Source of the DNA: an uncultured Acidobacteriota bacterium | Lineage (GTDB): Bacteria; Acidobacteriota; UBA6911 | Length of the DNA: 64,000 bases | NCBI GenBank assembly: GCA_964642735.1 | Contig: CAZXSV010000002.1 | Span: forward strand, 16,354 to 80,353 | Direction of reading: 5' to 3' | In this document: positions 1 to 64,000 of the stretch, piece after piece | How the letters are laid out: the number at the start of each line of letters is the position of its first letter | How positions within the stretch are numbered: the first letter of the stretch is position 1 | Program-made: the position numbers and the translations under genes | Notes under the pieces: generated by a model | Seen by the model: only the letters and a program-made list of their open reading frames with translations | Told to the model about the DNA's origin: nothing | The model's database searches: none

Positions 1-317
1 AACTGCGCCGTTTCGGTTCGAAACTTGGTGGCGCCGCTTCCGACAGGATCGAGGACGACGGGAACTGCGTAATGATTGGCCATATGCCCGGCTTTGATCA
101 TGGAATTGATCCACGGAAGGCTCAGCGTGCCGAGGTTTAGGACAAGAGCCTTTGCCAGAACCGCCATTTCCTCAGCTTCCTCCGGGGCGTGCGCCATTAC
201 GGGAGAAGCGCCGAGAGCCAGCAAAGCATTCGCCGTCACATTCATGGCGACATAGTTGGTAATATTATGAATCAGGGGGGCTTCTTCTCGTATCTTCTGA
301 ATATCCTGCATTGCCAT
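1..317 (-). CDS. thiM: Hydroxyethylthiazole kinase (ThiM), N-terminal part; the gene runs off the left edge
   Basis: Own reverse translation gives M(AM)[63 protein letters not shown]... This matches the conserved ThiM N-terminus ([17 protein letters not shown]). ATG at 311 or 317. Truncated, so absent from the ORF track. Confidence 0.8.
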
Positions 318-609
318 GGGATTCTCCAGCGTTTCGCCCGTGCGATCGGGCCGGATTGACGGTCGGGCGCCCTGATGCAAGTCCCAGGAGTCCGACGGTA
401 TTGAAAATGCGTTCCTGCTTTTTCCCAACAACCGTTCACGGGTCGCCGGCATATTCCCTTTTATCGAATATCCGGATTCCGGCAGGGTTGCTTTGAAGGG
501 AAAAATCGAATTCCCGATAGGACTGGAAAAAATAGTAGAATCGTCTTTCTGCGCCGCTTTGGCGCTGCGACGTCTATTAAATGTAATTCGTGAATCGTCT
601 ATTGTAAAC

Positions 610-3156
610 ATGGAAAGCTTGCCCATCGACATTTTTCTGCCACAGATCACGGAGGCTCTGCATGCATCCGGCTCTCTTATTCTGACTGCGCCGCCCGGCG
701 CTGGCAAAACCACCCGCGTCCCCAGATCGCTATTGGAGGCCGGCTTCGCTGAAAAGGGCGAAATTCTCGTCTTGGAGCCGCGCAGGCTCGCGACGAGGCT
801 TGCGGCTGCAAGAGTCGCACAAGAGCTGGGAGAAAAACCGGGCGGCGCCGTCGGCTACTCGATACGATATGAAAACGTGGCGAGCGCCAAAACTCGAATC
901 CGTTTTCTGACCGAAGCGATACTCGCGCGGCAAATGGTGAGAAACCCGGATCTTCGCGGCGTTTCGGTTGTCATTCTGGACGAATTTCACGAACGAAACA
1001 TTGCCTCCGATCTTGCGCTGGCGCTGCTAAAGCCTTTGCAAACAAGAAGGCCGGATCTGAAAATCGTTGTCATGTCTGCGACGATGAGCGCGGAGCCTGC
1101 CGCCTCTTTTCTCTGCGCGAACCGGATTGCGGCTTCAGGGTCTCGATACGACCTTGAAATCGAGCATGAAGCGAAAGCGAGCGACCTGCCGCTTCATAAA
1201 AAAGTTTATTCCGCAGTCTTGAAGTTGCTGGAGGCTAAAATCCGGGGAGACATCCTGGTTTTTCTTCCCGGCGCCGCGGAGATACGGCGATCGGCGGAAT
1301 CTCTGGCGCTATTGCAGGAGCGATTTGCGATTGCGGTGCATCCCCTTCACGGAGACCTGCCATCCTCCGAACAATTTCGCGCCATTGCGCCGGCAGGCAG
1401 AACCAAGGTGATCCTTTCGACCAATGTCGCGGAGACATCCTTGACCATCCCCGGGGTCGCCGCTGTTGTGGACTCCGGACTCGCTCGTCTGGCGGGACAT
1501 TCCGCCTGGAGCGGCTTCCCAACGCTTGCAACCGCCAAGATCAGCCGGTCCTCCGCCATACAACGCGCCGGCCGCGCCGGGAGGACTCAAAACGGGCGAG
1601 CGATCAGACTTTACACAAAAGCTGATTTTGAATCCCGTCCGGAACAGGACGTTCCGGAGATCCGTCGCGCCGATCTCGCCGAGACCGTTCTGCTTCTGCA
1701 TGGCGCCGGCTTTTGTGAATTAAATTCCTTCCGATGGTTTGAACCTCCGCCTCAGCCGGCCATCGAAGCCGCCGAGACTCTCCTCCGGGATCTCGGAGCG
1801 GTGAAGTCAGACGGCAGCGTCACCGAAACCGGGCTTGAAATGTTGACGCTGCCTGTCCATCCGCGGCTGGCAAGGCTTATTGTGGAAGGCAAGAAACTGA
1901 AGGCTGCAGACGAGTGCGCATTGATCGCCGCACTTTTATCGGAAAAAGACATACGCGCGAATTTCCGCAGCAGATTGGGAACTGCAAAAAGGCGCTCCGG
2001 GCCGCAGACTTCGGGACAGTCGGATTTGATTGAATTGCTGGATAGCTATCGGCAGGCTTCGCAGGCCTGTTTCGATTCCGAACGCATCCGGTCGCTGAAA
2101 CTGGACGCAGCCGCCCTGCACTCAGTCCAACGCGCGCATCGTCATTTTCGAAAACTTCTGGATTCGCCAAGCCGGGCGTCCGGCCCTGGCGCCGCAGAAA
2201 AGGAAGAAGCCGTTATGGTCGCAGCGCTGTCGGCCTTTCCAGATCGTGTGGCCCGGCGGCGCAAAGCCGGCGGTCGTGAAATCGTATTGTGCGGCGGAGG
2301 CGCCGCCATTCTTTCCCGGGACAGCGTCGTTCACAATCCGGAGTTCATGATTGCGGTGGATGCAGAAGAAAAACGAGAAAGCGCGCCAGCCATGACGGCG
2401 GAAACCATTGTGCGAATCGCCTCCTCCATCGAAACGGAGTGGCTTGCAGCCCTTTTTCCTGAAGCTGTTTCCCAGAAAATAATATTTTCTTGGAATGAAC
2501 AGGCCGGAAGAGTGGATGAGGCGAACGTCGCCGTCTACCGCCAAATCGCGCTGGAAGAAAGGATCCGGCCGGCGACGCCAGGGGATGAGGCGTCTGAAAT
2601 TCTTTTTTCGGCAATTCTCTCCAAAGAACTCCAGCCGTTGGGCGACCGCGCCGCCCTGAATTCGTTTCGCGCCCGGGTTTCGCTGGCCGCCATCCACTTC
2701 CCGCAAGAAAATTTTCCTGAATTCAATGAGAGCGCCATCCATCAGATTGTAAAGCTTCTATGCCGGGGCAAAATCGCTTTAGCGCAACTCGCCTCGGTAT
2801 CGCTCATCGATGAATGCCGGGCCGGAATGACCGACCGCCAGCGAGTTATCCTCGCACGTGAAACTCCAGAGAGGATTTTAATAAATCCAAAGCGCGCGGT
2901 CCGGGTGCATTATGAATTCGCCCGCCCTCCCTGGATCGAATCCCGCTTGCAGGATTTTTTTGGCATGCGCGCTTCGCCCGCAATTTGCGGCGGAAAAGCG
3001 CCTTTGACTTTGCATTTGCTTGCTCCAAACGGCCGTGCGGTGCAAATCACGCAGGATATCGCGGGGTTCTGGGAGAGGCATTATCCAAAAGTCCGGAGGG
3101 AATTGAAAAGGCGCTATCCCAAGCACTCCTGGCCTGAAATCGCTCCCGTCGAGTGA
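610..3156 (+). CDS. hrpB: ATP-dependent DEAH-box helicase HrpB
   Basis: Walker [10 protein letters not shown], motif II DEFHER, SAT, motif [10 protein letters not shown], and a long HrpB-type C-terminal domain. The track ORF starts at TTG 493. The first ATG at 610 ([13 protein letters not shown]) is a more typical N-terminus. Confidence 0.85.
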
Positions 3157-3358
3157 ACGAGACCGTATGCGGCTCAGATGCTGAAGGGATGGCGCGGACA
3201 AGAAAAATCCATACCCATTCTGCTGCTGCGCCGAGCTTTTCGTGCGACATGAGGCGAGTTATCGGCGCCGCTGGCAAGGCGGGCCGACGATAGGATATCG
3301 GAAATATTCCGAGGAGGACTAATGCCGCCAGCGTCGTCGAGAGCCGGCGAGATATGTA

Positions 3359-3624
3359 AGGGCCTGTCAATGAATAACGTTTACACTTTGGCGCGAGCGC
3401 CGGACGGACAGATGCAAGGCGCCGCGACGGGGGCGATGCGGCGCCATCGTCGAGGAGCGAAGCAGATGCCCGCCCGCCGCCGCGCCCCTTCGGGCTGCGG
3501 CCCGCAGGCTCGCTGGCTTTGTTGCTCGCTCCTTACATGCACACCAGCATGCTCGTCGCTCGCGCCTAGACAGCGAGTCTGGGGGTCAGCAGCAAAGTGC
3601 AGACGTTATTCATTGACAGGCCCT
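3359..3624. mobile_element. 266-bp non-coding element bounded by perfect 22-bp terminal inverted repeats (MITE-like)
   Basis: AGGGCCTGTCAATGAATAACGT at 3359-3380 is the exact reverse complement of 3603-3624. The interior is GC-rich. It shares the TTATTCAT core and an ATGCAAGGCGC 11-mer with the repeat at 7064-7240. It lies in the convergent hrpB / nusG-like intergenic region. Confidence 0.6.
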
Positions 3625-3646
3625 AACGAACTTCAGGCACGGGACG

Positions 3647-4219
3647 CTAGATCGGACGCACATCGGAAGCGTCTATCTCGACCGAAACAGCCTGACGAAT
3701 CAAATCGACCTGTAAAACGAATCGGAACCTTCCCCGTTTCTCCACGAGCATGCCGTGAATGCCTTTAAGCGGTCCTGCGACGACTTCCACCCGCGTCCCA
3801 ACCTGCATGTAAGGGTAGGAATCGATGGAAATGCTTGATTCCAGAAATCGCCGCACATAAAGGATCTGATCTTCCGGAATCGGCTCGGCATGCCCTTCAT
3901 GACCGACAAAACGAACGGCGCCCGGCAGGTTTAATATACGAAAGCGGTTCTCGGGAGTGTCGACGTGATTGATGAAAATGTATCCCGGAAATAGAGGAAT
4001 CCAGATTTTCTTCTTTCGATCTTTCCAACGGCTGATGACCTCGCGCATCGGGAGGAAAACTTCAATGTCCCGATCCGTCAGTTCGCTCAGCATCTTCTTT
4101 TCGAAGCGGCTGCGCGTGTATAGAGCGTACCATTCCGGTTTCAAATGGGAATCCTCTGCGGCCTGTTGTGAAATCGAACCGAAAAAAGCGTTTCCCCATT
4201 CAAAGGCCATTGTCGACAT
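3647..4219 (-). CDS. NusG-family transcription antitermination paralog (NGN + KOW; UpxY/RfaH-like)
   Basis: NGN-like WYALYTRSRFEKKMLSEL...FLPMREV...IPLFPGYIFI, and a C-terminal KOW GTRVEVVAGPLKGIHGMLVEK. 190 aa. Confidence 0.8.
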   Translation of the reverse strand: MSTMAFEWGNAFFGSISQQAAEDSHLKPEWYALYTRSRFEKKMLSELTDRDIEVFLPMREVISRWKDRKKKIWIPLFPGYIFINHVDTPENRFRILNLPGAVRFVGHEGHAEPIPEDQILYVRRFLESSISIDSYPYMQVGTRVEVVAGPLKGIHGMLVEKRGRFRFVLQVDLIRQAVSVEIDASDVRPI

Positions 4220-4389
4220 CTATGGCCAAACGGAGGAAATGCACCCTTGAATGCCCCCAACTCCCACGCGCGGTTCAATATAGCGGCCCAGCCACAGACT
4301 GTCAAGGATCAGATCTATTGCATTGAGCGCCTGAGATTTATTCATTATTATTTCCCTGGGATGAAATTGCAGGACTCAGGGAGGATGGA

Positions 4390-5385
4390 TTGTCGATCGC
4401 CAGAACAGCAAATGGATCTGATCCGGAAGCGATTGCGGAAGCGGCTCGGATAATTATCAACGGCGGGCTGGTGGCCTTCCCCACGGAAACGGTTTACGGT
4501 TTGGGCGCCGACGCTCTCAATCCTCTGGCCGTCGCCCGGATTTTTGAAGTCAAGGCGCGGCCCCGCATCGATCCCATTATCGTGCATGTAGCCGATCGGC
4601 GGATGGCCGGAATATACGGAGAGCTGTCGGACTTGGCACACGCTCTCGCCGAGCGATTCTGGCCGGGTCCTCTGACTCTGGTCGTGCCCAAAAAACCTGA
4701 AGCGCCTTCGATCGTAACGGCGGGCTTGCCGACAGTGGCAATCCGGTCTCCGGACCATCCCGTCGCCCTGGCGATTATAAAAGCCGCCGGGAGAGGGATC
4801 GCCGCTCCCAGCGCCAATCCCTTTGGCTATGTCAGCCCCACTCTGGCTGAACATGTTGCGGAGCTGCTTTCGGACCGGATTGATTTGATTCTTGATGGAG
4901 GACCCTCCGCTATTGGGGTGGAGTCCACAATCCTTTCGCTTGTGGACTCCACTCCTTCCATACTCAGAACCGGCGGCGTTTCGATTGAAGAGCTTGAATC
5001 AGCTCTTGGAAAACTGAAGCTATCGACAGGCGCAACCGTCCGCCCTCAGGCGCCTGGCCAGTTGGCGCGCCATTACGCAACCCGAACCCGTTTGGAGATT
5101 GCGGAAGAGGGGATGGAGCGGCTGAAGAAACAGGAGAAAACCGGGCTTCTCTGCCTTCAAGAGCCTGCCGATCGGGACGCTTATGCCGCGATTGAAACAT
5201 TATCGCCTTCAGGAGATCTGCGGGAAGCGGCGGCGAATCTCTTTCGCGCATTGCGCAGGCTCGACAGCCTGTCGCTGGATCGAATCATCGCCCGGCCGCT
5301 GGCTGAAAAGGGATTGGGCGCAGCCATAATGGACAGGCTTCGTCGGTGCTCGGCCGATCGACCCGAAGATTCCCGCATTCTATGA
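4390..5385 (+). CDS. tsaC: L-threonylcarbamoyladenylate synthase (TsaC/Sua5 long form)
   Basis: YrdC-domain signature AFPTETVYGLGADA, SANPFG, plus a Sua5-type C-terminal extension (331 aa). TTG start preceded by GGGAGGA. Confidence 0.85.
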   Translation: MSIARTANGSDPEAIAEAARIIINGGLVAFPTETVYGLGADALNPLAVARIFEVKARPRIDPIIVHVADRRMAGIYGELSDLAHALAERFWPGPLTLVVPKKPEAPSIVTAGLPTVAIRSPDHPVALAIIKAAGRGIAAPSANPFGYVSPTLAEHVAELLSDRIDLILDGGPSAIGVESTILSLVDSTPSILRTGGVSIEELESALGKLKLSTGATVRPQAPGQLARHYATRTRLEIAEEGMERLKKQEKTGLLCLQEPADRDAYAAIETLSPSGDLREAAANLFRALRRLDSLSLDRIIARPLAEKGLGAAIMDRLRRCSADRPEDSRIL

Positions 5386-5594
5386 TGGCGTCTCGGATTC
5401 ATTGTTTTCCGAAAACCCTGCCATGGGATTCGGCGCGGAGAATGCTCAACCGGATCTTCCCCGCGTTCTCCGCGACTCTTTTCGCGCCCCTTCATCGAAT
5501 CGGGGCCGCCGGGAGGTGCGAAACTGGATAATATTGTTGCGAAACCGACGCAAAGTTTTTTTCCCATGCGACGCGCCATGTTAAAGTAGGGCTC

Positions 5595-6077
5595 ATGCTA
5601 CTCGATTGCAACGAAATCGTGCCGGATCGTTTGTGGGTGGGCAGCTATGTCCAGCCTGAGGATATTTCCCGCCTGAAGCAGATGGGAATTACCGCCATTG
5701 TCAGCATGCAAAGCGATGAGGATATATCGAGCTACAAAATATCGCTGAAAAAAATTCTGAAAGCCTGCGAGGCCGCGGATATGGATTTTCGCCGCATACC
5801 GGCTCAGGACTTCGATCAGAAATCTCTTTCAGCCACCCTCCCCAAAGCGGTCCAGGAGGTGGAGAAAGCGTTGACGCCTCGATGGGCGAAAGCCTATGTG
5901 CATTGCACTGCAGGAATCAACCGCGGGCCGACGCTGGCCGCGGCTTATTTGATAAAAAGTCAGGGCTTGTCCGCTCAGGAAGCTTACGACTATGTCACAA
6001 CCCGACGGCACTGCAGCCCCTATCTGGAGGTTTTGTATCAGTTTGAAGCATCGATCCAACGGGACCGCGCCGGTTAG
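5595..6077 (+). CDS. Dual-specificity (Cys-based) protein phosphatase
   Basis: Catalytic CX5R loop HCTAGINRG in a 160-aa protein of DSP size. Confidence 0.75.
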   Translation: MLLDCNEIVPDRLWVGSYVQPEDISRLKQMGITAIVSMQSDEDISSYKISLKKILKACEAADMDFRRIPAQDFDQKSLSATLPKAVQEVEKALTPRWAKAYVHCTAGINRGPTLAAAYLIKSQGLSAQEAYDYVTTRRHCSPYLEVLYQFEASIQRDRAG

Positions 6078-6140
6078 CGGATCCTCCTGCTTCGTTTTAC
6101 ATCCTGGACATTCCACTTCCGCCCGGAATTAGGAAGAAAA

Positions 6141-7067
6141 ATGACTCATTCGATAGGCTCTCCTGCTTTTTGGATTTTATTTATCGTTATCGTTCTTTTT
6201 CTCCTGTCCATTGATTTGGGAGTTTTCCACCGAAAAGCTCATGCGGTGTCCTTTCGCGAAGCGTTGTGCTGGAGCATTGTGTGGGTCCTGCTCTCATTGT
6301 CTTTCGGCGGCTGGATCTTTTCGACCTTCGGCAGAAATTACGGCCTTGAATTTTTCGCAGGATACCTGATCGAGTATGCCTTGAGCGTCGACAACGTATT
6401 CGTTTTTATCTTGATCTTCTCGTATTTCGGCGTCCCGCCCAAACTTCACCACAGGGCGCTTTTCTGGGGCATCCTTGGAGCGCTGATCATGCGCGCGCTT
6501 TTTATCATGGCGGGATCGGCTTTGATCAGCGCCTTCCACTGGGCGATCTATATTTTCGGCGCATTTCTTGTTTTAACGGGTTTTAAGGTGCTGCGCCAGG
6601 GAAGTTCGGAAGTTTCGCCGGAGCGAAATCCCGTAGTGCGTATTTTCCAACGTTTCGTGCCGATGTCTTCAGGCTATGAATCGGGAAACTTTTTTACGAT
6701 TCAGAACGGAAAGCTTCTGGCCACGCCGCTGGCCCTGGTGCTCGTGACCGTCGAAGCCACGGATGTGGTGTTCGCTCTGGATTCCATCCCGGCCATTTTT
6801 GGAGTGACTCGCGATCCTTTTATTGTTTACACTTCAAACGTCTGCGCCATTCTTGGGCTTCGATCCCTGTATTTTTTGCTTGCCTCCGTCATCACGCGCT
6901 TCGCCTATTTAGGAACCGGCCTTGGAATCGTCCTCATTTTTATCGGGGCGAAGATGCTGTTCAGCGGTTTGGTTGAAATCCCGATTGGGCTTTCGCTGGC
7001 GGCGGTCGCTTCGATTCTGGCATGCGCTATAGCCATTTCCATTCTCCGGCCTCCCCAAAAGCCTTAA
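6141..7067 (+). CDS. terC: TerC/Alx-family integral membrane protein
   Basis: Multi-pass hydrophobic protein with the TerC-type EYALSVDNVFVF and ATDVVFALDSIPA repeats. Confidence 0.8.
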   Translation: MTHSIGSPAFWILFIVIVLFLLSIDLGVFHRKAHAVSFREALCWSIVWVLLSLSFGGWIFSTFGRNYGLEFFAGYLIEYALSVDNVFVFILIFSYFGVPPKLHHRALFWGILGALIMRALFIMAGSALISAFHWAIYIFGAFLVLTGFKVLRQGSSEVSPERNPVVRIFQRFVPMSSGYESGNFFTIQNGKLLATPLALVLVTVEATDVVFALDSIPAIFGVTRDPFIVYTSNVCAILGLRSLYFLLASVITRFAYLGTGLGIVLIFIGAKMLFSGLVEIPIGLSLAAVASILACAIAISILRPPQKP

Positions 7068-7240
7068 TCCGCATTATTCATGAAGCTTTTACTGCGGCGA
7101 CGGATCCGGGCATGAATGCAAGGCGCATCTGTCAGCTTCTCCGCCGGCGCGACTCGATATCGACGATGGCGCTCTCGACTGTACGTCGAGGTCATGGAAC
7201 GCAACGCCGCCGCAGAATCCTCATGAATCCTGCGGGTTAA
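7064..7240. mobile_element. 177-bp MITE-like repeat, copy A (imperfect 22-bp TIRs, TTAA at both ends)
   Basis: Left end TTAATCCGCATTATTCATGAAG; right end CCTCATGAATCCTGCGGGTTAA. The sub-terminal sequence GAAGCTT[T/C]TACTG[C/T]GG...TCCGGGCATG is shared with copy B (22092-22205). The left TIR overlaps the terC stop codon. Confidence 0.7.
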
Positions 7241-7300
7241 GCTTTCAATCCGAATCGTTTCTTTGATACCATCGATGGCGGAAACGGAGAACGGATTCCG

Positions 7301-8167
7301 ATGCTGAGAGAGCCCATTTCACAGTTTTACTATTCCCATCGGCTTAAACTTCACTTCTGGGACTGGGAGAACCGCAAAAAACCCAATTTGATTTTCGTGC
7401 ATGGGGGCATGGACCATGCGCGGAGCTGGGATCGCATTATTGAGGCTTTCCAGGACGATTTCCGGGTGATCGCGCCCGACCTTCGCGGTCACGGCGACAG
7501 CAGTTGGTCTTACGGCGCCTTGTACAGCGTCGCCGAGTATCTTCTCGACCTTGCCGCTCTTGTCGACATCGTGGGCAAATCCCCGGTTTACCTTGTTGGG
7601 CATTCTTTGGGCGCCGCCGTCGTGTTGCAGTATGCAGGGATTTATCCCGAAAAGGTGAAGAAGCTGGTTGCGATTGAAGGAGCATCCGCGCCGCCTGAAA
7701 TGGCGTCCCGTCCGGCCCATGAAAGGTTCCGAAATTGGGTTGAAGCGATGCGAAACGCCGAAAAAAGGGTTCCCCGCCGCTATGGCAGCCTTGAAGCCGC
7801 CTACGAACGGATGCACAAGGAGAATCCCTATTTGTCGGGCGAAATGGCGCGCCACCTGACCCTTTACGGTTCGAACTGGAATCCGGACGGCACGCTCACA
7901 TGGAAATTCGACAACTTTGTTAGAACTCCGCCTCCTTATGCATACAGCATCGACTTAGCCAAAGAAATCTGGCGCCGGATAAGCGCCCCCGTCCTGTTGT
8001 TTTACGGCTGCGACAGCTGGCTTGGCGATCCGATGAAAGACGGCCATGTCCTTGCCATTCCAGACCGCAGGCTCATCGGCGTGCCGAACGCAGGCCACTG
8101 GCTGCACCACGACCGACCGGAATTGTTCATTGAAGAGACGCGAAGTTTTTTTGCGCAGCCGGATTAG
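7301..8167 (+). CDS. Alpha/beta-fold hydrolase
   Basis: HGG oxyanion region (FVHGGMDHARSW), nucleophile elbow GHSLGA, C-terminal GHWLHHD. Confidence 0.75.
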   Translation: MLREPISQFYYSHRLKLHFWDWENRKKPNLIFVHGGMDHARSWDRIIEAFQDDFRVIAPDLRGHGDSSWSYGALYSVAEYLLDLAALVDIVGKSPVYLVGHSLGAAVVLQYAGIYPEKVKKLVAIEGASAPPEMASRPAHERFRNWVEAMRNAEKRVPRRYGSLEAAYERMHKENPYLSGEMARHLTLYGSNWNPDGTLTWKFDNFVRTPPPYAYSIDLAKEIWRRISAPVLLFYGCDSWLGDPMKDGHVLAIPDRRLIGVPNAGHWLHHDRPELFIEETRSFFAQPD

Positions 8168-8283
8168 AAGACAACGGAAGAGCGCGGGATCGGCCCGATA
8201 GCCGCCGCTTTCGCCCGGTTCATGAAGAAATGCAGAGCAGACTCTTTGCGCCCGGGCTTCGTTTCATGGCAGGATCGGCGGTT

Positions 8284-8877
8284 TCAGGCGCTTTTCCTGA
8301 GTTCAAGCAATACTTGCCGTGCGACAGCCTTGAGGGTCGTAAGGACGCCTGTTCCCTTCGTAGCAACAGCCTCGAACATCGGCTCCCCCTTCACCGAAAG
8401 CTGCTTCTGAAGTTCTTCAACCGGCATTGCATTCGGCAGGTCCCGCTTATTCAGCTGCAGCACATAAGGGACTTTCATGAGATCGAATCCCTGCTCCTTC
8501 AGATTTTGAGACAGATTGGAAATCGACTCAAGATTCGCGTCCATTCGCTCTTCCTGCGAGTCGGCGACAAACACGATTCCGTCCACGCCTTTAAGAATGA
8601 GTTTGCGGCTCGAATCATAGAAGACCTGACCTGGCACGGTATACAAATGGAAACGGATTCGCAGGCCGCGAAGCTGGCCTAGATTCAGCGGCAGAAAATC
8701 GAAGAACAGAGTCCTCTCGGTTTCGGTGGCAAGCGAAATCAGCTTACCCGTGTTCTCCGGGCTCATACTCATGATCTGATGGACATACTGCAAGTTCGTC
8801 GTCTTGCCGCCCAAACCAGGTCCGTAATAGACGATTTTGCAATTGATTTCCCGGGCAACATAATTAATGAACGTCAA
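8284..8877 (-). CDS. mglA: Ras-like polarity GTPase MglA
   Basis: P-loop [10 protein letters not shown], switch-[14 protein letters not shown]. 197 aa, and directly downstream of a roadblock/LC7 gene as in mglBA operons. Confidence 0.85.
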
Positions 8878-8912
8878 TGTATATTCCTCAGTCCAATAGA
8901 TGATTCAGAACA

Positions 8913-9395
8913 TCAGCGGCCCAAAAGCTCCTCCAGCTCCTCATCGCTGAATTGTGGATTGTTTGCAGCGGATTCGTTTTTTTCGGTTCTGCGCTGAAAA
9001 TCCCGAATCACGTCTTCAAGCAACGCCGAAGCTCGCTTGGACCGGTAACGCACCAGGCCCATCGAGGCCGATGCATCAAATACAACCACCAAAGAAAACT
9101 GTTTGACCAGGTCGGAAATGTACAGGCTGCGCTGGCGCCCCTGATGAACAAGGACGGAAAACTCCTTTTCCCCCACAATGTTTGCAAGACCATCAGTCGC
9201 CGCCAGATTCGCCGCCGCAAGCGCCGCAAGCGCCGTACAATCAACCCCTTTCGCCTCTCCCGAAACAACGACAGGCTGCCCGCTTCGGGTGATCAACAGA
9301 ACGAGATCCGCCCTCAACTCCTTTTGCATCTTGAGCAGAATGGCTTTGATGCGCTGGAATTCAGGCTCACGCAGATTAAAATTATTTAAGCTCAC
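8913..9395 (-). CDS. mglB: Roadblock/LC7-domain protein MglB (MglA GAP)
   Basis: 160 aa. Roadblock-type core (LVLLITRSGQPVV...GEKEFSVLVHQG...LVVVFD), an acidic C-terminal tail, and position upstream of mglA. Confidence 0.8.
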   Translation of the reverse strand: MSLNNFNLREPEFQRIKAILLKMQKELRADLVLLITRSGQPVVVSGEAKGVDCTALAALAAANLAATDGLANIVGEKEFSVLVHQGRQRSLYISDLVKQFSLVVVFDASASMGLVRYRSKRASALLEDVIRDFQRRTEKNESAANNPQFSDEELEELLGR

Positions 9396-9529
9396 GTCTC
9401 TATATCATTCGGGAAACATGAAATACTTAATAAATTCAATCACTTATGCGAATAATTCTCTGCGATGCAGAAATGAAGCTCCAGGGGGCTCTTTTTATCA
9501 TTTCATGAGAGTCGCCGAGCAACCTCTTC

Positions 9530-10441
9530 TTGCGCTTGACTTATCGTCTAATTTTTCCTAATAATACACTCCAAATTTTTAATCACATTTTCCCGAGAGG
9601 CAAGTTATTTAGCTCAAGGGATTTAAGGGAATTGAGGGTTAGAGCATTGGCGCGGAAGAAAACATCGGAAGGAAAATCCGGAAAGATTGTCCGACCTGCG
9701 ATAAAACCTAAATCAAAGAGGGCGGCTCCGTCTCCCAAAAAACCAGTTTTAAAAAACAGGAAGCCGGTTAAGACCGGATCCCGCAAATCATCCGGAGTTC
9801 ATGAAAAGAAGTCGCACTATATCCATCGCCAGATTCATAAGGGAAGCGAAGTTATGGAAGCGGAATCAAGGAAGCCATCATTCAGGACCGGAGTTTCTCC
9901 TGTCCCCCTCAATACGTCGCCGCGGCTGTTGCGTCATACGAAAACCACTGCAGCGGCTCTGGAACTCTTGGGGAAAGGCATTGAATTGATTTATAAAAAA
10001 GATATCCGTAAGGCTCGCGCCGAACTGAAGCAGTTGCTGGAAACCTATCCGTCCGAAACCGAGATACTGGCTCGCGCGCGAAGCTATATGCAGATTTGCG
10101 ATCGCGAAGAATCGTCTCAGAAAAAGCAGCCGATTGCGGCGGATCAGCTGTACGCGCTCGGCGTTCTGGAGCATAACAAGGCCAACTACGACACGGCAAT
10201 TTCCTACTTTCTCCAGTCGCTTGAAAATCATCCCCATGCAGACTACATTTACTACTCCGTCGCCGCTTCTCTGGCGATGAAAGGCGACCTGGCCCGATCG
10301 ATTGAGAATTTGAAAAAAGCCATTGAGCTGAACGAAGACAGCCGGATTTACGCCAAAAATGACGGCGACTTCTCCGCCCTGCAGTCCAAAAGGGAATTTG
10401 CCGAACTTGTAGGCGCCAATCCATCGTATGAAACGCAATGA
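9530..10441 (+). CDS. TPR-repeat protein with a Lys/Pro-rich N-terminal region (start uncertain)
   Basis: C-terminal half has TPR-like repeats (YALGVLEHNKANYDTAISYFLQSLE..., YYSVAASLAMKGDLARSIENLKKAIEL). The N-terminus is highly basic (KPKSKRAAPSPKKPVLKNRKPVK). The TTG start in the track is not verified. Confidence 0.6.
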   Translation: MRLTYRLIFPNNTLQIFNHIFPRGKLFSSRDLRELRVRALARKKTSEGKSGKIVRPAIKPKSKRAAPSPKKPVLKNRKPVKTGSRKSSGVHEKKSHYIHRQIHKGSEVMEAESRKPSFRTGVSPVPLNTSPRLLRHTKTTAAALELLGKGIELIYKKDIRKARAELKQLLETYPSETEILARARSYMQICDREESSQKKQPIAADQLYALGVLEHNKANYDTAISYFLQSLENHPHADYIYYSVAASLAMKGDLARSIENLKKAIELNEDSRIYAKNDGDFSALQSKREFAELVGANPSYETQ

Positions 10442-10907
10442 AGGACATCCTCCGCAGCGCAGCGAAACGGCCGAGCCATACGGATTGAATCCCATGAATT
10501 GCAAAAACTGCATCCAATGGATGGACGAAAGCCTTGATCAAATTGCAGCCGATCGAGGCGCGCGGCCTCGCTTTTTCATGGGCTGCCGCATTTTCGGATT
10601 TTTTGAGAAAGGCCATGAACCGAAAAGCTGCGAGCATTATCAGGCCAGCGACGATCTTTTCACAATCTGCAATTCCTGCCGGATCACCGTGCCCAAAGTG
10701 TGCGTTTCGCTGGGAGAGTGCGTCAATTGCACCGATACAGACCTGTTCTGCGTCGATTCGTGCATTGGCGGAGAAAACCGCAAATACTGCACCCACTTCG
10801 TCCGCCTCCATGCCGAAGGAATTCAAATCATCGATAACGATCGCGTCTATGATCTCTTTCCCACTCTGGGGATGCCCGACCAAGAAAATAATCCCGAAAA
10901 AAAATAG
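10428..10907 (+). CDS. Cysteine-rich hypothetical protein
   Basis: 159-aa ORF with many Cys in CxxC/CxxxC spacing (CKNC, CNSC, CVNC, CVDSC). Overlaps the preceding gene by 14 nt. No family recognised. Confidence 0.45.
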   Translation: MKRNEGHPPQRSETAEPYGLNPMNCKNCIQWMDESLDQIAADRGARPRFFMGCRIFGFFEKGHEPKSCEHYQASDDLFTICNSCRITVPKVCVSLGECVNCTDTDLFCVDSCIGGENRKYCTHFVRLHAEGIQIIDNDRVYDLFPTLGMPDQENNPEKK

Positions 10908-11106
10908 CCTTTAGTTGTTTGTTTAAAGACCTTTCGGCCATAATAGTTCACTGAATGCATTATGAATCGCGGGCGCTCAAGATCCTGCAGTTCGGAAAAA
11001 AAGCGCTGCTGCTCGCACGGGCATTCCCCGAGAAATGTTTCGGCTTCTCAAATCCGGCGAATCTGCGGCGTTTCATCGGATGGGAAAGAATCGTTGGGCT
11101 CTTTTG

Positions 11107-14322
<3,216 letters not shown>

Positions 14323-15496
14323 GAGGGTTTCCGGAGCTCCAGCATGAGCTTTTTAAACTCATCGAAAAGATAATGGGAATCATGAGGCCCTGGCGAAGCC
14401 TCCGGGTGGTATTGCACCGAAAAAGCAGGAATGCTGCGGTGACGCACGCCTTCCAGCGTCTGGTCGTTCAGGTTTATGTGAGTCAAATCAACCTGGTTTG
14501 CATTCAGAGAATCCGGATCGACTGCAAAACCATGGTTCTGGGCTGTTATTTCCACTCGTCCATTGATAAGGTTTTTTACCGGCTGATTGCCGCCGCGATG
14601 GCCGAATTTCAGCTTGAATGTCTTTCCTCCAAAAGCCAGCCCCATCAGCTGATGTCCAAGGCAAATCCCAAACACGGGAGTTCGCCCAAGCAATTTGCGG
14701 ATGTTGGCGACCGCATCACGCAGAGGTTCGGGATCCCCGGGGCCATTAGAGAGAAAAACGCCGTCGGGATTGCAGCTCAAAATTTCTTCGGCGCCGGTCG
14801 AAGCCGGGACGACCGTGACATCGCATCCAACCCGCAGAAGGCTGTTCAGAATGTTTCGTTTGATTCCGTAATCATACGCTACAACTCTGAAACGCCTGAA
14901 ACCGGGCGGCGAAGAGCCTGATCGGCTGTAGGCCTTCTTACAGGATACCGAAGTCGCAAGATCTCTCCCCAGCATGCCCCGAATCGATTGAGTTTTTTGA
15001 ACCAATTCGTCCCGATTCGAATTGTCCGTGCTGACAATCCCGCGCATGACGCCGCGGCTTCTGATGTGAAGGACGAGCGCCCGGGTGTCGACTTCAGATA
15101 TTCCGACGATATGGTGTCTCTTCAGATAATCATCCAGTGGTTCGTCCGACCTCCAGTTCGACGCAACGGCGCTGAATTCCCGCGCGACAAATCCTTCCAC
15201 ATAAGGGCGGTGCGACTCTTCGTCTTCTCGGTTCGTTCCGCAATTTCCTATGTGAGGATACGTCATGACGACGATCTGGCCGGCGTAGGAGGGATCCGTC
15301 AGTATTTCCTGATAGCCGCACATGGAGGTGTTGAACACAACTTCGCCGCGAGCTTCGCCCGCGGCGCCGAATGCCCGGCCTTCGAACGTACAGCCATCTT
15401 CCAATACGAGAGTTGCCTTCATTGAGCACCAGGGTTCAGTTCAGGAAATGTCGTCGGCTTTCGTCTCTCCAACCTGTCCGCGCCGTCAATGCTTGC

Positions 15497-16072
15497 TTAC
15501 TCCACAAGGCCCAAACGCGAGACCGGCCAGTAGCTGAAGACCGCTTTCCCATAAATTAGCGGCCGCGAGACAAATCCCCAGCTGCGGCTGTCGTTGCTGG
15601 AATTGCGGTGATCTCCCAGAACAAAATATTCTCCCGGCGGGACCACCACTTTATGAAACGACCGGAAATCGCGAAATTCCGGTCTTAAATAAGGCTCTCT
15701 GATTTTGGCGCCGTTGATGTAGACAGATCCATCGCGAATCTCCACCTCGTCTCCCGGCACTCCCAAAACTCTTTTGATAAAAGATTTGCTGCGGTCTTTC
15801 GGGTAAAAGAACACGACCACATCGCCTCTGCGGACATTCTGGAACCGGTACAGGAAACGGTTCACGAAAATCCTCTCCTGATCCACAAGCTGGGGTTGCA
15901 TGCTTGTCCCCTCGACTTTTACAGGCTGGACCACGAAGATGACGATAAAGACAGCTATTGCAACGGCAAACAGAACGTCCCGAAGCCAAAACCGGATTTC
16001 AGAAACCAGATTGAAGTCCGGTTTTTGCGCATAAACTTCGCCTTCAGGGGCTTTCGGCTCGAAAATCTCCAA
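15497..16072 (-). CDS. lepB: Signal peptidase I
   Basis: S26 boxes GTSMQP (Ser), KRVLGVPGD (Lys), GDHRNSSNDSR. N-terminal TM segment. Confidence 0.85.
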   Translation of the reverse strand: MEIFEPKAPEGEVYAQKPDFNLVSEIRFWLRDVLFAVAIAVFIVIFVVQPVKVEGTSMQPQLVDQERIFVNRFLYRFQNVRRGDVVVFFYPKDRSKSFIKRVLGVPGDEVEIRDGSVYINGAKIREPYLRPEFRDFRSFHKVVVPPGEYFVLGDHRNSSNDSRSWGFVSRPLIYGKAVFSYWPVSRLGLVE

Positions 16073-16199
16073 ACGCGCTATTCCTCAATCCTTCGGCTGA
16101 ACGAATCCGAAATTTAAGCTACCAGACGGGGCGGCAAAACTCAAATGGAATTCCGAGCCCAGAAGATTGGCTTTCATTCCAATGAATTCACCGGCGGAT

Positions 16200-17180
16200 T
16201 TATCGGGAAATTCTGCCGCCGTCCGCGCTGTAATTTCCGGCCGGCGGCTCGCCGCCGCTCCGCCGCCGCGGGATGTCGACGCAATCGAAATCGTTCAGAG
16301 CAATCACATTCGGGAAAATCTCCCGCGCTTCGCGCAGGTGCCGGCAGGAGTCGGAATAGCGTTGAGAAAAGTGCGTCATAGCCAGACGCCGCGCTCCGGC
16401 GTCCCGGGCTGTCTTTGCAGCGTCCAGCGCCGTGGAATGGCCAAAAGAATCCGCCAGTTCTCTATGTTCCGACGTATAAGTCGCTTCCATGGCCATCAGA
16501 TCTGAATCTTGCGCCAACGCCGTGGCGCCGGCGCAAGGCCTCGTATCCATGATAAAAGCAAATACGCTTCCGGGGCGACGGGTTGCCACCTCTTCCAATC
16601 GCACGAACCGGTCTTGAACAAGAATCCGGCCTTTTCTCTTAAGATCGCCCACCATGGGTCCGAAGACGCCTTCTCTTTCCAGTTTCTCGCGTTCAAAACG
16701 AAATTTCGCAGCTTCCTCGAGTCTGAAGCCGATCGTCGGGACGGAGTGATCGAGCGCATGCGCCTTCAGGACGAACTTCTCGTCCCTGACGAGCTCCGTC
16801 ATAGCGCCCGGATTCTGCGCGACAGGACGCAGTATCAAATCAGTCTTCATTTTGCTGATTGCAGCGCCGCAAAGCCGGTCGACGAAAATCCGGCCTTCTT
16901 CGGGGAAGAATATTTGCACCGGATGGTCGCAATTGTCCAGCGAGAGTCTTTGCACAATGCCCGCCAGTCCAAGACAGTGATCCCCATGGAAATGAGTAAT
17001 GCAAATGTAATGAATGGAGGATGCCGCAGCCCCGGCTATCGTCAGCTGCCGCTGCGCGCCTTCCCCGGGATCGAACAGGAAGTCTGTCCCATCCCATCGC
17101 AACAGGTAAGCGCCGTGGCTTCTTTCTTTTGTGGGCACCTGGCTGCTGGTGCCGAGAGCAATCAATTCGCGGACGCTCAT
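16200..17180 (-). CDS. rnz: Ribonuclease Z / metallo-beta-lactamase-fold nuclease
   Basis: HFHGDH zinc motif. The N-terminal LGTSSQVPTKERSHGAYLL and FLFDPGEGAQRQL are typical of RNase Z. Confidence 0.8.
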   Translation of the reverse strand: MSVRELIALGTSSQVPTKERSHGAYLLRWDGTDFLFDPGEGAQRQLTIAGAAASSIHYICITHFHGDHCLGLAGIVQRLSLDNCDHPVQIFFPEEGRIFVDRLCGAAISKMKTDLILRPVAQNPGAMTELVRDEKFVLKAHALDHSVPTIGFRLEEAAKFRFEREKLEREGVFGPMVGDLKRKGRILVQDRFVRLEEVATRRPGSVFAFIMDTRPCAGATALAQDSDLMAMEATYTSEHRELADSFGHSTALDAAKTARDAGARRLAMTHFSQRYSDSCRHLREAREIFPNVIALNDFDCVDIPRRRSGGEPPAGNYSADGGRISR

Positions 17181-17610
17181 AGCCTCCCTCGCATTTCCTC
17201 CAAAGACGCCATGAATTATGCCACAAATTCAGGTTTCCAACGCCGTTTCCGTCCGGAAACGGCGCTTTGTGCGCTCTTGCCGCCCCCCACTGCTTTTCGG
17301 CGCCCGGTCTTCATGGGCGCATTATAGGCCCCTGAATCCGATTTGCTCTGCGGCAGGCATAGAAAGCGCCGTCAGGCGGCCGGAAAGCGGAGCGTCTTTC
17401 ATAAAACCGTCGCCCGTCGCGCCTTAGCGTCTTCTTCGCCCGCCATTCACCCGCTTTAGCATGGAGAAGTATCTGTAATTGGAAGTCTCAGGCGTCCGAT
17501 AAGAAACCTGCAGGCCGTCGCGCTCCTTATATCGCAGCGATAGGCGCGCCAGAGTAGCGCCGTCGCCGGTGTATAATTAAATTTCGACTTGAACCGAACG
17601 CAATGAAAGA

Positions 17611-17895
17611 ATGCAGACTATGAAAGAGATTTCAGGAGACGCGGAGCGAACAGCGGCGGGCTTGAATGACAACGTGGAATTCATGGGAAAGCAGCTGCAT
17701 GTGCAAACGGAAAGCATCCAATCGCCGGCAGGGTGCATCGTGACTCAAATTTTCAGCAGCGGGCGCGTGATATTCTCCAAAAAGTCGGAATGCCCTCCAG
17801 GGGCCGATGGGATTCAAGATCAAATGAACCTGCAGCATTCCCAAGTCATAAAAAGCATACTGGAAAAAGAGGCGAGGATCCTGGGCGCCTCTTAG
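17611..17895 (+). CDS. Small hypothetical protein (94 aa) upstream of the RR-HD-GYP gene
   Basis: ORF ends 14 nt before the next start. A TATAAT box lies at 17572-17577. No family recognised. Confidence 0.4.
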   Translation: MQTMKEISGDAERTAAGLNDNVEFMGKQLHVQTESIQSPAGCIVTQIFSSGRVIFSKKSECPPGADGIQDQMNLQHSQVIKSILEKEARILGAS

Positions 17896-17909
17896 TCGCC
17901 TGGTTCAGC

Positions 17910-19028
17910 ATGACCCAATCTTCCGCTCGAGAAAAAATACTCATTGTCGACGACGAAGCGAACGTTCGCTTTGTTTTGAGCGCTCATCTGGAAGGCCAGG
18001 GAGCCGAATGCGTCAGCTCTTCCAATGCCTTCGACGCATTGAACAAAATCGGAGACGACCATTTTTCCCTTGTCATAAGCGATGTCATCATGCCGGGGAT
18101 GTCGGGGATGGAATTGCTCCGCGAGGCAAAAAAACGAAATCCCGAAACCGCTTTTATCATGATAACCGGATTGCTGGACATCAATACTGCGATCGATTCT
18201 CTGCGCATTGGGGCGTTCGATTTCATCACGAAACCGTTCGACTTGCCGGCTATTCAAAGAGCTGTGAGCCGGGCTTTGGAGAGACGCCGCCTGCTCATCG
18301 AAAACAAATATTATCAGGAAAAGCTTGAGCTCAAAGTCGGCGAACGGACATCCGAGCTGAATGAAGCCCTGCACGAGGTCGAGGAAAGTTACAAGATCAC
18401 GCTGGAAGCGCTTGTGGCAGCGCTCGACGCGCGCGAGCACGAGACCCAGGCGCATTCGCTTAGAGTTCGAGAGTACACGCTGACTCTTGCGAAAGCGCTC
18501 GGGCTCCAACCGGACGCTCTGATACACATCGGACGCGGCGCTCTTCTTCATGATGTGGGAAAGATCGGAGTTCAGGATTCCATCCTTCTCAAGCCCGGCA
18601 AACTCAGCAAATCGGAATGGGTGGAAATGCGAAAGCATCCTCACATCGGTTATGAAATTCTCAAAAACATCGAGTTCCTTTCTTCCGCAGCGGAAATCGT
18701 TCTGTGCCACCAGGAAAGATGGGACGGGAAAGGATACCCCAATGGCCTCGCCGGCCCGGACATCCCGTTGGGGGCCAGAATATTTGCCGTCGTGGACGCT
18801 CTGGACGCGATGACGAGCGATCGTCCCTATCGCAAAGCCCTTTCTTTTAAAACGGCTCGCGAAGAGATCTTTGCGTGCGCCGGAACACAGTTTGATCCCG
18901 GCATCGCCGAAGTCTTTCTCGGAATGCCGCCGGAATCCTGGATCGCTATCCGTGATTCCGTCAATCAAAAGCATCAAAGCCAGGATTGCCCCGACGCTTT
19001 ATGGCCGAAATCAGATACCGACCTGTAA
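17910..19028 (+). CDS. Response regulator with HD-GYP c-di-GMP phosphodiesterase domain (RpfG-type)
   Basis: Receiver ILIVDDE...DVIMPGMSG...K. HD-GYP motifs HDVGK and HQERWDGKGYP. ATG at 17910 (MTQSSAREKILIVDDE) is preferred over the upstream track start. Confidence 0.85.
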   Translation: MTQSSAREKILIVDDEANVRFVLSAHLEGQGAECVSSSNAFDALNKIGDDHFSLVISDVIMPGMSGMELLREAKKRNPETAFIMITGLLDINTAIDSLRIGAFDFITKPFDLPAIQRAVSRALERRRLLIENKYYQEKLELKVGERTSELNEALHEVEESYKITLEALVAALDAREHETQAHSLRVREYTLTLAKALGLQPDALIHIGRGALLHDVGKIGVQDSILLKPGKLSKSEWVEMRKHPHIGYEILKNIEFLSSAAEIVLCHQERWDGKGYPNGLAGPDIPLGARIFAVVDALDAMTSDRPYRKALSFKTAREEIFACAGTQFDPGIAEVFLGMPPESWIAIRDSVNQKHQSQDCPDALWPKSDTDL

Positions 19029-19936
19029 GTTTGCTGGATCCCGCGTCCTTTCATACTCTTATGGACGAAGAGGAAGAGGCGTGGATGTCCGATTTGGGAT
19101 GGGATTATTCTCCGATACGCCAGATACTCGTTTCCTTCATCAAACAGAAGCTTTTGCCCGGATATGGCGCAGTCAATGAAAAAGAATTGCTCGGCTACAC
19201 TTATTTCATGGTCCATCAAACCAAAGGAATTATCGGCGCCATCTACGCCAATAAAAAAGGTCCGCGTCAGGAGGTTGTTGAAAACCTGCTCTCTCTCTGC
19301 ATCTCTTCTTTAAAGGAAAACCAGCAGATAAAGCGAGTGGAAGCGCAGATTTTGCCTTTTCACGGCGTCAACATCACGGAAGTCTTCGTGCGCAATGCGT
19401 TTCAATATTATCCTCGCTACTACCTGGATCTAAAACTGGCGGGCCGCAACAGGACGAAGAGCATTGCGGAGGGAAATCTCGCGCCGTGGAATTCGGCCAA
19501 TCTCCGCCTCGCCGCCGAAATGACCGCGACCAGCTACCGCGGCCAATCCGATGCGATAATTTGCGAGGACTATCGCTCCGCCTCCGGATGCGAAAGCTAT
19601 CTTCGAAGTTTGGTTGAAAATCCCGGCTGCGGAATTTTCATGCCGGAAACCTCCTTCATGTTTCTGGACGCAAGGCAATTCCCCTGCGGTTATGTCATAG
19701 GCTGCAGGATTTCCAATGGCGTGGGAATGATTCCGCAAATCGCCGTCCATCCTTCCTTTCAAGGCCAGGGCGTGGGCAACGCTCTCGTGCAGCGTTCGTT
19801 CGAACAATACGAGGCGTTGGGCTTTCATACCGTGACCCTGACTGTCACCAAAGAGAACCGGCGCGCTTTCGAATGGTACCGGCGGCTGGGTTTCGGAATC
19901 CGCAAAGAATTTGGCGCGTACATCTGGGAACGCTGA
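19001..19936 (+). CDS. GNAT-family N-acetyltransferase
   Basis: Acetyl-CoA motif QIAVHPSFQGQGVGNALV in the C-terminal half. ATG at 19001. Confidence 0.7.
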   Translation: MAEIRYRPVSLLDPASFHTLMDEEEEAWMSDLGWDYSPIRQILVSFIKQKLLPGYGAVNEKELLGYTYFMVHQTKGIIGAIYANKKGPRQEVVENLLSLCISSLKENQQIKRVEAQILPFHGVNITEVFVRNAFQYYPRYYLDLKLAGRNRTKSIAEGNLAPWNSANLRLAAEMTATSYRGQSDAIICEDYRSASGCESYLRSLVENPGCGIFMPETSFMFLDARQFPCGYVIGCRISNGVGMIPQIAVHPSFQGQGVGNALVQRSFEQYEALGFHTVTLTVTKENRRAFEWYRRLGFGIRKEFGAYIWER

Positions 19937-20185
19937 ACATAATCGCGAAAGAAGGTGGACGAATTGCGAATAATCGCCAACCTCGCCGTTTAACGTCCTG
20001 TGTCTTGAAATCCACCGCTTGGGGCGCTGTTTTTTGCCGATCCTCGCGGGCAATTGTCTTGGATTTTCCTCAAAATGTTTCAAATCTTTCGGTCGGCCTG
20101 CAGTCTGGTCCGGTTGCCGTTCCAGGGCGCCGGGCTGGCAGCCGGGGCCCTTAAACGCCAAAGCTTATCGCTCGACATTCGCAAT

Positions 20186-20983
20186 TTATTGGGGTTCGGA
20201 TTTTGAAGCCGCAGGATTGAGGATTACGATGTCGACGCGGCGATTGCGGGATCGGCCTTCTTCAGTGCCGTTGGGAGATATGGGCCTGTGTTCAGCGAAA
20301 CCTGCAGGCGAAAGCAATTCCGGATTAAAGCCGAAATTGGAGATTAGATAGCGGACGACATTGCTGGCTCGTGCGGACGACAGTTCCCAGTTCGAAGGGA
20401 ATTTTGAGTTGCTGATCGGGAGGTTGTCCGTGTGGCCTTCAATCCTCATTTCATTGCCCACCGGCGTCAGACTTTCAGCGAGGACATGGAGCAATTCCTT
20501 GCCTTCCTGCTTTATTTCCGATGATCCGGAATCGAAGAAACTGCCTTCTCCTAGGCTGACGACCAGCCCTCTTGGTTCGAGACGAGTCTGGATGATCCCC
20601 ACCTGCAATGCCGGCCCGACCTGCTTTTCAATGCTTTGCTTCAGTTTGCCCAGTTCTTTTTCATTCTTTAAAACGTGGGTGGCGCCTTTGCCGCGCGAGT
20701 GCTGAGACTGTTTGATGCTCTGTAGGATGTCTCGGGGCGCAGAAGCTTCCACGCCTCCCTGGCCTTGGCTTAGCGACAGGGTTTTGCTTCCGGGTTCGAA
20801 AACGGCAGTGTTAAAAGACTGCTGCATGGACATAACCATTTTGCCAGCTTTTTGTGCATCGACAGTGGAAATGGCGTATAGAGTCGTGAAAAAAGCGAAC
20901 AGAAGTGTGATGAAATCGGCATAGGAGACAAGCCAGCGCTCGCTGCTTTCGTTCTCTTCCTCTTTGTTCCTTTTTCTGCCCAT
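20186..20983 (-). CDS. motB: Flagellar stator protein MotB (OmpA-like C-terminus)
   Basis: TM plug region ERWLVSYADFITLLFAFF with the conserved Asp. OmpA/MotB peptidoglycan-binding end RNRRVDIVIL. Confidence 0.9.
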   Translation of the reverse strand: MGRKRNKEEENESSERWLVSYADFITLLFAFFTTLYAISTVDAQKAGKMVMSMQQSFNTAVFEPGSKTLSLSQGQGGVEASAPRDILQSIKQSQHSRGKGATHVLKNEKELGKLKQSIEKQVGPALQVGIIQTRLEPRGLVVSLGEGSFFDSGSSEIKQEGKELLHVLAESLTPVGNEMRIEGHTDNLPISNSKFPSNWELSSARASNVVRYLISNFGFNPELLSPAGFAEHRPISPNGTEEGRSRNRRVDIVILNPAASKSEPQ

Positions 20984-20998
20984 GGAGCGCCCGTCGGT

Positions 20999-21826
20999 TT
21001 ATGCAGCTTTCTGTTTGGCTTCGGCGTTGTTTTCCTGTTGGTCCTGAATTTCTTCGCGGCTCAAGTAGCTTTTCAGTTTGTCGTCAATCAGCCGAGGATT
21101 TTCTCCCTCCAGGATGCCGATAACCCCCACCAGCATGATTTCTTTGGCCACCATGAGAGTTCTGGCTTTGAGCTTGAGCTTTCCCGACATCGGCAGATAG
21201 ACGAGGTTGGCCAACCCGACTCCGTACACTGTTGCGACAAACGCGACCGCGATGCCTCCGCCAAGTTTGCTTGGGTCGCTGAGGTTTTCCATCACATGGA
21301 TCAAACCCAGCACCGCGCCCAGGATCCCGATAGTCGGCGAATAGCCGCCGGCCGACTGCCAGAACTTAATCGGCTGCTCCGCCTCCTCCTCCAGGTTGCT
21401 TATCTCGAGTTCCATAGTCTCCCGCAAAACCTTTGGCTCGACGCCGTCCATGGCCATGGTCAGCGCTCTCTTGAGAAATGGATCCTCAATCTTTTGCGCG
21501 TCCGTCTCCAGAGAGATGACGCCTTCCTTTCGAGCTTTGTTTGCGAGTCGAATAATTTCCTGGATGACCTCCCGGTTATTTATTTTGGGCTGTTGAAAAA
21601 TCTTGAAGACCGATTTGAAGCTTGCGATTGTGGTCGAAAGAGGAAACTGGACCATGCAGGCGCCAAAGGTTCCGCCCAAAACGATCAGGGCCGCTGTGGG
21701 TTGAAGGATGGATTTTATGCTGCCGCCCTCCAAAGCCTGACCGCCGAGGATCGCCAGCACGGCTAAACCCAATCCGACAAACGTGGCGATGTCCAAACCC
21801 GATTTTTTATTTGTGTTGGCGTCCAT
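20999..21826 (-). CDS. motA: Flagellar stator protein MotA
   Basis: 275 aa, four TM segments, MotA/ExbB-type C-terminal half (GGIAVAFVATVYGVGLANLVYLP). Upstream of motB. Confidence 0.9.
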   Translation of the reverse strand: MDANTNKKSGLDIATFVGLGLAVLAILGGQALEGGSIKSILQPTAALIVLGGTFGACMVQFPLSTTIASFKSVFKIFQQPKINNREVIQEIIRLANKARKEGVISLETDAQKIEDPFLKRALTMAMDGVEPKVLRETMELEISNLEEEAEQPIKFWQSAGGYSPTIGILGAVLGLIHVMENLSDPSKLGGGIAVAFVATVYGVGLANLVYLPMSGKLKLKARTLMVAKEIMLVGVIGILEGENPRLIDDKLKSYLSREEIQDQQENNAEAKQKAA

Positions 21827-22022
21827 ATTCCAATTCTACAAGCCCATTGACGAGGCGGCGATAGTGCACTACTTTCTTTATGATTTCAATCATAGGCTCC
21901 TGCACCACGACTTTATCACTGTTCGTCATTGTGAGGACAGTATCCGGCGTTTCCTCAATATATTGAATGAGATCGGAGTTGACGGCTATCGGCGCATTGT
22001 TGATCTTAGTCAGCATTATCAT
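21807..22022 (-). CDS. flbD: Flagellar protein FlbD
   Basis: 71 aa. MIMLTKINNAPIAVNSDLIQYIEETPDTVL is the FlbD signature. Overlaps the motA start. Confidence 0.8.
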   Translation of the reverse strand: MIMLTKINNAPIAVNSDLIQYIEETPDTVLTMTNSDKVVVQEPMIEIIKKVVHYRRLVNGLVELEYGRQHK

Positions 22023-22049
22023 AGGTTTCGCATATAGCTTCCCTCAAAT

Positions 22050-22077
22050 ATATCGTCATCTTGCGGCCTATTCCTTA
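22050..22077 (-). promoter_or_regulatory. Sigma28 (FliA)-type promoter for flbD-motAB
   Basis: Minus strand reads TAAG-N16-GACGATAT, ending 28 nt upstream of the flbD ATG. Same motif as the four other sites listed. Confidence 0.6.
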
Positions 22078-22091
22078 GTCGGACGGATCTT

Positions 22092-22205
22092 TTAACCCGC
22101 ATTATTCATGAAGCTTCTACTGTGGAAGGGCGGCTCCGGGCATGTCGACTGCGTCGCGCTCCGTCGGGCTCCTCGCTACGAACCTTCATGAATAATGCGG
22201 GTTGA
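22092..22205. mobile_element. 114-bp MITE-like repeat, copy B (near-perfect 20-bp TIRs)
   Basis: TTAACCCGCATTATTCATGAAG at 22092-22113 and CTTCATGAATAATGCGGGTTGA at 22185-22206. The right arm overlaps the last 10 codons (including the stop) of the cytidylyltransferase gene. Confidence 0.75.
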
Positions 22206-22916
22206 AGCCAGGGCAAGGTATTCCGACAAGGGCGCCGGACGGCCATTGTCAGGCGTCATCCCGATGAGCCAATCCACATATTGGAAATCTTCCGGAGTGT
22301 CGACCGTAAGGCGGACGCCGGGATGCCGTAGCGCATCCGGAGGATCCAGCAGGGCGGTGCGGAACTCATCAGGATGTTCTTTGATATACAGGGTGACGTG
22401 CTCCCGGTGCCGGGGTTCCCGGGCGCAAAAATGAACCCTGGCCAGGGCTTCTGCGGCGATCGCCTCGGTGGCGGCGCCGTAAGGAAGTTCTTTTTCCATG
22501 CACCAATCCAGATGGCCAAATCGAAGCGCTTCGACGATCCTCAGGATCGAACCGATTTCGATCAAAGGATTGTCCGCGGTTGCGCGGATGACGATTTCCG
22601 GATGAAATCTGTCGGCCGCCTCCTGAAATCTCTGGAGAACGTCGAGTTCCGATCCTCGATGCACCCGAACGCCAAGCCTTTTCGCTTCAAGCGCAATAGC
22701 GTCGTCCTCAGGGAGGGTCGTGGTCAGCACTGCGGTATCGTGGACGGCCGGAGAAGCCTGCAAGCGCCGAATGGCTCTCTCCAGAATCGTCAGGCCATGA
22801 ATGCGCATCAGCGCTTTCCCGGGAAGACGGCGGCTCCCCATTCTCGCCTGAAGGAACGCCATCGCCGACGTTGCTTTTTCGGAGGGATTCCTGTTGTCCG
22901 TTCTAGACGCCTGCAT
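22176..22916 (-). CDS. Cytidylyltransferase (SpsF/CMP-sugar synthetase-like), flagellin glycosylation operon
   Basis: MAFLQARMGSRRLPGKAL...ILERAIRRL is the SpsF-type CTP-transferase N-terminus. The start may be the internal ATG at 22862. The C-terminal STRIIHEGS* is encoded by the repeat. Confidence 0.7.
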   Translation of the reverse strand: MQASRTDNRNPSEKATSAMAFLQARMGSRRLPGKALMRIHGLTILERAIRRLQASPAVHDTAVLTTTLPEDDAIALEAKRLGVRVHRGSELDVLQRFQEAADRFHPEIVIRATADNPLIEIGSILRIVEALRFGHLDWCMEKELPYGAATEAIAAEALARVHFCAREPRHREHVTLYIKEHPDEFRTALLDPPDALRHPGVRLTVDTPEDFQYVDWLIGMTPDNGRPAPLSEYLALASTRIIHEGS

Positions 22917-22941
22917 GCGTTTCTCTTTATCGGCGGTTGAA

Positions 22942-23658
22942 TCAAACTCTCAATAATTCTTCTATTCCGGATCCATAGTCGCGCTGGGCGGTCTCATAAT
23001 CTTCCCTTCGGCCTATGTCGAGCCAGTAGTCCTGAGACGGAAATCCACAGACTCTCTCGCCCATTTCCAGCAGCAGTTGGACCAGGTCTGGGAAATCCAT
23101 ATATTGGCCTTTGGGAATGAAGCGCAACACTCTCGGTTCGTAGACGTAAACGCCCATGCTGACATCAAAGCTGTAGAGCGGCTTCTCGCGATAGCTGGCG
23201 AGATCTCCGCTATCCTTGGTTTCGAGCACCCCAAGATCGATGCGGATATCCTTTCGGTGCATGGCGATGGTTAAGGCCGCCTGACGCTCCCGGTGATAGT
23301 CGACCAGCTTTTTGTAATCGAGCGCAGTGAGGATGTCGCCGTTCATCGCCAGAAAGGCGTCTTCCTCCAGGCCGGGAATCATTGCCAGCGGCCCTGCCGT
23401 CCCGAGCGGCTGCAATTCCCGGTAATAGTCAAGTTTCAAGCCCGGAATGTTGCGATGCCCGTTTTGGAAATAAGCCTCGATCAACTCCCCTAAATGTCCG
23501 AGGGAGACAAGGATGTCGCCGAAACCCTGTCGGACGAGCTGCCGGATGATTATTTCCAGAATAGGGCGGTCGCCAATGGGCACGAGCGGCTTGGGGAAGA
23601 TTGTGGTATAGGGGGCCAACCGAGTTCCCTTCCCCCCGGCAAGAATAACTGTTTTCAT
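22942..23658 (-). CDS. Sugar-phosphate nucleotidyltransferase
   Basis: MKTVILAGGKGTRLAPYTTIFPKPLVPI is the canonical NTP-transferase G-loop. 4-nt overlap with the upstream gene. Confidence 0.8.
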   Translation of the reverse strand: MKTVILAGGKGTRLAPYTTIFPKPLVPIGDRPILEIIIRQLVRQGFGDILVSLGHLGELIEAYFQNGHRNIPGLKLDYYRELQPLGTAGPLAMIPGLEEDAFLAMNGDILTALDYKKLVDYHRERQAALTIAMHRKDIRIDLGVLETKDSGDLASYREKPLYSFDVSMGVYVYEPRVLRFIPKGQYMDFPDLVQLLLEMGERVCGFPSQDYWLDIGRREDYETAQRDYGSGIEELLRV

Positions 23659-24662
23659 CTTTGATCGCCTGCGGCTTCCACCCGCAATTCCTTAACCGCA
23701 TCGTCGGGAAAAAACAACGCCGATTCGTAACAAGCCATCATGAGCCGGTCCGTGAATTTTCCGATGCAAGGCCGGACGCGGCGATCGCAGCATAATTCGA
23801 TGAGCCATGCGGGAAAGTCTGCGCCCGCCGCTATGGTCAGCGGAATGCCGCCCGAAAAACGCGGATTCACTTCAAATATTTTAGCGTCTCCGTCGTGCAG
23901 CTTCGCCTGGATATTGGCCGGCCCACGAATGCCGAGAGCCTCCGCAGCTCGCACGGCGAGCCGGATCAAACCGGGATGATTCAGCGTCTGGCCGCGATCC
24001 GAAACTCCCGACCGGATAACGATCCGTTCCCGCGGAACGACGCTGATTATTTTGCCGCTGAAGTCCGCGAGCACGTCGATTGTGAATTCCTTCCCGGGCA
24101 AATACTCCTGCACGATCGGATTGGGAATGTAATCCAAAAAAAACTTCAGCTCCTTCTCGTTCATTGCCGGGAATGCGCCCACGCTTCCGCGCCCGATCCT
24201 TGGCTTTAAAAACATCGGATAGCTCAACTCTCGGCGGGGCAATTCCTCCGGCAGCCATGTGCGGGCGAACGGGATGTTTTCACCCGACAGGAATTCGGCC
24301 GTAGCGCGTTTGTCATTGCAGACAATTCCCGTTTTCTCGCTTGAAACAGCCACACGGATGCCCCTCGAGAGGAAGTCGTCCGAGTGCCTCCCGAATAGAG
24401 GAAGCTCATCGTCGATAGTCGGGATCAGGAGGTGGATGCGTTCCCTGAAACAGATGGATTTGATGATCGGAATGTATTTCCGGTCTGTGGTGAGCGGCAC
24501 GATGTAGTGCCGGTCGCCGAAATACAGGCCGGGACTCAATTTGCTCATGTCCGTGGCGATCACGTTTCCACGCAGACCGAGTCTCACCAGCGCTTGATGA
24601 AACGCATGGATAAGCGCAACCCGCCGGCTGGCGGCGGTAATCAAAATATTGACTTCACGCAT
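23655..24662 (-). CDS. ATP-grasp domain enzyme
   Basis: 335 aa with an ATP-grasp layout (YPMFLKPRIGRGSVG..., EYLPGKEFTIDVL, FEVNPRFSGG). Confidence 0.75.
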   Translation of the reverse strand: MREVNILITAASRRVALIHAFHQALVRLGLRGNVIATDMSKLSPGLYFGDRHYIVPLTTDRKYIPIIKSICFRERIHLLIPTIDDELPLFGRHSDDFLSRGIRVAVSSEKTGIVCNDKRATAEFLSGENIPFARTWLPEELPRRELSYPMFLKPRIGRGSVGAFPAMNEKELKFFLDYIPNPIVQEYLPGKEFTIDVLADFSGKIISVVPRERIVIRSGVSDRGQTLNHPGLIRLAVRAAEALGIRGPANIQAKLHDGDAKIFEVNPRFSGGIPLTIAAGADFPAWLIELCCDRRVRPCIGKFTDRLMMACYESALFFPDDAVKELRVEAAGDQR

Positions 24663-25788
24663 GGCGTCTTTTCAGCGGATGGCCCCCCACGGAAGCGGCA
24701 TCCGGCTCCTGATTGAAATGGATGGATTCTGAGGAAAGCGGCGGCGCCAGATCCTCCCACTGCAGAATGGTATCTTTGGCGATATTGCGCCTTGCGATCA
24801 TCCCGACAAGTTTTTCGCATTGGCGCGGCTCAAGGCCGCTTCCCGGACGCTTGAAAGCAAGCATCCAGGGAGCGATCGCTTCGTCTGCGCGGATGTCCAC
24901 TCCCGCCACGATGCTGCGTCGGCTGAATAGGCGGCTTTCTTCTTCCACATCCGACGGCCTCTTCCTTCCGTCTCCCAAACTGGCTTCGACGTCCCTCAGG
25001 TTTCGCACCAGCATCTTCAAATCAACCGGATCCATGCTGGCTTTGTGATCGGGGCCGGGCGCCTGCTTGTCCAATGTGAAGTGCTTTTCAATCAGGACGG
25101 CGCCCAACGCCACCGCGACCAGGGAAAGCAGAATCCCCTCGCTATGATCCGACAGCCCCACCGACAGTTCGAAATAAGACTGGAGGGTCTGCAGCGCGCG
25201 AAGATTCATGTACTGCGGCGAGGCGGGATAGGAAGACACGCAGTGCATCAGCAGGATCTCGCTGGCGCCCGCCGATTTCAGATTCCAGATGGCGTCGGCC
25301 ACCTCGCTCAGAAAGGACATGCCGGTCGAAAGAAGAACCGGTTTGCCTTTGGAGGCGACATGACGCAGCAAGGGCGCATGCGTGATGTCGGAAGAAGCTA
25401 TTTTGAAAACCGGGACTCCCAGGGAATCTAAAAAATCGACGCTTTCTTCATCAAAAGGAGTGGAAAAAAACAGGATTCCGCGTTCATCGGCGTAGTTTTT
25501 CAGTTTTTTCTGATCCTCAAAACTCAATTCGCACCGGCGGAGCATCTGATAGGCGGATTCGACGCCGTCCGTCTGTTGGGCATATCGATCGCGAGATGGA
25601 ATCAAAAGACGATCTGCGCGGAAGCTTTGAAACTTCACCGCATCCGCACCCGCCTGAGCCGCGGCGTCGATCAGCTTTTCCGCCTGACTTACGCTGCCGT
25701 TATGGTTGATACCGATCTCGGCAATCACAAAAACTCTGGATCCCGGGCCGATGATTTTTTGGCCAATCAATATGTTATTTTCTTTCAT
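24655..25788 (-). CDS. Nonulosonic acid synthase (NeuB/PseI/LegI family) with C-terminal SAF domain
   Basis: VIAEIGINHNGS, FSTPFDEESVDFL, GLSDHS; 377 aa. Confidence 0.85.
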   Translation of the reverse strand: MKENNILIGQKIIGPGSRVFVIAEIGINHNGSVSQAEKLIDAAAQAGADAVKFQSFRADRLLIPSRDRYAQQTDGVESAYQMLRRCELSFEDQKKLKNYADERGILFFSTPFDEESVDFLDSLGVPVFKIASSDITHAPLLRHVASKGKPVLLSTGMSFLSEVADAIWNLKSAGASEILLMHCVSSYPASPQYMNLRALQTLQSYFELSVGLSDHSEGILLSLVAVALGAVLIEKHFTLDKQAPGPDHKASMDPVDLKMLVRNLRDVEASLGDGRKRPSDVEEESRLFSRRSIVAGVDIRADEAIAPWMLAFKRPGSGLEPRQCEKLVGMIARRNIAKDTILQWEDLAPPLSSESIHFNQEPDAASVGGHPLKRRHA

Positions 25789-25896
25789 GCGCTCTCAATT
25801 CCAGAAGATGGACTTCCACTGCAACAACGCTTCCCTTTTGAATTCCCGTCTTTTCGCGCCGGAAGCGGGACGACCTAAGCGAAGACGCCAGCCGGA

Positions 25897-26997
25897 TCAT
25901 CGAACCGCCTTTATATCTGCAAGCAAACTCGTAAATATCAGGTCGCGAATTACCTGCGAAACTCTCTGGACGCCCAGTCCGTCGACTATTTGCCGCCCTC
26001 GCGAGGAGAGGCGATTTCGATCCATGACATTGAGTTCGAGGGAGGAAAGCCGCTCGGAAAGGCGAGCCGGATCCAGATCGTCTCCCGGCCCGAGAGAAAT
26101 GCAGGCGCCTGCATTGGAAAAAGCCGAGATGGCGCTCTGCTGGTAGGAGTCATAGGACAAAGCCATTAGAGGCGTGCCGGCGCACAGGGCTTCGTATGAG
26201 GCCAAGCCTCCGGCGGCGACGGCAAGATCCGCTTGAAAAAGAATTTGATGGATCGAGCCTGTTTCCCAACGGAAAGATACGGGCCCCCAATCTTTTATTT
26301 CCAGATCTTCCTGCCCCCAAGCTGCAAACCCGGGGGCGCCTACCGCTTCCAGCGGGCGATTCCAGAGCCGCAAACCCTCCAGGACTTTCAAGAAGTATTT
26401 CCTCGAATCGCCGCCTCCCAAATTGATGAAGACCGTGCCGATTTTTTCACGGATCTGCTTTTTCTTTTCATGGAGCAGACGATACTCAGGATCCAATATC
26501 ATATAGGGAACGCCGCCGTAAATAATCGCGTCCCTGCGGGATTTTTCAAAAAGAGGCAAAATGCTGCCGTCGATCAAAACGTCCGAAGGAAGTGGATTCA
26601 ATCCCAGGTCGTGAACGCTCACAACCGGAATTCTTTTGGCGTTTGCACAGGCGATCAGCCGATCCAGCCCGGCTGAAATCCTGGTGTCGATGAGAATCGC
26701 TGAAGGTTTCGGCAAAACCGACCAGCTTCGGTCCAAACCTTCGGTGAAAAAGCGGAAGCCAATGTTGGCCAGCCGCTCCTGGCTCCAGCGGTCCGTCGAA
26801 TCGACAAGAAATATCGGCAGGCAGCAATCAAGCAGCGTCCGGACAAGCGCCACCGATCTCTTCAAGTGACCGAAGCCGGCTTTGGGTCCGGCGCCGGTGC
26901 GCACCCAGATGGGGGCCTTTTCCTGCGGTCCGAATGTAGCTCGCGAATCTGTCAGACTTTTGGCGCCAGATAACATCATTTGACAAGTCCGTGACAA
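25897..26997 (-). CDS. PseG-like UDP-sugar hydrolase / GT28-type glycosyltransferase-fold protein
   Basis: N-terminal GFGHLKRSVALVRTL resembles the PseG GxGHxxR motif. C-terminal GGLASYEALCAGTPLMAL is GT-B/MurG-like. Confidence 0.6.
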   Translation of the reverse strand: MSRTCQMMLSGAKSLTDSRATFGPQEKAPIWVRTGAGPKAGFGHLKRSVALVRTLLDCCLPIFLVDSTDRWSQERLANIGFRFFTEGLDRSWSVLPKPSAILIDTRISAGLDRLIACANAKRIPVVSVHDLGLNPLPSDVLIDGSILPLFEKSRRDAIIYGGVPYMILDPEYRLLHEKKKQIREKIGTVFINLGGGDSRKYFLKVLEGLRLWNRPLEAVGAPGFAAWGQEDLEIKDWGPVSFRWETGSIHQILFQADLAVAAGGLASYEALCAGTPLMALSYDSYQQSAISAFSNAGACISLGPGDDLDPARLSERLSSLELNVMDRNRLSSRGRQIVDGLGVQRVSQVIRDLIFTSLLADIKAVR

Positions 26998-27003
26998 AAC
27001 CGT

Positions 27004-27639
27004 CTATTGGGCAATGCGCGCCTTCTCACAAATAATTTTGAACATTTCTCTCCAGACCGGAACCATTGGAAGGATTTCGTACTCGATCAGATCGGCAATA
27101 AGAGCGAAATCGCTTTTTTCTTGTGAATCGATCATCTGTTTTAAAACAGCGATAAACTTCCTGTGGTGCTCCCTGGCCGGGACGCCCTGAATGACAGCGT
27201 CTTCAAGCAGAATGTGGAAGCCGGTCTGCAACCTTTCCAGCAGCAGATTCAGCCAGTACAAACCCTCATAAAGCTGCCTTAGGTTTTCAAAAGATTCCGG
27301 CCCGGGTGAAAACTGGAAACTGCTTGCCAATGAGGGAGTTGCGGCTTCGATGCGATCGAGATAATCGAGGGCTTCCACGATCGAATCGCGAGCGATCTCG
27401 CCCATGGTGCCGGTATGGATCTCAATCTTCCCCCGCGCTTCCAGATGCTGCAGCATTTCGGATGAATTGCCGGACAGTTCGTCCGTCGTCAGCGGAATTC
27501 CATCGATGTGTATCTGACGGACAACAGCGTTCGGCGGCAGGCAGGCGTCTTCAATTTGCTTGAGGACATTGGCCAAAGAAGAGAGGTCCATTGGAGGCGG
27601 AACTTCTCTCTCGTCAACATAGAACTTGGTCATGAACAC
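27004..27639 (-). CDS. Hypothetical protein, first gene of the glycosylation operon
   Basis: 211-aa ORF, 6 nt from the next gene, divergent from flagellin 1. No family recognised. Confidence 0.5.
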   Translation of the reverse strand: MFMTKFYVDEREVPPPMDLSSLANVLKQIEDACLPPNAVVRQIHIDGIPLTTDELSGNSSEMLQHLEARGKIEIHTGTMGEIARDSIVEALDYLDRIEAATPSLASSFQFSPGPESFENLRQLYEGLYWLNLLLERLQTGFHILLEDAVIQGVPAREHHRKFIAVLKQMIDSQEKSDFALIADLIEYEILPMVPVWREMFKIICEKARIAQ

Positions 27640-27729
27640 CCCTTTTAAGGATCCAGGCGATTAAGGATCGCCAAACGACCTAAAGCAACTTAGGGGCCAG
27701 ACCCGTTAAAAAAAACTGCGTATTTTGAT

Positions 27730-27757
27730 TAAACTTCCCGGGACTTTCCGACGATAT
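27730..27757 (+). promoter_or_regulatory. Sigma28-type promoter of flagellin 1
   Basis: TAAA-N16-GACGATAT, ~145 nt upstream of the ATG. Confidence 0.65.
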
Positions 27758-27831
27758 GCTGCAGCGGAAGTTGTTAGATCGGAGGCATTGAGGAACCGAA
27801 ACAAATTCCGCAAACCTCCTGCAGGGCGGCA

Positions 27832-27899
27832 GGGCACGGATGCCCATCGGATCGCCTTCAGGAACACCGACCCATTCCCAAGAATTCACGGAGGAATTC
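27832..27899 (+). promoter_or_regulatory. Two putative CsrA-binding GGA hairpins in the flagellin 1 leader
   Basis: GGGCA-CGGA-TGCCC (27832-27845). GAATTC-ACGGAG-GAATTC (27882-27899) is the second, and its loop GGA overlaps the Shine-Dalgarno GGAGGA. Confidence 0.4.
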
Positions 27900-27902
27900 A
27901 TC

Positions 27903-28766
27903 ATGGGATCTTTCAGCATTCTCAACAACATTGCCGCTTTATACGCCCAGAGCCAGCTGGGTCTTTCAAATGCCAACCTAGCCCAGACCATAACCCGACT
28001 TTCTTCCGGAAAACGCGTCAATAGCGGCGCCGATGACGCCGCAGGATTGATGATCGCCGACAGTCTCAGGGCGAACGTCCGCGCCCTCGATCAATCGGTG
28101 CGAAACGCCAACGACTGCATCAGCGTCGGACAGATTGCGGACAGCGCTTTGCAAGAGATCACCAATATTCTTACACGCTCGGTCACGCTGGCGGAGGAAG
28201 CCGCAACCGGGACCATGGATTCGACCGCTCGCGCCGCTCTTCATGCAGAGTTCAGCGAGATTCAGGCGGAAATTGCGCGCATTGCAGTTCAGACTAATTT
28301 CAACGGAGTGCGATTATTCACTCCGGCAGGGCTCAACGGCTCTCTAAGCGCATTCGTCGGGGACATTTTCGGCCCCAGCTCGATTTCAGTGACAATCGAA
28401 ACCATTGATACGTCCGGAGACACGGTGACTTCGATTGGCGGTCAGAACCTTGCGTCCGTCAGCCTTGTCGATCAAAACGGGGCGGTCTCGGCCCTGACAA
28501 CCATACGGAATGCGCTGATCGCAGTCGCCAACAACCGAGCGGTGATCGGGGCCGGATCCAACCGGCTGCAATCCGCAGTGTCGGTCATGCAAAACCAATC
28601 CCTAAACACCCAGGGCGCTGAATCAACGATTCGCGATGCGAACATGGCGCAGGAAATCTCGAACCTCACCAAGTTCCAGATCTTATCGCAAACGGGAACG
28701 GCGGCGCTCGCGCAGGCCAACGCAAACGGCCAGACTATCCTGTCTTTGTTGCAGGGCATGAGGTAA
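27903..28766 (+). CDS. fliC: Flagellin (short, ~287 aa)
   Basis: MGSFSILNNIAALYAQSQL...RLSSGKRVNSGADDAAGL N-terminus, and C-terminus ...ANMAQEISNLTKFQILSQTGTAALAQANANGQTILSLLQG. SD GGAGGA upstream of ATG 27903. Confidence 0.95.
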   Translation: MGSFSILNNIAALYAQSQLGLSNANLAQTITRLSSGKRVNSGADDAAGLMIADSLRANVRALDQSVRNANDCISVGQIADSALQEITNILTRSVTLAEEAATGTMDSTARAALHAEFSEIQAEIARIAVQTNFNGVRLFTPAGLNGSLSAFVGDIFGPSSISVTIETIDTSGDTVTSIGGQNLASVSLVDQNGAVSALTTIRNALIAVANNRAVIGAGSNRLQSAVSVMQNQSLNTQGAESTIRDANMAQEISNLTKFQILSQTGTAALAQANANGQTILSLLQGMR

Positions 28767-28806
28767 TCCTCACCCGACCGGGATAGACTGCCGCAGCGGG
28801 CGCACA

Positions 28807-28852
28807 AAGCGGGCTCTTTGGAAAGGGGGAGCCCGCTTCCTCTCTATTTTTC
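28807..28852 (+). terminator. Rho-independent terminator of flagellin 1
   Basis: 10-bp stem AAGCGGGCTC / GAGCCCGCTT followed by a T-rich tract (CCTCTCTATTTTT). Confidence 0.8.
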
Positions 28853-28864
28853 TGCATTTTCCTC

Positions 28865-28891
28865 TAAGCTCCAATCCTCTTCGGACGATAA
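28865..28891 (+). promoter_or_regulatory. Sigma28-type promoter of flagellin 2
   Basis: TAAG-N15-GACGATAA, ~140 nt upstream of ATG 29031. Confidence 0.65.
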
Positions 28892-29030
28892 GCAGCAAGA
28901 ACCAAAAAATCGGAAGAAAAGCCTTTGGGCCTTCTACTGAGCTGAGCGACTATCCCCTCGCCGAGGCGGCCAGAGCCTTGATCTGGTTGTTTATGAATGG
29001 CGGTAGCTCGGATTCATGGAGGAATTCCAA

Positions 29031-29888
29031 ATGGGATCATTTAGCATCCTGAACAATATTTCTGGTTTGAATGCTCAAAACCAACTGAACGTCAACAATG
29101 TCAACCTTTCACGCACATTAATGCGTTTGTCTTCAGGCAAACGAATCAATTCCGGAGCGGATGATGCGGCGGGCTTGCAGATCGCGGACAGCTTGCGCGC
29201 GAACACTCAGGCTCTGAATCAAGCCGTAAGGAATGCAAACGACGGCATTTCGGTCGCTCAGATTGCCGACGGCGCACTGCAGGAAATCACCAATCTGTTG
29301 ACCCGCTCGGTCACGCTGGCCAACGAGGCGGCGACCGAAACAGTCGATTCCACAGGCCGCGCATCTCTGAACGCCGAATTCACCGCGATACAGGCTGAAA
29401 TCGCACGTATTGCGAACCAGACCAATTTCAACGGCTATGGCGTTTTTACGACCTCAGGCATAAATGGCAGCTTAAGCGTTTATGTCGGGGATCTCACGGG
29501 CGCCAGTTCCATCTCGGTCACGATCAGCACCATCACCACAAGCTCCGGAACCGTGACGAGCCTCGGAGGCCAGAACCTGGCCGCTGTGAACCTTACGAGC
29601 CAGGATAACGCCGCAACTTCTTTGACGACCATCAAAAACGCCTTAAACAGCGTTTCCAACATGCGGGCCGGCATCGGCGCCGGCATCAACAGGCTCCAGT
29701 CCGCAGTGGCAGTGCTGCAAACCCAGTCTCAGAATACCCAGGCTGCGGAATCCAGCATTCGGGACGCCAACATCGCTGAAGAAGTGGCAAACCTGACCAA
29801 GTACCAGATCCTGGCGCAGTCGGGAATCGCCGCTCTCGCTCAGGCTAATTCCAACAGCCAGACAGTCCTCGGTCTGCTCCGTGGATAG
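29031..29888 (+). CDS. fliC: Flagellin paralog (short, ~285 aa)
   Basis: MGSFSILNNISGLNAQNQL...SGKRINSGADDAAGL, and a conserved C-terminus ...ANIAEEVANLTKYQILAQSGIAALAQANSNSQTVLGLLRG. Confidence 0.95.
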   Translation: MGSFSILNNISGLNAQNQLNVNNVNLSRTLMRLSSGKRINSGADDAAGLQIADSLRANTQALNQAVRNANDGISVAQIADGALQEITNLLTRSVTLANEAATETVDSTGRASLNAEFTAIQAEIARIANQTNFNGYGVFTTSGINGSLSVYVGDLTGASSISVTISTITTSSGTVTSLGGQNLAAVNLTSQDNAATSLTTIKNALNSVSNMRAGIGAGINRLQSAVAVLQTQSQNTQAAESSIRDANIAEEVANLTKYQILAQSGIAALAQANSNSQTVLGLLRG

Positions 29889-29908
29889 CATTCAAACCCA
29901 ATGATGTG

Positions 29909-29942
29909 AAGGCGCGCTCAAAGGATGAGCGCGCCTTTTTCT
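29909..29942 (+). terminator. Rho-independent terminator of flagellin 2
   Basis: 12-bp stem AAGGCGCGCTCA / TGAGCGCGCCTT running into TTTTT. Confidence 0.85.
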
Positions 29943-30052
29943 CAAACCTGCCGCAAGAGTCCCGGTGAATTTCCATGCCGGGACTCCCGGCATATTCCCG
30001 ATCAGCGGCAGCGACTGCAAGATTCTTCCGCTCCGTCCCTTCCCCTTTTTCT

Positions 30053-30080
30053 TAAACCGGATTTGCGCCTGAGACGATAA
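30053..30080 (+). promoter_or_regulatory. Sigma28-type promoter upstream of maf
   Basis: TAAA-N16-GACGATAA. Confidence 0.6.
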
Positions 30081-30097
30081 ATTCATCGGATGCCGGT

Positions 30098-31996
30098 TTG
30101 CATTTCTGCCAACTGCAAAGGCAATATCAGGGAAAATATTCTTTGAGCCATCTCGACGCGAATTTGGACCTGCTCTCCTCCCGCCAACCGGGTTTGGCGG
30201 ACGCGTTGCGCTGCATCCAAACCAGCAACGTAGCGCTTTTCGAATCCGCCTCCGGAAATCCCACCGCGCGCTACGAGCGGAAAGGATCTTCATTCGCTCT
30301 GCACAGCCGCTATGACCCTGTTCGAGAAGCGCGGCAAATCGTCGCCAAGCAGGATGCCTCCGGCGCCGACTACCTGATACTTCTCGGGTTCGGCCTCGGC
30401 TATCTTTTGGATGCGCTCCTCGAAGGCGACAAAGCAAGATCGAATCGCTATTTCATCGTGGAATCGGACCTTGAAATTCTGAGGGCCGCCTTTGAAGCGC
30501 GCGACCTCTCGAGCCTGATTTCACTGCCTCATGTTCACTTCGCCTGGCCTGCTTGCGGACCGGATCTCGCCGAACAGTGGCGGCATTTCTTCGATCCGGT
30601 TGCAGCGCAGAAGAGCGCGTTCATCGCACATTTTCCCTGTTTCACGATAAATCCTTCATTCTTTAAAGCTGCAGCCGAAACCATCCAGAGTCAAACCTTC
30701 CAGATTTTCACCGATATCAATACGCTGGTCGCAAATTCGGAGATGTTTCTTGATAATTTTGTGAAGAATGTGCGCAAAGCAGCGCTCTCTCCCGGGATCG
30801 CCGGCTTCGCAGGCCACTTCGCCAAAGTCCCGGCAATTATCGTTTCCGCAGGGCCGTCTCTGGATAAAAACATTCACGAACTGCGGGGTTTTGAAGAAAA
30901 CGCTCTCATTCTTTCCACCGACACAGCCCTGAAACCGCTGCTGGCTGCCGGGATTGATCCGCATTTCATATTGACCGGCGATCCATCCCACGACAACTAT
31001 CTTCACCTTCAATCGGCGCCCACAAGGGATGCATATATTGTTGCAGAAGCTTCATCCTTTCCAGATGTTTTTGACGAATTTTCCGGCAAGATTTTAACAT
31101 GCACCTTTGAAAATTCGTCTTTGCGCTCCTTATCCGACCTTTTGGGCAACAAAGGCTCGCTTCGGGCATGGGGATCCGTAGCCACCGTAGCCTTGGATTT
31201 TGCCCTGCTTCTTCAGTGCGACCCAATCGTATTTGTCGGCCAGGATCTTGCTCATACCGATGGCAGAATATATTGCACAGGAATTATATTTGATGATGAA
31301 TGGTTCAATGATATATTTAATCCTTTAGATTGGCATTTGAAGCTGGAACAGCTGCGTTGTCGCCGGCGCTCCGTATCGGTCGAAGATGTATTCGGCCGCC
31401 CCGTGGAATCCACAGACAAGCTTACAGCTTATTGGAATTGGATCCAGAGGGTTATCCGGGACAATCCGAAAACCCGATATATCAACGCAACCGAAGGAGG
31501 GATTTTGAAAGATCATGTCGAAATCCTAAGCCTCCGCGATGCGCTCCATCGGGAGTGCGGGACAAACAGGCGTCTGCGCAAGCGCGTCGCCGAAATTTAT
31601 GCAGACGCTCAGAATAAAAACCTTGTCTATTCAGGCATTGACTTGTCTTTGCTGCTTCAAGAGTCCGTGGCCATCCGGGAAGCATTAAAGAAAGGCCAGC
31701 GGCTTTGTGAAACCGACAATTCATGCCCGATCCCGGAACGGATAAGCCGGCTGGAAGCTGCCAAGGAATCCATCTATCTTGCGCCTCACCTGGCCCCCCT
31801 GTTGGATTGTTTCAACCAGATGGGCAACGTCGCCTTTTTGCGCAAACGCAACACGGCCATGCAGCGCGCCGCAGATTCGAAATATTTCCCCGATCTTCTC
31901 GCAGTCTATTCGGAATATTTCGCCACCGTTAACGACGCGTTATGTAAAATCGACAAGGCTCTCGGCCGAATTGCTGCAAACCTCAACAATTGCTAG
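30098..31996 (+). CDS. maf: Motility-associated factor (Maf, DUF115/MptE-like) putative flagellin nonulosonic-acid glycosyltransferase
   Basis: PAIIVSAGPSLDKNIHELR...ILSTDTALKPLLAAGIDPHFILTGDPS is the Maf/DUF115 core. The TTG at 30098 lies only ~10 nt from the predicted TSS. The in-frame TTG at 30143 (AGGGA upstream) is an alternative start. Confidence 0.8.
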   Translation: MHFCQLQRQYQGKYSLSHLDANLDLLSSRQPGLADALRCIQTSNVALFESASGNPTARYERKGSSFALHSRYDPVREARQIVAKQDASGADYLILLGFGLGYLLDALLEGDKARSNRYFIVESDLEILRAAFEARDLSSLISLPHVHFAWPACGPDLAEQWRHFFDPVAAQKSAFIAHFPCFTINPSFFKAAAETIQSQTFQIFTDINTLVANSEMFLDNFVKNVRKAALSPGIAGFAGHFAKVPAIIVSAGPSLDKNIHELRGFEENALILSTDTALKPLLAAGIDPHFILTGDPSHDNYLHLQSAPTRDAYIVAEASSFPDVFDEFSGKILTCTFENSSLRSLSDLLGNKGSLRAWGSVATVALDFALLLQCDPIVFVGQDLAHTDGRIYCTGIIFDDEWFNDIFNPLDWHLKLEQLRCRRRSVSVEDVFGRPVESTDKLTAYWNWIQRVIRDNPKTRYINATEGGILKDHVEILSLRDALHRECGTNRRLRKRVAEIYADAQNKNLVYSGIDLSLLLQESVAIREALKKGQRLCETDNSCPIPERISRLEAAKESIYLAPHLAPLLDCFNQMGNVAFLRKRNTAMQRAADSKYFPDLLAVYSEYFATVNDALCKIDKALGRIAANLNNC

Positions 31997-32188
31997 CAAA
32001 TACACCGTAGATTCTTCCCTCTCCACAGGCGCAGAAACCTCTATTCCGTTGACTTTCCGGTGTCGATAAGTTTTATGTTCCGGCCCTCCGAATGGAGGGA
32101 AGAACCCGGCTAAGCGGAAAAGCGGTTTTATTTCACTCGCTGCGATCATTTCCTCGAAGCCTTAATTGTCGAGAAAGGCGCGCAAATA

Positions 32189-34174
32189 ATGGCAGGCACA
32201 TCGATAGATCTCATCAACAGCCAGATAGACGTGGGCAGCATTGTCGAAAACCTGATTTACGTCAGCGCCGCTCCTGTGCGAAGGATGCAAAGCCAGGTGT
32301 CGACGCTTCAGAGCAAGATCGGCGCTTTTCAGACCATAAACACCAAGCTCTCGACGCTGTCGGAAAAAGTTAACACGATTTTATTCGGTTCGAGCGTCGA
32401 GCCGCTGGTCAATCCCTACACCTATACGGATCGGCTGTCCCAAAGCGTCTTTTCCAAATGCACGGTCGCTTCATCCGACAGCAACGCCCTATCGGCCTCC
32501 GCCGACAATGTGAATGCGGCGGGAAGCTATGCGATCACAGTCAACAGTCTTGCACAGGCGAAATCGATGGCGTCCTCCAACTTCGCCGATTCCAATGTTA
32601 CAAAGGTCGGCGTCGGGTCGATTACGATTGCGACCGGAAGCAACGATCCCGTTGTCGTGACCATTGCCGACTCCAACAACACTCTGACAGGAGTCGCCAA
32701 CGCCATCAATGCATCCGGCGCCGGCGTCGTCGCCACTATCATCAATGACGGAAGCTCCAATCCCTATAAATTGCTGCTCACTGCGAACAATGTCGGAACG
32801 GCGAACGCTTTCACGGTGGAAACCGACCTTGCCGGCGGCGAGACTTTGAGCTTTGCACAGACGCAAGCGGCCGCCGACGCACAGTTCGTGATCAACGGCG
32901 TCGGCATTACAAAAAGCTCCAATACCATTTCAGACGTCATCGAGGGAGTGACGTTCACCTTGAAAGAGACGACAGCCGGGCCGGTCACGCTCACAGTGGA
33001 CAAAGACATCGACGGCATCGTCTCGACTCTTGAAGAGTTTGTATCCGCTTATAACACGGTGAACGAATTCATCAATTCGCAATTCACATACAACGCCGCC
33101 AATGCATCCGCAGGAATTCTTGCGGGGGATTCGACTCTTCGCAATATTCAGTCGAAACTGCAAAACAAGATGATCCAGTCGGTCGCGAACCGCTACTCAT
33201 CGTTTAATGTCGCCGGACAGGTTGGCCTTGAATTCGAACGGAACGGGAACCTGGCCCTCGACGAGTCCAAGCTCAGGGACGCTCTTTCCAGCAATTTTAC
33301 AAGCGTCGCAGCCTTCTTCCTCGGCAACGGAACGCCCCTGGACGGCGCGACAGCCTCCGACAGCAGAGTCACGTTTAATTCGAAAACAGCGGCGACTCAG
33401 GCCGGAACCTATTCCATTCAAGTCGCTGCCCTTGCCGAACAAGCCGCCTTGACCGGAAACCGGGTGTTTTCGGAATCGGATGTATTGTCGGCAGACGAAA
33501 CCCTCGTCATATCCTCCGGCGGGAAAACGGCGACCGTGTCGCTGAGAACGGATTACAGCCTCGCCCAAATTCTGTCCAGCATAAACGAAGAGCTTTCCGC
33601 TCAAGGGATGGCGGTCACGGCGGCCGACGACGGAACCGGAAGAGTCAAAATCTTCACCAGCGATTATGGCAGCAATCAAAGCGTCGCCGTGGAATCGAGC
33701 AGAAGCGGCGACAATTCCGCAGGGTTTGGAGAATTGACCTCCGCATTCGGAACCGACATCGCCGGGACAATCAACGGGCATGAAGCCTCCGGAACCGGCC
33801 GCGCTCTTGCCGGAGCGACCGGTCAGCCTGAAGAAGGTTTGACGGTGAACATAGCGCAAACGGCCGTCGGCGGCTACGGATCGATAACGGTGGCGGCTGA
33901 GAATGCGGGAGTGGAAGGCGACAGCATCTTCATGAACCTGCACAGCATTCTCGACGGCATCACCGATCCCTTGTCCGGCCCCATCCATAATTCCCAGGAT
34001 GCCCTGAATCTCAGCATCAAATACTTGAATGAGGAAATCCTTGCGTATCAAGCCCGCCTCGAAGTGGAAGAAGAAATGCTGACCAGGCAATTCAATGAAG
34101 CCGACGAGGCTCTCAGACTTTTGCAGGTGACGCAATCGAACCTCAGCAGCCAGCTGGCGAAATTAAGCCAATAG
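32189..34174 (+). CDS. fliD: Flagellar filament cap protein FliD
   Basis: 661 aa. N-terminal IDVGSIVENLIYVSAAPVRRMQSQ...LQSKIGAFQ, and C-terminal coiled coil ...YQARLEVEEEMLTRQFNEADEALRLLQ. Confidence 0.9.
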   Translation: MAGTSIDLINSQIDVGSIVENLIYVSAAPVRRMQSQVSTLQSKIGAFQTINTKLSTLSEKVNTILFGSSVEPLVNPYTYTDRLSQSVFSKCTVASSDSNALSASADNVNAAGSYAITVNSLAQAKSMASSNFADSNVTKVGVGSITIATGSNDPVVVTIADSNNTLTGVANAINASGAGVVATIINDGSSNPYKLLLTANNVGTANAFTVETDLAGGETLSFAQTQAAADAQFVINGVGITKSSNTISDVIEGVTFTLKETTAGPVTLTVDKDIDGIVSTLEEFVSAYNTVNEFINSQFTYNAANASAGILAGDSTLRNIQSKLQNKMIQSVANRYSSFNVAGQVGLEFERNGNLALDESKLRDALSSNFTSVAAFFLGNGTPLDGATASDSRVTFNSKTAATQAGTYSIQVAALAEQAALTGNRVFSESDVLSADETLVISSGGKTATVSLRTDYSLAQILSSINEELSAQGMAVTAADDGTGRVKIFTSDYGSNQSVAVESSRSGDNSAGFGELTSAFGTDIAGTINGHEASGTGRALAGATGQPEEGLTVNIAQTAVGGYGSITVAAENAGVEGDSIFMNLHSILDGITDPLSGPIHNSQDALNLSIKYLNEEILAYQARLEVEEEMLTRQFNEADEALRLLQVTQSNLSSQLAKLSQ

Positions 34175-34193
34175 ACGTTTAAAGGAGCAGCGA

Positions 34194-34658
34194 ATGTCGA
34201 GCCATCAGTCCCTTGCGCACCGCTATAGAGAAGTGGCGGTCAAAACCGCGAATCCTCTTCAGCTCGTGGTGATGATGTATGACGCGGCCATTTGCTCTAT
34301 TCAGGAAGCGAAGGAGCAAGTGAGCCGTCGGGACATCGCGGGCAGGTCGCGATCCATCAACAAATGCATTTCCATTATTTCGGAGCTGCAATCCTGTTTG
34401 AATCTCAAGCTGGGCGGCGAGATTGCGGCTTCTCTGGATCGCCTGTACGACTACATGAAGCGGAGAATGTTCGCCGCCAACGTAGAACAAAGCGTCGAGC
34501 CGCTGGAGGAAACGGAATCGCTGCTTGAAAACCTACGTTCCGCCTGGAGCGAACTCGTGTCCCAAAGCCCGGCCGGCGACGCCTTGCCGCAGCCCAAAAT
34601 CCTGGAATCTGGGAATCCGGCCGCCCTGCAAATAAAATCGCTGAATATATCGATCTAG
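34194..34658 (+). CDS. fliS: Flagellin export chaperone FliS
   Basis: YREVAVKTANPLQLVVMMYDAAI...I.KCISIISEL...LDRLYDYM. Confidence 0.9.
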   Translation: MSSHQSLAHRYREVAVKTANPLQLVVMMYDAAICSIQEAKEQVSRRDIAGRSRSINKCISIISELQSCLNLKLGGEIAASLDRLYDYMKRRMFAANVEQSVEPLEETESLLENLRSAWSELVSQSPAGDALPQPKILESGNPAALQIKSLNISI

Positions 34659-34664
34659 CGCCCC

Positions 34665-35099
34665 ATGAACGACACCCTTGCCGAATTTCAAAAATTGATC
34701 CGCCAGTATCATGACGCGTCCGAAGCTCTCGCAAAAGCGTCGCTCGTCCACGATGTTTCGGATATCGGCGCTTTCGCAAAAGCCATTCTGCAGCAGCGCG
34801 ATCGTCTGGCCGGCATCGATCAATTGAGCGGGCGAATTATCCGCTTCTGCGATTCCATCAGGTCCAACGAAATCCAACTGGATTCGCAATCCCGAAAACA
34901 GGCGCTGGCGGCGATGGCGGCGGCGAAAGAGGAAGCGGCGAAACTGAACGAACTGTGCGAAAATTGCGCGAAAATGCTGGAAACGTCGAAAAACAAGCGG
35001 GGGAAGCAGTTGGGCGACATTGGCAAACGCAGGCAATATCTTAAAGCCATGAAGCCCGTAAAAGGCAATTATCCAAAATTCATCGATTCCCTCTGCTGA
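34665..35099 (+). CDS. Hypothetical helical protein in the FliT/chaperone position
   Basis: 144-aa ORF 6 nt after fliS, apparently helical. Assigned only by position (fliD-fliS-fliT order in other bacteria). Confidence 0.4.
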   Translation: MNDTLAEFQKLIRQYHDASEALAKASLVHDVSDIGAFAKAILQQRDRLAGIDQLSGRIIRFCDSIRSNEIQLDSQSRKQALAAMAAAKEEAAKLNELCENCAKMLETSKNKRGKQLGDIGKRRQYLKAMKPVKGNYPKFIDSLC

Positions 35100-35203
35100 A
35101 TTGTCCGGCTTCTTCCTATTCCGTCCTTGCGCCGCACCGGGAAATTTCTTCAGGCGCAAAGCCTGCCGAAGCTCTCGGCTCCGAGGGCGGCGGCAAAATG
35201 GAA

Positions 35204-36166
35204 TTATTTGCGGAGCAGATTGTCCCCCATAGACTCCCAAGCGCGCCGGAAATCCGCTACTGCAAATTCCTTTTCCACCCTGAGACGGGCGCCTTCGCCC
35301 AGCCGCCTGGCCCTTTCGGGATCGTCGAGCAGTTCAAGGACTCTCTCCCGCAGCTCGTCGCAAGCGGCGGCGACGACTCCTTCCAATCCGTCCCGCACCG
35401 GAGACGTCTCGTGCTTCAGCGTTGCGACAGGCATTCCGGTCGCCATAGCCTCCAAAAGCGAAAGATTGTATCCGTCTTCATAGGGGTGCGCCGGCGTATA
35501 CAGGTAAACGCGATAGGATCGAAGCTGTTCTTTAAGATCCTCCCAGTCCCTGGACATGCGGCTGCATGGGATGCCGGGATTGTCGCCAATCACAAGGCTT
35601 GGCATATTCCGACAAACAGATTCAAATACGTCCCATCCCGTCATCGCGCCCCGTTCCCGCAGACGGTTGCAGACCTCGAGCACTCCGCGAACGTCGCCGC
35701 GATATCCTCCATAGTGGCGGACGTCCACAGCAGGCCGGATGACTTCTCCCGGGATCCCCCAATCCTGTCGTTTCAGTTCCGATATGTAGATCACGCGGGC
35801 GCCGCAGTTCTCCAGAAGAGTCTTCAGGCTTCGGATGTAAAGAGCCCGGTCGATAGAGACGCCGTCCTGCAGGATCCGGCCGGACAGAGTCCCGTGTATA
35901 AGAAATGCCTTGGGGATGGGAAGCGCCCGGGAATCGAGCAAGTCGTGGACGTTATGAGCGAGAATCCAGTCCCAGGAACCTGCTTGAGAAGCTTCCTGCA
36001 CCGAAGAAAAAACAACGATGTTGCCGGGAAGAGGACGAATAGAAGGATTCCACCGTTTGAGCCGCCCGGACGCCAGCCTTGGAGCGACGACGCCGAAATC
36101 CCAGGGCAGACAGCCGGCCAACATGTGAAGATATGGCTGATGGGAATTGAAAGTAAGAACTCGCAA
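35204..36166 (-). CDS. GT4-type (Glycos_transf_1) glycosyltransferase
   Basis: C-terminal YEDGYNLSLLEAMATGMPVATL (EX7E region). Starts 9 nt after the csrA stop. Confidence 0.75.
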   Translation of the reverse strand: MRVLTFNSHQPYLHMLAGCLPWDFGVVAPRLASGRLKRWNPSIRPLPGNIVVFSSVQEASQAGSWDWILAHNVHDLLDSRALPIPKAFLIHGTLSGRILQDGVSIDRALYIRSLKTLLENCGARVIYISELKRQDWGIPGEVIRPAVDVRHYGGYRGDVRGVLEVCNRLRERGAMTGWDVFESVCRNMPSLVIGDNPGIPCSRMSRDWEDLKEQLRSYRVYLYTPAHPYEDGYNLSLLEAMATGMPVATLKHETSPVRDGLEGVVAAACDELRERVLELLDDPERARRLGEGARLRVEKEFAVADFRRAWESMGDNLLRK

Positions 36167-36175
36167 GTTGTCGGG

Positions 36176-36400
36176 CTATCTCAAAAGCTTTTTCAGAATG
36201 TCTATCTGGGGCATCTGCGATTTGGACGCCGCAAGATTTTCACGCTTGATGGCCTCATACACCTCATGCCGGTGGACGGAAATTTGGCGCGGGGCCGTAA
36301 TGCCGACTTTGACGCTGCCGGTTCCAATGTTCAGGATCGTCACTTCTATTTCGTTCCCTATGACAAGGCTTTCATCTTTTTTTCTTGTAAAAACTAGCAT
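36176..36400 (-). CDS. csrA: Carbon storage regulator CsrA
   Basis: MLVFTRKKDESLVIGNEIEVTILNIGTGSVKVGITAPRQISVHRHEVY. Confidence 0.9.
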   Translation of the reverse strand: MLVFTRKKDESLVIGNEIEVTILNIGTGSVKVGITAPRQISVHRHEVYEAIKRENLAASKSQMPQIDILKKLLR

Positions 36401-36452
36401 CCGTGTAATTACCTGCAGGGCTGTCCTGCCCTGCGCAAAAGGAAGCTTGATG

Positions 36453-36911
36453 TCAGGCTTCCAACTTCTCCGCCTCGTTTGGACCGGCGCCGCCTAACAA
36501 CGGATGTCGGACCGAATATTTGCTTTCATGCAATATGACCTGCTTCCCGCGCCGATCCCGGTCGTTGATGACAATGGGGGCCATGAGATTGATCGTAGCC
36601 TGGGACGGGTCTTCCGGAATCGTGGCCACGGCGTACACGGCCAATTCCGAAGAATTGTTGCTGTTGACTTCATCCATATCCGATTCGGTCAGCCGGAATT
36701 CATACGTCTGATCAATAATGAATGGATTGATCACATAGAGAGCTATCGGAGGATCATCGAGGGCCTGGAGATACTGGAAGGGTTTGAGTTCGTCCAGCTC
36801 CAAAACTGCAAACCTATGAATCTGAGGGAAGCCCGGCAATCCCTCCTTGAAAGTGATGATTTTGTCTTCCGGTACTTCCAATTCTCCGAAATTGACGGTG
36901 TGGATTAACAT
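36453..36911 (-). CDS. fliW: Flagellar assembly factor FliW
   Basis: ITFKEGLPGFPQIHRFAVLE...PFQYLQALDDP.IALYVINPF. Confidence 0.9.
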   Translation of the reverse strand: MLIHTVNFGELEVPEDKIITFKEGLPGFPQIHRFAVLELDELKPFQYLQALDDPPIALYVINPFIIDQTYEFRLTESDMDEVNSNNSSELAVYAVATIPEDPSQATINLMAPIVINDRDRRGKQVILHESKYSVRHPLLGGAGPNEAEKLEA

Positions 36912-37043
36912 GTCGCCTCGATCTGGAAATGCTGCGCCACCGCCGGCTATCGAGATCCGCTCGCGCGGATCCCTGACGGCAGTGGGCGATTAACCTTTCA
37001 ATTTGCCGAAACAAGCGTTCAAACAGGCGGTATTCTATCTTGT

Positions 37044-37928
37044 CTAGCCCAGAATGTCGAATAAGTTGCGCTGCTGCAGAATGGAGCCTCCGGCGGATAC
37101 GGCTACTTCCAGAGCTGCCTGGGCCTGGTTCATTTTGACTACGGACTCCGCCATGTCCGCATCCTCCACCTGACTCCGCTGTTTGATCAGTTGGGCATCC
37201 CGCGCGTCAAGCGTTGTTTTAACATTGTTCAACATGCCGAGGCTGGCGCCGATTTCTCCACGGGCCAAGCTGAGTCCCGACAATGCGGAAGCGAACTGGC
37301 CCAATGCCGTTTGCATTCCTGCCATGTCGTTTCCCTCGATAGCCGACAGCAAGGAGTCCACAACGGAAAAAACCGCGCCGAACGCATCCGGCCCGGAGAC
37401 GCCCGTCTGAACTTCCAATCCGTCGTCGATGCGGATTTCGTTCACATTTTCATCGCCCTGCCATCGGACTTCGTTTCCTTCGACGACGAACGGCGCGGAG
37501 GAGTCGCGTGCGCCCGAAAACAGATAACGGCCGTTCGCCTGTGTGTTGGCAAGCGACACGAGTTGGTCGCGAAGCGAGCTTACTTCCACGCCGAGCGCCG
37601 AGCGCGCGTCGGCGGAAACGGATTCGGAGGCGCCCTGGCTTCCCTTGGCGTAGAGGGTCGTGACAAGATTGTTCATTTCGTTGAGGACCGAATCCGCCAT
37701 TCCGAGAAAATAGGAAGCGGCGTCAACATTGAACTGGTATTGATCGATCTCGGAGGATTGCTCGCTCAAATGGATCAATTGAGCGCTTCCCGAAGGGGAA
37801 TCTTTGAGCTGCGTCACCTTCCGGCCGCTCGATACCTGCTCGTTGAATTTGCTCAAACGCTCGTTGAGCGTCTCAATATTGAATAAAAAATTCCGGTAAA
37901 TCTCAGTTTGAGGGACGCGCATTTTCAA
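37044..37928 (-). CDS. flgL: Hook-filament junction protein FlgL
   Basis: 294 aa, flagellin-like N- and C-terminal helices (...MAESVVKMNQAQAALEVAVSAGGSILQQ.NLFDIL). Overlaps the flgK stop by 4 nt. Confidence 0.85.
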   Translation of the reverse strand: MKMRVPQTEIYRNFLFNIETLNERLSKFNEQVSSGRKVTQLKDSPSGSAQLIHLSEQSSEIDQYQFNVDAASYFLGMADSVLNEMNNLVTTLYAKGSQGASESVSADARSALGVEVSSLRDQLVSLANTQANGRYLFSGARDSSAPFVVEGNEVRWQGDENVNEIRIDDGLEVQTGVSGPDAFGAVFSVVDSLLSAIEGNDMAGMQTALGQFASALSGLSLARGEIGASLGMLNNVKTTLDARDAQLIKQRSQVEDADMAESVVKMNQAQAALEVAVSAGGSILQQRNLFDILG

Positions 37929-39289
37929 ACACCCAGAATATTAAGGACTTCATCGCTCAAGGACTCCAACACTGTCGCGAATCTGGCGCTGGCCTGGTAC
38001 GCCTTCTGATACTTGATCAGATTGACCGCCTCTTCGTCCAGGTTGACTCCCGACAATGCGCCCCGGTTGTTTTTCAATTGCTCCAGAACAGCGGTCTGAA
38101 CTGCCGCTTCATCCGCAGCAGCCTGTTCGTCCGCCCCGATCCGATAAACGAGGCCGGCGTAGAACTGGCTGAGAGTTTCAGCCGAAGAGGAAAATAATAT
38201 TTCATCGCGAATGTCGAACAGCAGCATTGCGTTTTCATTGCTGCCCATCCCGCCTTCGGAAGCGGCCGCCGCCACTTTTCTCGGGTCGGACAGGGCCGCT
38301 TCAATCAGCCGCGCGGCGCCGGCGGCCGGAATGGAGGCGTCGGGCCCGAAAGAGAAAAAGTTTTCGCCGGGATTGCCGTCGAGATCCAGCCCTTCCGCGT
38401 GCTGTTCGTTGACGCGGGTTGCGATTGCGGCCGCGATTTCATCCAAAGCGCTCAGGTATCCCGCTATTTGATCTCGCATGCCGACAAGGCCGCTGAGTTT
38501 TCCCGACTGCAACGTTTCAGTGATGTCCTGCCCATTGCACCGCACTCCCTGAAATCCCGATCCGGGAATCAGGGCCGTTTCCAGATCAAAGCTTTCATTC
38601 CCGATGGCCAGGAGGCCTCCCTGCAGAGTCATGACCGCGATCGAACCGTTTTCAGCCTCGTAGCTGGATAAATCGATCAACCCGGAAAGATTTTCCAGAA
38701 TCCGCTGCCGCTCATCCCGCAAACCAAACGCCTCCTCCGATCCGGATGCGGAAGCGATTCTTTTATTCAATTCAGCTATTTCCGAGGTCAGCGAATTGAT
38801 CTCTTCGACTGCGCTCTTGACGGAATGATCGACAGAGGACTGCACTCGCTGCAATCCCCCGTACATCCGGTGGAATTCCGCTGTCAGTGCAGCGGCTTTG
38901 TACAAAACCTGCTGCCGCAGCGTCCAATCCTCCGGGTTTGTGGACAAAGAGCTGAAGCTGTTGAAAAATCCGGAAAGAGCCTGCTGCAGCCCCTGCCCGC
39001 TGTTTTCCTTGAACAGGGCGTCGATCTGCTGCAAAGCTTCATAAGCCGCTTGCTGCTTCCCATAGGATTGAAGCTCCTTGCAGATGCTTGCATCGATATA
39101 GCGATCCCGGGCGGCTGCAATGCTTACCGCAGCGCCTCCGACAGCAGTCACGTCGGCAAAGACGGCTTCCTGCCGCGTATAGGACTCCTGACTCGCATTG
39201 GCGACATTTCTCTGGGTTATCGATAAAGCGAACTGTTGGGCGTCCAACGCCTGCTTCACAGTTTCCAAACCGCTCAGAATTGATGTCAT
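37925..39289 (-). CDS. flgK: Hook-filament junction protein FlgK
   Basis: MTSILSGLETVKQALDAQQFALSITQRNVANA N-terminus (ATG 39289). C-terminus ...VNLDEEAVNLIKYQKAYQASARF. Confidence 0.9.
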   Translation of the reverse strand: MTSILSGLETVKQALDAQQFALSITQRNVANASQESYTRQEAVFADVTAVGGAAVSIAAARDRYIDASICKELQSYGKQQAAYEALQQIDALFKENSGQGLQQALSGFFNSFSSLSTNPEDWTLRQQVLYKAAALTAEFHRMYGGLQRVQSSVDHSVKSAVEEINSLTSEIAELNKRIASASGSEEAFGLRDERQRILENLSGLIDLSSYEAENGSIAVMTLQGGLLAIGNESFDLETALIPGSGFQGVRCNGQDITETLQSGKLSGLVGMRDQIAGYLSALDEIAAAIATRVNEQHAEGLDLDGNPGENFFSFGPDASIPAAGAARLIEAALSDPRKVAAAASEGGMGSNENAMLLFDIRDEILFSSSAETLSQFYAGLVYRIGADEQAAADEAAVQTAVLEQLKNNRGALSGVNLDEEAVNLIKYQKAYQASARFATVLESLSDEVLNILGV

Positions 39290-39375
39290 AAAGATGAAAT
39301 TCCAGCCGGAAAGCCGCCGGCCGCAAAGGATCAATCCACCGATCCGAATTATTCATCCAACCACGGCATTTCTCT

Positions 39376-39867
39376 TTACGCTCTTTGAGAAAAGGTCGGC
39401 GAAATGGATGGGACTTGCTTGAACAGACCCGACTTCTGATAAGAGCTCGTGGCATTGGAAAAAAGATCCAGCAGGCCTTGGGAATAGTGAACGGATTTTT
39501 CAATCAGTCTCATATTTCGCGCAGAAACCGATTTCAGCTGCTTCACGATATTCCTGAAGAGGGTGGCCTGTCGCCGGATTTCCAGAGCTAACGATTGTTC
39601 GAGCCTGTCGGCGAGTTTCGTCAGAGTAAACTCCTCCCGCGGCATCCCGAAGTTCAGACACAGATCGCGGCAGTGACGCGACATTCTGCACTCCAGATCG
39701 CGCAGCCTGGCGTTGTAGGATTCTTCCGCTTTATTGCTTTCCAGGATGGCGTCCACGCGGCCTTGAGCGAGCAGCGCCGTCTTGCGCCGCGCATGCTCTG
39801 TGAGATCGCGATAAGTGTCGATTTCTTCGCGAATGATTTCCAGGAGCTCCGAAATCATGAGATCCAT
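39376..39867 (-). CDS. flgN: FlgN-family export chaperone (putative)
   Basis: 163-aa helical protein between flgM and flgK. FlgN-like N-terminal heptads (ELLEIIREEIDTYRDLTEHARRKTALL). Confidence 0.65.
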   Translation of the reverse strand: MDLMISELLEIIREEIDTYRDLTEHARRKTALLAQGRVDAILESNKAEESYNARLRDLECRMSRHCRDLCLNFGMPREEFTLTKLADRLEQSLALEIRRQATLFRNIVKQLKSVSARNMRLIEKSVHYSQGLLDLFSNATSSYQKSGLFKQVPSISPTFSQRA

Positions 39868-39873
39868 GATTCA

Positions 39874-40089
39874 TCATATCCTGAGATCAATGTGGTTTGA
39901 GGACGCGGGGTCATCTTCTTTCGGATCTCCCTCGGACGGATCGGCGGCCTGGCTTTTTTTGTCCGGCTTCGGCTTCAGATTCTTGGGTTTTCGCGGCTGA
40001 TCCCCCAGCCGTTCTTCCCTGCCAATCCGTTCAAAATACGGTGAAACTGCAAGATTCAAAAGACCAAAGTCGTCTGACATGGCCGTCAC
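39874..40089 (-). CDS. Small hypothetical protein (71 aa), basic/Pro-Lys-rich centre
   Basis: ORF fits exactly between flgM (14-nt gap) and flgN (6-nt gap). No family recognised. Confidence 0.35.
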   Translation of the reverse strand: MTAMSDDFGLLNLAVSPYFERIGREERLGDQPRKPKNLKPKPDKKSQAADPSEGDPKEDDPASSNHIDLRI

Positions 40090-40103
40090 CGCCTAGTCGG
40101 GCC

Positions 40104-40412
40104 CTAAAAAACCTCGTCCAGCAGATTGCCTCCGATTATCTTGTCGGCGATCTTCTCCGCTTTCACATTGTAAGTGCCGGCTTCGATATCCCGTCGAACC
40201 TGATCTATTCTCATTTCCCGGGTATCGGGAGTCGAACGAACCAGTTCATCGAGATGCGATATTTCCCGGCTTCGAACCGACAATTCGAGCCTGTCCGTGT
40301 CGGGATTCCGACCGCCGCCGCTTTTTTGAGTCCGCTCCGCCTGCTGCGGACTCTCAAGCCTCTGAACGTTGTTTTTCGAGCCAATCAAGGGATTTGAACC
40401 ATTAATCTCCAT
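40104..40412 (-). CDS. flgM: Anti-sigma-28 factor FlgM
   Basis: 102 aa. C-terminal RIDQVRRDIEAGTYNVKAEKIADKII is the FlgM sigma28-binding region. Confidence 0.8.
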   Translation of the reverse strand: MEINGSNPLIGSKNNVQRLESPQQAERTQKSGGGRNPDTDRLELSVRSREISHLDELVRSTPDTREMRIDQVRRDIEAGTYNVKAEKIADKIIGGNLLDEVF

Positions 40413-40445
40413 TTTGCATCCTCAAGAGATTACTCTTTGTACTGC

Positions 40446-40473
40446 TTATCGTCCCCTTGATCTTAGCACTTTA
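40446..40473 (-). promoter_or_regulatory. Sigma28-type promoter of flgM
   Basis: Minus strand reads TAAA-N16-GACGATAA, ending 34 nt upstream of the flgM ATG. Confidence 0.65.
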
Positions 40474-40562
40474 GCCATTATTAGCCATTAGGGGATTGGC
40501 AATGAATAACATTTTCATTTTTCAAATGCTATCCGCTGCCGCAATCCTGCGCTTTAAAGCGC

Positions 40563-41405
40563 TCAGAATCCATTTTTCAGATCCGCCGTCCGAAGCTCGC
40601 CGGCTTGAAACGGATCGACATGTTTTCCCATTCGAATCGCTTCGAAATGAAGATGCGGGCCGGTGCTCCGCCCCGTATCTCCCACGGTTCCGATAATTTG
40701 CCCCCCGGCAACCTCCTGCCCTTTATGGACATGGATCGCATCCAGGTGGCCGTATCGCGTCTGCAGTCCGTTCGGATGCTGAATCAGTATCGTGTTGCCG
40801 TAGCCGCTTTCGCAGCCGGCGGAAACGACTTTGCCCGGCAAAGGCGCAGCGACGGGCGCGCCCTTCGGAGCTGCAAAATCGACGCCTTTGTGCATTCGCC
40901 TTTTATGAGAAAAGGGGTCGGCCCTCGGGCCGAAGCGAGAACTGACAGGGGCCAGCACCGGAAGCTGAAGATCGTTTGTCTCCCGCCCTTCATTCTGGCT
41001 GCTGGCCCCGTTGCCGGAGCCATGAGGGGAAGCAGGGCTCTCGGTGGAATTCATCTGTTCCTTTTCGGGTTCGATTTCCAAAAGGTGTTTGTATAAAAGA
41101 TCGGAAATTCCAAGCGCGCCTCGTCTGGCTATGCTCATGGATACTTCCTGGTCGAACATCTCCGTGTAAATGGTTTTGCCGAATCCTTCTTCCATCAATC
41201 CGGATTCTTCGATGGTTTCCCTCATCACCTTCAGCAGATACGCGATGAAGACAGCCTCGAACTCCTGCGCGACTTTTTTGAGTTCGCTTCTTTGCTCTTT
41301 GCCTGACGCATTCAGGGCGGCATGGACTTTCCCCTCAAGCCCCCTTCCAGGGCTGACCAGCATTTCAGGAGGAAATTGCGTCAAGTTGATCGATGAATCC
41401 TGCAT
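40563..41405 (-). CDS. flgJ: FlgJ rod-binding domain fused to an M23 (LytM-type) metallopeptidase
   Basis: N-terminal rod-binding signature KKVAQEFEAVFIAYLLKVMRET. C-terminal M23 motifs HKGVDFAAP and GPHLHFE. Confidence 0.85.
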   Translation of the reverse strand: MQDSSINLTQFPPEMLVSPGRGLEGKVHAALNASGKEQRSELKKVAQEFEAVFIAYLLKVMRETIEESGLMEEGFGKTIYTEMFDQEVSMSIARRGALGISDLLYKHLLEIEPEKEQMNSTESPASPHGSGNGASSQNEGRETNDLQLPVLAPVSSRFGPRADPFSHKRRMHKGVDFAAPKGAPVAAPLPGKVVSAGCESGYGNTILIQHPNGLQTRYGHLDAIHVHKGQEVAGGQIIGTVGDTGRSTGPHLHFEAIRMGKHVDPFQAGELRTADLKNGF

Positions 41406-41426
41406 TTCAATGAGTCCTCATGAGCG

Positions 41427-42527
41427 TCAGATTATCTCCAGTTCAGCCTGCAAAGCGCCCTGCGCTTTGATCGCTTGAAGAATGGCGATGATGTCCCGCG
41501 GCCCTGCGCCGATGTCGTTCAAGGCTTTCACGACATCCTCGATGCTGGCGCCGTTGCGCAAAGTCACGGTCTTCCCCTTCTCCTCCTGGATCGAAACGGT
41601 GGTTTCCGGGACAATTTTAGTTTCTCCCTTGGAGAATCCTTCCGGTTGCGAAACCGAAAGCGCCGTGCCGACCTGGAGTGAAAGGCTCCCGTGAATGATC
41701 GAGATTTCTGAGATTCGGACCTCTTTTCCCAACACGATGGTTCCGGTTTTTTCGTTGACGACGACTCGGGCCGGCAAATCGATTTCCATTGCGGCGCCTT
41801 CAACCAGAGACATGAATTCAACAATCCGGCCGCTGTAATTCGGCGGCACATTGATCTCAATCGTGCGCCCGTCCACCGCATGCGATATTTCCGCGCCGGC
41901 GGAGTCGTTGACGGCGCGGGCCGTGCGGCTTGCGGTTGTAAAATCGCTTCGATGCAGGATCAGGTTCAGCCGCGTTTTCCCCGTAAAATCCACCGCTACA
42001 TCCCGTTCGACCAGCGCTCCGTTCGGAATCCTTCCGCCGGTAAGATGGTTTTGCTGAACGCGGTTTCCGCCGCTACCCCCGCTGAATCCGCCGAGCACAA
42101 CCTGACCCTGAGCGACCGCGTAGATTTGGTTGTTCGCCGCGCGCAAAGGAGTCTGGATCAGCACGCCTCCCTGGAGGCTTGACGCGTCGCCCAGCGAACT
42201 TACCGTAACGTCGATCCGGTTCCCCTGCCGGATGAAAGGCGGCAGCGTTGCGGTCACCCAGACCGCGGCGATGTTTTTAACCCGCACCTGGTCCGGATTG
42301 ATCGTGATCCCGCTGCGCTCCAGAAGATTCGCCAGAGTCTGGGTCGAGAAAAAGGTCTGGCTTCTGTCTCCCGTTCCACTCAGGCCGACGATCAGACCGT
42401 ATCCGGACAATTGATTTTCTCGAACCCCCTCAAAGGAAGCGATGTCCTTGACACGGGCGGCGGCTCTCGCGGCCGGCGCCTGCAAAAACCCTATCAAGAT
42501 TCCGATAATGAATATTTTCAGGCGCAT
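41427..42527 (-). CDS. flgI: P-ring protein FlgI
   Basis: RVKDIASFEGVRENQLSGYGLIVGLSGTGD. Signal peptide from ATG 42527 (MRLKIFIIGILIGFLQAPAARA). The track start 42557 is less likely. Confidence 0.95.
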   Translation of the reverse strand: MRLKIFIIGILIGFLQAPAARAAARVKDIASFEGVRENQLSGYGLIVGLSGTGDRSQTFFSTQTLANLLERSGITINPDQVRVKNIAAVWVTATLPPFIRQGNRIDVTVSSLGDASSLQGGVLIQTPLRAANNQIYAVAQGQVVLGGFSGGSGGNRVQQNHLTGGRIPNGALVERDVAVDFTGKTRLNLILHRSDFTTASRTARAVNDSAGAEISHAVDGRTIEINVPPNYSGRIVEFMSLVEGAAMEIDLPARVVVNEKTGTIVLGKEVRISEISIIHGSLSLQVGTALSVSQPEGFSKGETKIVPETTVSIQEEKGKTVTLRNGASIEDVVKALNDIGAGPRDIIAILQAIKAQGALQAELEII

Positions 42528-42537
42528 TGCATTTTTC

Positions 42538-43260
42538 TCAGAAGGGCAAAATTCCATTCAATATTCGATAGAGCCAGCCGGGTTTTAAAGGCTGGCTGAC
42601 GGTTCCCCGGCCCTGAACTCGAACCGACATTTGCGCCACTGCCGAGGAAAGAACGACATTGCCGGGGCTGATGTCTTCCGGCCGGACGACTCCGGTTAAA
42701 TACACGCTTTGGTTCTCGTTATTCACCCGGATCTCTCTCATCCCTTCCACGACGAGATAGCCGTTGGGAAGGACGTCCATCACTCGAGCCGTCAAAATCG
42801 TCTCGACGGTGGTTTCGCGGGTGGTGGCTCCGGATCCCTGAAAACTGGAATTGCTTTTTCCCGAAACTATGGTCGGAAGCTCGGCGATCTTTTTTTCGAG
42901 CCCGAAAATGCTGTCGAACCCTGCGGAAGCCTGGCTCGCGCGAGAGCTGCTGGCGTCGGCGCTTGCCAACGCTTGCGTCGATTCCAGCACTCGGATCGTC
43001 ACGACGTCGTCGACAAAACGGGCTTTAAAATCGCGATAAAGGTCGGAACGGAAGCCGCCGTTCGTGAAAAGAGAGCCTTCCCCGGCGTTCGCCTGCGTTT
43101 GCCTGTTTTTCGCGTCTTCCACATAATTCTGGAGATCCGTCGGGTCGTTGACTTTGACGTTGCCTGAAGCGCATCCTGCCGTCGCCAGGCAAAAAAGAAA
43201 AAGCAAAACCGAATATAAAAATGGGCGCCGATATTTCCGCTGCATCCGCACTCCTGTCAT
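42538..43260 (-). CDS. flgH: L-ring lipoprotein FlgH
   Basis: Lipobox LATAGC. VGDIVTV-like VDDVVTIRVLE. C-terminal WLYRILNGILPF. Confidence 0.9.
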   Translation of the reverse strand: MTGVRMQRKYRRPFLYSVLLFLFCLATAGCASGNVKVNDPTDLQNYVEDAKNRQTQANAGEGSLFTNGGFRSDLYRDFKARFVDDVVTIRVLESTQALASADASSSRASQASAGFDSIFGLEKKIAELPTIVSGKSNSSFQGSGATTRETTVETILTARVMDVLPNGYLVVEGMREIRVNNENQSVYLTGVVRPEDISPGNVVLSSAVAQMSVRVQGRGTVSQPLKPGWLYRILNGILPF

Positions 43261-44444
43261 TGAATTCGAGCTTCAGCCTTGCCGGTAACCTGCGCGTTCA
43301 GGAGAGTCGAAAACTCCAGGCTGCGCACTTTGATGATTTGGCCGAGCCGACCATCCTGTTCGGCGCGGCCCAGCGCTGTAAGAACCAAACCGCTCCGCTC
43401 CAACCGGAGGTGGACGGTCTCGCCGCTCTTAACCAAATAGGGATGAATAAAAGCTTCGCGAACCAACGGGTCTCCGGGAGAAAAAGCTCGACGCGATATT
43501 TTCCCGAGAATTTCGTCCGGAGTCCGGAGGCAGGAAACATAAACGTCGGAAATGGTTTTCCGCGAACGGATGACATCCTCGGCCAAAACGGTCATCCCCG
43601 GACGAATCGCTTTCGCCGCAGTGATCATTTCAGCATGAATGCGAATTCTCGCGGTCGTCCAAAACATTCGCCGAACCTTGCCGTCCTGCAACGCTTCCAC
43701 GGGGAACACGATTTTCCCCCTTCCGACGACAGGCGAGCGCGAGGAGACCTGTAAATGAACGTCGCCGGGAGGCAGATCGATTCCTTCCAGGTTTTCAACG
43801 GATTGTATCTCGATCTCGGATTCTTTCCAGGACGTGGTCTCCGCAATATGTCTTTTTATAATCCGGGCGATTTCTTCCGGCTGCACCGGCTTCCCCTCAA
43901 GCCGGATCTGAACGATGGTCGCGCCTGTAAACCTGGCATCCGGAGCAAAACCGGCGTTTTTTCTCAAAATGTCCAGAATCTGATTGCGGCTCAGCGTGGC
44001 AGTGACGCCGAAGGGAGGCGCCGCACACAGCGGCGTTTGGGCCAGCGTCTCGATGCTTTTGGAGTCCGCCGATTGCAGATCGGCGACGTCTTTCAGGACG
44101 ACGCCGTCCGCTCGGACGACGGCTTCCTCTTTCAGGTTGATACAAACCGATTCAGCCGCCGAATCAGAGTACGTGAAAATAGCGGCTGAAATCAGGCACA
44201 ACGCGATGAGCAAGCCCCGAATCCTCCCCTCACCCAACCGGTAGCGGACAGAACTGCGTAGCGGACAAGACGAGTCCGGGAGAACTGAAGAATTCGCTTT
44301 CAGGAATCCCTCCCGGCAAACGTGGAAAGGGGTGAAGAGGCGAAGGGCAGTCGGAACTCCATCTCGAAGAAGCGCCGACACGCGCGATTTCGCTTTGAAA
44401 GGGATTGGGCGAAGGGTGAGGAGAGAATTCGAAACTTGCTTCAT
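43257..44444 (-). CDS. flgA: P-ring assembly chaperone FlgA (SAF domain); N-terminus uncertain
   Basis: C-terminal SAF/FlgA region (ITAAKAIRPGMTVLAEDV...LVKSGETVHLRL...GRAEQDGRLGQIIKVRS). The signal-peptide-like LLIALCLISAAIFTYSDSAA starts only at ~residue 77 of the track ORF. Confidence 0.7.
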   Translation of the reverse strand: MKQVSNSLLTLRPIPFKAKSRVSALLRDGVPTALRLFTPFHVCREGFLKANSSVLPDSSCPLRSSVRYRLGEGRIRGLLIALCLISAAIFTYSDSAAESVCINLKEEAVVRADGVVLKDVADLQSADSKSIETLAQTPLCAAPPFGVTATLSRNQILDILRKNAGFAPDARFTGATIVQIRLEGKPVQPEEIARIIKRHIAETTSWKESEIEIQSVENLEGIDLPPGDVHLQVSSRSPVVGRGKIVFPVEALQDGKVRRMFWTTARIRIHAEMITAAKAIRPGMTVLAEDVIRSRKTISDVYVSCLRTPDEILGKISRRAFSPGDPLVREAFIHPYLVKSGETVHLRLERSGLVLTALGRAEQDGRLGQIIKVRSLEFSTLLNAQVTGKAEARIQ

Positions 44445-44453
44445 CGGGATCCT

Positions 44454-45242
44454 CTACCGAATCACGTTGTTCGCTTGGGTGAACATTTCATCCGCAGTGC
44501 GGATGACTTTGGAGTTGGCTTCGTAAGCGCGCTGGCTGATGATCATATTGACCATTTCCTCAACCACGCTCACATTGGACTGTTCCACGAAACCGGAAAG
44601 GAGAGTCCCTAAACCATTTTCTCCCGGAGTGCCGGTAACAGCCTCCCCGGAAGCCTGCGTGGCTATAAAAAGGTTTTTTCCGATGCTTTGAAGCCCTGAT
44701 GGGTTTTGAAAAAGCGCCAGCTCAATTCTTCCAACCGCTTCAGCCTGATTCTGTCCTGCGCGCATAACGGACACGGTTCCGTCGGATCCTATCGTGATGC
44801 CGATTTGATCTGGCGGAATGGTGATTTGCGGATCCAGCAGATCGCCTTCGGAAGTCACGAGATTTCCATCCTGATTCATGCTGAGATGTCCATTCCGCGT
44901 ATATCCCATTTGTCCGTTTGCCTGCTTGACCTGGAAAAATCCCTGGCCTTGAATAACCACATCCCGCGGGTTGTTCGTTGCTTGGAAATCGCCTTGACTG
45001 AAAATGATCTCCGTTGCGATCGGTCGGGTTCCGAGTCCGACCTGCAGCCCGACCGGTATGTCCGTAGTCGCGGTATTGGCCGCTCCTGCCTGACGGATGT
45101 TTTGATAAAGCAAGTCCTGAAATTGAGCTCTCCGCAGCTTGAATCCGCTAGTGTTTATGTTGGCAAGATTATGGGCAATCGTATCGATATTTAATTGTTG
45201 CGCTTCCATTCCGCTCGCGGCCGTATACATTGCACGTAGCAT
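44454..45242 (-). CDS. flgG: Distal rod protein FlgG
   Basis: MLRAMYTAASGMEAQQLNIDTIAHNLANINTSGFK ... VEQSNVSVVEEMVNMIISQRAYEANSKVI. Confidence 0.95.
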   Translation of the reverse strand: MLRAMYTAASGMEAQQLNIDTIAHNLANINTSGFKLRRAQFQDLLYQNIRQAGAANTATTDIPVGLQVGLGTRPIATEIIFSQGDFQATNNPRDVVIQGQGFFQVKQANGQMGYTRNGHLSMNQDGNLVTSEGDLLDPQITIPPDQIGITIGSDGTVSVMRAGQNQAEAVGRIELALFQNPSGLQSIGKNLFIATQASGEAVTGTPGENGLGTLLSGFVEQSNVSVVEEMVNMIISQRAYEANSKVIRTADEMFTQANNVIR

Positions 45243-45250
45243 TTCTTCTC

Positions 45251-45982
45251 CTAACGTCCAAGCTTGTCGATGGACTTCGACGTGATGTCATTGACCATCA
45301 AATCGACGGTTTTCTTTATCGCTTCAAAATTCCGCATAATTCCGATCATGCGCACAATAGAGGCGACGGGATTGACATTGGACTGTTCCAGGTAGCCGGC
45401 TTTTATTTTTGCGTCCGAAGCCATTTCTTTGCCCCCGCCCTCCGGCATAGCGAAAAGAGAATTGCCCTCTCTTTTCAGACTGCCGGCGTTGTCGAAAGCG
45501 ACGACCTTCAGCTGGTCCACCGGTCCGTTGTCCAACAAGACCGAGCCGTTTTCGCCGATCTGAATTTTTCCGGGCCCAAGCGCGATGGGACGGTTGCTGG
45601 TCCCGAGGACAGGCGAGCCTTCAGAGCAGCAGAGCACTCCCTGCGCGTTCATCTGAAGATTGCCGTTTCGCGTGTAGCGGATGCCCCGCGGCGTCTGCAC
45701 GACCAGGAAGCCGTTTCCTTCGATCGCTATATCCAGCTCTCCGTCCGTCCGGCTCAGAGAGCCCGCCAGGGAGTTGATGGCGCCCAGCGTCATAACGGAG
45801 CTGTTGATCGTGGAATTGAGCCCGTTGTCCGCGGGAGGATTCAACAGAGTGAAATAAGCCATTTCCTCCTTAAATCCGGCCGTGTTCAGATTGGCCAGAT
45901 TGTTCGACAGCAGATCCAGCGCGTCGGCCTGTGCGCGCATTCCAGAATAGGCTGTATAAATTCCATTATTCACAGAACGCAT
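45251..45982 (-). CDS. flgF: Proximal rod protein FlgF
   Basis: NGIYTAYSGMRAQADALDLLSNNLANLNTAGFK ... LEQSNVNPVASIVRMIGIMRNFEA. Confidence 0.85.
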   Translation of the reverse strand: MRSVNNGIYTAYSGMRAQADALDLLSNNLANLNTAGFKEEMAYFTLLNPPADNGLNSTINSSVMTLGAINSLAGSLSRTDGELDIAIEGNGFLVVQTPRGIRYTRNGNLQMNAQGVLCCSEGSPVLGTSNRPIALGPGKIQIGENGSVLLDNGPVDQLKVVAFDNAGSLKREGNSLFAMPEGGGKEMASDAKIKAGYLEQSNVNPVASIVRMIGIMRNFEAIKKTVDLMVNDITSKSIDKLGR

Positions 45983-46028
45983 CCTTTGGGCTCGTCATGC
46001 GTAAAGCCCGACATTGAAATATTGTCCG

Positions 46029-46044
46029 TGCAAGTTTCATGCCA
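46029..46044 (-). promoter_or_regulatory. Sigma54-type -24/-12 promoter upstream of flgF
   Basis: Minus strand TGGCATGAAACTTGCA (TGGCA-N6-TTGC geometry), -12 element 48 nt upstream of the flgF ATG. Confidence 0.6.
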
Positions 46045-46143
46045 TAGCGCTTCTGGTTAATACGGGCGTTTTCAGCGCCCCCAATCCATTAATCCTCCGT
46101 CCGGGCCGGAAATTATTGCCCGGTATGGTGGGAAAGAATTGCA

Positions 46144-47037
46144 TCAATGTCCCACCGCATAATCGAGAGAGCACGCTCTTTCGGAAGCCGGGGCCATGTA
46201 TTCCACGGGCGTCGAGCTGTAACGGAAAAAGTGATGGTGGGATTCCGTGGCGAAATCCAGGCGCATCCAGAAAAAATCCGGAAGAAGCTCGGCACGTATG
46301 TCCTCGGCGCGGCTGTCTACGGCGCTGGCAATCATTTCGGCGCCGATCTCGATCAACTCGTCCAGCGAGCCGAATGTGGGCACATTCGACAAATCCAGCT
46401 CTTGGGGTTCATACCATTCGCCAAGCAGCTGTTGAATGACCGATTGATCGCCGACATAGGCCTCAATCCCCTTGCGAACCATACGCTGTATCGCCTGCTG
46501 CGAAATAAAATCGACAGGCGCGCATACGGCGACTCGAATGGAGTCCTGGTCGGCGCCGAATCCCACAGGAAGGAATCCGGAGCGCTTGGCGACCTTGCCG
46601 GGAATCATCCTAACGGCTTCCGCGTTGGCGTTCGAGTTCTTGAGGTTGATCAGAGGAAGGCCATATTGACGCGCTAAAGCCGCGGTGATTTGATGCTCTT
46701 CCACAAATCCGAGGCGAAGAAGCCATTCGCCCAGCCTGCCTTCCTGCGTCTGCTTTTGAAGCTTGATGGCTTCCTCAAGCTGCCCGCGGGTTAAATAGGT
46801 CGTTTGCATAAGGATGGTGCCCAGTTTTGGCCTCGGAATCCTGCGGTTTCTTTCGTGTTGCAGCCGGCGCCATTTTTCATTCAAATCATTTTCGAAATAG
46901 GCCATCAGGCAGGAGTCGCTGCAAAAAACATGCCCTTCGCACTGGGGCGGCCGCCGCCGGTTCAAAAAGACGCTGAACTCCGACCGAATGCGCGTACAAT
47001 CTTTGCGGTAGCATTGATATCTAGGCATACGAACCAA
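46144..47037 (-). CDS. Zinc-ribbon-like + MshEN/T2SSE_N-domain protein (putative c-di-GMP receptor, no ATPase domain)
   Basis: Residues 71-124 are KLGTILMQTTYLTRGQLEEAIKLQ-KQTQEG-RLGEWLLRLGFVEEHQITAALARQ, followed by YGLPLINL (T2SSE_N signature). N-terminal Cys cluster with FCSDSC. Confidence 0.7.
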   Translation of the reverse strand: MVRMPRYQCYRKDCTRIRSEFSVFLNRRRPPQCEGHVFCSDSCLMAYFENDLNEKWRRLQHERNRRIPRPKLGTILMQTTYLTRGQLEEAIKLQKQTQEGRLGEWLLRLGFVEEHQITAALARQYGLPLINLKNSNANAEAVRMIPGKVAKRSGFLPVGFGADQDSIRVAVCAPVDFISQQAIQRMVRKGIEAYVGDQSVIQQLLGEWYEPQELDLSNVPTFGSLDELIEIGAEMIASAVDSRAEDIRAELLPDFFWMRLDFATESHHHFFRYSSTPVEYMAPASERACSLDYAVGH

Positions 47038-47440
47038 CCTTTTCCTTGACTTTGGCGTTCTTTGGATTTTCCCAATTCATGTATTTGCCCAAATTCAGAA
47101 TGAGTTCGGCTTCTCCCGCCGGGGCTTTCAGACGCTTCACGATTTCGTCCAACCCCGCCCCCTGCCGCGCCAGCGCAAGGACCTGGTGCCTTCTCTCCAG
47201 CGGAAGACTGGGATCATGCGAAGGAACGCTCAATTCCATCAGCCTTTCTTCCAGGTTCTCGAGATTCGCGGAATATTTGCAGTGCGCTTTCATCTGCATT
47301 TCGACCATTTGAGCCATCGATCCTGAAATGTTCCGCAATTCGCATTCCAGAGTCCCGATTCTCAGAAAAAGCTTTTTCCTCATGGTGAAGTGAAGCACGC
47401 CTGCATGCAGAGCCAGGATGAAAAGGAATAAGTAAAGCAT
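47021..47440 (-). CDS. Membrane-anchored hypothetical protein, DUF2802-like C-terminus
   Basis: N-terminal TM (MLYLFLFILALHAGVL). The C-terminal VLALARQGAGLDEIVKRLKAPAGEAELILNL resembles, from memory, the DUF2802 helix-turn-helix-like signature found in flagellar loci. Confidence 0.5.
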   Translation of the reverse strand: MLYLFLFILALHAGVLHFTMRKKLFLRIGTLECELRNISGSMAQMVEMQMKAHCKYSANLENLEERLMELSVPSHDPSLPLERRHQVLALARQGAGLDEIVKRLKAPAGEAELILNLGKYMNWENPKNAKVKEKVGSYA

Positions 47441-47470
47441 CCGATTTCTCCCATAAATGAGCGTCGGCCG

Positions 47471-48331
47471 TCACCCCCGGAGCCGCGCCGTATCGTGGAT
47501 TGAGGTTTGGACATCGGCAATGAGAGCGCTCATGTCCGAACCGGCGAGGCTCAAATATTCCGTGGCCGGAAGTTTTTCCAGACCGACGTCCCCATTCTTC
47601 TCAAAGCCGATTCCCATCGATATCATGACAAGATTCGCCAAGTTGACGATGCACGCCAGCCGCCGGTAGTTTGGAGCGGACAGCGGATCGTGATGCCAGC
47701 CCACCGCTTCGGCGAGTTGTGGCGGGAAATTCCACTTCCGTGCGAGCATCTCGCCCACATGCGCATGGGAAAAGCCCAAAGTCAAAAGCTCCAGCTGATG
47801 AAAACCGGCGTTCCCCTTGTAAACCTCGCTGACGATTTCGCTGTAAACGGATTGAAGATTCATCATCATCACCGGCTTGCCGATATCGTGCATCAGGCCG
47901 CAAACCATGGCCTCCTCGGGCTGTTCATATCCAATCCGTCTGGCAATGGCCCGGGCGGCCAGGGCCGCCCCCCAGGAATGTTCCGACATCAGCTTTGTTC
48001 CAAGATCTTTCGCCTGGCTGAAAACACGCTCCGCCGAAGCCGCCATCAGGATGGAGCATACGGTCTGAATTCCCAGCACAGAGACCGCATGAGAAACCGT
48101 CGAGACCTCGCATCTCAGGCAATACATGGCGGAATTGACGATTCTCAATATTTTGGCGGACAAGGCCTGGTCTTTCGCTATCAACAGCTGCAAGTCCCTC
48201 ACCGACACATCCGGATCAAGCGCCATCTCCATAGCCCTGACGACAATTCCGGGCAATGCGGGCAAATCCTGAACTTTCGCAATAAGTTCGTGAACTTTCG
48301 ACTCCGCGTGTTCCGTCTGCAGCGTTTGCAT
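47471..48331 (-). CDS. HDOD-domain protein
   Basis: LPALPGIVVRAMEMALDPDVSVRDLQLLIAKDQALSAKILRIVNSAMY...HSWGAALAAR...GLMHDIGK is the HDOD layout. Confidence 0.8.
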   Translation of the reverse strand: MQTLQTEHAESKVHELIAKVQDLPALPGIVVRAMEMALDPDVSVRDLQLLIAKDQALSAKILRIVNSAMYCLRCEVSTVSHAVSVLGIQTVCSILMAASAERVFSQAKDLGTKLMSEHSWGAALAARAIARRIGYEQPEEAMVCGLMHDIGKPVMMMNLQSVYSEIVSEVYKGNAGFHQLELLTLGFSHAHVGEMLARKWNFPPQLAEAVGWHHDPLSAPNYRRLACIVNLANLVMISMGIGFEKNGDVGLEKLPATEYLSLAGSDMSALIADVQTSIHDTARLRG

Positions 48332-48373
48332 ATTTCCTCGCTCTCCCGACCGACGGTCTGGAGCCTGAGCGGT

Positions 48374-48709
48374 TTATCCGAGCGAACGAATCCTTTCCGC
48401 TTTGCTTTCAACCTCAAGAATCCGCACTCCGTAATTGCCTTCCACCATGACGACTTCCCCTTTGGCGATGGGTTTGTGATTGACGATAATGGTCACCGGG
48501 TCGTTGACGGATTTGTCCAATTCGATGACAGATCCCGCCCCGAGCTTCAGGACGTCTTTTAGCTGCATCTCGGAGTGCCCGAATGAAACGCTCACCGGGA
48601 GCTCGACATCCAGGAGCATGTCGAGATTCCAATTTTCCGCAGCAGGGCTTGCCACGGCAGCCTCTTTTGCCTTCTCCGCAATCTTGGCGTTTTCATAGCT
48701 GTCTGCCAC
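48374..48709 (-). CDS. fliN: Flagellar switch protein FliN
   Basis: LLDVELPVSVSFGHSEMQLKDVLKLGAGSVIELDKSVNDPVTIIVN.KPIAKGEVV.VEGNYGVRI. Confidence 0.9.
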   Translation of the reverse strand: MADSYENAKIAEKAKEAAVASPAAENWNLDMLLDVELPVSVSFGHSEMQLKDVLKLGAGSVIELDKSVNDPVTIIVNHKPIAKGEVVMVEGNYGVRILEVESKAERIRSLG

Positions 48710-48754
48710 AAAATCCTCGCATTTTCTTCCAAAGCGGAATACTCGGGAACCGTC

Positions 48755-49735
48755 TCAGCCGAGATGCTTCGCGGATATTTCGAAAGCCTTTTTCCCGCGT
48801 TGGACGACAATTCTTCCCACAAATTTCGGCGCTCCCGCAACGCACATGTAGATCGGGTCGCCGACTCTCTCGTTCAACTGAATGACATCCCCCACCGCGA
48901 CTTTTAAAAGATCGTCGACCGTGAGATTGGAGCTGCGCATTTCACCGGCAAGAGAAACGGGAACCAGTTTCATCAGCTCAAAGATCCTCTCGGCTTCGTT
49001 GCTCGTGGATTTCTGCCTTCTCACGTTCCACTGCTGATCGAATTTGCCTCGAAGCAGCTTCAACAGGCGCGAGGGGATGCAAAGGTTCACCAAACCGGAG
49101 TTCTCCCCGATTTTCAGCTCGAAATGCACGGCGATAACCGCTTCGGCGGGGGAGACGATCTGGAACATTTGAGCCTTGGTTCCCTTCCCTTCGAGAAAGA
49201 AATCAAGTTCCATAATCGGAAGCCATGCGGCTCTCAGGTCCCGCATCGCCAGACGGATGACGCCTTCGATGATGTTCATCTCTATTTCGGTCAGGTTGCG
49301 GTTGGCGGTCAGCGAAAGACCCGCTCCCCCCAGGATCATGTCGATCATGGGAAAAACCAGAGACGGATTCAACTCCATCGCCATATTCCCGTCCAACGGA
49401 CGCATCCCGAGACTCGTGAACAACGTGGGGTCTGGAAGCGCTTTGATGAAGGCGGCATAGGATATCTGTTCAAGAGAGACGAGGTTCACCTCGACGAAAG
49501 CGCGCAGATATGCGGAAAGTGAAGATGCAAAATTGCGCCCGAAATATTCGTGCAGGAGGTGAATCGACCTCATCTGGTCCTGCGATATCCGATCCGCGCG
49601 ATGGAAGTCGTAATTGACGATTTTGCGGGCGGAAGCCGCGGCGATTTTATCCTGCGACGAAACTGCGCCTGCATCTTCGGAGGACATCGCCGAAAACAGA
49701 GCGTTGATTTCTTCCTGCGATAGTACCTTTTCCAT
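48755..49735 (-). CDS. fliM: Flagellar switch protein FliM
   Basis: N-terminal CheY-P-binding-type LSQEEINALF, a middle FliM domain, and a C-terminal SpoA-like region. Confidence 0.9.
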   Translation of the reverse strand: MEKVLSQEEINALFSAMSSEDAGAVSSQDKIAAASARKIVNYDFHRADRISQDQMRSIHLLHEYFGRNFASSLSAYLRAFVEVNLVSLEQISYAAFIKALPDPTLFTSLGMRPLDGNMAMELNPSLVFPMIDMILGGAGLSLTANRNLTEIEMNIIEGVIRLAMRDLRAAWLPIMELDFFLEGKGTKAQMFQIVSPAEAVIAVHFELKIGENSGLVNLCIPSRLLKLLRGKFDQQWNVRRQKSTSNEAERIFELMKLVPVSLAGEMRSSNLTVDDLLKVAVGDVIQLNERVGDPIYMCVAGAPKFVGRIVVQRGKKAFEISAKHLG

Positions 49736-49750
49736 AGTATCGACCGGCTG

Positions 49751-50515
49751 CTATTCTTGCCCGTTCACTTTTTTCAGTTTAGTCCGCAGTCTCAGCATCG
49801 CCTTGGTATGGAGTTGAGACACGCGGGACTCGTTGACGCCGAGCACCTTCCCGATTTCTTTCATCGTGAGCTCGTCGAAGTAATACAGCGAAACGACCAG
49901 ACGTTCCTTTTTGGGAAGCGTGTCGATGGCGACGCTCAGGATGCTTTGGATCTCCGTCTTATGAAAAACGAAAAAAGGATCCATGTGGGGCGCGTCCGGG
50001 ATGTATTTGACCAGGGGCTCGGGGTTTTTGTCCTCATCCTGCGAGGAAAGCTCCTGGAAGCTTCCGAGGTTCAATCCCTTGATCTGATCCACAAGCTCAT
50101 AGAATTCATCAAGCGTGATTTCCATGGCCTCGCAGACTTCCTTGTCGCTGGCCGGGCGGCCCAATCGCTGCTCGAGTTCCCTGTAAACTCGCTCCAGATC
50201 TTTGCTTTTCTTGCGGAGCGAGCGGGGCGCCCAGTCGAGGTTGCGCAAACTGTCCAGGATGGCGCCCTTGATGCGCAGTTCGGCGTAGGTTTTGAATTTG
50301 ACACCCCGGTTTGGATCAAATTTCTCGATTGCGTCCAGCAATCCAAGAATGCCCGCGCTTACCAGGTCGTTCAATTCGACATGAGACGGGAGTTTTGTGG
50401 AAATCCGCTGGGCGATGTATTTGATTTGGGGCAAATGCTCCAAAATCAATCCATCCCGCTCGGCGTTGTTGGGGACTGGCGTTTCGTATATTTTCTGGCT
50501 CATCGAGTCCTGCAT
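49751..50515 (-). CDS. fliA: Flagellar sigma factor FliA (sigma28)
   Basis: Regions 2-4 of a group-3 sigma factor: DLVSAGILGLLDAIEKFDP, YAELRIKGAILDSLR, LTMKEIGKVLGVNESRVSQLHTKAMLRLR. Confidence 0.9.
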   Translation of the reverse strand: MQDSMSQKIYETPVPNNAERDGLILEHLPQIKYIAQRISTKLPSHVELNDLVSAGILGLLDAIEKFDPNRGVKFKTYAELRIKGAILDSLRNLDWAPRSLRKKSKDLERVYRELEQRLGRPASDKEVCEAMEITLDEFYELVDQIKGLNLGSFQELSSQDEDKNPEPLVKYIPDAPHMDPFFVFHKTEIQSILSVAIDTLPKKERLVVSLYYFDELTMKEIGKVLGVNESRVSQLHTKAMLRLRTKLKKVNGQE

Positions 50516-50666
50516 TTTCTTTTCCCTCTTACAGGGCCGCCGATCTTTCTGCGCCCCTGCAGGCTATTCTGTTGGCATATCCGTCTCCCTAAAGAGGATC
50601 AGGAGACGTGGGCTATTCAAGTCGCTGCCGTGCCGCAATTTCAAAGCCGCATGCACGGCAAAAGGA

Positions 50667-51509
50667 TTAATTGACCCAATCATTGAGGAGCTTCTCCCAC
50701 ACCAGGCCGTCCCCGGATTGCCGCGAGTTTTCCTGCTGAGCGATCCGACGGGCCAAATCACGAAAGCATTGGCTCGCGCGGGCGTCGGGAAAACGGTGGG
50801 TGACCAGCATTTGGCTGCGCACGGCTTGCGGGACGTGAGAATCGCGCTCAATATGGCCTAGGTAGTCGACTTCCCGGTTAAGGAACCGCTTGACTACCGA
50901 GTTGATTTGACAGTAAACCTCATACGCTTCTTCGGTGTTCTCGACCGAATTGACGAGAACATGAATCGGCTTTTTATGTTCCTCCGCCACGATTATTTTG
51001 ATGACCGCGTAAGCGTCGACGATAGCCGTCGGCTCCGGCGCGCTGACCACAATGACGTTTTGAGAAGAAAGCAAAAAATGAATCACGTTTCGCGATATTC
51101 CGGCCGCGGTGTCGATAATGAAGTAGTCCGTATCCGCGTCCAGGTTTGCAAAGCTTTCCACCAAGTGATTCCGCTGCGCCAGAGTCAACTCGGACATTCG
51201 CTGCAGGCCGGAGCTGGCGGGTATGATCCGGATCCCCTTCGGCCCTTGAACCATTATTTCCGTCAACGACTTGTTGCCGAACAGCACATGTCCAAGGTGG
51301 TAGCGCGGGGTCAAACCGAGGAGAACGTCCAGGTTCGCCAATCCGAAGTCCGCATCCAGCACGACAACCTTCTTGCCCATTTCGGACAGGCTGACGGATA
51401 AATTGGCAACCACGTTCGTTTTCCCGACTCCGCCTTTTCCGCTGGTTACAGCCAGGATTTTTGGGCCTTGCGTTTTGACTTGCGGAATCAGTTCCTTGGA
51501 CTTCTTCAT
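50667..51509 (-). CDS. flhG: MinD-type ATPase FlhG (FleN/YlxH)
   Basis: Deviant Walker A SGKGGVGKT. ATG 51509 has an AAGGAAG SD. The track start 51566 would add 19 atypical residues. Confidence 0.85.
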   Translation of the reverse strand: MKKSKELIPQVKTQGPKILAVTSGKGGVGKTNVVANLSVSLSEMGKKVVVLDADFGLANLDVLLGLTPRYHLGHVLFGNKSLTEIMVQGPKGIRIIPASSGLQRMSELTLAQRNHLVESFANLDADTDYFIIDTAAGISRNVIHFLLSSQNVIVVSAPEPTAIVDAYAVIKIIVAEEHKKPIHVLVNSVENTEEAYEVYCQINSVVKRFLNREVDYLGHIERDSHVPQAVRSQMLVTHRFPDARASQCFRDLARRIAQQENSRQSGDGLVWEKLLNDWVN

Positions 51510-51570
51510 TTCAACTTCCTTGTTCGTTTCCGGAAAGCTTTGAATTCGACAGGACGCTGGCTTCATACTT

Positions 51571-52755
51571 TTATTCCTTGAATGCGTGCTGATTTCGGTT
51601 GAGAAGGATTTCTATAATTCGTTCTCTCGGGAAAGCGTGCAAATCATCCGGAACCCTTTGTCCATCCGTGTAATAAGAAAAGGGTTTCCGAGTCCGGACA
51701 AGCTCGTTCAGAATCGGGCCGGGGGTGTCCGTTTCATCCAGTTTCGTAAACAGCAGATGGTCCGGGCTGCATATTTCGAACTGGTCCATGTTCTTACGCA
51801 TGTCGGATTCTTTCATCGTGGCGCTCAATACCAGGTGCCGCTCGATTTTTTGCGAGCCCTTGAGATAAACCGCCAGTTCGCTCATGGCGTTCAAGTCTCT
51901 GGGGCCCCGGCCGGCCGTGTCGATCAGGATGTAATCGCGCTGGCTGTTTTCTTCCAGGATTCGGGACAGGTCCGAAACCTGATCGGCGAACCGGAACGGG
52001 ATTCCCATAAGCCCCGCATAGATTTTCAGCTGTTCGATGGCGCCGATGCGGCATCCGTCCAGAGTCATTAAAAGCACTCTTTTTTTCTTCTGAAGCGCCA
52101 GGCAAGCCGCCAGCTTGGCGATGGAAGTCGTCTTCCCCACGCCCGTAGGCCCCACGAAGGCCACGACTTTTTTGGCGGGCATTCCATTTGAATTGGATTC
52201 GGCGGCGACCAGGCTTGCCGCCGCCCCAGCGGCGGCTCGAACCAAGGCGGCGCGGTTGCGCCGGTGGCCCGCGGAAAGAGATTCGAGAGCCTTGGCGAGC
52301 AGATCGCGCGCCAGCGCCGGCGCCACTCCGCAGTTTACAAGGTCCTGGTACAAAACCGCCGCCGCGCGCCCTTTGAAAGGCGAACTGTTTGCCTCTTCCG
52401 TTTCCGCGGGTTCGTCCGCGACGGCGGCGTTCCGGCCCTTCGAAGGTTTTTTGAAATCTTTTTTCGACAGCATCGAAGCGCGAGAGTATGTGGGGGCCAG
52501 CGGATCGGAAATATCCGCCGGCGCAAGGAGAGAACTTCCGGCAGGCGCGACGATTTCGCCGGAGGGTTCGTAGAGGTCGACTTCCTCATGACTGTCGCTT
52601 GCGGCGACAACTTCCACTCCTGAAGACCGGCCCCAGGCGCCGGATCGGCGCGGAATCTCTTTTGTCGACAGGATCAGCGCCTCGTCGCCTAAACGCTCTT
52701 TGACTTCCCTCAGAGCCTCGGACATTGTTTTGGCATAGAAAGTCTTGATCTTCAT
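51571..52755 (-). CDS. flhF: SRP-type GTPase FlhF
   Basis: G1 GPTGVGKTT, G3 DTAGR, G4 TKLDET. Confidence 0.9.
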   Translation of the reverse strand: MKIKTFYAKTMSEALREVKERLGDEALILSTKEIPRRSGAWGRSSGVEVVAASDSHEEVDLYEPSGEIVAPAGSSLLAPADISDPLAPTYSRASMLSKKDFKKPSKGRNAAVADEPAETEEANSSPFKGRAAAVLYQDLVNCGVAPALARDLLAKALESLSAGHRRNRAALVRAAAGAAASLVAAESNSNGMPAKKVVAFVGPTGVGKTTSIAKLAACLALQKKKRVLLMTLDGCRIGAIEQLKIYAGLMGIPFRFADQVSDLSRILEENSQRDYILIDTAGRGPRDLNAMSELAVYLKGSQKIERHLVLSATMKESDMRKNMDQFEICSPDHLLFTKLDETDTPGPILNELVRTRKPFSYYTDGQRVPDDLHAFPRERIIEILLNRNQHAFKE

Positions 52756-52756
52756 C

Positions 52757-54841
52757 CTATGTCACCATCCCCAGCGAAAGAATGCGGACGTTTGGCGGTA
52801 TCTCGTTGTGCGACAGAATAGCCACGTTTGGCAGAAACCGTTCGAGCAGCTGCCGAACGTACATTCGAATGCTTGGAGAGCAAAGGACTACGGGATTGCC
52901 GCTGGCGCCGGCCGACTCCACCGTCCGGCGGAACCGGGTCATTATGTCTTTCGCCTGCCTGGGCTCGAGCGCAAGATAGGATCCCTGCTCGGAATGCACG
53001 ACGCCGTCCGATATGCTTTTTTCCAAATCGGGGGCGACCGTAAACACAGGCAGGTCGCCGTCGTCAGTCTGATAGGGTTTGCAGATGGAACGGCCCAGGG
53101 ACTGACGGCAGTACTCGGTAAGCGCAGCGGCGTTCTTCGTATAGGCGCCGTAATCCGCCAGCGTCTCCAGAATGGTGACGGCGTCCCGGATGCTGACCCG
53201 CTCCTTGAGCAGGTTCTGCAAAACCTTCTGAATTTCACCGACCGACAGGACTTTCGGAACCAGCTCTTCGACGACTTTCGAATGCGTTTTTGATACCGCA
53301 TCCAATAGGTTTTTGGTTTCCTGACGTCCAAGGAGTTCGCAAGCCTGGGATTTGATAATTTCGGTCAGGTGCGTTGCGAGCACCGTTGCGGGATCGACCA
53401 AGGTATAGCCGGCAAGTTGAGCCCTCTCACGATCCTGAGCCTTGATCCAGCGGGCTGCGAGCCCAAAAGCCGGCTCCACGGTCGCGAGCCCCTGGATTTC
53501 CTCTCGAGCTGTGCCCGGATTGATCGCCAACAAGTGGTCCTGCATCAGTTCTCCTCGGGCGATTTGAATTCCCTTAAGCAGTATTGCGTACTGCCTGGGG
53601 CTCAGCTGCAGATTGTCGGTAATATGAACCGGCGGAACGATCAGTCCCATTTCAAGGGCGATCTGCCGGCGGATGGATTTAATGCGATCCAGGAAATCTC
53701 CGCCCTGGCTGGCGTCGACATACCGGATCAGCCCGTACCCCATTTCGATCCCGAGCAGGTCCACCCTCAAAAGCCCTTCAACCTTCTCCTTTGGTTTTTC
53801 CGCTTCCGCTTTTTCCGTCCTTGCTCTTTCCAGAAGAAGCTTTTCGCTCTGTTCGGCCTTTCGTCTCTTGAAGGCCAGAACTGCCGTCAGGGAACCGAGG
53901 ATGAAAAACGGAAAAAACGGAAGGCCCGGAACAAGGCCGAAGAAGAAAAGGAATCCCGAACCGATTGCGACGGGTATGTGATTCGCCAACAATTGACGGG
54001 CCACATCCTCTCCCAGGTTCGACTCGGAGGTCGCACGGGTGGTTATGATGCCGCCGGCGACCGAAATGAGCAGTGAAGGGATCGCCGTCACCAGTCCGTC
54101 GCCAATCGTCAAAATTGTGAATCTTCTGGCGGCGTCCGGCAGTTCCATTCCAAACTGCATAACGCCGATCAAAAATCCGCCGATGATGTTGATCGCCAGG
54201 ATTATCATGCTTGCAATGGCGTCGCGCGACGTAAAACGAATGGCGCCGTCCATCGCCCCATAAAACTCCGCCTCCTTGGATATTTCGGCTCTTCGCTGTC
54301 GCGCTTCGGCTTCGTTGATGATCCCGGCGTTCATGTCCGCGTCAATGCTCATTTGCTTGCCGGGCATCGCATCCAGGGTGAATCGAGCCGTAACTTCGGA
54401 AATACGGACGGCGCCATGATTGATGACAATGTATTGGATCGCCATCAGGACCAGAAAAACGACGATGCCGACGAAATAATTGCCGCCGACCACAAACTGG
54501 CCGAAGGACTGGATAACCTTGCCCGCTGCGTCTTCGCCTTCCGCCCCCCGCAGCAGGATCAGCCTGGTCGACGCCACATTCAAAGAAAGACGGAATAGAG
54601 TGACGATAAGGAGGAGCGATGGAAATACCGAAAAGTGCACAGGCTGCAATATGTACATCGAAACCAGCATGATGATGATCGACAGCGTTATATTCAGGCT
54701 GATCAGCAGATCCATCACCACGGGCGGCATGGGAAGCACCATAACAAGCAAAATTCCCATGACCCCGACCGGAATGATCAGATGGAACTTTCCCAGGAGA
54801 TCCGAAAAGCCCGACAATGTCGATTTCGCTAGAACGCTCAT
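52757..54841 (-). CDS. flhA: Export gate protein FlhA
   Basis: 694 aa. FHxxPSxLL-type region, QFVVGGNYFVGIVVF, and a large cytoplasmic C-domain. Confidence 0.95.
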   Translation of the reverse strand: MSVLAKSTLSGFSDLLGKFHLIIPVGVMGILLVMVLPMPPVVMDLLISLNITLSIIIMLVSMYILQPVHFSVFPSLLLIVTLFRLSLNVASTRLILLRGAEGEDAAGKVIQSFGQFVVGGNYFVGIVVFLVLMAIQYIVINHGAVRISEVTARFTLDAMPGKQMSIDADMNAGIINEAEARQRRAEISKEAEFYGAMDGAIRFTSRDAIASMIILAINIIGGFLIGVMQFGMELPDAARRFTILTIGDGLVTAIPSLLISVAGGIITTRATSESNLGEDVARQLLANHIPVAIGSGFLFFFGLVPGLPFFPFFILGSLTAVLAFKRRKAEQSEKLLLERARTEKAEAEKPKEKVEGLLRVDLLGIEMGYGLIRYVDASQGGDFLDRIKSIRRQIALEMGLIVPPVHITDNLQLSPRQYAILLKGIQIARGELMQDHLLAINPGTAREEIQGLATVEPAFGLAARWIKAQDRERAQLAGYTLVDPATVLATHLTEIIKSQACELLGRQETKNLLDAVSKTHSKVVEELVPKVLSVGEIQKVLQNLLKERVSIRDAVTILETLADYGAYTKNAAALTEYCRQSLGRSICKPYQTDDGDLPVFTVAPDLEKSISDGVVHSEQGSYLALEPRQAKDIMTRFRRTVESAGASGNPVVLCSPSIRMYVRQLLERFLPNVAILSHNEIPPNVRILSLGMVT

Positions 54842-54892
54842 CTTTCTGTTGCATTCCCAAGTTTCAATTTGATCGCTCGAAGCATAAGACTA

Positions 54893-54908
54893 CGCAATTT
54901 GCATACCA
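54893..54908 (-). promoter_or_regulatory. Weaker sigma54-like element upstream of flhA
   Basis: Minus strand TGGTATGCAAATTGCG. GG and GC are at the same spacing as the three better sites. -12 element 53 nt from the flhA ATG. Confidence 0.35.
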
Positions 54909-54938
54909 TTGCGGCGGGGAGCACGATTGCGAGACGGT

Positions 54939-56006
54939 TCATCGATAGATAACGCTTTTAGCCTTATAGATATAGGCCAGAATTTCCGCTACAGCCCGGT
55001 AAAGATTGCCTGGAATGAACTCCCCGATTTCGACCGTTTTATAGAGGTTTTGCGCCAAAGGCTTGTTTTCCACTATGGGAATGTCATGCATTTGTGCCAA
55101 CTCTCGTATCTTAAGCGCCAAAAAACCGACACCTTTAGCGATCACTTTCGGGGCTTCCATGAAATCGGCTTTGTAGGAAAGCGCTACCGCATAATGCGTG
55201 GGGTTGGTGATGACGACATCGGCCTTCGGCACATCGGCCATCATTCGTTTGCGGGCCATTTCCCGTTGAATTCTGCGGATCCGGCCCTTAATGATCGGGT
55301 CCCCTTCCTGCTCTTTATAATCCTCTTTAACCTCCTGTTTGGTCATTTTCAGCTGTTCGGTGAAACGGTATTTCTGGAAGCAATAGTCGGCGATGGCCAG
55401 AACGATCAGCAGCACGGCCACGCGGATTAAAATTTCGAAGCTGATAACGGCCGTCCAATAAAGAAGCTTCTTGGGGTCCATTAAGACCAGTCTTGGATAC
55501 AAATAAGTGTATTTGGAAACAACCTGGTAGCTTATGTAAGACACGGCGCCGATCATCACCAGGCTTTTGGCCAGTTCCACAAGACCGTTTTTTGAAAATA
55601 TCCGTTTCAGTCCATTCTTCGGGTTCAGCTTTTCGAAATGAAATCCGAGCGGTTCAGCCGAAAGCACCCACCCTCCCTGCAATATATTCAGCGAAACCGA
55701 AAGAATCATAGCCGCGAGCAGGATCGGCATCACCACGGCGCTCATTCGAAAGCTCGAATCGAAAAAGAGTTTCGACAGGTAGTCCTGGGTAATCTCCGAC
55801 GGCACGCCGGAGGAAAGCAGTCGCCGCATTTCATTTTGAAGAGATTGCAGAAAGAACGGGCCGTAATAGGCAAGCATTAAAAGCACGCCGACAAGCGCTG
55901 CAGTCGCGGGGACTTCCCTGCTTCGCGCCACCTGGCCCTTTTCACGCGCCTGCCGGATTCTCCTGGCTGTAGGTTTTTCCGACTTATTGTCGCTTCCGCC
56001 GGCCAT
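54939..56006 (-). CDS. flhB: Export gate / substrate-specificity switch protein FlhB
   Basis: KSEKPT.RRIRQAREKGQVARS N-terminus and the NPTH autocleavage site (VVITNPTHYAVAL). Confidence 0.95.
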   Translation of the reverse strand: MAGGSDNKSEKPTARRIRQAREKGQVARSREVPATAALVGVLLMLAYYGPFFLQSLQNEMRRLLSSGVPSEITQDYLSKLFFDSSFRMSAVVMPILLAAMILSVSLNILQGGWVLSAEPLGFHFEKLNPKNGLKRIFSKNGLVELAKSLVMIGAVSYISYQVVSKYTYLYPRLVLMDPKKLLYWTAVISFEILIRVAVLLIVLAIADYCFQKYRFTEQLKMTKQEVKEDYKEQEGDPIIKGRIRRIQREMARKRMMADVPKADVVITNPTHYAVALSYKADFMEAPKVIAKGVGFLALKIRELAQMHDIPIVENKPLAQNLYKTVEIGEFIPGNLYRAVAEILAYIYKAKSVIYR

Positions 56007-56013
56007 ACGCCCT

Positions 56014-56793
56014 CTAAATCATCCTGTGCACGAACGAGAATAGCGTTTCGTGCAACGACGCATAGATCGTTTCCAGAAAACGCGGGACAAAATAGAATGA
56101 AAAACCCAAACACGTGAAGCCGATCAAAAGCTTCAGGGGCATCCCGACTATGAGTATGTTCACCTGGTGCGCGGCCCTTCCGAGCATCCCCATGACGACA
56201 TCGGTAATCACGCTGACCGCAATCACCGGCCCCGCAAGCCTGAGCCCGATGGTCAGGACCTCCGAGGAGAGTTGAACCATGCGTTCCACAAGCGGTGCGT
56301 CGAGTTGAATCCCCCCTATCGGCAGGTAGTTGAAACTGTCATTGATCGCCAGGAGAAACCAGTGATGGCCGTTCAAAAGCAGGAAAAAAAGAAGGGCGAT
56401 ATAATTGTTCAAAAAAGAAAACACGGGCGCCTCGACGTTGCTTTGAGGGTCTATGAGGTTGATAAGAGAAAATCCCAACTGAAAAGAGACAATCTGCCCG
56501 GCGAACTGGAATCCTGCAAAAACGAAGGATGCGGCCAGGCCGAGTATGACGCCGAACATTATTTCGCCGAGAAACATGGGAACGATGTCGCCCATGCCCG
56601 CGCCTGTCGGCAGAGTTTTGAGCGGCATCGCAGGAGTCAGGGCCAGCGTCAACAACAACGAAAATATTATCCGGGAGTGAACGGGAATAGACTGACTGCC
56701 GAAGAAAGGGGCAAAGAGCATCAATCCGGTTATGCGCATGAGAACGATCGCAAAACGCAGGATCTCTTCAATGGAAATCGGGAAAGCGGTCAT
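56014..56793 (-). CDS. fliR: Export gate protein FliR
   Basis: 259-aa polytopic membrane protein in the fliPQR-flhB position. Confidence 0.9.
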   Translation of the reverse strand: MTAFPISIEEILRFAIVLMRITGLMLFAPFFGSQSIPVHSRIIFSLLLTLALTPAMPLKTLPTGAGMGDIVPMFLGEIMFGVILGLAASFVFAGFQFAGQIVSFQLGFSLINLIDPQSNVEAPVFSFLNNYIALLFFLLLNGHHWFLLAINDSFNYLPIGGIQLDAPLVERMVQLSSEVLTIGLRLAGPVIAVSVITDVVMGMLGRAAHQVNILIVGMPLKLLIGFTCLGFSFYFVPRFLETIYASLHETLFSFVHRMI

Positions 56794-56858
56794 TTCATCC
56801 CTGGTTCGGCGTGACGTCGGTTATGGATTGGAGGCGCAATCCCGCAGTCGAGAGACTG

Positions 56859-57128
56859 TCATCGCGCGAATCGTTCCAAATGTCCCAGCAGCTGGGTGGA
56901 AAACGCCAACAGAATCCTCATCATCCAGGGAAAAGCGAAAAGAAAAACAACGAAAACCGCAAGGATCCTGGGGACGAATGTCAGCGTCATGTCTTGGATG
57001 GATGTAACAACCTGAAAAATGCTGATGACGATCCCGATGACGAGCGAAATGATGAGCATGGGCGCGCTGATCATCAGCGTGATCTCGAGCGTGTCCTTGG
57101 CCAACTTCAATATCACGTCCTGACTCAT
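56859..57128 (-). CDS. fliQ: Export gate protein FliQ
   Basis: 89 aa, two TM segments; MISAPMLIISLVIGIVISIFQVVTSIQDMTL. Confidence 0.9.
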   Translation of the reverse strand: MSQDVILKLAKDTLEITLMISAPMLIISLVIGIVISIFQVVTSIQDMTLTFVPRILAVFVVFLFAFPWMMRILLAFSTQLLGHLERFAR

Positions 57129-57167
57129 GCGTTTAGTCTCCGGATGCGGGCTTTGAACCCGGATCTA

Positions 57168-57947
57168 CTAGAAATAGAAAGTCTTGACAAGAGAGCCGAT
57201 GACCAAATTCCATCCATCCACCATCACAAAAAGCAGAATCTTGAATGGAGTCGAGACAACGACGGGAGGAAGCTGCATCATCCCCATGGCCAGGAGCACC
57301 GACGCGACCACCATGTCAATGATCAGAAATGGGATAAAAAGAACGAATCCTATCTGAAACGCCTTTTTCAATTCTGAAATCATGAAACTCGGAATAAGAA
57401 TGCGCATCGGGACGGACTTCATGTCCCTCGGCTTCTTCTCCTTCGCTATATTCAGAAAGAGCCCCAGATCTTTCTCGCGCGTATAGCGCACCATAAATTC
57501 CCTGAGAGGGACGCAGGCTCTGTCCAGCGCCTGCATTTCGGTGATTTTCCCGTCCATCATGGGTTGAAGAGCGTCCTGGTTGATGCGTTCCCCGACGGGT
57601 TGCATGATGAAATAGGTCAAAAAAAGGGCCAGGCCTATAAGAACCTGATTCGGCGGCATGGTTTGAGTCCCGAGCGCCTGGCGCAAGAAATGAGAGACGA
57701 CAAGGATGCGGGTAAAGGAGGTCACCGAAACCAGGATCGCCGGCGCCAGCGATAAAACAGTCATCAGGACCAGTATCTGAAGCGGGGTCGTCAGCCCTCC
57801 CCGGTTTTCGCCGCCTCCAATTCGAATCTCCACCCCTGAAAAATTTTTTTCTGCGGCGAACCCATTTTCCGCAAGAATGAACGAGCCTATCAGTGCAATG
57901 AAAAGCAAAAGCGCTATGCGGCGATTCCCTGGCATTAGATTTTTCAT
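57168..57947 (-). CDS. fliP: Export gate protein FliP
   Basis: SFTRILVV.HFLRQALGTQ..PPNQVLIGLALFLT.FIM.P and PFLIIDMVVASVLLAMGMMQLPP. Confidence 0.95.
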   Translation of the reverse strand: MKNLMPGNRRIALLLFIALIGSFILAENGFAAEKNFSGVEIRIGGGENRGGLTTPLQILVLMTVLSLAPAILVSVTSFTRILVVSHFLRQALGTQTMPPNQVLIGLALFLTYFIMQPVGERINQDALQPMMDGKITEMQALDRACVPLREFMVRYTREKDLGLFLNIAKEKKPRDMKSVPMRILIPSFMISELKKAFQIGFVLFIPFLIIDMVVASVLLAMGMMQLPPVVVSTPFKILLFVMVDGWNLVIGSLVKTFYF

Positions 57948-57961
57948 GAGATTGCGCCGGG

Positions 57962-58579
57962 CTATCCCCGCTCCAGAGCTTCTCTGAGCTGGCGCATTTT
58001 CGTTCGGAGATCTTCCGGAAGCGGATGCCCTGTTTGAAGCGTCGAACGATTTTTCTCCGACTCAAAAATATTTCTAAAAGGGCGCTTGGATCCCTTTTTG
58101 GATTCCTTGCCGGGTTCAACCGGCGGGATTTCCGGTTCCGAAACCAGAGAGACGGCGTCCGGCAGGGCTGTAAGAAAACTGATCTGTTGCGCGGTGTTGC
58201 CTATCAAATACCGGCTGTTGGCCACCTGGATGAGCGATATGGACCGGCGGTCTCCCATCGGCAATGTTTCAACAACCTTGAGGGTTTTTCCCGCGGTGCA
58301 TTTTGCAAAATACTGAGGAGCGATTTTTTTTAATCCGAAAAAGCCGCCTGCAATCAAGCTGAGCACCAGTCCCAGCCCCCCGATAGTCTGAAAAACCGGG
58401 AATTGGTATTCTTCCATCGGCGCTTCAGCCGCAGGACTTGAAGCTTGCATCGACGCGGATTCCATAGGGGGCGCCGCAGGAGACGAATTCGCATCCTCGG
58501 ATTTGGAAGAGGGCGACGCCAAAACCAGACCTGCGAATATGAAAAAAAGCGCAATTGACAGAAATGGCTTCACAAACAA
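57962..58579 (-). CDS. fliO: FliO/FliZ-type flagellar biosynthesis protein
   Basis: Single TM segment followed by LKVVETLPMGDRRSISLIQVANSRYLIGNT. Position upstream of fliP. Confidence 0.6.
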   Translation of the reverse strand: MFVKPFLSIALFFIFAGLVLASPSSKSEDANSSPAAPPMESASMQASSPAAEAPMEEYQFPVFQTIGGLGLVLSLIAGGFFGLKKIAPQYFAKCTAGKTLKVVETLPMGDRRSISLIQVANSRYLIGNTAQQISFLTALPDAVSLVSEPEIPPVEPGKESKKGSKRPFRNIFESEKNRSTLQTGHPLPEDLRTKMRQLREALERG

Positions 58580-58583
58580 TCTC

Positions 58584-58901
58584 CTATGTCAGCGTATTGA
58601 AATCTGTTAGCCGAATCCCCGTGCTGCCTTCCAATTCAAGGACCTCGCCAAAAGCGATGAGGCGCTCATTGACCAAAATGTCGACGTTTTCTCCGGCGGA
58701 CTTTGGCAGTTCAACAATTGAATTCACTTGCAGCTGCAATATTTCGCGCACCTTCATATCGCACCTGGCAAGCTGAATGGCGATCTTCATCGGGACATTC
58801 AGGAAATGGCTCATCAGATCCATTTCCTTCTCCAATATTGCTTCTTTTGCGTTTGCGGTTTCGGACATGGCAGGCAATCTCTCGCTAGAGCTGAACGACA
58901 A
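58584..58901 (-). CDS. Second FliN/SpoA-family switch-complex paralog
   Basis: FLNVPMKIAIQLARCDMKVREILQLQVNSIVELPKSAGENVDILVNERLIAFGEVLELEGSTGIRL is a SpoA (FliN C-terminal) domain. Confidence 0.75.
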   Translation of the reverse strand: MSFSSSERLPAMSETANAKEAILEKEMDLMSHFLNVPMKIAIQLARCDMKVREILQLQVNSIVELPKSAGENVDILVNERLIAFGEVLELEGSTGIRLTDFNTLT

Positions 58902-59409
58902 AATCGACGATGTACACTTCGAGCACCTTGACGTCGGGAGCGACGGCGCCTATGCGTAAACGGATTTCATTGCGCAATTTGTCCTTGCCTTGCGGCGTCA
59001 ATATCTGGTCCGCTGTTTTAGAGCTAAGCAGCGAGATGATGGAGTCGCGAATGGACGCAATCGCTGCAGGGCTCTTGGCTTCTTCATCGGGCTCTTCTTC
59101 AAGGCCGAGGTAGAAAGTCGTTTTGACAAATCGAATCTCTTCCTTGTCCGCAAGGTTCACCAGGAAAGGATCCAAAGCCAGGGTGGCTTTGACCTGCGTC
59201 GCCTTCGGGCTCTTTTCAAATATCCCGATTTTGCCTTTGAGATAAGGGGCGGCGAAAAAAGCCGCACTGCCGAGCAGGACAAGAATGGCGGCGCCCGCCG
59301 CAATCAACAGCAGCTTGCGCGACTTGCCCGTGTTTTCAGTCCCGGGCTTGTTTTCGACAATCGGCTTGCTTTCCACCTTGGGTTTTGCCTTTACGTCCAT
59401 CGCACTCAT
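58885..59409 (-). CDS. fliL: Basal-body-associated protein FliL
   Basis: TM LLLIAAGAAILVLLGSAAFF, then LDPFLVNL...RFVKTTFYL...IRDSIISLLSSKT. ATG 59409 is preferred because the sigma54 element at 59455-59470 lies too close to the track start 59448. Confidence 0.8.
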   Translation of the reverse strand: MSAMDVKAKPKVESKPIVENKPGTENTGKSRKLLLIAAGAAILVLLGSAAFFAAPYLKGKIGIFEKSPKATQVKATLALDPFLVNLADKEEIRFVKTTFYLGLEEEPDEEAKSPAAIASIRDSIISLLSSKTADQILTPQGKDKLRNEIRLRIGAVAPDVKVLEVYIVDFVVQL

Positions 59410-59454
59410 GCACCGCCTCCAAAAGCGTAGGTTCACTCCCGAGAGCACCTAGAA

Positions 59455-59470
59455 TGCAAGTCACATGCCA
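59455..59470 (-). promoter_or_regulatory. Sigma54-type -24/-12 promoter upstream of fliL
   Basis: Minus strand TGGCATGTGACTTGCA, -12 element 47 nt upstream of ATG 59409. Confidence 0.6.
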
Positions 59471-59633
59471 AGCGAAAAAATGCCGACCCAAAGCTAAAAG
59501 CGTGGTTTCGAGGGGGAAAAAGGGGCTGAAGGGATCCAAGAGGGCTTGAAATGGCCTGAATAGTCGGGCAATTTCAAAATGCGGCGGGGCGCAGTGTCAA
59601 ACGATCTCACTTGTTTGACAAATTCCTGACGTC

Positions 59634-60800
59634 TTAGCAGCCGAATTCGCTTTCTTCGGCGAACCAAGCCTGGTTCTTGCCGGCCTTCTTTGCTCTATAG
59701 AGCGCATTGTCGGCACGCAGGATGATTTCCCGGGCGTCGAGGCATACAAAAGTCGTGCAGCAGGCCACCCCGATGCTGAGGGTCCTGTGCATAGGAACCG
59801 AGCCAAGGGTGAATTCATGGGAAGAAAAGGTTGAAAGCAGGTTTTCAGCGACTCTGGCCGCGCCGGCATTGTTGGTGCGCGGCAGAATGACCGTGAATTC
59901 CTCGCCGCCGTATCTGGCCACAAAATCGGTCACTCGAAGGGCGCGCTTCAGAAGCATTCCGGTCTGCCGCAAGAATTCGTCGCCAGCCTGATGTCCATAG
60001 ACGTCGTTAATTTGCTTGAAATCGTCGATGTCCATCATCAAGCAGCTGAAAATTTCGCCGTAGCGTCGCGCCCGTGCGATTTCCATATCGAGCCGTTCGA
60101 ACAGCCGGCGTTTGTTGAACAATCCCGTGCACTCGTCGGTATGGGCCAGTTCCTGCAGTTTTTCGTTCAATTGAGTGAGGCGCAGATCGTGATCTTTCAA
60201 GCGGGCATTGGCCGTCGCCAACTCCTGCTTGGTAAGAACATTGTCCAGCGACGAGGAAAGATGCGCCGCTACCAGCGAACCAAGATGGTATTCAATCTCA
60301 TCAAAGCGATGAGGCCGGTTCGAAATCATCTCAATGCAGCCGACGACCTTTCCCAGGGCGGCAAAAGGAAACGCCATTATGGAACGCCACGGAGCGTCGC
60401 CCGCAGCTTCGGTGCATTTTTTCTGTTTTTTTGATGAATGCGTGTCGGGCATCCAAAGGGGAGTGCCGGACCGGATGACGCTGCCCGCGATTCCGCTGTC
60501 CAGGGGGACGATCTCCTCCTCTTTCGGAACGTCCGGCCCCGAAAGCTTCATCTTCCGATAGCGAGCCTCATCGACAACGCAAAGCCTCGTCTGGTCGTCC
60601 GGGAAGCATTCCTGAAAATAGGATCGCAAAATGTTCTGGAGATGCTCAACGTCCCGGGCGCAGTTCATGGAATTGGAAAGCGCGTTAATGGCCAAAAGGC
60701 GCCGGTAGAGATCCACCGCGCGTTCCTGGGATGGAACGGTCTGCCGAAGCAGGTCTAAAAGGCCTTTCCCACGAGTAATAGCCGTCGCCGCAATTGCCAT
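59634..60800 (-). CDS. GAF-domain diguanylate cyclase (GGDEF, GGEEF active site plus RxxD I-site)
   Basis: N-terminal GAF-like region. C-terminal DECTGLFNKRRL, DIDDFKQINDVYGHQAGD, and RVTD-x5-GGEEF. Confidence 0.9.
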   Translation of the reverse strand: MAIAATAITRGKGLLDLLRQTVPSQERAVDLYRRLLAINALSNSMNCARDVEHLQNILRSYFQECFPDDQTRLCVVDEARYRKMKLSGPDVPKEEEIVPLDSGIAGSVIRSGTPLWMPDTHSSKKQKKCTEAAGDAPWRSIMAFPFAALGKVVGCIEMISNRPHRFDEIEYHLGSLVAAHLSSSLDNVLTKQELATANARLKDHDLRLTQLNEKLQELAHTDECTGLFNKRRLFERLDMEIARARRYGEIFSCLMMDIDDFKQINDVYGHQAGDEFLRQTGMLLKRALRVTDFVARYGGEEFTVILPRTNNAGAARVAENLLSTFSSHEFTLGSVPMHRTLSIGVACCTTFVCLDAREIILRADNALYRAKKAGKNQAWFAEESEFGC

Positions 60801-60820
60801 AGGCCGCCCTTTTTGCGATA

Positions 60821-60913
60821 TTAACCCGCATTATTCATGAAGGTTCAATGCTCGTTGTTCTCTGTCGTTGCGGCTCGGGATTCATTGATTCTTCAATGAA
60901 TCCCGAGCCTTGA
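60821..60913. mobile_element. 93-bp MITE-like repeat, copy C (degenerate right end), containing a perfect 16-bp hairpin
   Basis: Left end TTAACCCGCATTATTCATGAAGG is identical to copy B. Right end CTTCAATGAATCCCGAGCCTTGA. Hairpin GCTCGGGATTCATTGA-TTCT-TCAATGAATCCCGAGC at 60873-60908. The element fills the flgE-dgc spacer. Confidence 0.6.
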
Positions 60914-60915
60914 AG

Positions 60916-62151
60916 CTATCGTTTCAAATTCAAGGAATCCTGGTAAAGCTCGTCTGTCGTCGTGATGATTTTGGAGTTCGCCTGATAGGCCCGCTGTGCG
61001 ACGATCAGGTTTACAAACTCCTGAGCCATATCGACGTTGGACTGCTCCAGGGAAGCCCCGACCACCGTGCCGCGCCCGCCGGATCCCGCCGCGCCGACGG
61101 AAGGATCTCCCGAGCTTGGAAAAGAGACGTAAGTGCTCCCGTTATATTTCTGAAGCCCTTCGACATTCGGGAAATCCGCTATAGCCAACTGCGCCAATTG
61201 CACGGAATCGCCGTTTTCGGAAACGCCTATGATGACGCCTGCGCTGTCAATGTTTATTTCCTTGAGAGCGCTGGCCCCCGAACCATTCTGAGAGGGCGTG
61301 AAAGTGGACGTTCCGGTGGCTTGACTCGTGACGATGGGGATGCCGTTTGCGTCTCTCAGTCCGAGCGACAAGGACATATCGGCCGCTCCGCTGGCGAGCC
61401 CGGCAATGCTCAAAACAGGATTGTCGACGGGCGCGCTCAAAATCCCGGAACTGTCAAAAACGAGGGCGCCGCCGCCAATTTGCACTGGTGGATCATCGAT
61501 TCCCCCCCCGAGATCGGCCGCCGGTATTGTCGCGGTCCAATCCCATGCGGTGCCTGATCCGTTAAAATTGATGGTCAGGTTGTGCGTCACTCCCAGCGAA
61601 TCATAGACCTGCACGCTGGTCGCCCCGCGAGTGGAAGTGGAGTCGAGATTGCCCGGAATGCTTATTTCCGTCGTCGCCATCGCCGGCATGATCTGCCCTT
61701 TGCTGATCTCGATCGGGGTCAAAACGCCGCTGTTGTCGATTTGTCCATTAGTCGCCATATAGCCCAGGAGCGGATATCCATCGGCGCTAACAAGACCGCC
61801 ATTCCTGTCAAATTCAAATTTGCCCGAACGGGTGTACCCCTGGCCTCCTTCCATCGCGACCACAAAAAAACCATTCCCGTTGATGGCGGCGTCCGTCGAT
61901 TTCCCCGTATAGCTTACCGTGCCCTGATTGGTGGAATGCGTAATTCCATTCAAAGTGCTGCCCAGCCCAAATACGATCGGATTGCCGTTCGTGCTCGTGC
62001 CTGAAAGCCCCGCCAGCAACTCGGCGAAATTTGCCTTCCCGGCCTTAAAAGAGGTGGTATTCATATTTGCAAGGTTGTCGCCAATGATATTGATTGCCAA
62101 GCTGTTGTTGTTCAATCCGGTCAAGGCAGTGTAAAATGAAGTCAGTGGCAT
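60916..62151 (-). CDS. flgE: Flagellar hook protein FlgE
   Basis: MPLTSFYTALTGLNNNSLAINIIGDNLANMNTTSFK ... LEQSNVDMAQEFVNLIVAQRAYQANSKII. Confidence 0.9.
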   Translation of the reverse strand: MPLTSFYTALTGLNNNSLAINIIGDNLANMNTTSFKAGKANFAELLAGLSGTSTNGNPIVFGLGSTLNGITHSTNQGTVSYTGKSTDAAINGNGFFVVAMEGGQGYTRSGKFEFDRNGGLVSADGYPLLGYMATNGQIDNSGVLTPIEISKGQIMPAMATTEISIPGNLDSTSTRGATSVQVYDSLGVTHNLTINFNGSGTAWDWTATIPAADLGGGIDDPPVQIGGGALVFDSSGILSAPVDNPVLSIAGLASGAADMSLSLGLRDANGIPIVTSQATGTSTFTPSQNGSGASALKEINIDSAGVIIGVSENGDSVQLAQLAIADFPNVEGLQKYNGSTYVSFPSSGDPSVGAAGSGGRGTVVGASLEQSNVDMAQEFVNLIVAQRAYQANSKIITTTDELYQDSLNLKR

Positions 62152-62217
62152 CAGATTTCTCCCGATCCGGACAGGCCGGAATCATAGACATTAATTTTTT
62201 GCGTCAAACCTGATCGG

Positions 62218-62496
62218 CTAAGCGGTCACAGCGGCGCTTTCAGCTGCCGCGCCGACAAGCTTCGAAACGCCCTGATTGATGGATATGAGCTGCTCCAGCG
62301 AGCTGAAAGTCGCCAGCTGTGCGATAAACTGCTGGTTGTCGACCGGATTCATTGGATCCTGGTTTTGAAGCTGCGCAACGAGAAGCTCAAGGAACTGGTT
62401 CGTTCCAATTTCGTTGGCAACCTTGGCAACAGCGCTGGAAGTCTGCAGTGAAGCTTGTTGACTCGATCCTGTGGCGTCAATGCTGCTCATTCTCAA
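62218..62496 (-). CDS. flgD: Hook-cap protein FlgD, N-terminal-domain-only form (92 aa)
   Basis: GTNQFLELLVAQLQNQDPMNPVDNQQFIAQLATFSSLEQL is the FlgD N-terminal signature. The ORF stops soon after it. Confidence 0.75.
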   Translation of the reverse strand: MRMSSIDATGSSQQASLQTSSAVAKVANEIGTNQFLELLVAQLQNQDPMNPVDNQQFIAQLATFSSLEQLISINQGVSKLVGAAAESAAVTA

Positions 62497-62567
62497 TTTC
62501 CTTCATCTTTAGATTTAATTTCTCAAGCCGTCCGAAAAACCGTATCCGGCGGCTTCCACTATGCTCT

Positions 62568-62583
62568 TGCACAATTCGTGCCA
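62568..62583 (-). promoter_or_regulatory. Sigma54-type -24/-12 promoter upstream of flgD-flgE
   Basis: Minus strand TGGCACGAATTGTGCA, -12 element 72 nt upstream of the flgD ATG. Confidence 0.55.
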
Positions 62584-62693
62584 ATCGCCGGCCATCGCAG
62601 TCTTGGATGCATGTTCAATCATTTCAACATTTGATAAATTGTCCCGATCGGCCATTTTAAAATTGGATCCTGAAAAAATTGCCTATGGGCAAA

Positions 62694-64000
62694 TTATGCA
62701 ATGGTGTGAAACCGGCTTCTGGGGCCGGAGAACGACGTCAGGCCGTCGGTCACAATCTCTTCCGCCTGGTCAGGAATCCCTGATTCCATGGATCGAGCGG
62801 ATTTTCGCGTTTCTCCCCCATGGCTGCCCCCGCCGGCATGCCCGAACGGCGACGGCTGGCCCGACTCCTGATGCGGATCAAAAACTTCTTGAACTGAGAT
62901 CTGGAGGCGTTCCACTTTCAAGCCCTGGTCCTGAAGAGTCTGCTGAAGGATATGCAGGTTGTTTTCCAGGTAGTTTCGGACGCTTCCCGATTCGACCGCG
63001 ATGCGCGCAACAACGCCGTTGACTGTTGACACCGCCCTTATTTCCAAACTGCCAAGGTTTTCCGGCTTCAATTGAATGCGTATTTCCCCTCTTCCATTCC
63101 GAAGCTGCAATTGGATTTTTTCAGCGACTTGGTATACGAGCTCGCCAGGCCGAGCGGAAGCGGCCGGATCGGAATTTGAAAGGGGCTGGGTGGCGACTGC
63201 GAAGCGATCCAAGCCGGAAGAAACAGCCGCCGTTTTCTCCCGGGAATGCTCCACTCGACCGGTACCGGACTTCATCAAATCCGAACCATCCGATTTCTTT
63301 CGCTGCTCCATAATTGCCGAAAACTGATCAGGGGCGCGCTCCGGATCCGACTGGGACCCTCCCTCATCTTTTTCTTCGGAGAATCTTTTGCCTGAGGCTT
63401 CCGGCCCCTTGAGAACGCCGGCCAAAGGATTTTCCTTCGGCAAGTCGCCAGAATCAGGCGCTGAAATACTGTTGTCTTCCGAAATCAATAGATTCGCGGC
63501 CGCAAGGGCGTCAGTCCGCGGGATCGATTCCCGGCTTGTTTCCCGGATTGCCGGCGCCGTCCCGGTCGGATCCGCTTGGAAACGTGCGTCCGCCGAGTCT
63601 GTGAAGGTCGATTCGCTTGCAGCGGCGATTCCCGAAACCGCAGGATGTTTGTCGCGACTCATGGCGGGACTGGCGGATAGGATTCCTTGTCGCAAATCGG
63701 CGTTCGGTTCCAACTCGGGCGTCGTCGCTTTTGGGGCGGAATTTTCAGCAAATCCCTTTTGTTTCGAGCCTTCCGCATCCTGCGCTTCCCTTTGCCGGGG
63801 ATTCAAAACAGCCGCAGCATTGTCCTGAATTCCGGCGGTTTCGACCGGGGAGTCGGCGGAAGATGGGATAGCTTTGCCGTGCATTGCAATATTGCGTTCT
63901 GATAGGCCGGCCTCATGCTGGAGGGAATCCACCGTGCTTTCAAAGAGTGTCTGATTTGCAGTCGAAACGCCTGCGCTGTTTCCGGGGACGGAATCCGCTT
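62694..64000 (-). CDS. fliK: Hook-length control protein FliK (C-terminal Flg_hook domain); probably 5'-truncated by the window edge
   Basis: C-terminal GEIRIQLKPENLGSLEIRAVSTVNGVVARIAVESGSVRNYLENNLHILQQTLQDQGLKVERLQISV. The track start is a GTG at 63932, but the frame stays open (own check) to position 64000. Confidence 0.75.
   Translation of the reverse strand, partial: ADSVPGNSAGVSTANQTLFESTVDSLQHEAGLSERNIAMHGKAIPSSADSPVETAGIQDNAAAVLNPRQREAQDAEGSKQKGFAENSAPKATTPELEPNADLRQGILSASPAMSRDKHPAVSGIAAASESTFTDSADARFQADPTGTAPAIRETSRESIPRTDALAAANLLISEDNSISAPDSGDLPKENPLAGVLKGPEASGKRFSEEKDEGGSQSDPERAPDQFSAIMEQRKKSDGSDLMKSGTGRVEHSREKTAAVSSGLDRFAVATQPLSNSDPAASARPGELVYQVAEKIQLQLRNGRGEIRIQLKPENLGSLEIRAVSTVNGVVARIAVESGSVRNYLENNLHILQQTLQDQGLKVERLQISVQEVFDPHQESGQPSPFGHAGGGSHGGETRKSARSMESGIPDQAEEIVTDGLTSFSGPRSRFHTIA

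Follow-up and report, generated by a model that had tools for sequence, protein, structure and literature searches.

The window analyzed in this study is a stretch of 64,000 nt from contig CAZXSV010000002.1 (assembly GCA_964642735.1) of a UBA6911 Acidobacteriota bacterium, and all coordinates given here are positions in this window. A gene at 46144–47028 on the minus strand, referred to as gene X, encodes a polypeptide of 294 amino acid residues with a zinc-finger-like module, an MshEN domain and a probable relic of an N2 domain, but without an ATPase domain. Upstream of gene X in the same apparent operon are fliA (49751–50515), fliM (48755–49735) and fliN (48374–48709), all identified with Pfam and all on the minus strand, with intergenic gaps of 15–45 nt in fliA-fliM-fliN (48374–50515). 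They are followed by a gene for an HDOD-domain protein (47471–48331, minus strand; Pfam HDOD, E = 2.6e-58) and a gene for a FipA-like small membrane protein (47021–47440, minus strand), whose stop codon overlaps the start of gene X. The HDOD gene is an optional member of this module. Of the 15 distinct close loci that cover the interval from fliN to the DUF2802-like gene, 11 have it, and it was found again in a distant lineage next to P0133. The flhF and flhG genes are part of the same gene string as gene X.

Downstream of gene X, an exact match to a sigma-54-type promoter (TGGCAT-N5-TTGCA; 46029–46044, minus strand) is located 47 nt upstream of flgF, where the next transcription unit is predicted to start. 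Only two exact matches of this type were found in the 64-kb window, both of them intergenic and the second directly upstream of fliL. With one mismatch allowed the pattern was no commoner than expected by chance, and only the two exact matches were used. A scan for intrinsic terminators revealed no convincing terminator after gene X, and its counts were not above those of shuffled sequences. The operon is taken to end after gene X because of the exact promoter match in front of flgF; this match and the short or overlapping junctions upstream agree with an earlier description of the locus, made from the DNA letters alone and called here the sequence-only reading, in which gene X was the last gene of the operon.

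Genes for c-di-GMP turnover were also found in the window. Between flgE and fliL, a gene at 59634–60800 (minus strand) encodes a GAF-GGDEF diguanylate cyclase (Pfam GGDEF, E = 1.6e-44; GAF_2) with the active-site motif GGEEF and the I-site motif RxxD. A gene at 17733–19028 (plus strand), some 1.2 kb away from motB-motA, encodes a REC-HD-GYP response regulator (Response_reg and HD_5), a predicted c-di-GMP phosphodiesterase in which the HD and GYP motifs could be read. In addition, a canonical flgM gene is present at 40104–40412, as indicated by a Pfam FlgM match of the orthologous gene. A second FliN paralog is encoded at 58584–58901.

The open reading frame of 46144–47037 (minus strand) that had been claimed for gene X is present, but its proposed TTG start at 47037 was replaced by an ATG at 47028, which from sequence comparison is almost certainly the true start. 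This assignment is based on the lengths of the homologs, of which almost all of the ~120 among the matches listed had 290–296 amino acid residues, on their N-termini, which read M-[PSHLAG]-[KR] in every homolog inspected, and on a Shine-Dalgarno-like site (AAGGAAAAGG) upstream of the ATG. Given the ATG start, protein X has 294 residues, the residue numbers of the sequence-only reading are higher by three, and gene X overlaps its upstream neighbor by 8 nt (ATGCCTAG) rather than 17 nt.

In the ATPases of type IV pili and type II secretion, MshEN domains such as those of MshE, PilB and PilF serve as receptors for c-di-GMP. In protein X, a complete MshEN domain spans residues 68–212. Its N-terminal part, MshEN_N with the predicted c-di-GMP site (residues 68–121; 46666–46827, minus strand), was defined by the NCBIfam model NF053729 'c-di-GMP_motif' (50.6 bits, cut-off 38; E = 1.2e-13), by alignment to MshE (5HTL) and by conservation. 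Its C-terminal alpha/beta part, MshEN_C (residues 122–212; 46393–46665, minus strand), was defined by Foldseek and by Pfam MshEN PF05157, which matched residues 122–209 over 87 of 90 model positions with 48.5 bits (cut-off 23.1; E ~8.5e-13). A phmmer search of the PDB with protein X also returned MshE 5HTL (E = 3e-17) as well as PilF and PilB. The AF2 model of protein X had an overall pLDDT of 83.6 and matched 5htl_B, MshE with c-di-GMP, with a TM-score of 0.83 and an rmsd of 2.6 Å over 142 columns in Foldseek. The TM-score to 8pdk_A was 0.80, and TM-scores to c-di-GMP-bound MshE and PilF GSPII-B ranged from 0.79 to 0.83. When superposed, the model contained both the four-helix-bundle N subdomain and the alpha/beta C subdomain of MshEN; 2bh1 and 4pht were also among its fold matches. 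HMM searches and structure prediction had both been proposed as checks in the sequence-only reading. The former gave a significant T2SSE_N/MshEN match and a c-di-GMP motif score above the curated cut-off, and the latter a model that superposes on c-di-GMP-bound MshE and PilF GSPII-B.

The MshEN motif used in this study is RLGxxL(V/I)xxG(I/F)(L/V)xxxxLxxxLxxQ, which occurs twice with a short spacer and makes up a 53-residue site. Protein X has half-site 1 KLGTILMQTTYLTRGQLEEAIKLQ, the spacer KQTQEG and half-site 2 RLGEWLLRLGFVEEHQITAALARQ. The two tandem 24-residue motifs quoted earlier for 46666–46827 were exact and, as judged by NF053729, PF05157 and phmmer, far beyond chance; the alignment to MshE 5HTL and the conservation statistics likewise bore out a Thr instead of the central Gly in the first copy, and the spacer indeed has six residues instead of the usual five. 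Half-site 2 agrees with the strict motif throughout. In half-site 1, the only deviation is at position 10, where Thr is outside the relaxed published motif [GAS] and most relatives have Ala. Mutagenesis showed that c-di-GMP binding requires Arg/Lys at position 1, Gly at position 3 and Gln at position 24 of both halves as well as hydrophobic triads (PMC5013675, PMC12002112). All of these decisive residues are present in protein X (K68, G70, Q91, R98, G100 and Q121), and so are the triads L69/L84/I88 and L99/I114/L118. In 49 family members, the ligand-contacting positions showed either no change or conservative substitutions. In the broad family, Q121 was invariant and Q91 was kept in 31 of 37 members. 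At the position of D108, which makes a minor contact in MshE, protein X has Ala.

Similar to half-site 1 of protein X, PilF GSPII-B has a Lys at position 1 (K167), and it is a high-affinity c-di-GMP binder (PMC12002112). In PilF GSPII-A, an extended N-cap helix blocks c-di-GMP binding, and this domain did not bind even with a fully restored consensus (PMC12002112). Thus, the motif is necessary but not sufficient for binding. Given that prolines 65 and 67 precede helix 1, protein X is not expected to have such a blocking helix. In one subfamily, represented by P0159 and P0198, the motifs are degenerate (TLAGWL), so the function of the family may not strictly need the ligand. Protein X carries an MshEN domain in which the residues critical for c-di-GMP are conserved; there are no binding data.

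N-terminal to the MshEN domain is a C4 zinc-finger-like module (residues 1–60; 46849–47028, minus strand) with the pattern C6-x4-C11-x24-C36-x3-C40 and an FCSxxC knuckle, after which the AF2 model shows a long helix (residues 38–60). C6, C11, C36 and C40 were invariant in alignment A5, which contained 42 diverse sequences of the broad family. The sequence-only reading had described a cluster of five Cys, of which these four are conserved but its C33 is variable among homologs. Its description of the module as TRASH/zinc-ribbon-like holds with respect to the four invariant Cys, but no TRASH or zinc-ribbon model was matched significantly. Neither the isolated N-terminus nor the 37 family members had a significant Pfam relative for this module: TRASH_ZMYM4 reached only E = 0.09–0.16 over 11 residues and zf-FCS only E = 0.41, in one of the 37 members. 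A PDB profile search with the module returned nothing significant either, the best match being a PHD knuckle with E = 0.028. TRASH/FCS/MYM-type zinc fingers are treble clefs with the pattern C-x2-C...C-x3-C. Similarity of protein X to them is limited to the four invariant Cys and the (F/Y)CSxxC knuckle, and membership in the TRASH/FCS/MYM or zinc-ribbon families was rejected for lack of a significant profile match. Zinc-binding anti-sigma (ZAS) factors are characterized by the motif H-x3-C-x2-C. This motif is not visible in protein X and the His before its C36 varies among homologs, so a ZAS identity was also rejected. The four invariant Cys are therefore the only support for the predicted zinc-binding module.

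C-terminal to the MshEN domain, residues 213–273 (46210–46392, minus strand) form a domain of one helix and a three-stranded sheet with a conserved W254-x-R256, as defined from the AF2 model, Foldseek and hhalign; it was predicted with a pLDDT above 90, and the last ~20 residues of the protein were predicted to be disordered. Pfam found nothing in this domain, and Foldseek with the isolated domain model gave no match with E < 0.07. The matches obtained included PilB (5zfr_C; probability 0.97, rmsd 2.1 Å over 43 columns, weak E of 0.38) and EpsE (1p9r; probability 0.91, weak E of 0.62). Moreover, hhalign against an N2-start profile built for this analysis gave a probability of 86.6% and E = 4.5e-6, and HMMER alignments of protein X to the ATPases reached through query residues 256–266. 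With these moderate scores, the match to N2 was limited to its first helix and three strands. On the basis of the profile-profile comparison and collinearity, this domain probably derives from the N2 domain of PilB/GspE ATPases, of which the beginning is left as a relic. The sequence-only reading missed this resemblance to N2. The ~170 residues to which it could assign no family consist of ~90 residues of MshEN_C, ~60 residues of the N2-start-related folded domain and ~20 residues predicted to be disordered.

The ATPase core of PilB, MshE and GspE comprises Walker A/B, Asp and His boxes (T2SSE PF00437). No T2SSE core was found in protein X, which ends at residue 294, or in 37 family members, and the absence of an ATPase domain reported earlier was thereby confirmed. 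TIGR02538 and TIGR02533 aligned only at positions 1–143 of 564 and 2–75 of 486, respectively, both far below their cut-offs. Similar to MshE, PilB and PilF (5HTL, 8PDK and 5TSG), with which it shares the same fold (TM-scores of 0.79–0.83) and 25–31% identity, protein X has two tandem 24-residue half-sites with the critical residues and an N2-start-like segment in the same order. Different from them, it has an additional N-terminal C4 zinc finger, a 6-residue spacer and no ATPase core, and is encoded in flagellar operons rather than in pilus or secretion operons.

The gene neighborhoods of 18 close loci and 10 distant-subfamily contexts were compared; L022 (1.7 kb) was too short to judge. All of the 18 close loci were in flagellar clusters. 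The DUF2802-like gene preceded gene X in every close locus that extends upstream, and flgF-flgG followed it in all 18. The distant subfamilies, which were 20–33% identical to protein X while the identities of FlhA in the same comparison were 52–63%, were in flagellar clusters in 9 of the 10 contexts (L020, L021, L023/24, L025, L026, L027/28, L029, L030 and the one next to P0133). In all nine readable distant contexts gene X came after fliM/fliN, except in L029, where fliM/fliN were not adjacent. Gene X was part of the fliA operon in most lineages, although fliA was absent from the neighborhoods of L021 and L029. P0159, a member of the subfamily with degenerate motifs, had the same gene context. 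No pilus or secretion genes were found next to gene X in any of the loci examined. Thus, gene X has a conserved flagellar gene neighborhood, the opposite of the outcome that would have refuted the sequence-only reading, namely homologs without any linkage to flagellar genes. In Terriglobia, the X homologs had all three modules and came after fliM-fliN, while flhF, flhG and the FipA-like gene were absent from the locus, which favors a C-ring-related target. Most Terriglobia members were missed by Pfam MshEN. A homolog search with the mixed alignment A2 returned almost only members of the same acidobacterial clade, and a search with A3, which does not include the window protein, returned the Terriglobia clade only.

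The FipA-like protein encoded upstream of gene X has an N-terminal transmembrane helix, a coiled coil and a DUF2802-like C-terminus. Pfam DUF2802 matched it with E = 4.4e-6, but its score of 27.2 bits was below the cut-off of 33.5; DUF6115 matched with E = 5e-4. Its resemblance to the FipA family was not recognized in the sequence-only reading, which had mentioned a DUF2802-like neighbor. The start of gene X overlapped the stop codon of this gene both in the window and in every close locus that covers it. Of the 9 readable distant contexts, 7, L029 among them, also had a gene with a transmembrane helix, a coiled coil and a DUF2802-like part directly upstream of gene X, and these partners share a GxxxxEI...P.GE.ELILNL block and a hydrophobic N-terminus with the FipA-like gene. 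In gamma-proteobacteria (Vibrio, Pseudomonas and Shewanella), FipA, a DUF2802 protein, binds FlhF and is required for polar flagellation; that work was confined to gamma-proteobacteria and mentioned no MshEN or X-like partner (PMC11620751). Similar to FipA, the protein upstream of X has a transmembrane helix, a coiled coil and a DUF2802-like C-terminus and is encoded near flhF-flhG-fliA, and the G...E-x-x-L spacing of G110/E126/L129 of VpFipA is equal in it. It differs from FipA in its Pfam score below the gathering cut-off and in its phylum.

No description of the gene X family was found in the literature on MshEN/T2SSE_N with flagella or FliM, on DUF6115 or on UBA6911, so the family appears to be undescribed, as had been supposed earlier. 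YcgR, MotI (DgrA) and FlgZ carry a PilZ domain and are c-di-GMP effectors acting as brakes or clutches of the flagellar motor, and the PilZ domain has the motifs RxxxR and DxSxxG. The role proposed here for protein X, that of a small cytoplasmic receptor acting on the motor or switch, would be similar to theirs, on the basis of gene context only, but their ligand-binding domain is unrelated to MshEN, and neither PilZ nor YcgR was matched by protein X or its relatives at E values up to 1. MshEN domains without ATPases are known from fusions to REC, HD-GYP, CheA, CheX, cyclases, kinases and glycosyltransferases (Wang et al., 2016; PMC5013675) and from NfrB, in which MshEN is fused to a glycosyltransferase (PMC8669469). 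In these proteins, as in X, MshEN is a portable c-di-GMP sensor outside the secretion ATPases. However, their output is a recognizable enzyme or signaling domain, whereas X has a small zinc finger and an N2 relic without known activity, and the zinc-finger combination and the flagellar linkage are absent from the architectures in the main text of Wang et al. (2016; PMC5013675).

On balance, we lean toward gene X encoding a cytoplasmic, flagellum-dedicated c-di-GMP receptor that is derived from the N-terminus of a pilus or secretion ATPase and whose partner is likely in the C-ring; ligand binding, partner and effect are inferred. Every computational test proposed in the sequence-only reading, in which gene X was taken for a c-di-GMP effector, supports that reading, with binding, target and phenotype as inferences. 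According to the proposed mechanism, protein X would be an offshoot of an MshE/PilB-type ATPase that kept N1 (MshEN) and the first helix and sheet of N2, while its ancestor would have lost the ATPase core and gained the N-terminal C4 zinc finger. One c-di-GMP molecule is predicted to bind the four-helix MshEN_N bundle through K68-L69-G70...Q91 and R98-L99-G100...Q121. In the parent ATPases, the ligand changes the relation of N1 to N2 and to the motor. Because protein X lacks the ATPase core, its ligand cannot act by stimulating a motor ATPase. By analogy, c-di-GMP binding may instead reposition the N2 relic (W254/R256) and the zinc finger, which would then provide the output surfaces for binding or releasing a partner in the flagellum. 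Given that gene X is on the same apparent transcript as the genes for FliA, FliM, FliN and the FipA-like protein, this partner is most likely to be found at the basal body, on its cytoplasmic side, with the FliM/FliN C-ring as the foremost candidate. In this way, c-di-GMP would control the rotation or the assembly of flagella, in functional analogy to YcgR, MotI and FlgZ, with a signal that may come from enzymes such as the GAF-GGDEF protein encoded in the cluster and the REC-HD-GYP protein. The direction of the effect is likewise a matter of inference.

There are points against this interpretation. No binding, interaction or phenotype data exist for protein X, and the Thr at position 10, the 6-residue spacer and the Ala in place of D108 also speak against a c-di-GMP receptor. 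With respect to a C-ring target, gene order cannot separate the C-ring from FlhG, FlhF or FipA, and L029 has no adjacent fliM/fliN. Protein X might thus act in flagellar placement or number, binding the co-translated FipA-like protein or FlhF/FlhG and gating FlhF recruitment and the start of assembly by the c-di-GMP level. The overlap with the FipA-like gene, the persistence of that gene upstream of X in distant contexts including L029, the presence of flhF and flhG in the gene string and the need of gamma-proteobacteria for FlhF-binding FipA in polar flagellation are in favor of this explanation. We nevertheless regard it as unlikely, although worth keeping in mind: Terriglobia homologs retain their modules and their place after fliM-fliN without flhF, flhG or the DUF2802-like gene, the DUF2802 score of the partner is below the Pfam cut-off, and FipA has been studied only in gamma-proteobacteria, with no X-like partner reported. 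Alternatively, protein X could be a ligand-independent structural or assembly factor whose MshEN fold is an interaction scaffold, as N1 of GspE is for GspL, so that motif conservation would reflect a constraint of the fold. Near-consensus motifs are present in some MshEN/GSPII domains that fail to bind c-di-GMP (PMC12002112; XpsE in PMC5013675), the P0159 subfamily keeps its gene context with degenerate motifs, and the window protein itself deviates at position 10 of half-site 1. We find this improbable, as the residues that contact the ligand and are dispensable for the fold (K/R at position 1 and Gln at position 24 of both halves) are either unchanged or replaced conservatively in 49 sequences, the motif model scores above its curated cut-off and the same flagellar cluster encodes a diguanylate cyclase.

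N1 domains, as in GspE-GspL, are the platform-docking part of these ATPases, and protein X is collinear with N1 and the N2 start of PilB-type ATPases and has 2bh1 and 4pht among its fold matches. It could therefore be a decoy of the PilB/MshE N-terminus that docks on a PilM/PilC/GspL-like platform and blocks or tunes type IV pili during swimming. This possibility appears very unlikely, as no pilus or secretion genes were beside gene X in the loci examined, the added zinc finger and the strictly flagellar neighborhood point to a flagellar partner, and protein X is fast-evolving, with 23–33% identity compared with 52–63% for FlhA (no comparison with PilB of the same genomes was made). Least credible to us is a role in flagellar gene expression, in which protein X would either assist or antagonize sigma-28 (FliA) in response to c-di-GMP or bind nucleic acids with a basic zinc finger. 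The zinc-finger region is rich in Arg/Lys (RKDCTRIRSEFSVFLNRRRPP) and gene X is in the fliA operon in most lineages, but no HTH or known DNA-binding domain was detected in protein X, the ZAS motif is not visible and the His before C36 varies, the nearby flgM is canonical, and the L021 and L029 neighborhoods are without fliA.

Relatives of the proposed flagellar c-di-GMP receptor occupy the same flagellar position in several distant lineages, and gene X is therefore probably an unstudied link between c-di-GMP and flagella. It is plausible, although by no means assured, that these genes form a widespread unrecognized family, in which an ATPase-less relic of a pilus/type II secretion ATPase was captured by the fliM-fliN operon and now functions as a c-di-GMP sensor of the flagellar switch or of flagellar assembly, in at least two classes of Acidobacteriota and in several other uncultured lineages whose taxonomy is unresolved. 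The family is recognizable by the combination of the C-x4-C...(F/Y)CSxxC knuckles, the double MshEN motif and a C-terminal W-x-R strand. Censuses of c-di-GMP receptors would have overlooked it, given that Pfam MshEN misses most Terriglobia members.

Control of flagella by c-di-GMP is known mainly from PilZ proteins (YcgR, MotI and FlgZ), transcription factors (FleQ and FlrA) and FliI. Flagella and numerous GGDEF/EAL/HD-GYP genes occur in many phyla, among them the Acidobacteriota that abound in soil, and we know of no flagellar effector in them. If the proposed function of gene X is true, a conserved MshEN-type receptor encoded beside fliM and fliN would fill this effector gap with a concrete protein to test, and would represent a non-PilZ solution to c-di-GMP control of flagella. 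Coupling to the FipA-like protein could also tie c-di-GMP to flagellar placement. Moreover, the MshEN domain of pilus and secretion ATPases would have been recruited to the flagellum, with one motility machine borrowing a part of another.

An open reading frame was present at 46144..47037 on the minus strand, as the sequence-only reading had proposed, and the motif sequence quoted there matched the DNA at 46666-46827 letter for letter. The proposed start, however, did not hold. Of the ~120 listed relatives of the encoded protein, hereafter X, almost all were 290 to 296 amino acid residues long, and those whose N-termini were read started with M-P/S/H-K/R. These lengths and N-termini placed the start of X at the ATG at 47028, just 5' of which lies the stretch AAGGAAAAGG. 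Thus, X is 294 amino acid residues long, and the earlier residue numbers were 3 too high. The overlap with the gene directly upstream, which encodes a FipA-like (DUF2802-like) small membrane protein (47021-47440, minus strand), is 8 nt (ATGCCTAG) and not 17 nt. The gene is real and conserved. Its close family contained at least 230 members, almost all of about 294 amino acid residues, and the named close relatives were all from Acidobacteria MAGs, including UBA6911. In the sources, the family members were named only "hypothetical protein," except for one named "MshEN domain," and most of the Terriglobia members lacked a precomputed Pfam match. The contig of one close homolog (JAKQSI010000054.1, locus L015; 2.3 kb) had been binned as "Candidatus Omnitrophota." Given the 68% identity of this homolog and the acidobacterial gene order, the contig is probably a mis-binned acidobacterial one.

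Several independent searches agreed that X holds a complete MshEN domain at approximately residues 68–212. Residues 122–209 matched Pfam MshEN (PF05157) with 48.5 bits (cut-off 23.1), and residues 68–121 matched NCBIfam NF053729, a c-di-GMP-binding double motif, with 50.6 bits (cut-off 38), both in the 294-residue numbering. A phmmer search of X against the PDB found PilF, PilB and MshE (5HTL, E = 3e-17). The AlphaFold2 model of X, which was built on a 49-sequence alignment, had a mean pLDDT of 83.6 and a pTM of 0.77. It superposed on c-di-GMP-bound MshE (5htl_B) with a TM of 0.83, an rmsd of 2.6 Å and 31% identity, and on c-di-GMP-bound PilF GSPII-B with a TM of about 0.80. Given the span of this domain, the ~170 residues to which no family had been assigned before are mostly the MshEN_C subdomain. 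Pfam and NCBIfam searches confirmed that X has no ATPase domain, and membership of X in the PilB/MshE ATPase family was ruled out, as the core is absent. MshEN is already established as a receptor domain for c-di-GMP, and ATPase-less fusions of it are known (PMC5013675), so X does not represent a novel type of receptor domain. In addition, weak Pfam DUF4388 matches covered the MshEN_N motif region of 19 of the 37 family members scanned (best E 0.004), and the DUF4388 family may, judged from these matches, contain a related c-di-GMP-type helical motif.

The ligand-site signature of this bona fide MshEN domain is intact. In an alignment to V. cholerae MshE, the key residues of MshE (Wang et al., 2016; PMC5013675) R9, L10, G11, L25, L29 and Q32 of half-site 1, the first of the two tandem 24-residue motifs, corresponded to K68, L69, G70, L84, I88 and Q91 of X, and R38, L39, G40, L54, L58 and Q61 of half-site 2 to R98, L99, G100, I114, L118 and Q121. 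The key positions were invariant or conservatively substituted across 49 family members. In a "resurrection" study of PilF GSPII-A, the position 1 Arg of motif II and both Gln were indispensable, the position 3 Gly was required for high affinity and replacement of Leu by Ile was tolerated (PMC12002112). The position 1 Lys of motif I (K68) is also found in PilF GSPII-B (K167), a high-affinity binder. Position 10 of half-site 1 is Thr in X and Ala in most relatives, and the published relaxed motif permits G/A/S. The spacer between the half-sites is 6 residues in X and 7 in PilB proteins, and MshE D108 is replaced by Ala. Binding is not assured by a perfect motif alone, as an extended N-capped helix 1 or inter-subdomain contacts can block the site (PMC12002112). 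In the model of X, helix 1 begins at residue 69 and is preceded by prolines 65 and 67, which makes a block of the N-cap type unlikely. Binding of c-di-GMP by X is an inference, which we consider probable.

Besides MshEN, X has two further parts, a conserved module resembling a zinc finger and a relic resembling N2. The N-terminal pattern is C6-x4-C11-x24-C36-x3-C40, whose four cysteines were invariant in a 42-sequence alignment of all subfamilies; the fifth cysteine of the cluster described before (C30) was not conserved. The module had no significant match to any Pfam or PDB family, and its assignment to TRASH or zinc-ribbon families was not supported. From its sequence pattern we call it a putative C4 zinc finger with a (F/Y)CSxxC knuckle rather than a member of either. 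At the other end, 60 structured residues (213–273; pLDDT above 90) formed one helix and a three-stranded sheet. Foldseek returned no match significant by E-value for this domain; its weak matches included PilB (5zfr_C; prob 0.97, rmsd 2.1 Å over 43 columns) and, with a prob of 0.91, EpsE (1p9r), both aligned over their N2 domains. HMMER alignments between the family profile and MshEN-bearing ATPases continued through query positions 256–266. With hhalign, the C-terminal alignment matched an N2-start alignment taken from 20 MshEN-bearing ATPases (86.6% probability, E 4.5e-6), pairing LIEIGAEMIASAVDSRAEDIRAEL..FWMRLD with the classic block P-I-I-x-L-V-N-x-I-I-x-x-A-x-x-x-x-ASDIHIEP..VRYRIDG, and the near-invariant W254-x-R256 mapped to the VR-x-R strand of this block. 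Given these resemblances, X looks like a PilB/MshE-type ATPase truncated soon after N2 begins and extended at its N-terminus by a zinc finger.

The junctions from fliA to X, all on a single strand, are 15–45 nt or overlapping, and an exact sigma-54-type match (TGGCAT-N5-TTGCA) lies at 46029-46044 (minus strand), 47 nt upstream of flgF. X therefore most likely ends its own predicted transcription unit, as had been suggested. Only one other exact TGGCAY-N5-TTGCW match was found in the 64 kb window, at 59455-59470 (minus strand). Both are intergenic and immediately precede flagellar operons (flgF and fliL), which suggests putative RpoN-dependent flagellar classes. A one-mismatch match is at 62568-62583, upstream of the flgE region. 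Just ahead of the sigma-54-type promoter of fliL, between flgE and fliL in the flagellar cluster, is a gene for a GAF-GGDEF protein (59634-60800, minus strand) whose GGEEF site is intact and which also has an RxxD I-site. This diguanylate cyclase is a candidate local signal source for X. A REC-HD-GYP response regulator (17733-19028, plus strand), in which the HD and GYP motifs are present, is a predicted c-di-GMP phosphodiesterase; its gene is followed by one for a GNAT acetyltransferase and is ~1.2 kb from motB-motA (20186-21826). No PilZ protein was found among the window ORFs scanned with Pfam, and X itself is not a PilZ brake.

The window has other motility-related features. Two separate FliN-type (FliMN_C) genes follow fliM (48374-48709, minus strand; 111 residues) and fliL (58584-58901, minus strand; 105 residues), and a Terriglobia locus (L027) also has two, of 92 and 285 residues. 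A small Ras/Arf-like GTPase gene (8284-8877, minus strand) adjoins a Roadblock/LC7 gene (8913-9395, minus strand), an MglA/MglB-like polarity pair some 10 kb from motility genes. A flagellin glycosylation island (22176-31996) encodes a NeuB-type sialic/pseudaminic acid synthase, two nucleotidyltransferases, an ATP-grasp enzyme and a Maf/MptE-like protein and adjoins two flagellin genes (27840-28766 and 29016-29888); its ORFs at 25897-26997 and 27004-27639 had no Pfam match.

Across distant lineages, genes of the X family are linked to flagellar genes. The gene order in 18 species-representative genomes was, where the contig allowed, flhF-flhG-fliA-fliM-fliN-(HDOD)-DUF2802-X-flgF-flgG-flgA-flgH-flgI. 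When 1.84 billion representatives were searched exhaustively with HMMER, thousands of MshEN proteins were found, and ~40 of the best 150 matches were 270–330 residues long, aligned end-to-end with X at 20–31% identity and had the same three modules. Eleven distant relatives (P-numbers) were looked up and contexts (L-numbers) were returned for 10. One of these could not be assessed because its contig spanned only 1.7 kb (P0189, L022); the other nine were all flagellar. These were flhA-flhF-flhG-fliM-fliN-DUF6115-X-flgF-flgG-flgA (P0143, L021), flhB-flhA-flhF-flhG-fliA-fliM-fliN-151 aa-X-cheX-REC-cheX (P0168, L023/24), fliO...flhA-flhF-flhG-fliA-fliM-fliN-167 aa-X-flgF... (P0149, L025), ...fliA-FliMN_C protein-DUF2802-X-hybrid kinase (P0159, L026), flhB-flhA-flhF-flhG-fliA-fliM-fliY-DUF6115-X (P0251, L030), flhA-flhF-flhG-fliA-fliM-fliN-HDOD-145 aa-45 aa-X-fliK (P0133), 165 aa-X-...-flgF-flgG-flgA-flgH-flgI (P0236, L029) and, in Terriglobia, flhA-fliA-fliM-fliN(285 aa)-X without flhF, flhG or a DUF2802 gene in the locus (P0255 and P0312; L020 and L027/28). 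FlhA of the distant loci was only 52–63% identical to FlhA of the window, indicating that these loci belong to distant lineages.

In the close loci, the 3' end of the DUF2802 gene overlaps the start of X. The small proteins upstream of X in distant loci have a hydrophobic helix at the N-terminus, a coiled-coil stretch and a conserved C-terminal block, K-R-x-x-V-L-x-L-A-x-x-G-x-x-x-x-E-I-x-x-x-L-x-x-P-x-G-E-x-E-L-I-L-N-L. FipA, a polar flagellum factor that interacts with FlhF in gamma-proteobacteria (PMC11620751), has the same architecture. The FipA-like protein of the window scored under the Pfam gathering cut-off for DUF2802. An HDOD gene (47471-48331, minus strand, in the window) lies between fliN and the FipA-like gene in 11 of 15 distinct close loci spanning the fliN-to-DUF2802 interval. 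As it is also found there beside P0133, whose X is only 29% identical, a recurrent HDOD/FipA-like/X module is suggested. In the Terriglobia locus L027 (and likewise in L028), two genes for bAvd-like four-helix-bundle PF05635 proteins ("23S rRNA intervening sequence protein"; 1841-2257 and 9446-9802) are inside flagellar operons, one between fliP and fliQ and the other between fliN and the X homolog, the slot of the FipA-like gene in other loci.

It is inferred that the zinc finger and the N2 relic would serve as output surfaces of X and that its partner would be a cytoplasmic flagellar component. The near-universal coupling of X to the FipA-like gene outside Terriglobia makes the placement system FlhF/FlhG/FipA a strong rival to the C-ring as the site of this partner. 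Terriglobia, however, keep X behind fliM-fliN though flhF, flhG and fipA are absent from the locus, which tips the balance toward a partner in the C-ring. Whether X would act as a brake, a clutch, an assembly block or an activator cannot be read from sequence. Full-text literature searches found no paper in which an MshEN protein was connected with flagellar operons or the architecture of X was described. X is of clear interest for specialists in flagella and c-di-GMP, and its proposed role is directly testable.

Follow-up and report, generated by a model that had tools for sequence, protein, structure and literature searches.

The 64-kb stretch of DNA that was analysed (the window) carries a flagellar gene cluster in the order fliG-H-I-J-K, flgD, flgE, dgc, fliL, fliN-O-P-Q-R, flhB, flhA, flhF, flhG and fliA. 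The slot between flgE and fliL is occupied by dgc, which encodes a GAF-helix-GGDEF protein (Table 1). As the first-pass annotation had it, dgc lies on the same strand as flgD and flgE, 115 nt past the flgE stop codon (60916-60918; spacer 60801-60915). The dgc start codon, the ATG at 60800, is secure because the first two residues, M1-A2, are invariant in orthologs. The orthologs of the short flgD range from 83 to 131 aa. Translation of fliL likely begins at the ATG at 59409, which follows a GGAGG, rather than at the GTG at 59448, which abuts the -12 element.

Table 1. Positions of the genes, domains and DNA elements discussed in the text
Feature	Position	Strand	Basis
HD-GYP response regulator, candidate c-di-GMP phosphodiesterase	17733..19028	+	Pfam Response_reg + HD_5 5.3e-33
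Cys4-MshEN protein, 294 aa, candidate c-di-GMP reader	46144..47028	-	Pfam MshEN 8.7e-13
HDOD-domain protein	47471..48331	-	Pfam HDOD 2.6e-58; kept in L168, L169
fliL, first gene of the fliL-fliN-fliO-fliP-fliQ-fliR-flhB unit	58885..59409	-	Pfam FliL 5.8e-21
sigma54-type element before fliL, TGGCATGTGACTTGCA	59455..59470	-	motif scan, exact match
Inverted repeat TTGTCAA-N13-TTGACA, candidate enhancer (activator-binding site)	59595..59621	-	unique in window
dgc, GAF-helix-GGDEF protein, 388 aa	59634..60800	-	ORF, Pfam, AlphaFold model
dgc GGDEF domain, residues 219-380	59661-60146	-	AlphaFold model
dgc GGEEF active site, residues 298-302	59895-59909	-	sequence
dgc RxxD I-site, R289-V-T-D292	59925-59936	-	sequence
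dgc signalling helix, 51 residues, 168-218	60147-60299	-	AlphaFold model
dgc GAF domain, residues ~14-165	60306-60761	-	AlphaFold model
Solo terminal inverted repeat of a MITE-like family, AACCCGCATTATTCATGAAG, outer end toward the dgc start	60823..60842	+	exact 20-nt copy
Perfect 17-bp stem with 4-nt loop, candidate attenuator of the hook mRNA or stabiliser of its 3' end	60872..60909	-	folding
flgE, hook protein, 411 aa	60916..62151	-	Pfam Flg_bb_rod, LlgE_F_G_D1, FlgE_D2, Flg_bbr_C
flgD, hook cap, short 92-aa form, N-terminal domain only	62218..62496	-	Pfam FlgD 2.3e-24
sigma54-type -24/-12 element before flgD, TGGCACGAATTGTGCA, proposed flgD-flgE-dgc promoter	62568..62583	-	motif scan, one mismatch

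Profile searches and structure prediction were employed to characterize the dgc product. The GGDEF profile PF00990 was matched over its full length (profile positions 1-161 of 161) by residues 219-377, with an E-value of 1.6e-44 and 152 bits against a cut-off of 23.8, and the NCBIfam model TIGR00254 scored 168 bits against a cut-off of 37.4. Residues 77-185 matched the Pfam family GAF_2 (2e-12, 47.9 bits). The AlphaFold model (pLDDT 85) comprises the GAF domain, the helix and the GGDEF domain, and in this monomer model the helix is unbroken, like the coiled-coil linkers of 5llw, 6ttr and 4zmu. The modelled GGDEF domain superposes on active cyclases at 1.2-1.8 A and its sequence aligns end to end with PleD, WspR and DgcR. 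The best full-length fold match is Dcsbis (4zmu).

The stretch RVTDFVARYGGEEF of the dgc product contains the RxxD motif, five residues (FVARY) and then GGEEF. Both motifs are kept at the canonical spacing in all 120 orthologs. Further metal- and GTP-binding motifs are present as MDIDDFKQIND and RAKKAGKN; the corresponding patterns, DxDxFKxxND and AKxxGKN, occur in 112 and 114 of the 120 orthologs, respectively. By these sequence features the cyclase looks catalytically competent and open to product inhibition, in agreement with the first-pass annotation.

The same annotation had described dgc as inserted between flgE and the fliL promoter, and comparison of the flgE-fliL interval among relatives speaks against an insertion new to this genome. 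Every one of the 15 ortholog contigs whose context could be read, including the three closest relatives (82-84% identity), which were covered by their gene tables, has the order flgD-flgE-dgc-fliL-fliN-fliO-fliP. These contigs, from Acidobacteriota, carry 12 distinct gene versions at 58-84% identity. Measured against the window copies, the cyclases show a range of identity similar to that of FlgE and FliP. The G+C content of dgc matches that of its neighbours, and the unremarkable composition together with the conserved position rules out a recent horizontal insertion. The gene is apparently an old, vertically inherited member of the cluster in a broad acidobacterial group. A single relative that lacks dgc was found, locus L170, in which the gene order is otherwise identical. 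Ancestral absence of the gene there is disfavoured, and secondary loss is more likely than late gain, because L170 nests among dgc-bearing lineages in 200 of 200 bootstrap trees; as these trees are midpoint-rooted and have no true outgroup, the assignment is provisional. The cyclase is dispensable for having flagella, given a lineage in which the flagellar cluster persists and dgc is missing.

The window was scanned for sigma54-type elements with the pattern TGGCAY-N5-TTGCW. Elements were identified before flgD and before fliL, and both are found in 11 of 11 related loci, with none between flgE and dgc in any of them. The next sigma54 element, an exact match before fliL, lies downstream of dgc, as had been annotated. 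With up to one mismatch allowed, five occurrences were found in the window against 4.0 expected, which is not above chance. The weight of the elements comes instead from two exact matches, from their placement before flagellar operons and from the position kept in 11 of 11 loci. Other sigma54-like sequences were discarded. A TGGCAT in the hairpins of L082 and L084 has the wrong -12 spacing or sequence and is not conserved, while pattern matches that fall inside the dgc reading frame itself in L001 and L172 are homologous codons (LASYFQE).

On the minus strand of the flgE-dgc spacer, no sigma54 or sigma28 motif was found, and no sigma70 motif with 16-18 nt spacing. The scans therefore bear out the earlier description of a spacer without promoter-like motifs, apart from a weak TTGAAC-N19-TAATAT that lies 17 nt before the dgc ATG, partly inside the MITE repeat. 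The sigma28 search used a local FliA-type consensus, TAAR-N15-GACGATA, taken from the regions upstream of flagellin, motA and flgM, and it returned no sigma28 promoter for dgc. Moreover, a scan of the 450 nt that precede dgc, made in 10 loci, gave no sigma28 or sigma54 motif and one weak sigma70 match (9/12, in L082); any sigma70-like match is absent altogether from eight of ten spacers. The sigma54 elements flanking flgD-flgE-dgc in 11 loci and the lack of a good motif upstream of dgc in 10 make co-transcription from the element before flgD the best reading. The three genes are probably one unit, which had also been proposed as the simplest arrangement. Promoter consensus sequences and terminators without a U-tract are uncharacterised in Acidobacteriota, so a promoter of dgc could escape motif scans.

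The flgE-dgc spacer was also analyzed for RNA structure. The stem-loop starts 6 nt past the flgE stop codon and its palindrome is unique in the window. The first 75 nt past flgE fold with -31.7 kcal/mol (z = -6.7). The tail that follows the stem, GCAACGACAG, contains no T and so lacks the U-tract of a Rho-independent terminator, and a terminator scan called no canonical terminator in the spacer. Rfam gave no match over the whole window; the hairpin corresponds to no known RNA and no c-di-GMP riboswitch was detected in the cluster. In most relatives a stem-loop of unrelated sequence occupies the same place, and clear examples were seen in at least six further loci, the dgc-less one included, none of them with a U-tract. 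As strong stem-loops of this kind, lacking a U-tract, stand behind flgE in most loci, read-through into dgc is probably attenuated.

The stem-loop had been missed in the first-pass annotation; the hook transcript may mostly end or be processed there, leaving dgc to be reached by read-through only. The spacer had instead been described as almost entirely a copy of a MITE. That description holds for one exact 20-nt terminal repeat. It does not extend to the rest of the spacer, where there is no second repeat and where the arms of the palindrome share just a GGATTCAT core with a variant of the MITE repeat. The repeat itself belongs to a family with five copies in the window against 0.01 expected, and complete elements with two terminal repeats each are located at 7066-7238 and 22094-22203. 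Neither the repeat nor the palindrome is present in the eight ortholog spacers whose sequence was read.

The possibility was considered that dgc is an independent transcription unit. The stem-loop would then end the hook operon and an unrecognised promoter in the spacer, here perhaps supplied by the MITE repeat, would drive the cyclase gene. The spacers, 53-115 nt across loci, could hold a promoter, and both the weak TTGAAC-N19-TAATAT close to the dgc start and the sigma70 match in L082 might serve as one. Strong stem-loops stand right after flgE in most loci; that of L170 must mark the end of flgDE, and the very stable structure in the window could likewise be the true end of the flgDE transcript. 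However, the stem-loops uniformly lack a U-tract, the spacer sequences are not conserved and eight of ten have no sigma70-like match whatever. Furthermore, the L001 spacer is only 53 nt long and without a significant hairpin, and same-strand adjacency kept over wide divergence is typical of operons. Independent transcription of dgc is thus possible, though we think it rather doubtful.

Other genes related to c-di-GMP were identified in the cluster. The last gene of a fliA-fliM-fliN-HDOD-DUF2802 run encodes a protein with four N-terminal Cys and an MshEN domain (PF05157, 48.5 bits against a cut-off of 23.1). Residues 68-121 of this protein match NF053729, 'c-di-GMP_motif', in NCBIfam (50.6 bits against a cut-off of 38), and its PDB matches are the N-domains of MshE, PilB and PilF. 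MshEN motifs follow the consensus RLGxxLLxxGLLxxxxLxxxLxxQ. MshEN receptors bind c-di-GMP through two 24-residue motifs (PMC8669469). In the window protein the tandem motifs are KLGTILMQ...Q and RLGEWLLRLGFVEEHQITAALARQ; both are conserved in a 10-sequence alignment, and among 120 homologs the strict tandem pattern is found in 83 and motif 2 in 109. These features make the protein a candidate c-di-GMP reader. Among 5.8 billion proteins the family has only 230 members, which come from the clade of the dgc orthologs, and the context of the gene is conserved in L168 and L169. In a 6.9-Mb genome, in which L081 and L168 overlap, the MshEN gene and dgc share one chromosome and one cluster. In about 10 further cases an MshEN homolog and a dgc ortholog were found on contigs of equal length. 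Their co-location and co-distribution suggest a functional link between them.

The HD-GYP response regulator contains the motifs HDVGK and, further on, HQERWDGKGYP. It scores 230 bits with the NCBIfam model for NosR-family response regulator c-di-GMP phosphodiesterases, below the cut-off of 400. Its gene and motB/motA (20186-21826) are ~1.2 kb apart, and a GNAT acetyltransferase gene (18986-19936) lies between them. Taken together, the cyclase, the MshEN protein, the HDOD protein and the HD-GYP regulator suggest a c-di-GMP circuit dedicated to the flagellum.

A mechanism that accommodates these observations, and that we consider reasonably probable as a whole, is as follows. The dgc product would be a soluble, dimer-type GAF-helix-GGDEF cyclase and a long-standing component of the flagellar cluster. 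The gene would have no promoter of its own and would be the last of a sigma54-dependent flgD-flgE-dgc unit, in which the stem-loop after flgE lets only a fraction of the hook transcripts reach dgc; translation would start from its own purine-rich ribosome-binding site. With no promoter of its own and with attenuated read-through, the cyclase would be made in small amounts and solely in cells that express hook-stage genes. A signal sensed by the GAF domain would gate its output, and product inhibition at the I-site would cap it. The c-di-GMP would most likely have a local effect, at the flagellum itself. The clade-specific Cys4-MshEN protein, whose gene sits with fliA, fliM and fliN, is the strongest candidate for its reader, and the likely eraser is the HD-GYP response regulator near motAB. 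c-di-GMP normally restrains motility. The building of the flagellum thus looks tied to a signal that normally holds movement back, and the cyclase may, as first proposed, function as a built-in 'timer or brake'.

A stronger version of the proposal was also entertained, in which the circuit is complete and dedicated: the writer at the end of the hook operon, a novel, non-PilZ type of flagellar reader (Cys4-MshEN) ending the fliA-fliM-fliN switch operon and an HD-GYP eraser beside the stators. Such a circuit, a local module inherited with the organelle, would link the hook-basal-body stage of assembly with motor control or with control over how many flagella are made. This version is offered tentatively.

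The 3' end of dgc deserves separate consideration. The window protein ends ...FGC, 9 residues early compared with its relatives; these run on for 9-20 residues, in the four closest as YEDVRNLSNM. Beyond the stop of the window copy the tail that was lost can still be read, as DVRNLSNK followed by a TGA at 59607-59609. Here the inverted repeat lies 125 nt upstream of the -24 element of fliL. In nine of ten dgc-bearing loci, L001 being the one where it was not found, the repeat stands at or over the dgc stop codon; in the relatives its overlap takes in the final dgc codons together with the stop. In the dgc-less L170 it lies 84 nt past flgE. The conserved tail was considered as a feature of the protein, but a DNA element fits better, since the sequence is kept in the dgc-less locus and falls outside the open reading frame in L088. 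As the 3' end of dgc runs into the conserved repeat, there is no room downstream for a separate regulatory region.

Another explanation is transcriptional feedback, in which c-di-GMP binds a FleQ/FlrA-like sigma54 activator and silences the hook-class promoters after they have fired, thereby limiting flagellar number. The flagellar promoters here are of the sigma54 type, and the repeat in which dgc ends resembles an activator site. Moreover, in Pseudomonas and Vibrio c-di-GMP is reported to work via two sigma54 activators, FleQ and FlrA (PMC13432727; bioRxiv 10.1101/2021.08.29.457346). However, the window contains neither an activator gene nor rpoN, no activator was found in the fetched flanks, and the MshEN protein, being co-conserved, offers a more direct candidate. 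Feedback of this kind is considered unlikely.

It could also be argued that the position of dgc is a matter of historical hitch-hiking and that the cyclase feeds a general c-di-GMP pool, for example for matrix or adhesion, with no specific flagellar role. There are many GGDEF proteins and their effects are often pleiotropic; one lineage retains its flagellar genes and has apparently lost dgc, and a physical tie to flagellar proteins would be hypothetical. When genome and metagenome contigs were scanned with the cyclase, only three of 160 loci proved to be orthologs, the back-translated patterns being generic GGDEF motifs; the others provide a rough background. Among ~150 unrelated GGDEF loci, a flagellar gene was present in the flanks of just two (L020 and L071), as a weak FlgD-like match ~5 kb off. 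By contrast, the position of dgc is invariant in the 15 ortholog contigs at up to ~42% protein divergence, and a second and a third c-di-GMP-related gene, those for the MshEN and HDOD proteins, are fixed in the same cluster. Hitch-hiking is accordingly judged improbable.

Finally, dgc might be decaying in this genome, its allele impaired by a nonsense change that cut the tail and by a mobile element with a 17-bp palindrome that separates it from its promoter, as the truncated end and the spacer sequences absent from the eight ortholog spacers that were read could indicate; this is very improbable, given that the rest of the 388-aa frame is intact, has every catalytic residue in place and shares 84% identity with the closest relative, while the tail lies beyond the GGDEF fold and differs anyway in L088 and L173.

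The control of flagella by c-di-GMP is well known, but the model systems have their cyclases dispersed over the genome. The preferred reading, a cyclase at the end of the hook unit that acts on its own flagellum, bears on how a global messenger gains specificity at that organelle. In the present cluster a cyclase is fixed in what would be a structural flagellar operon, and the switch operon has a candidate non-PilZ reader as a fixed member. If the reading is correct, it would represent a natural case in which the organisation of genes hard-wires 'local' signalling, in a phylum, Acidobacteriota, with little work on its motility so far. If dgc is instead transcribed independently and feeds the general pool, it is an ordinary GGDEF gene in an unusual place.

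In the open-access literature, no report was found of a cyclase in an flgDE operon or of an MshEN flagellar effector, and several known systems offer partial parallels. In E. coli and Salmonella, the late, sigma28-dependent class-3 flagellar regulon includes the phosphodiesterase PdeH (YhjH) and the PilZ brake YcgR (for YcgR, see PMC13432727). There, as proposed here, c-di-GMP components are expressed within the flagellar hierarchy, so that second-messenger control is tied to flagellum synthesis. However, PdeH and YcgR are not in a structural operon, whereas dgc would belong to a sigma54 hook-stage unit and has the opposite enzymatic sign. The slot itself has precedents: in fla/che-type clusters the place between flgE and fliL holds swrD/ylzI in B. 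subtilis and flbD in spirochetes, which encode motor tuners of ~70 aa. We take the gene order of the window to be the fla/che order, in which the slot after flgE hosts lineage-specific motor accessories. The difference is that a signalling enzyme, rather than a small motor-tuning protein, occupies it in the window. Dcsbis (PA2771) of P. aeruginosa shares the GAF-helix-GGDEF architecture and gives the best full-length match both by sequence and by fold. It is not an ortholog (24% identity), and its low TM-score of 0.40-0.46 arises because the domain orientation differs; we know of no flagellar context for it.

PilZ effectors are encoded in flagellar clusters as FlgZ in Pseudomonas (PMC3913639), MotL in Shewanella putrefaciens (PMC8203827) and FilZ in Pseudoalteromonas (PMC10304486). 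These are also c-di-GMP genes fixed in flagellar clusters and acting on their own flagellar system, but they are PilZ readers, whereas the present cluster holds a writer and a candidate MshEN reader. In Acidithiobacillus caldus, A5904_0969 is a PAS/GAF diguanylate cyclase/phosphodiesterase that depends on RpoF, sigma28 (PMC6543871). Like the dgc product it is a c-di-GMP enzyme with a GAF domain, and a flagellar sigma factor is needed for its transcription; it differs in being dual-domain, in belonging to the sigma28 regulon and in not being reported inside a hook operon. In Vibrio cholerae, incomplete flagellum biogenesis is described as triggering c-di-GMP signalling (PMC7098655), and the stage of assembly is thereby linked to c-di-GMP production and to the motile-to-sessile decision. 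The link in Vibrio cholerae is made by signalling, whereas in the cluster described here it would be hard-wired by operon membership.

The gene order flgD-flgE-dgc-fliL-fliN-fliO-fliP, with the GAF-GGDEF cyclase gene dgc between the hook gene and fliL, was found in every ortholog whose neighbourhood was obtained. The comparison covered related loci with DNA (L001, L002, L081, L082/L083, L084-L086, L087, L088, L172 and L173) and, from gene tables only, the protein clusters P0002, P0003 and P0004. Identity to the window copy was in the same range for the cyclase (58-84%), FlgE (45-74%) and FliP (76-85%), and the G+C content of dgc agrees with that of the neighbouring genes. One relative, represented by FlgE cluster P0354 (source label Acidobacteriia), has the same order without dgc, 339 nt leading from flgE to fliL, and no trace of the cyclase was found in its locus by tblastn. 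The loci of this lineage are L170/L171 (ENA ERZ27247996, ERZ27248265), with the flagellar order unchanged. The idea that dgc was inserted, put forward in the first-pass annotation, was thus not borne out when the flgE-fliL interval was compared in relatives.

A neighbour-joining tree was built from concatenated FlgE, FliP, FliN, FliL and FlgD. Because the dgc-less locus adjoins the dgc-bearing L172 and stood alone at the root in 0 of 200 bootstrap replicates, secondary loss from P0354/L170 is the more economical reading, given a midpoint root without a true outgroup. The gene is possibly ancestral in the cluster. In the fla/che-type order known from Bacillus, flgE adjoins fliL. Judged by analogy with that order, dgc is an addition, though an old one.

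Features of the flagellar cluster and of the repeats in the window
Feature	Position (nt)	Strand	Remark
fliK	62694-63932	-	first of this run
flgD	62218-62496	-	after fliK
flgE	60916-62151	-	after flgD
dgc	59634-60800	-	after flgE
fliL, fliN, fliO, fliP, fliQ, fliR, flhB, flhA		-	in this order 3' of dgc
flhF, flhG, fliA, fliM, second fliN		-	in this order 3' of flhA
HDOD protein, DUF2802 protein, MshEN-domain protein		-	in this order after second fliN
MshEN-domain protein	46144-47028	-	294 aa; 10001-10885 in both L168 and L169
flgF, flgG, flgA, flgH, flgI, flgJ, flgN, flgK, flgL		-	in this order after MshEN gene
HD-GYP response regulator	17733-19028	+	HDVGK and HQERWDGKGYP; intact-looking domain
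Complete MITE-like element	7066-7238		173 nt; AACCCGCATTATTCATGAAG inverted repeats
Complete MITE-like element B	22094-22203		110 nt; AACCCGCATTATTCATGAAG inverted repeats
Solo AACCCGCATTATTCATGAAG repeat	60823-60842		in flgE-dgc spacer

Elsewhere, further upstream in the window, are fliS, fliD, two flagellin genes, a flagellin-glycosylation island, motA/motB and the HD-GYP response regulator. The island (22176-31996, between motA and fliD) encodes NeuB, ATP-grasp, nucleotidyl- and cytidylyltransferases and Maf/MptE-like proteins, and is accompanied by the flagellin genes (27840-28766 and 29016-29888). FlgD is just 83-131 aa long in the window and all related loci; it is limited to the N-terminal domain, and the usual C-terminal domains are not encoded by another ORF in this group. 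The two FliN-type genes, 58584-58901 (-) after fliL and 48374-48709 (-) after fliM, encode 105 and 111 aa and are both kept in relatives. The ORF finder places the fliL start at GTG 59448 (-), leaving only 7 nt to the -12 promoter element; translation more likely begins at ATG 59409, which has GGAGG ahead of it. FliW and CsrA come after flgL in L168 and L169, both of the relatives read that far.

The dgc product (388 aa) contains GAF_2 (2e-12) and GGDEF (1.6e-44, full profile) domains in Pfam, which confirms the gene as first described. Alignment of the GGDEF domain to PleD, WspR, DgcR and other cyclases of solved structure runs over its whole length, and the metal- and GTP-binding positions are retained (MDIDDFKQIND, RAKKAGKN). 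The active-site/I-site string RVTDFVARYGGEEF is present, and GGEEF and RxxD stand at canonical spacing in 120/120 best homologs (60-84% identity, about 397 aa), in keeping with the first impression of a competent, product-inhibited enzyme. In the AlphaFold model (45 orthologs, pLDDT 85) a GAF domain (residues 14-165) is joined by one 51-residue helix (168-218) to a GGDEF fold (219-380). The closest full-length structural match was the GAF-GGDEF cyclase Dcsbis/PA2771 (4zmu), and isolated GGDEF domains of active cyclases superposed at 1.2-1.8 Å. No hydrophobic segment was found on reading the protein sequence, so the product looks cytoplasmic. It is not a member of a named family, since the NCBIfam search returned a generic domain model only. 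The start codon is taken as secure because M1-A2 is invariant in orthologs. At the other end, translation of the window copy would finish 9 codons early (...FGC-TAA, then in frame DVRNLSNK-TGA; TGA 59607-59609, -; region 59607-59636); the TAA stands where relatives have a sense codon, and they run 9-20 residues further (YEDVRNLSNM in the four closest). The product is an ordinary GGDEF enzyme; the novelty is the gene arrangement.

The sigma54 pattern TGGCAY-N5-TTGCW (at most one mismatch) preceded both flgD and fliL in 11/11 loci and was never found between flgE and dgc in these loci. The element also precedes flhA in five relatives, and an exact one precedes flgF in the window (46029-46044). 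At one mismatch the count in the window was no better than chance (5 found vs. 4.0 expected); therefore, the sigma54 argument rests on two exact matches, their placement and, above all, their conservation. A local FliA-type consensus, TAAR-N15-GACGATA, was derived from the upstream regions of flagellin, motA and flgM. FliA-type promoters lie at 27730 (+), 22077 (-), 40473 (-), about 28900 (+) and about 32050 (+), for two flagellin genes, fliD, motA and the flgM region. The spacer between flgE and dgc, measured at exactly the 115 nt first annotated, had been said to lack a promoter, and the motif scans agree: across 10 loci, the 450 nt leading up to dgc contained no FliA-type consensus, sigma54 element or sigma70 match (at least 9 of 12), except a weak sigma70 match in L082. 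The window has TTGAAC-N19-TAATAT only. A purine-rich, Shine-Dalgarno-like stretch lies 6-12 nt ahead of the ATG in each dgc.

At its 3' end the dgc frame runs into an inverted repeat, TTGTCAA-N13-TTGACA (59595-59621, -), which occurs once in the window, with 125 nt between it and the fliL -24 element downstream; the extended form is GTCArGAATTTGTCAA...TTTGACAC. In 9/10 dgc-bearing loci it adjoins or covers the dgc stop codon, and in most genomes the last codons and the stop of dgc share its sequence. It was not found in L001, whose dgc-fliL interval is longer by about 1 kb, and it is also present in the dgc-less L170, 84 nt after flgE (about 6327-6354). Because the repeat persists in L170 and L088, where it is outside any ORF, it is a DNA element, most plausibly the activator-binding site of the fliL sigma54 promoter. 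This leaves dgc wedged between flgE and the control region of the following unit. Taken with the promoter pattern, this confinement favours a flgD-flgE-dgc operon, and co-transcription is judged probable.

A stem-loop complicates this reading, and may even terminate the hook transcript fully. Directly after flgE the window has a palindrome of 17 bp without mismatch (60872-60909); folding gives -31.7 kcal/mol (z = -6.7) for the first 75 nt and z = -5.4 for the 130-nt region. L082, L084, L088, L172 and L173 have stems of 10-17 bp at this site, unrelated in sequence; they are weaker in L002, L081 and L170, and L001 has none. No U-tract follows the stem-loops in any locus, and a terminator scan passes over the stem of the window. 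Since structure is kept while sequence turns over, a function is suggested. The stem-loop may act as a partial terminator, or as a 3'-end stabiliser that sustains the abundant hook message while the cyclase message stays low. Transcription of dgc within the sigma54 operon proposed initially is therefore probable but likely attenuated.

The spacer had also been called almost entirely a MITE copy. Five copies of the 20-mer AACCCGCATTATTCATGAAG lie in the window (0.01 expected), and the spacer holds one solo copy, not a full element. A GGATTCAT core is common to the palindrome arms and a repeat variant, yet the arms are unique in the window. The repeat is absent from the eight ortholog spacers whose sequence was read; therefore, the spacer is partly mobile-element-derived, in this lineage only. 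MITE-like element B is flanked by motA and a CMP-sugar synthase gene and sits beside a FliA-type promoter.

Two further genes of the cluster bear on c-di-GMP. The MshEN gene is the last of the fliA-fliM-fliN-HDOD-DUF2802 run and is followed by the flgF sigma54 element, a context kept in L168 and L169. Since the ranges of L081 and L168 overlap, it belongs to the same cluster as dgc in a 6.9-Mb genome. Its product has four invariant N-terminal cysteines (C6, C11, C36, C40) and a full MshEN domain, passes the NCBIfam 'c-di-GMP_motif' model at residues 68-121 (50.6 bits, cut-off 38), and aligns to the N-domains of MshE, PilB and PilF, c-di-GMP complexes included. It contains the tandem 24-residue motifs KLGTILMQTTYLTRGQLEEAIKLQ and RLGEWLLRLGFVEEHQITAALARQ, a pair described as the c-di-GMP binding determinant (PMC8669469). 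The family, annotated 'hypothetical', has only 230 members in a 5.8-billion-protein collection, from the same clade. The HDOD (47471-48331, -) and DUF2802/DUF6115 (47021-47440, -) proteins, between fliN and the MshEN gene, are conserved inside the cluster, and in relatives there is an 8-nt overlap between the DUF2802 stop and the MshEN start. The HD-GYP response regulator, about 1.2 kb from motB/motA (20186-21826) with a GNAT acetyltransferase gene between, is a candidate c-di-GMP phosphodiesterase. Its receiver domain begins only at residue 69, so the true start probably lies downstream of the GTG given for the ORF. A dedicated writer-reader-eraser set (dgc, MshEN protein, HD-GYP regulator) is plausible on these grounds.

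Known c-di-GMP genes in flagellar regulons include those for PdeH and YcgR in enterics. Others are FlgZ (PMC3913639), MotL (PMC8203827), FilZ (PMC10304486) and an RpoF-dependent PAS/GAF enzyme of Acidithiobacillus caldus (PMC6543871), and in Vibrio cholerae flagellar assembly status feeds into c-di-GMP (PMC7098655). In full-text searches of open-access literature, no cyclase was found as a conserved hook-operon member and no MshEN protein had been proposed as a flagellar effector. Flagellar regulons with c-di-GMP genes are already known; the arrangement, with a cyclase fixed beside the hook gene, is the new part.
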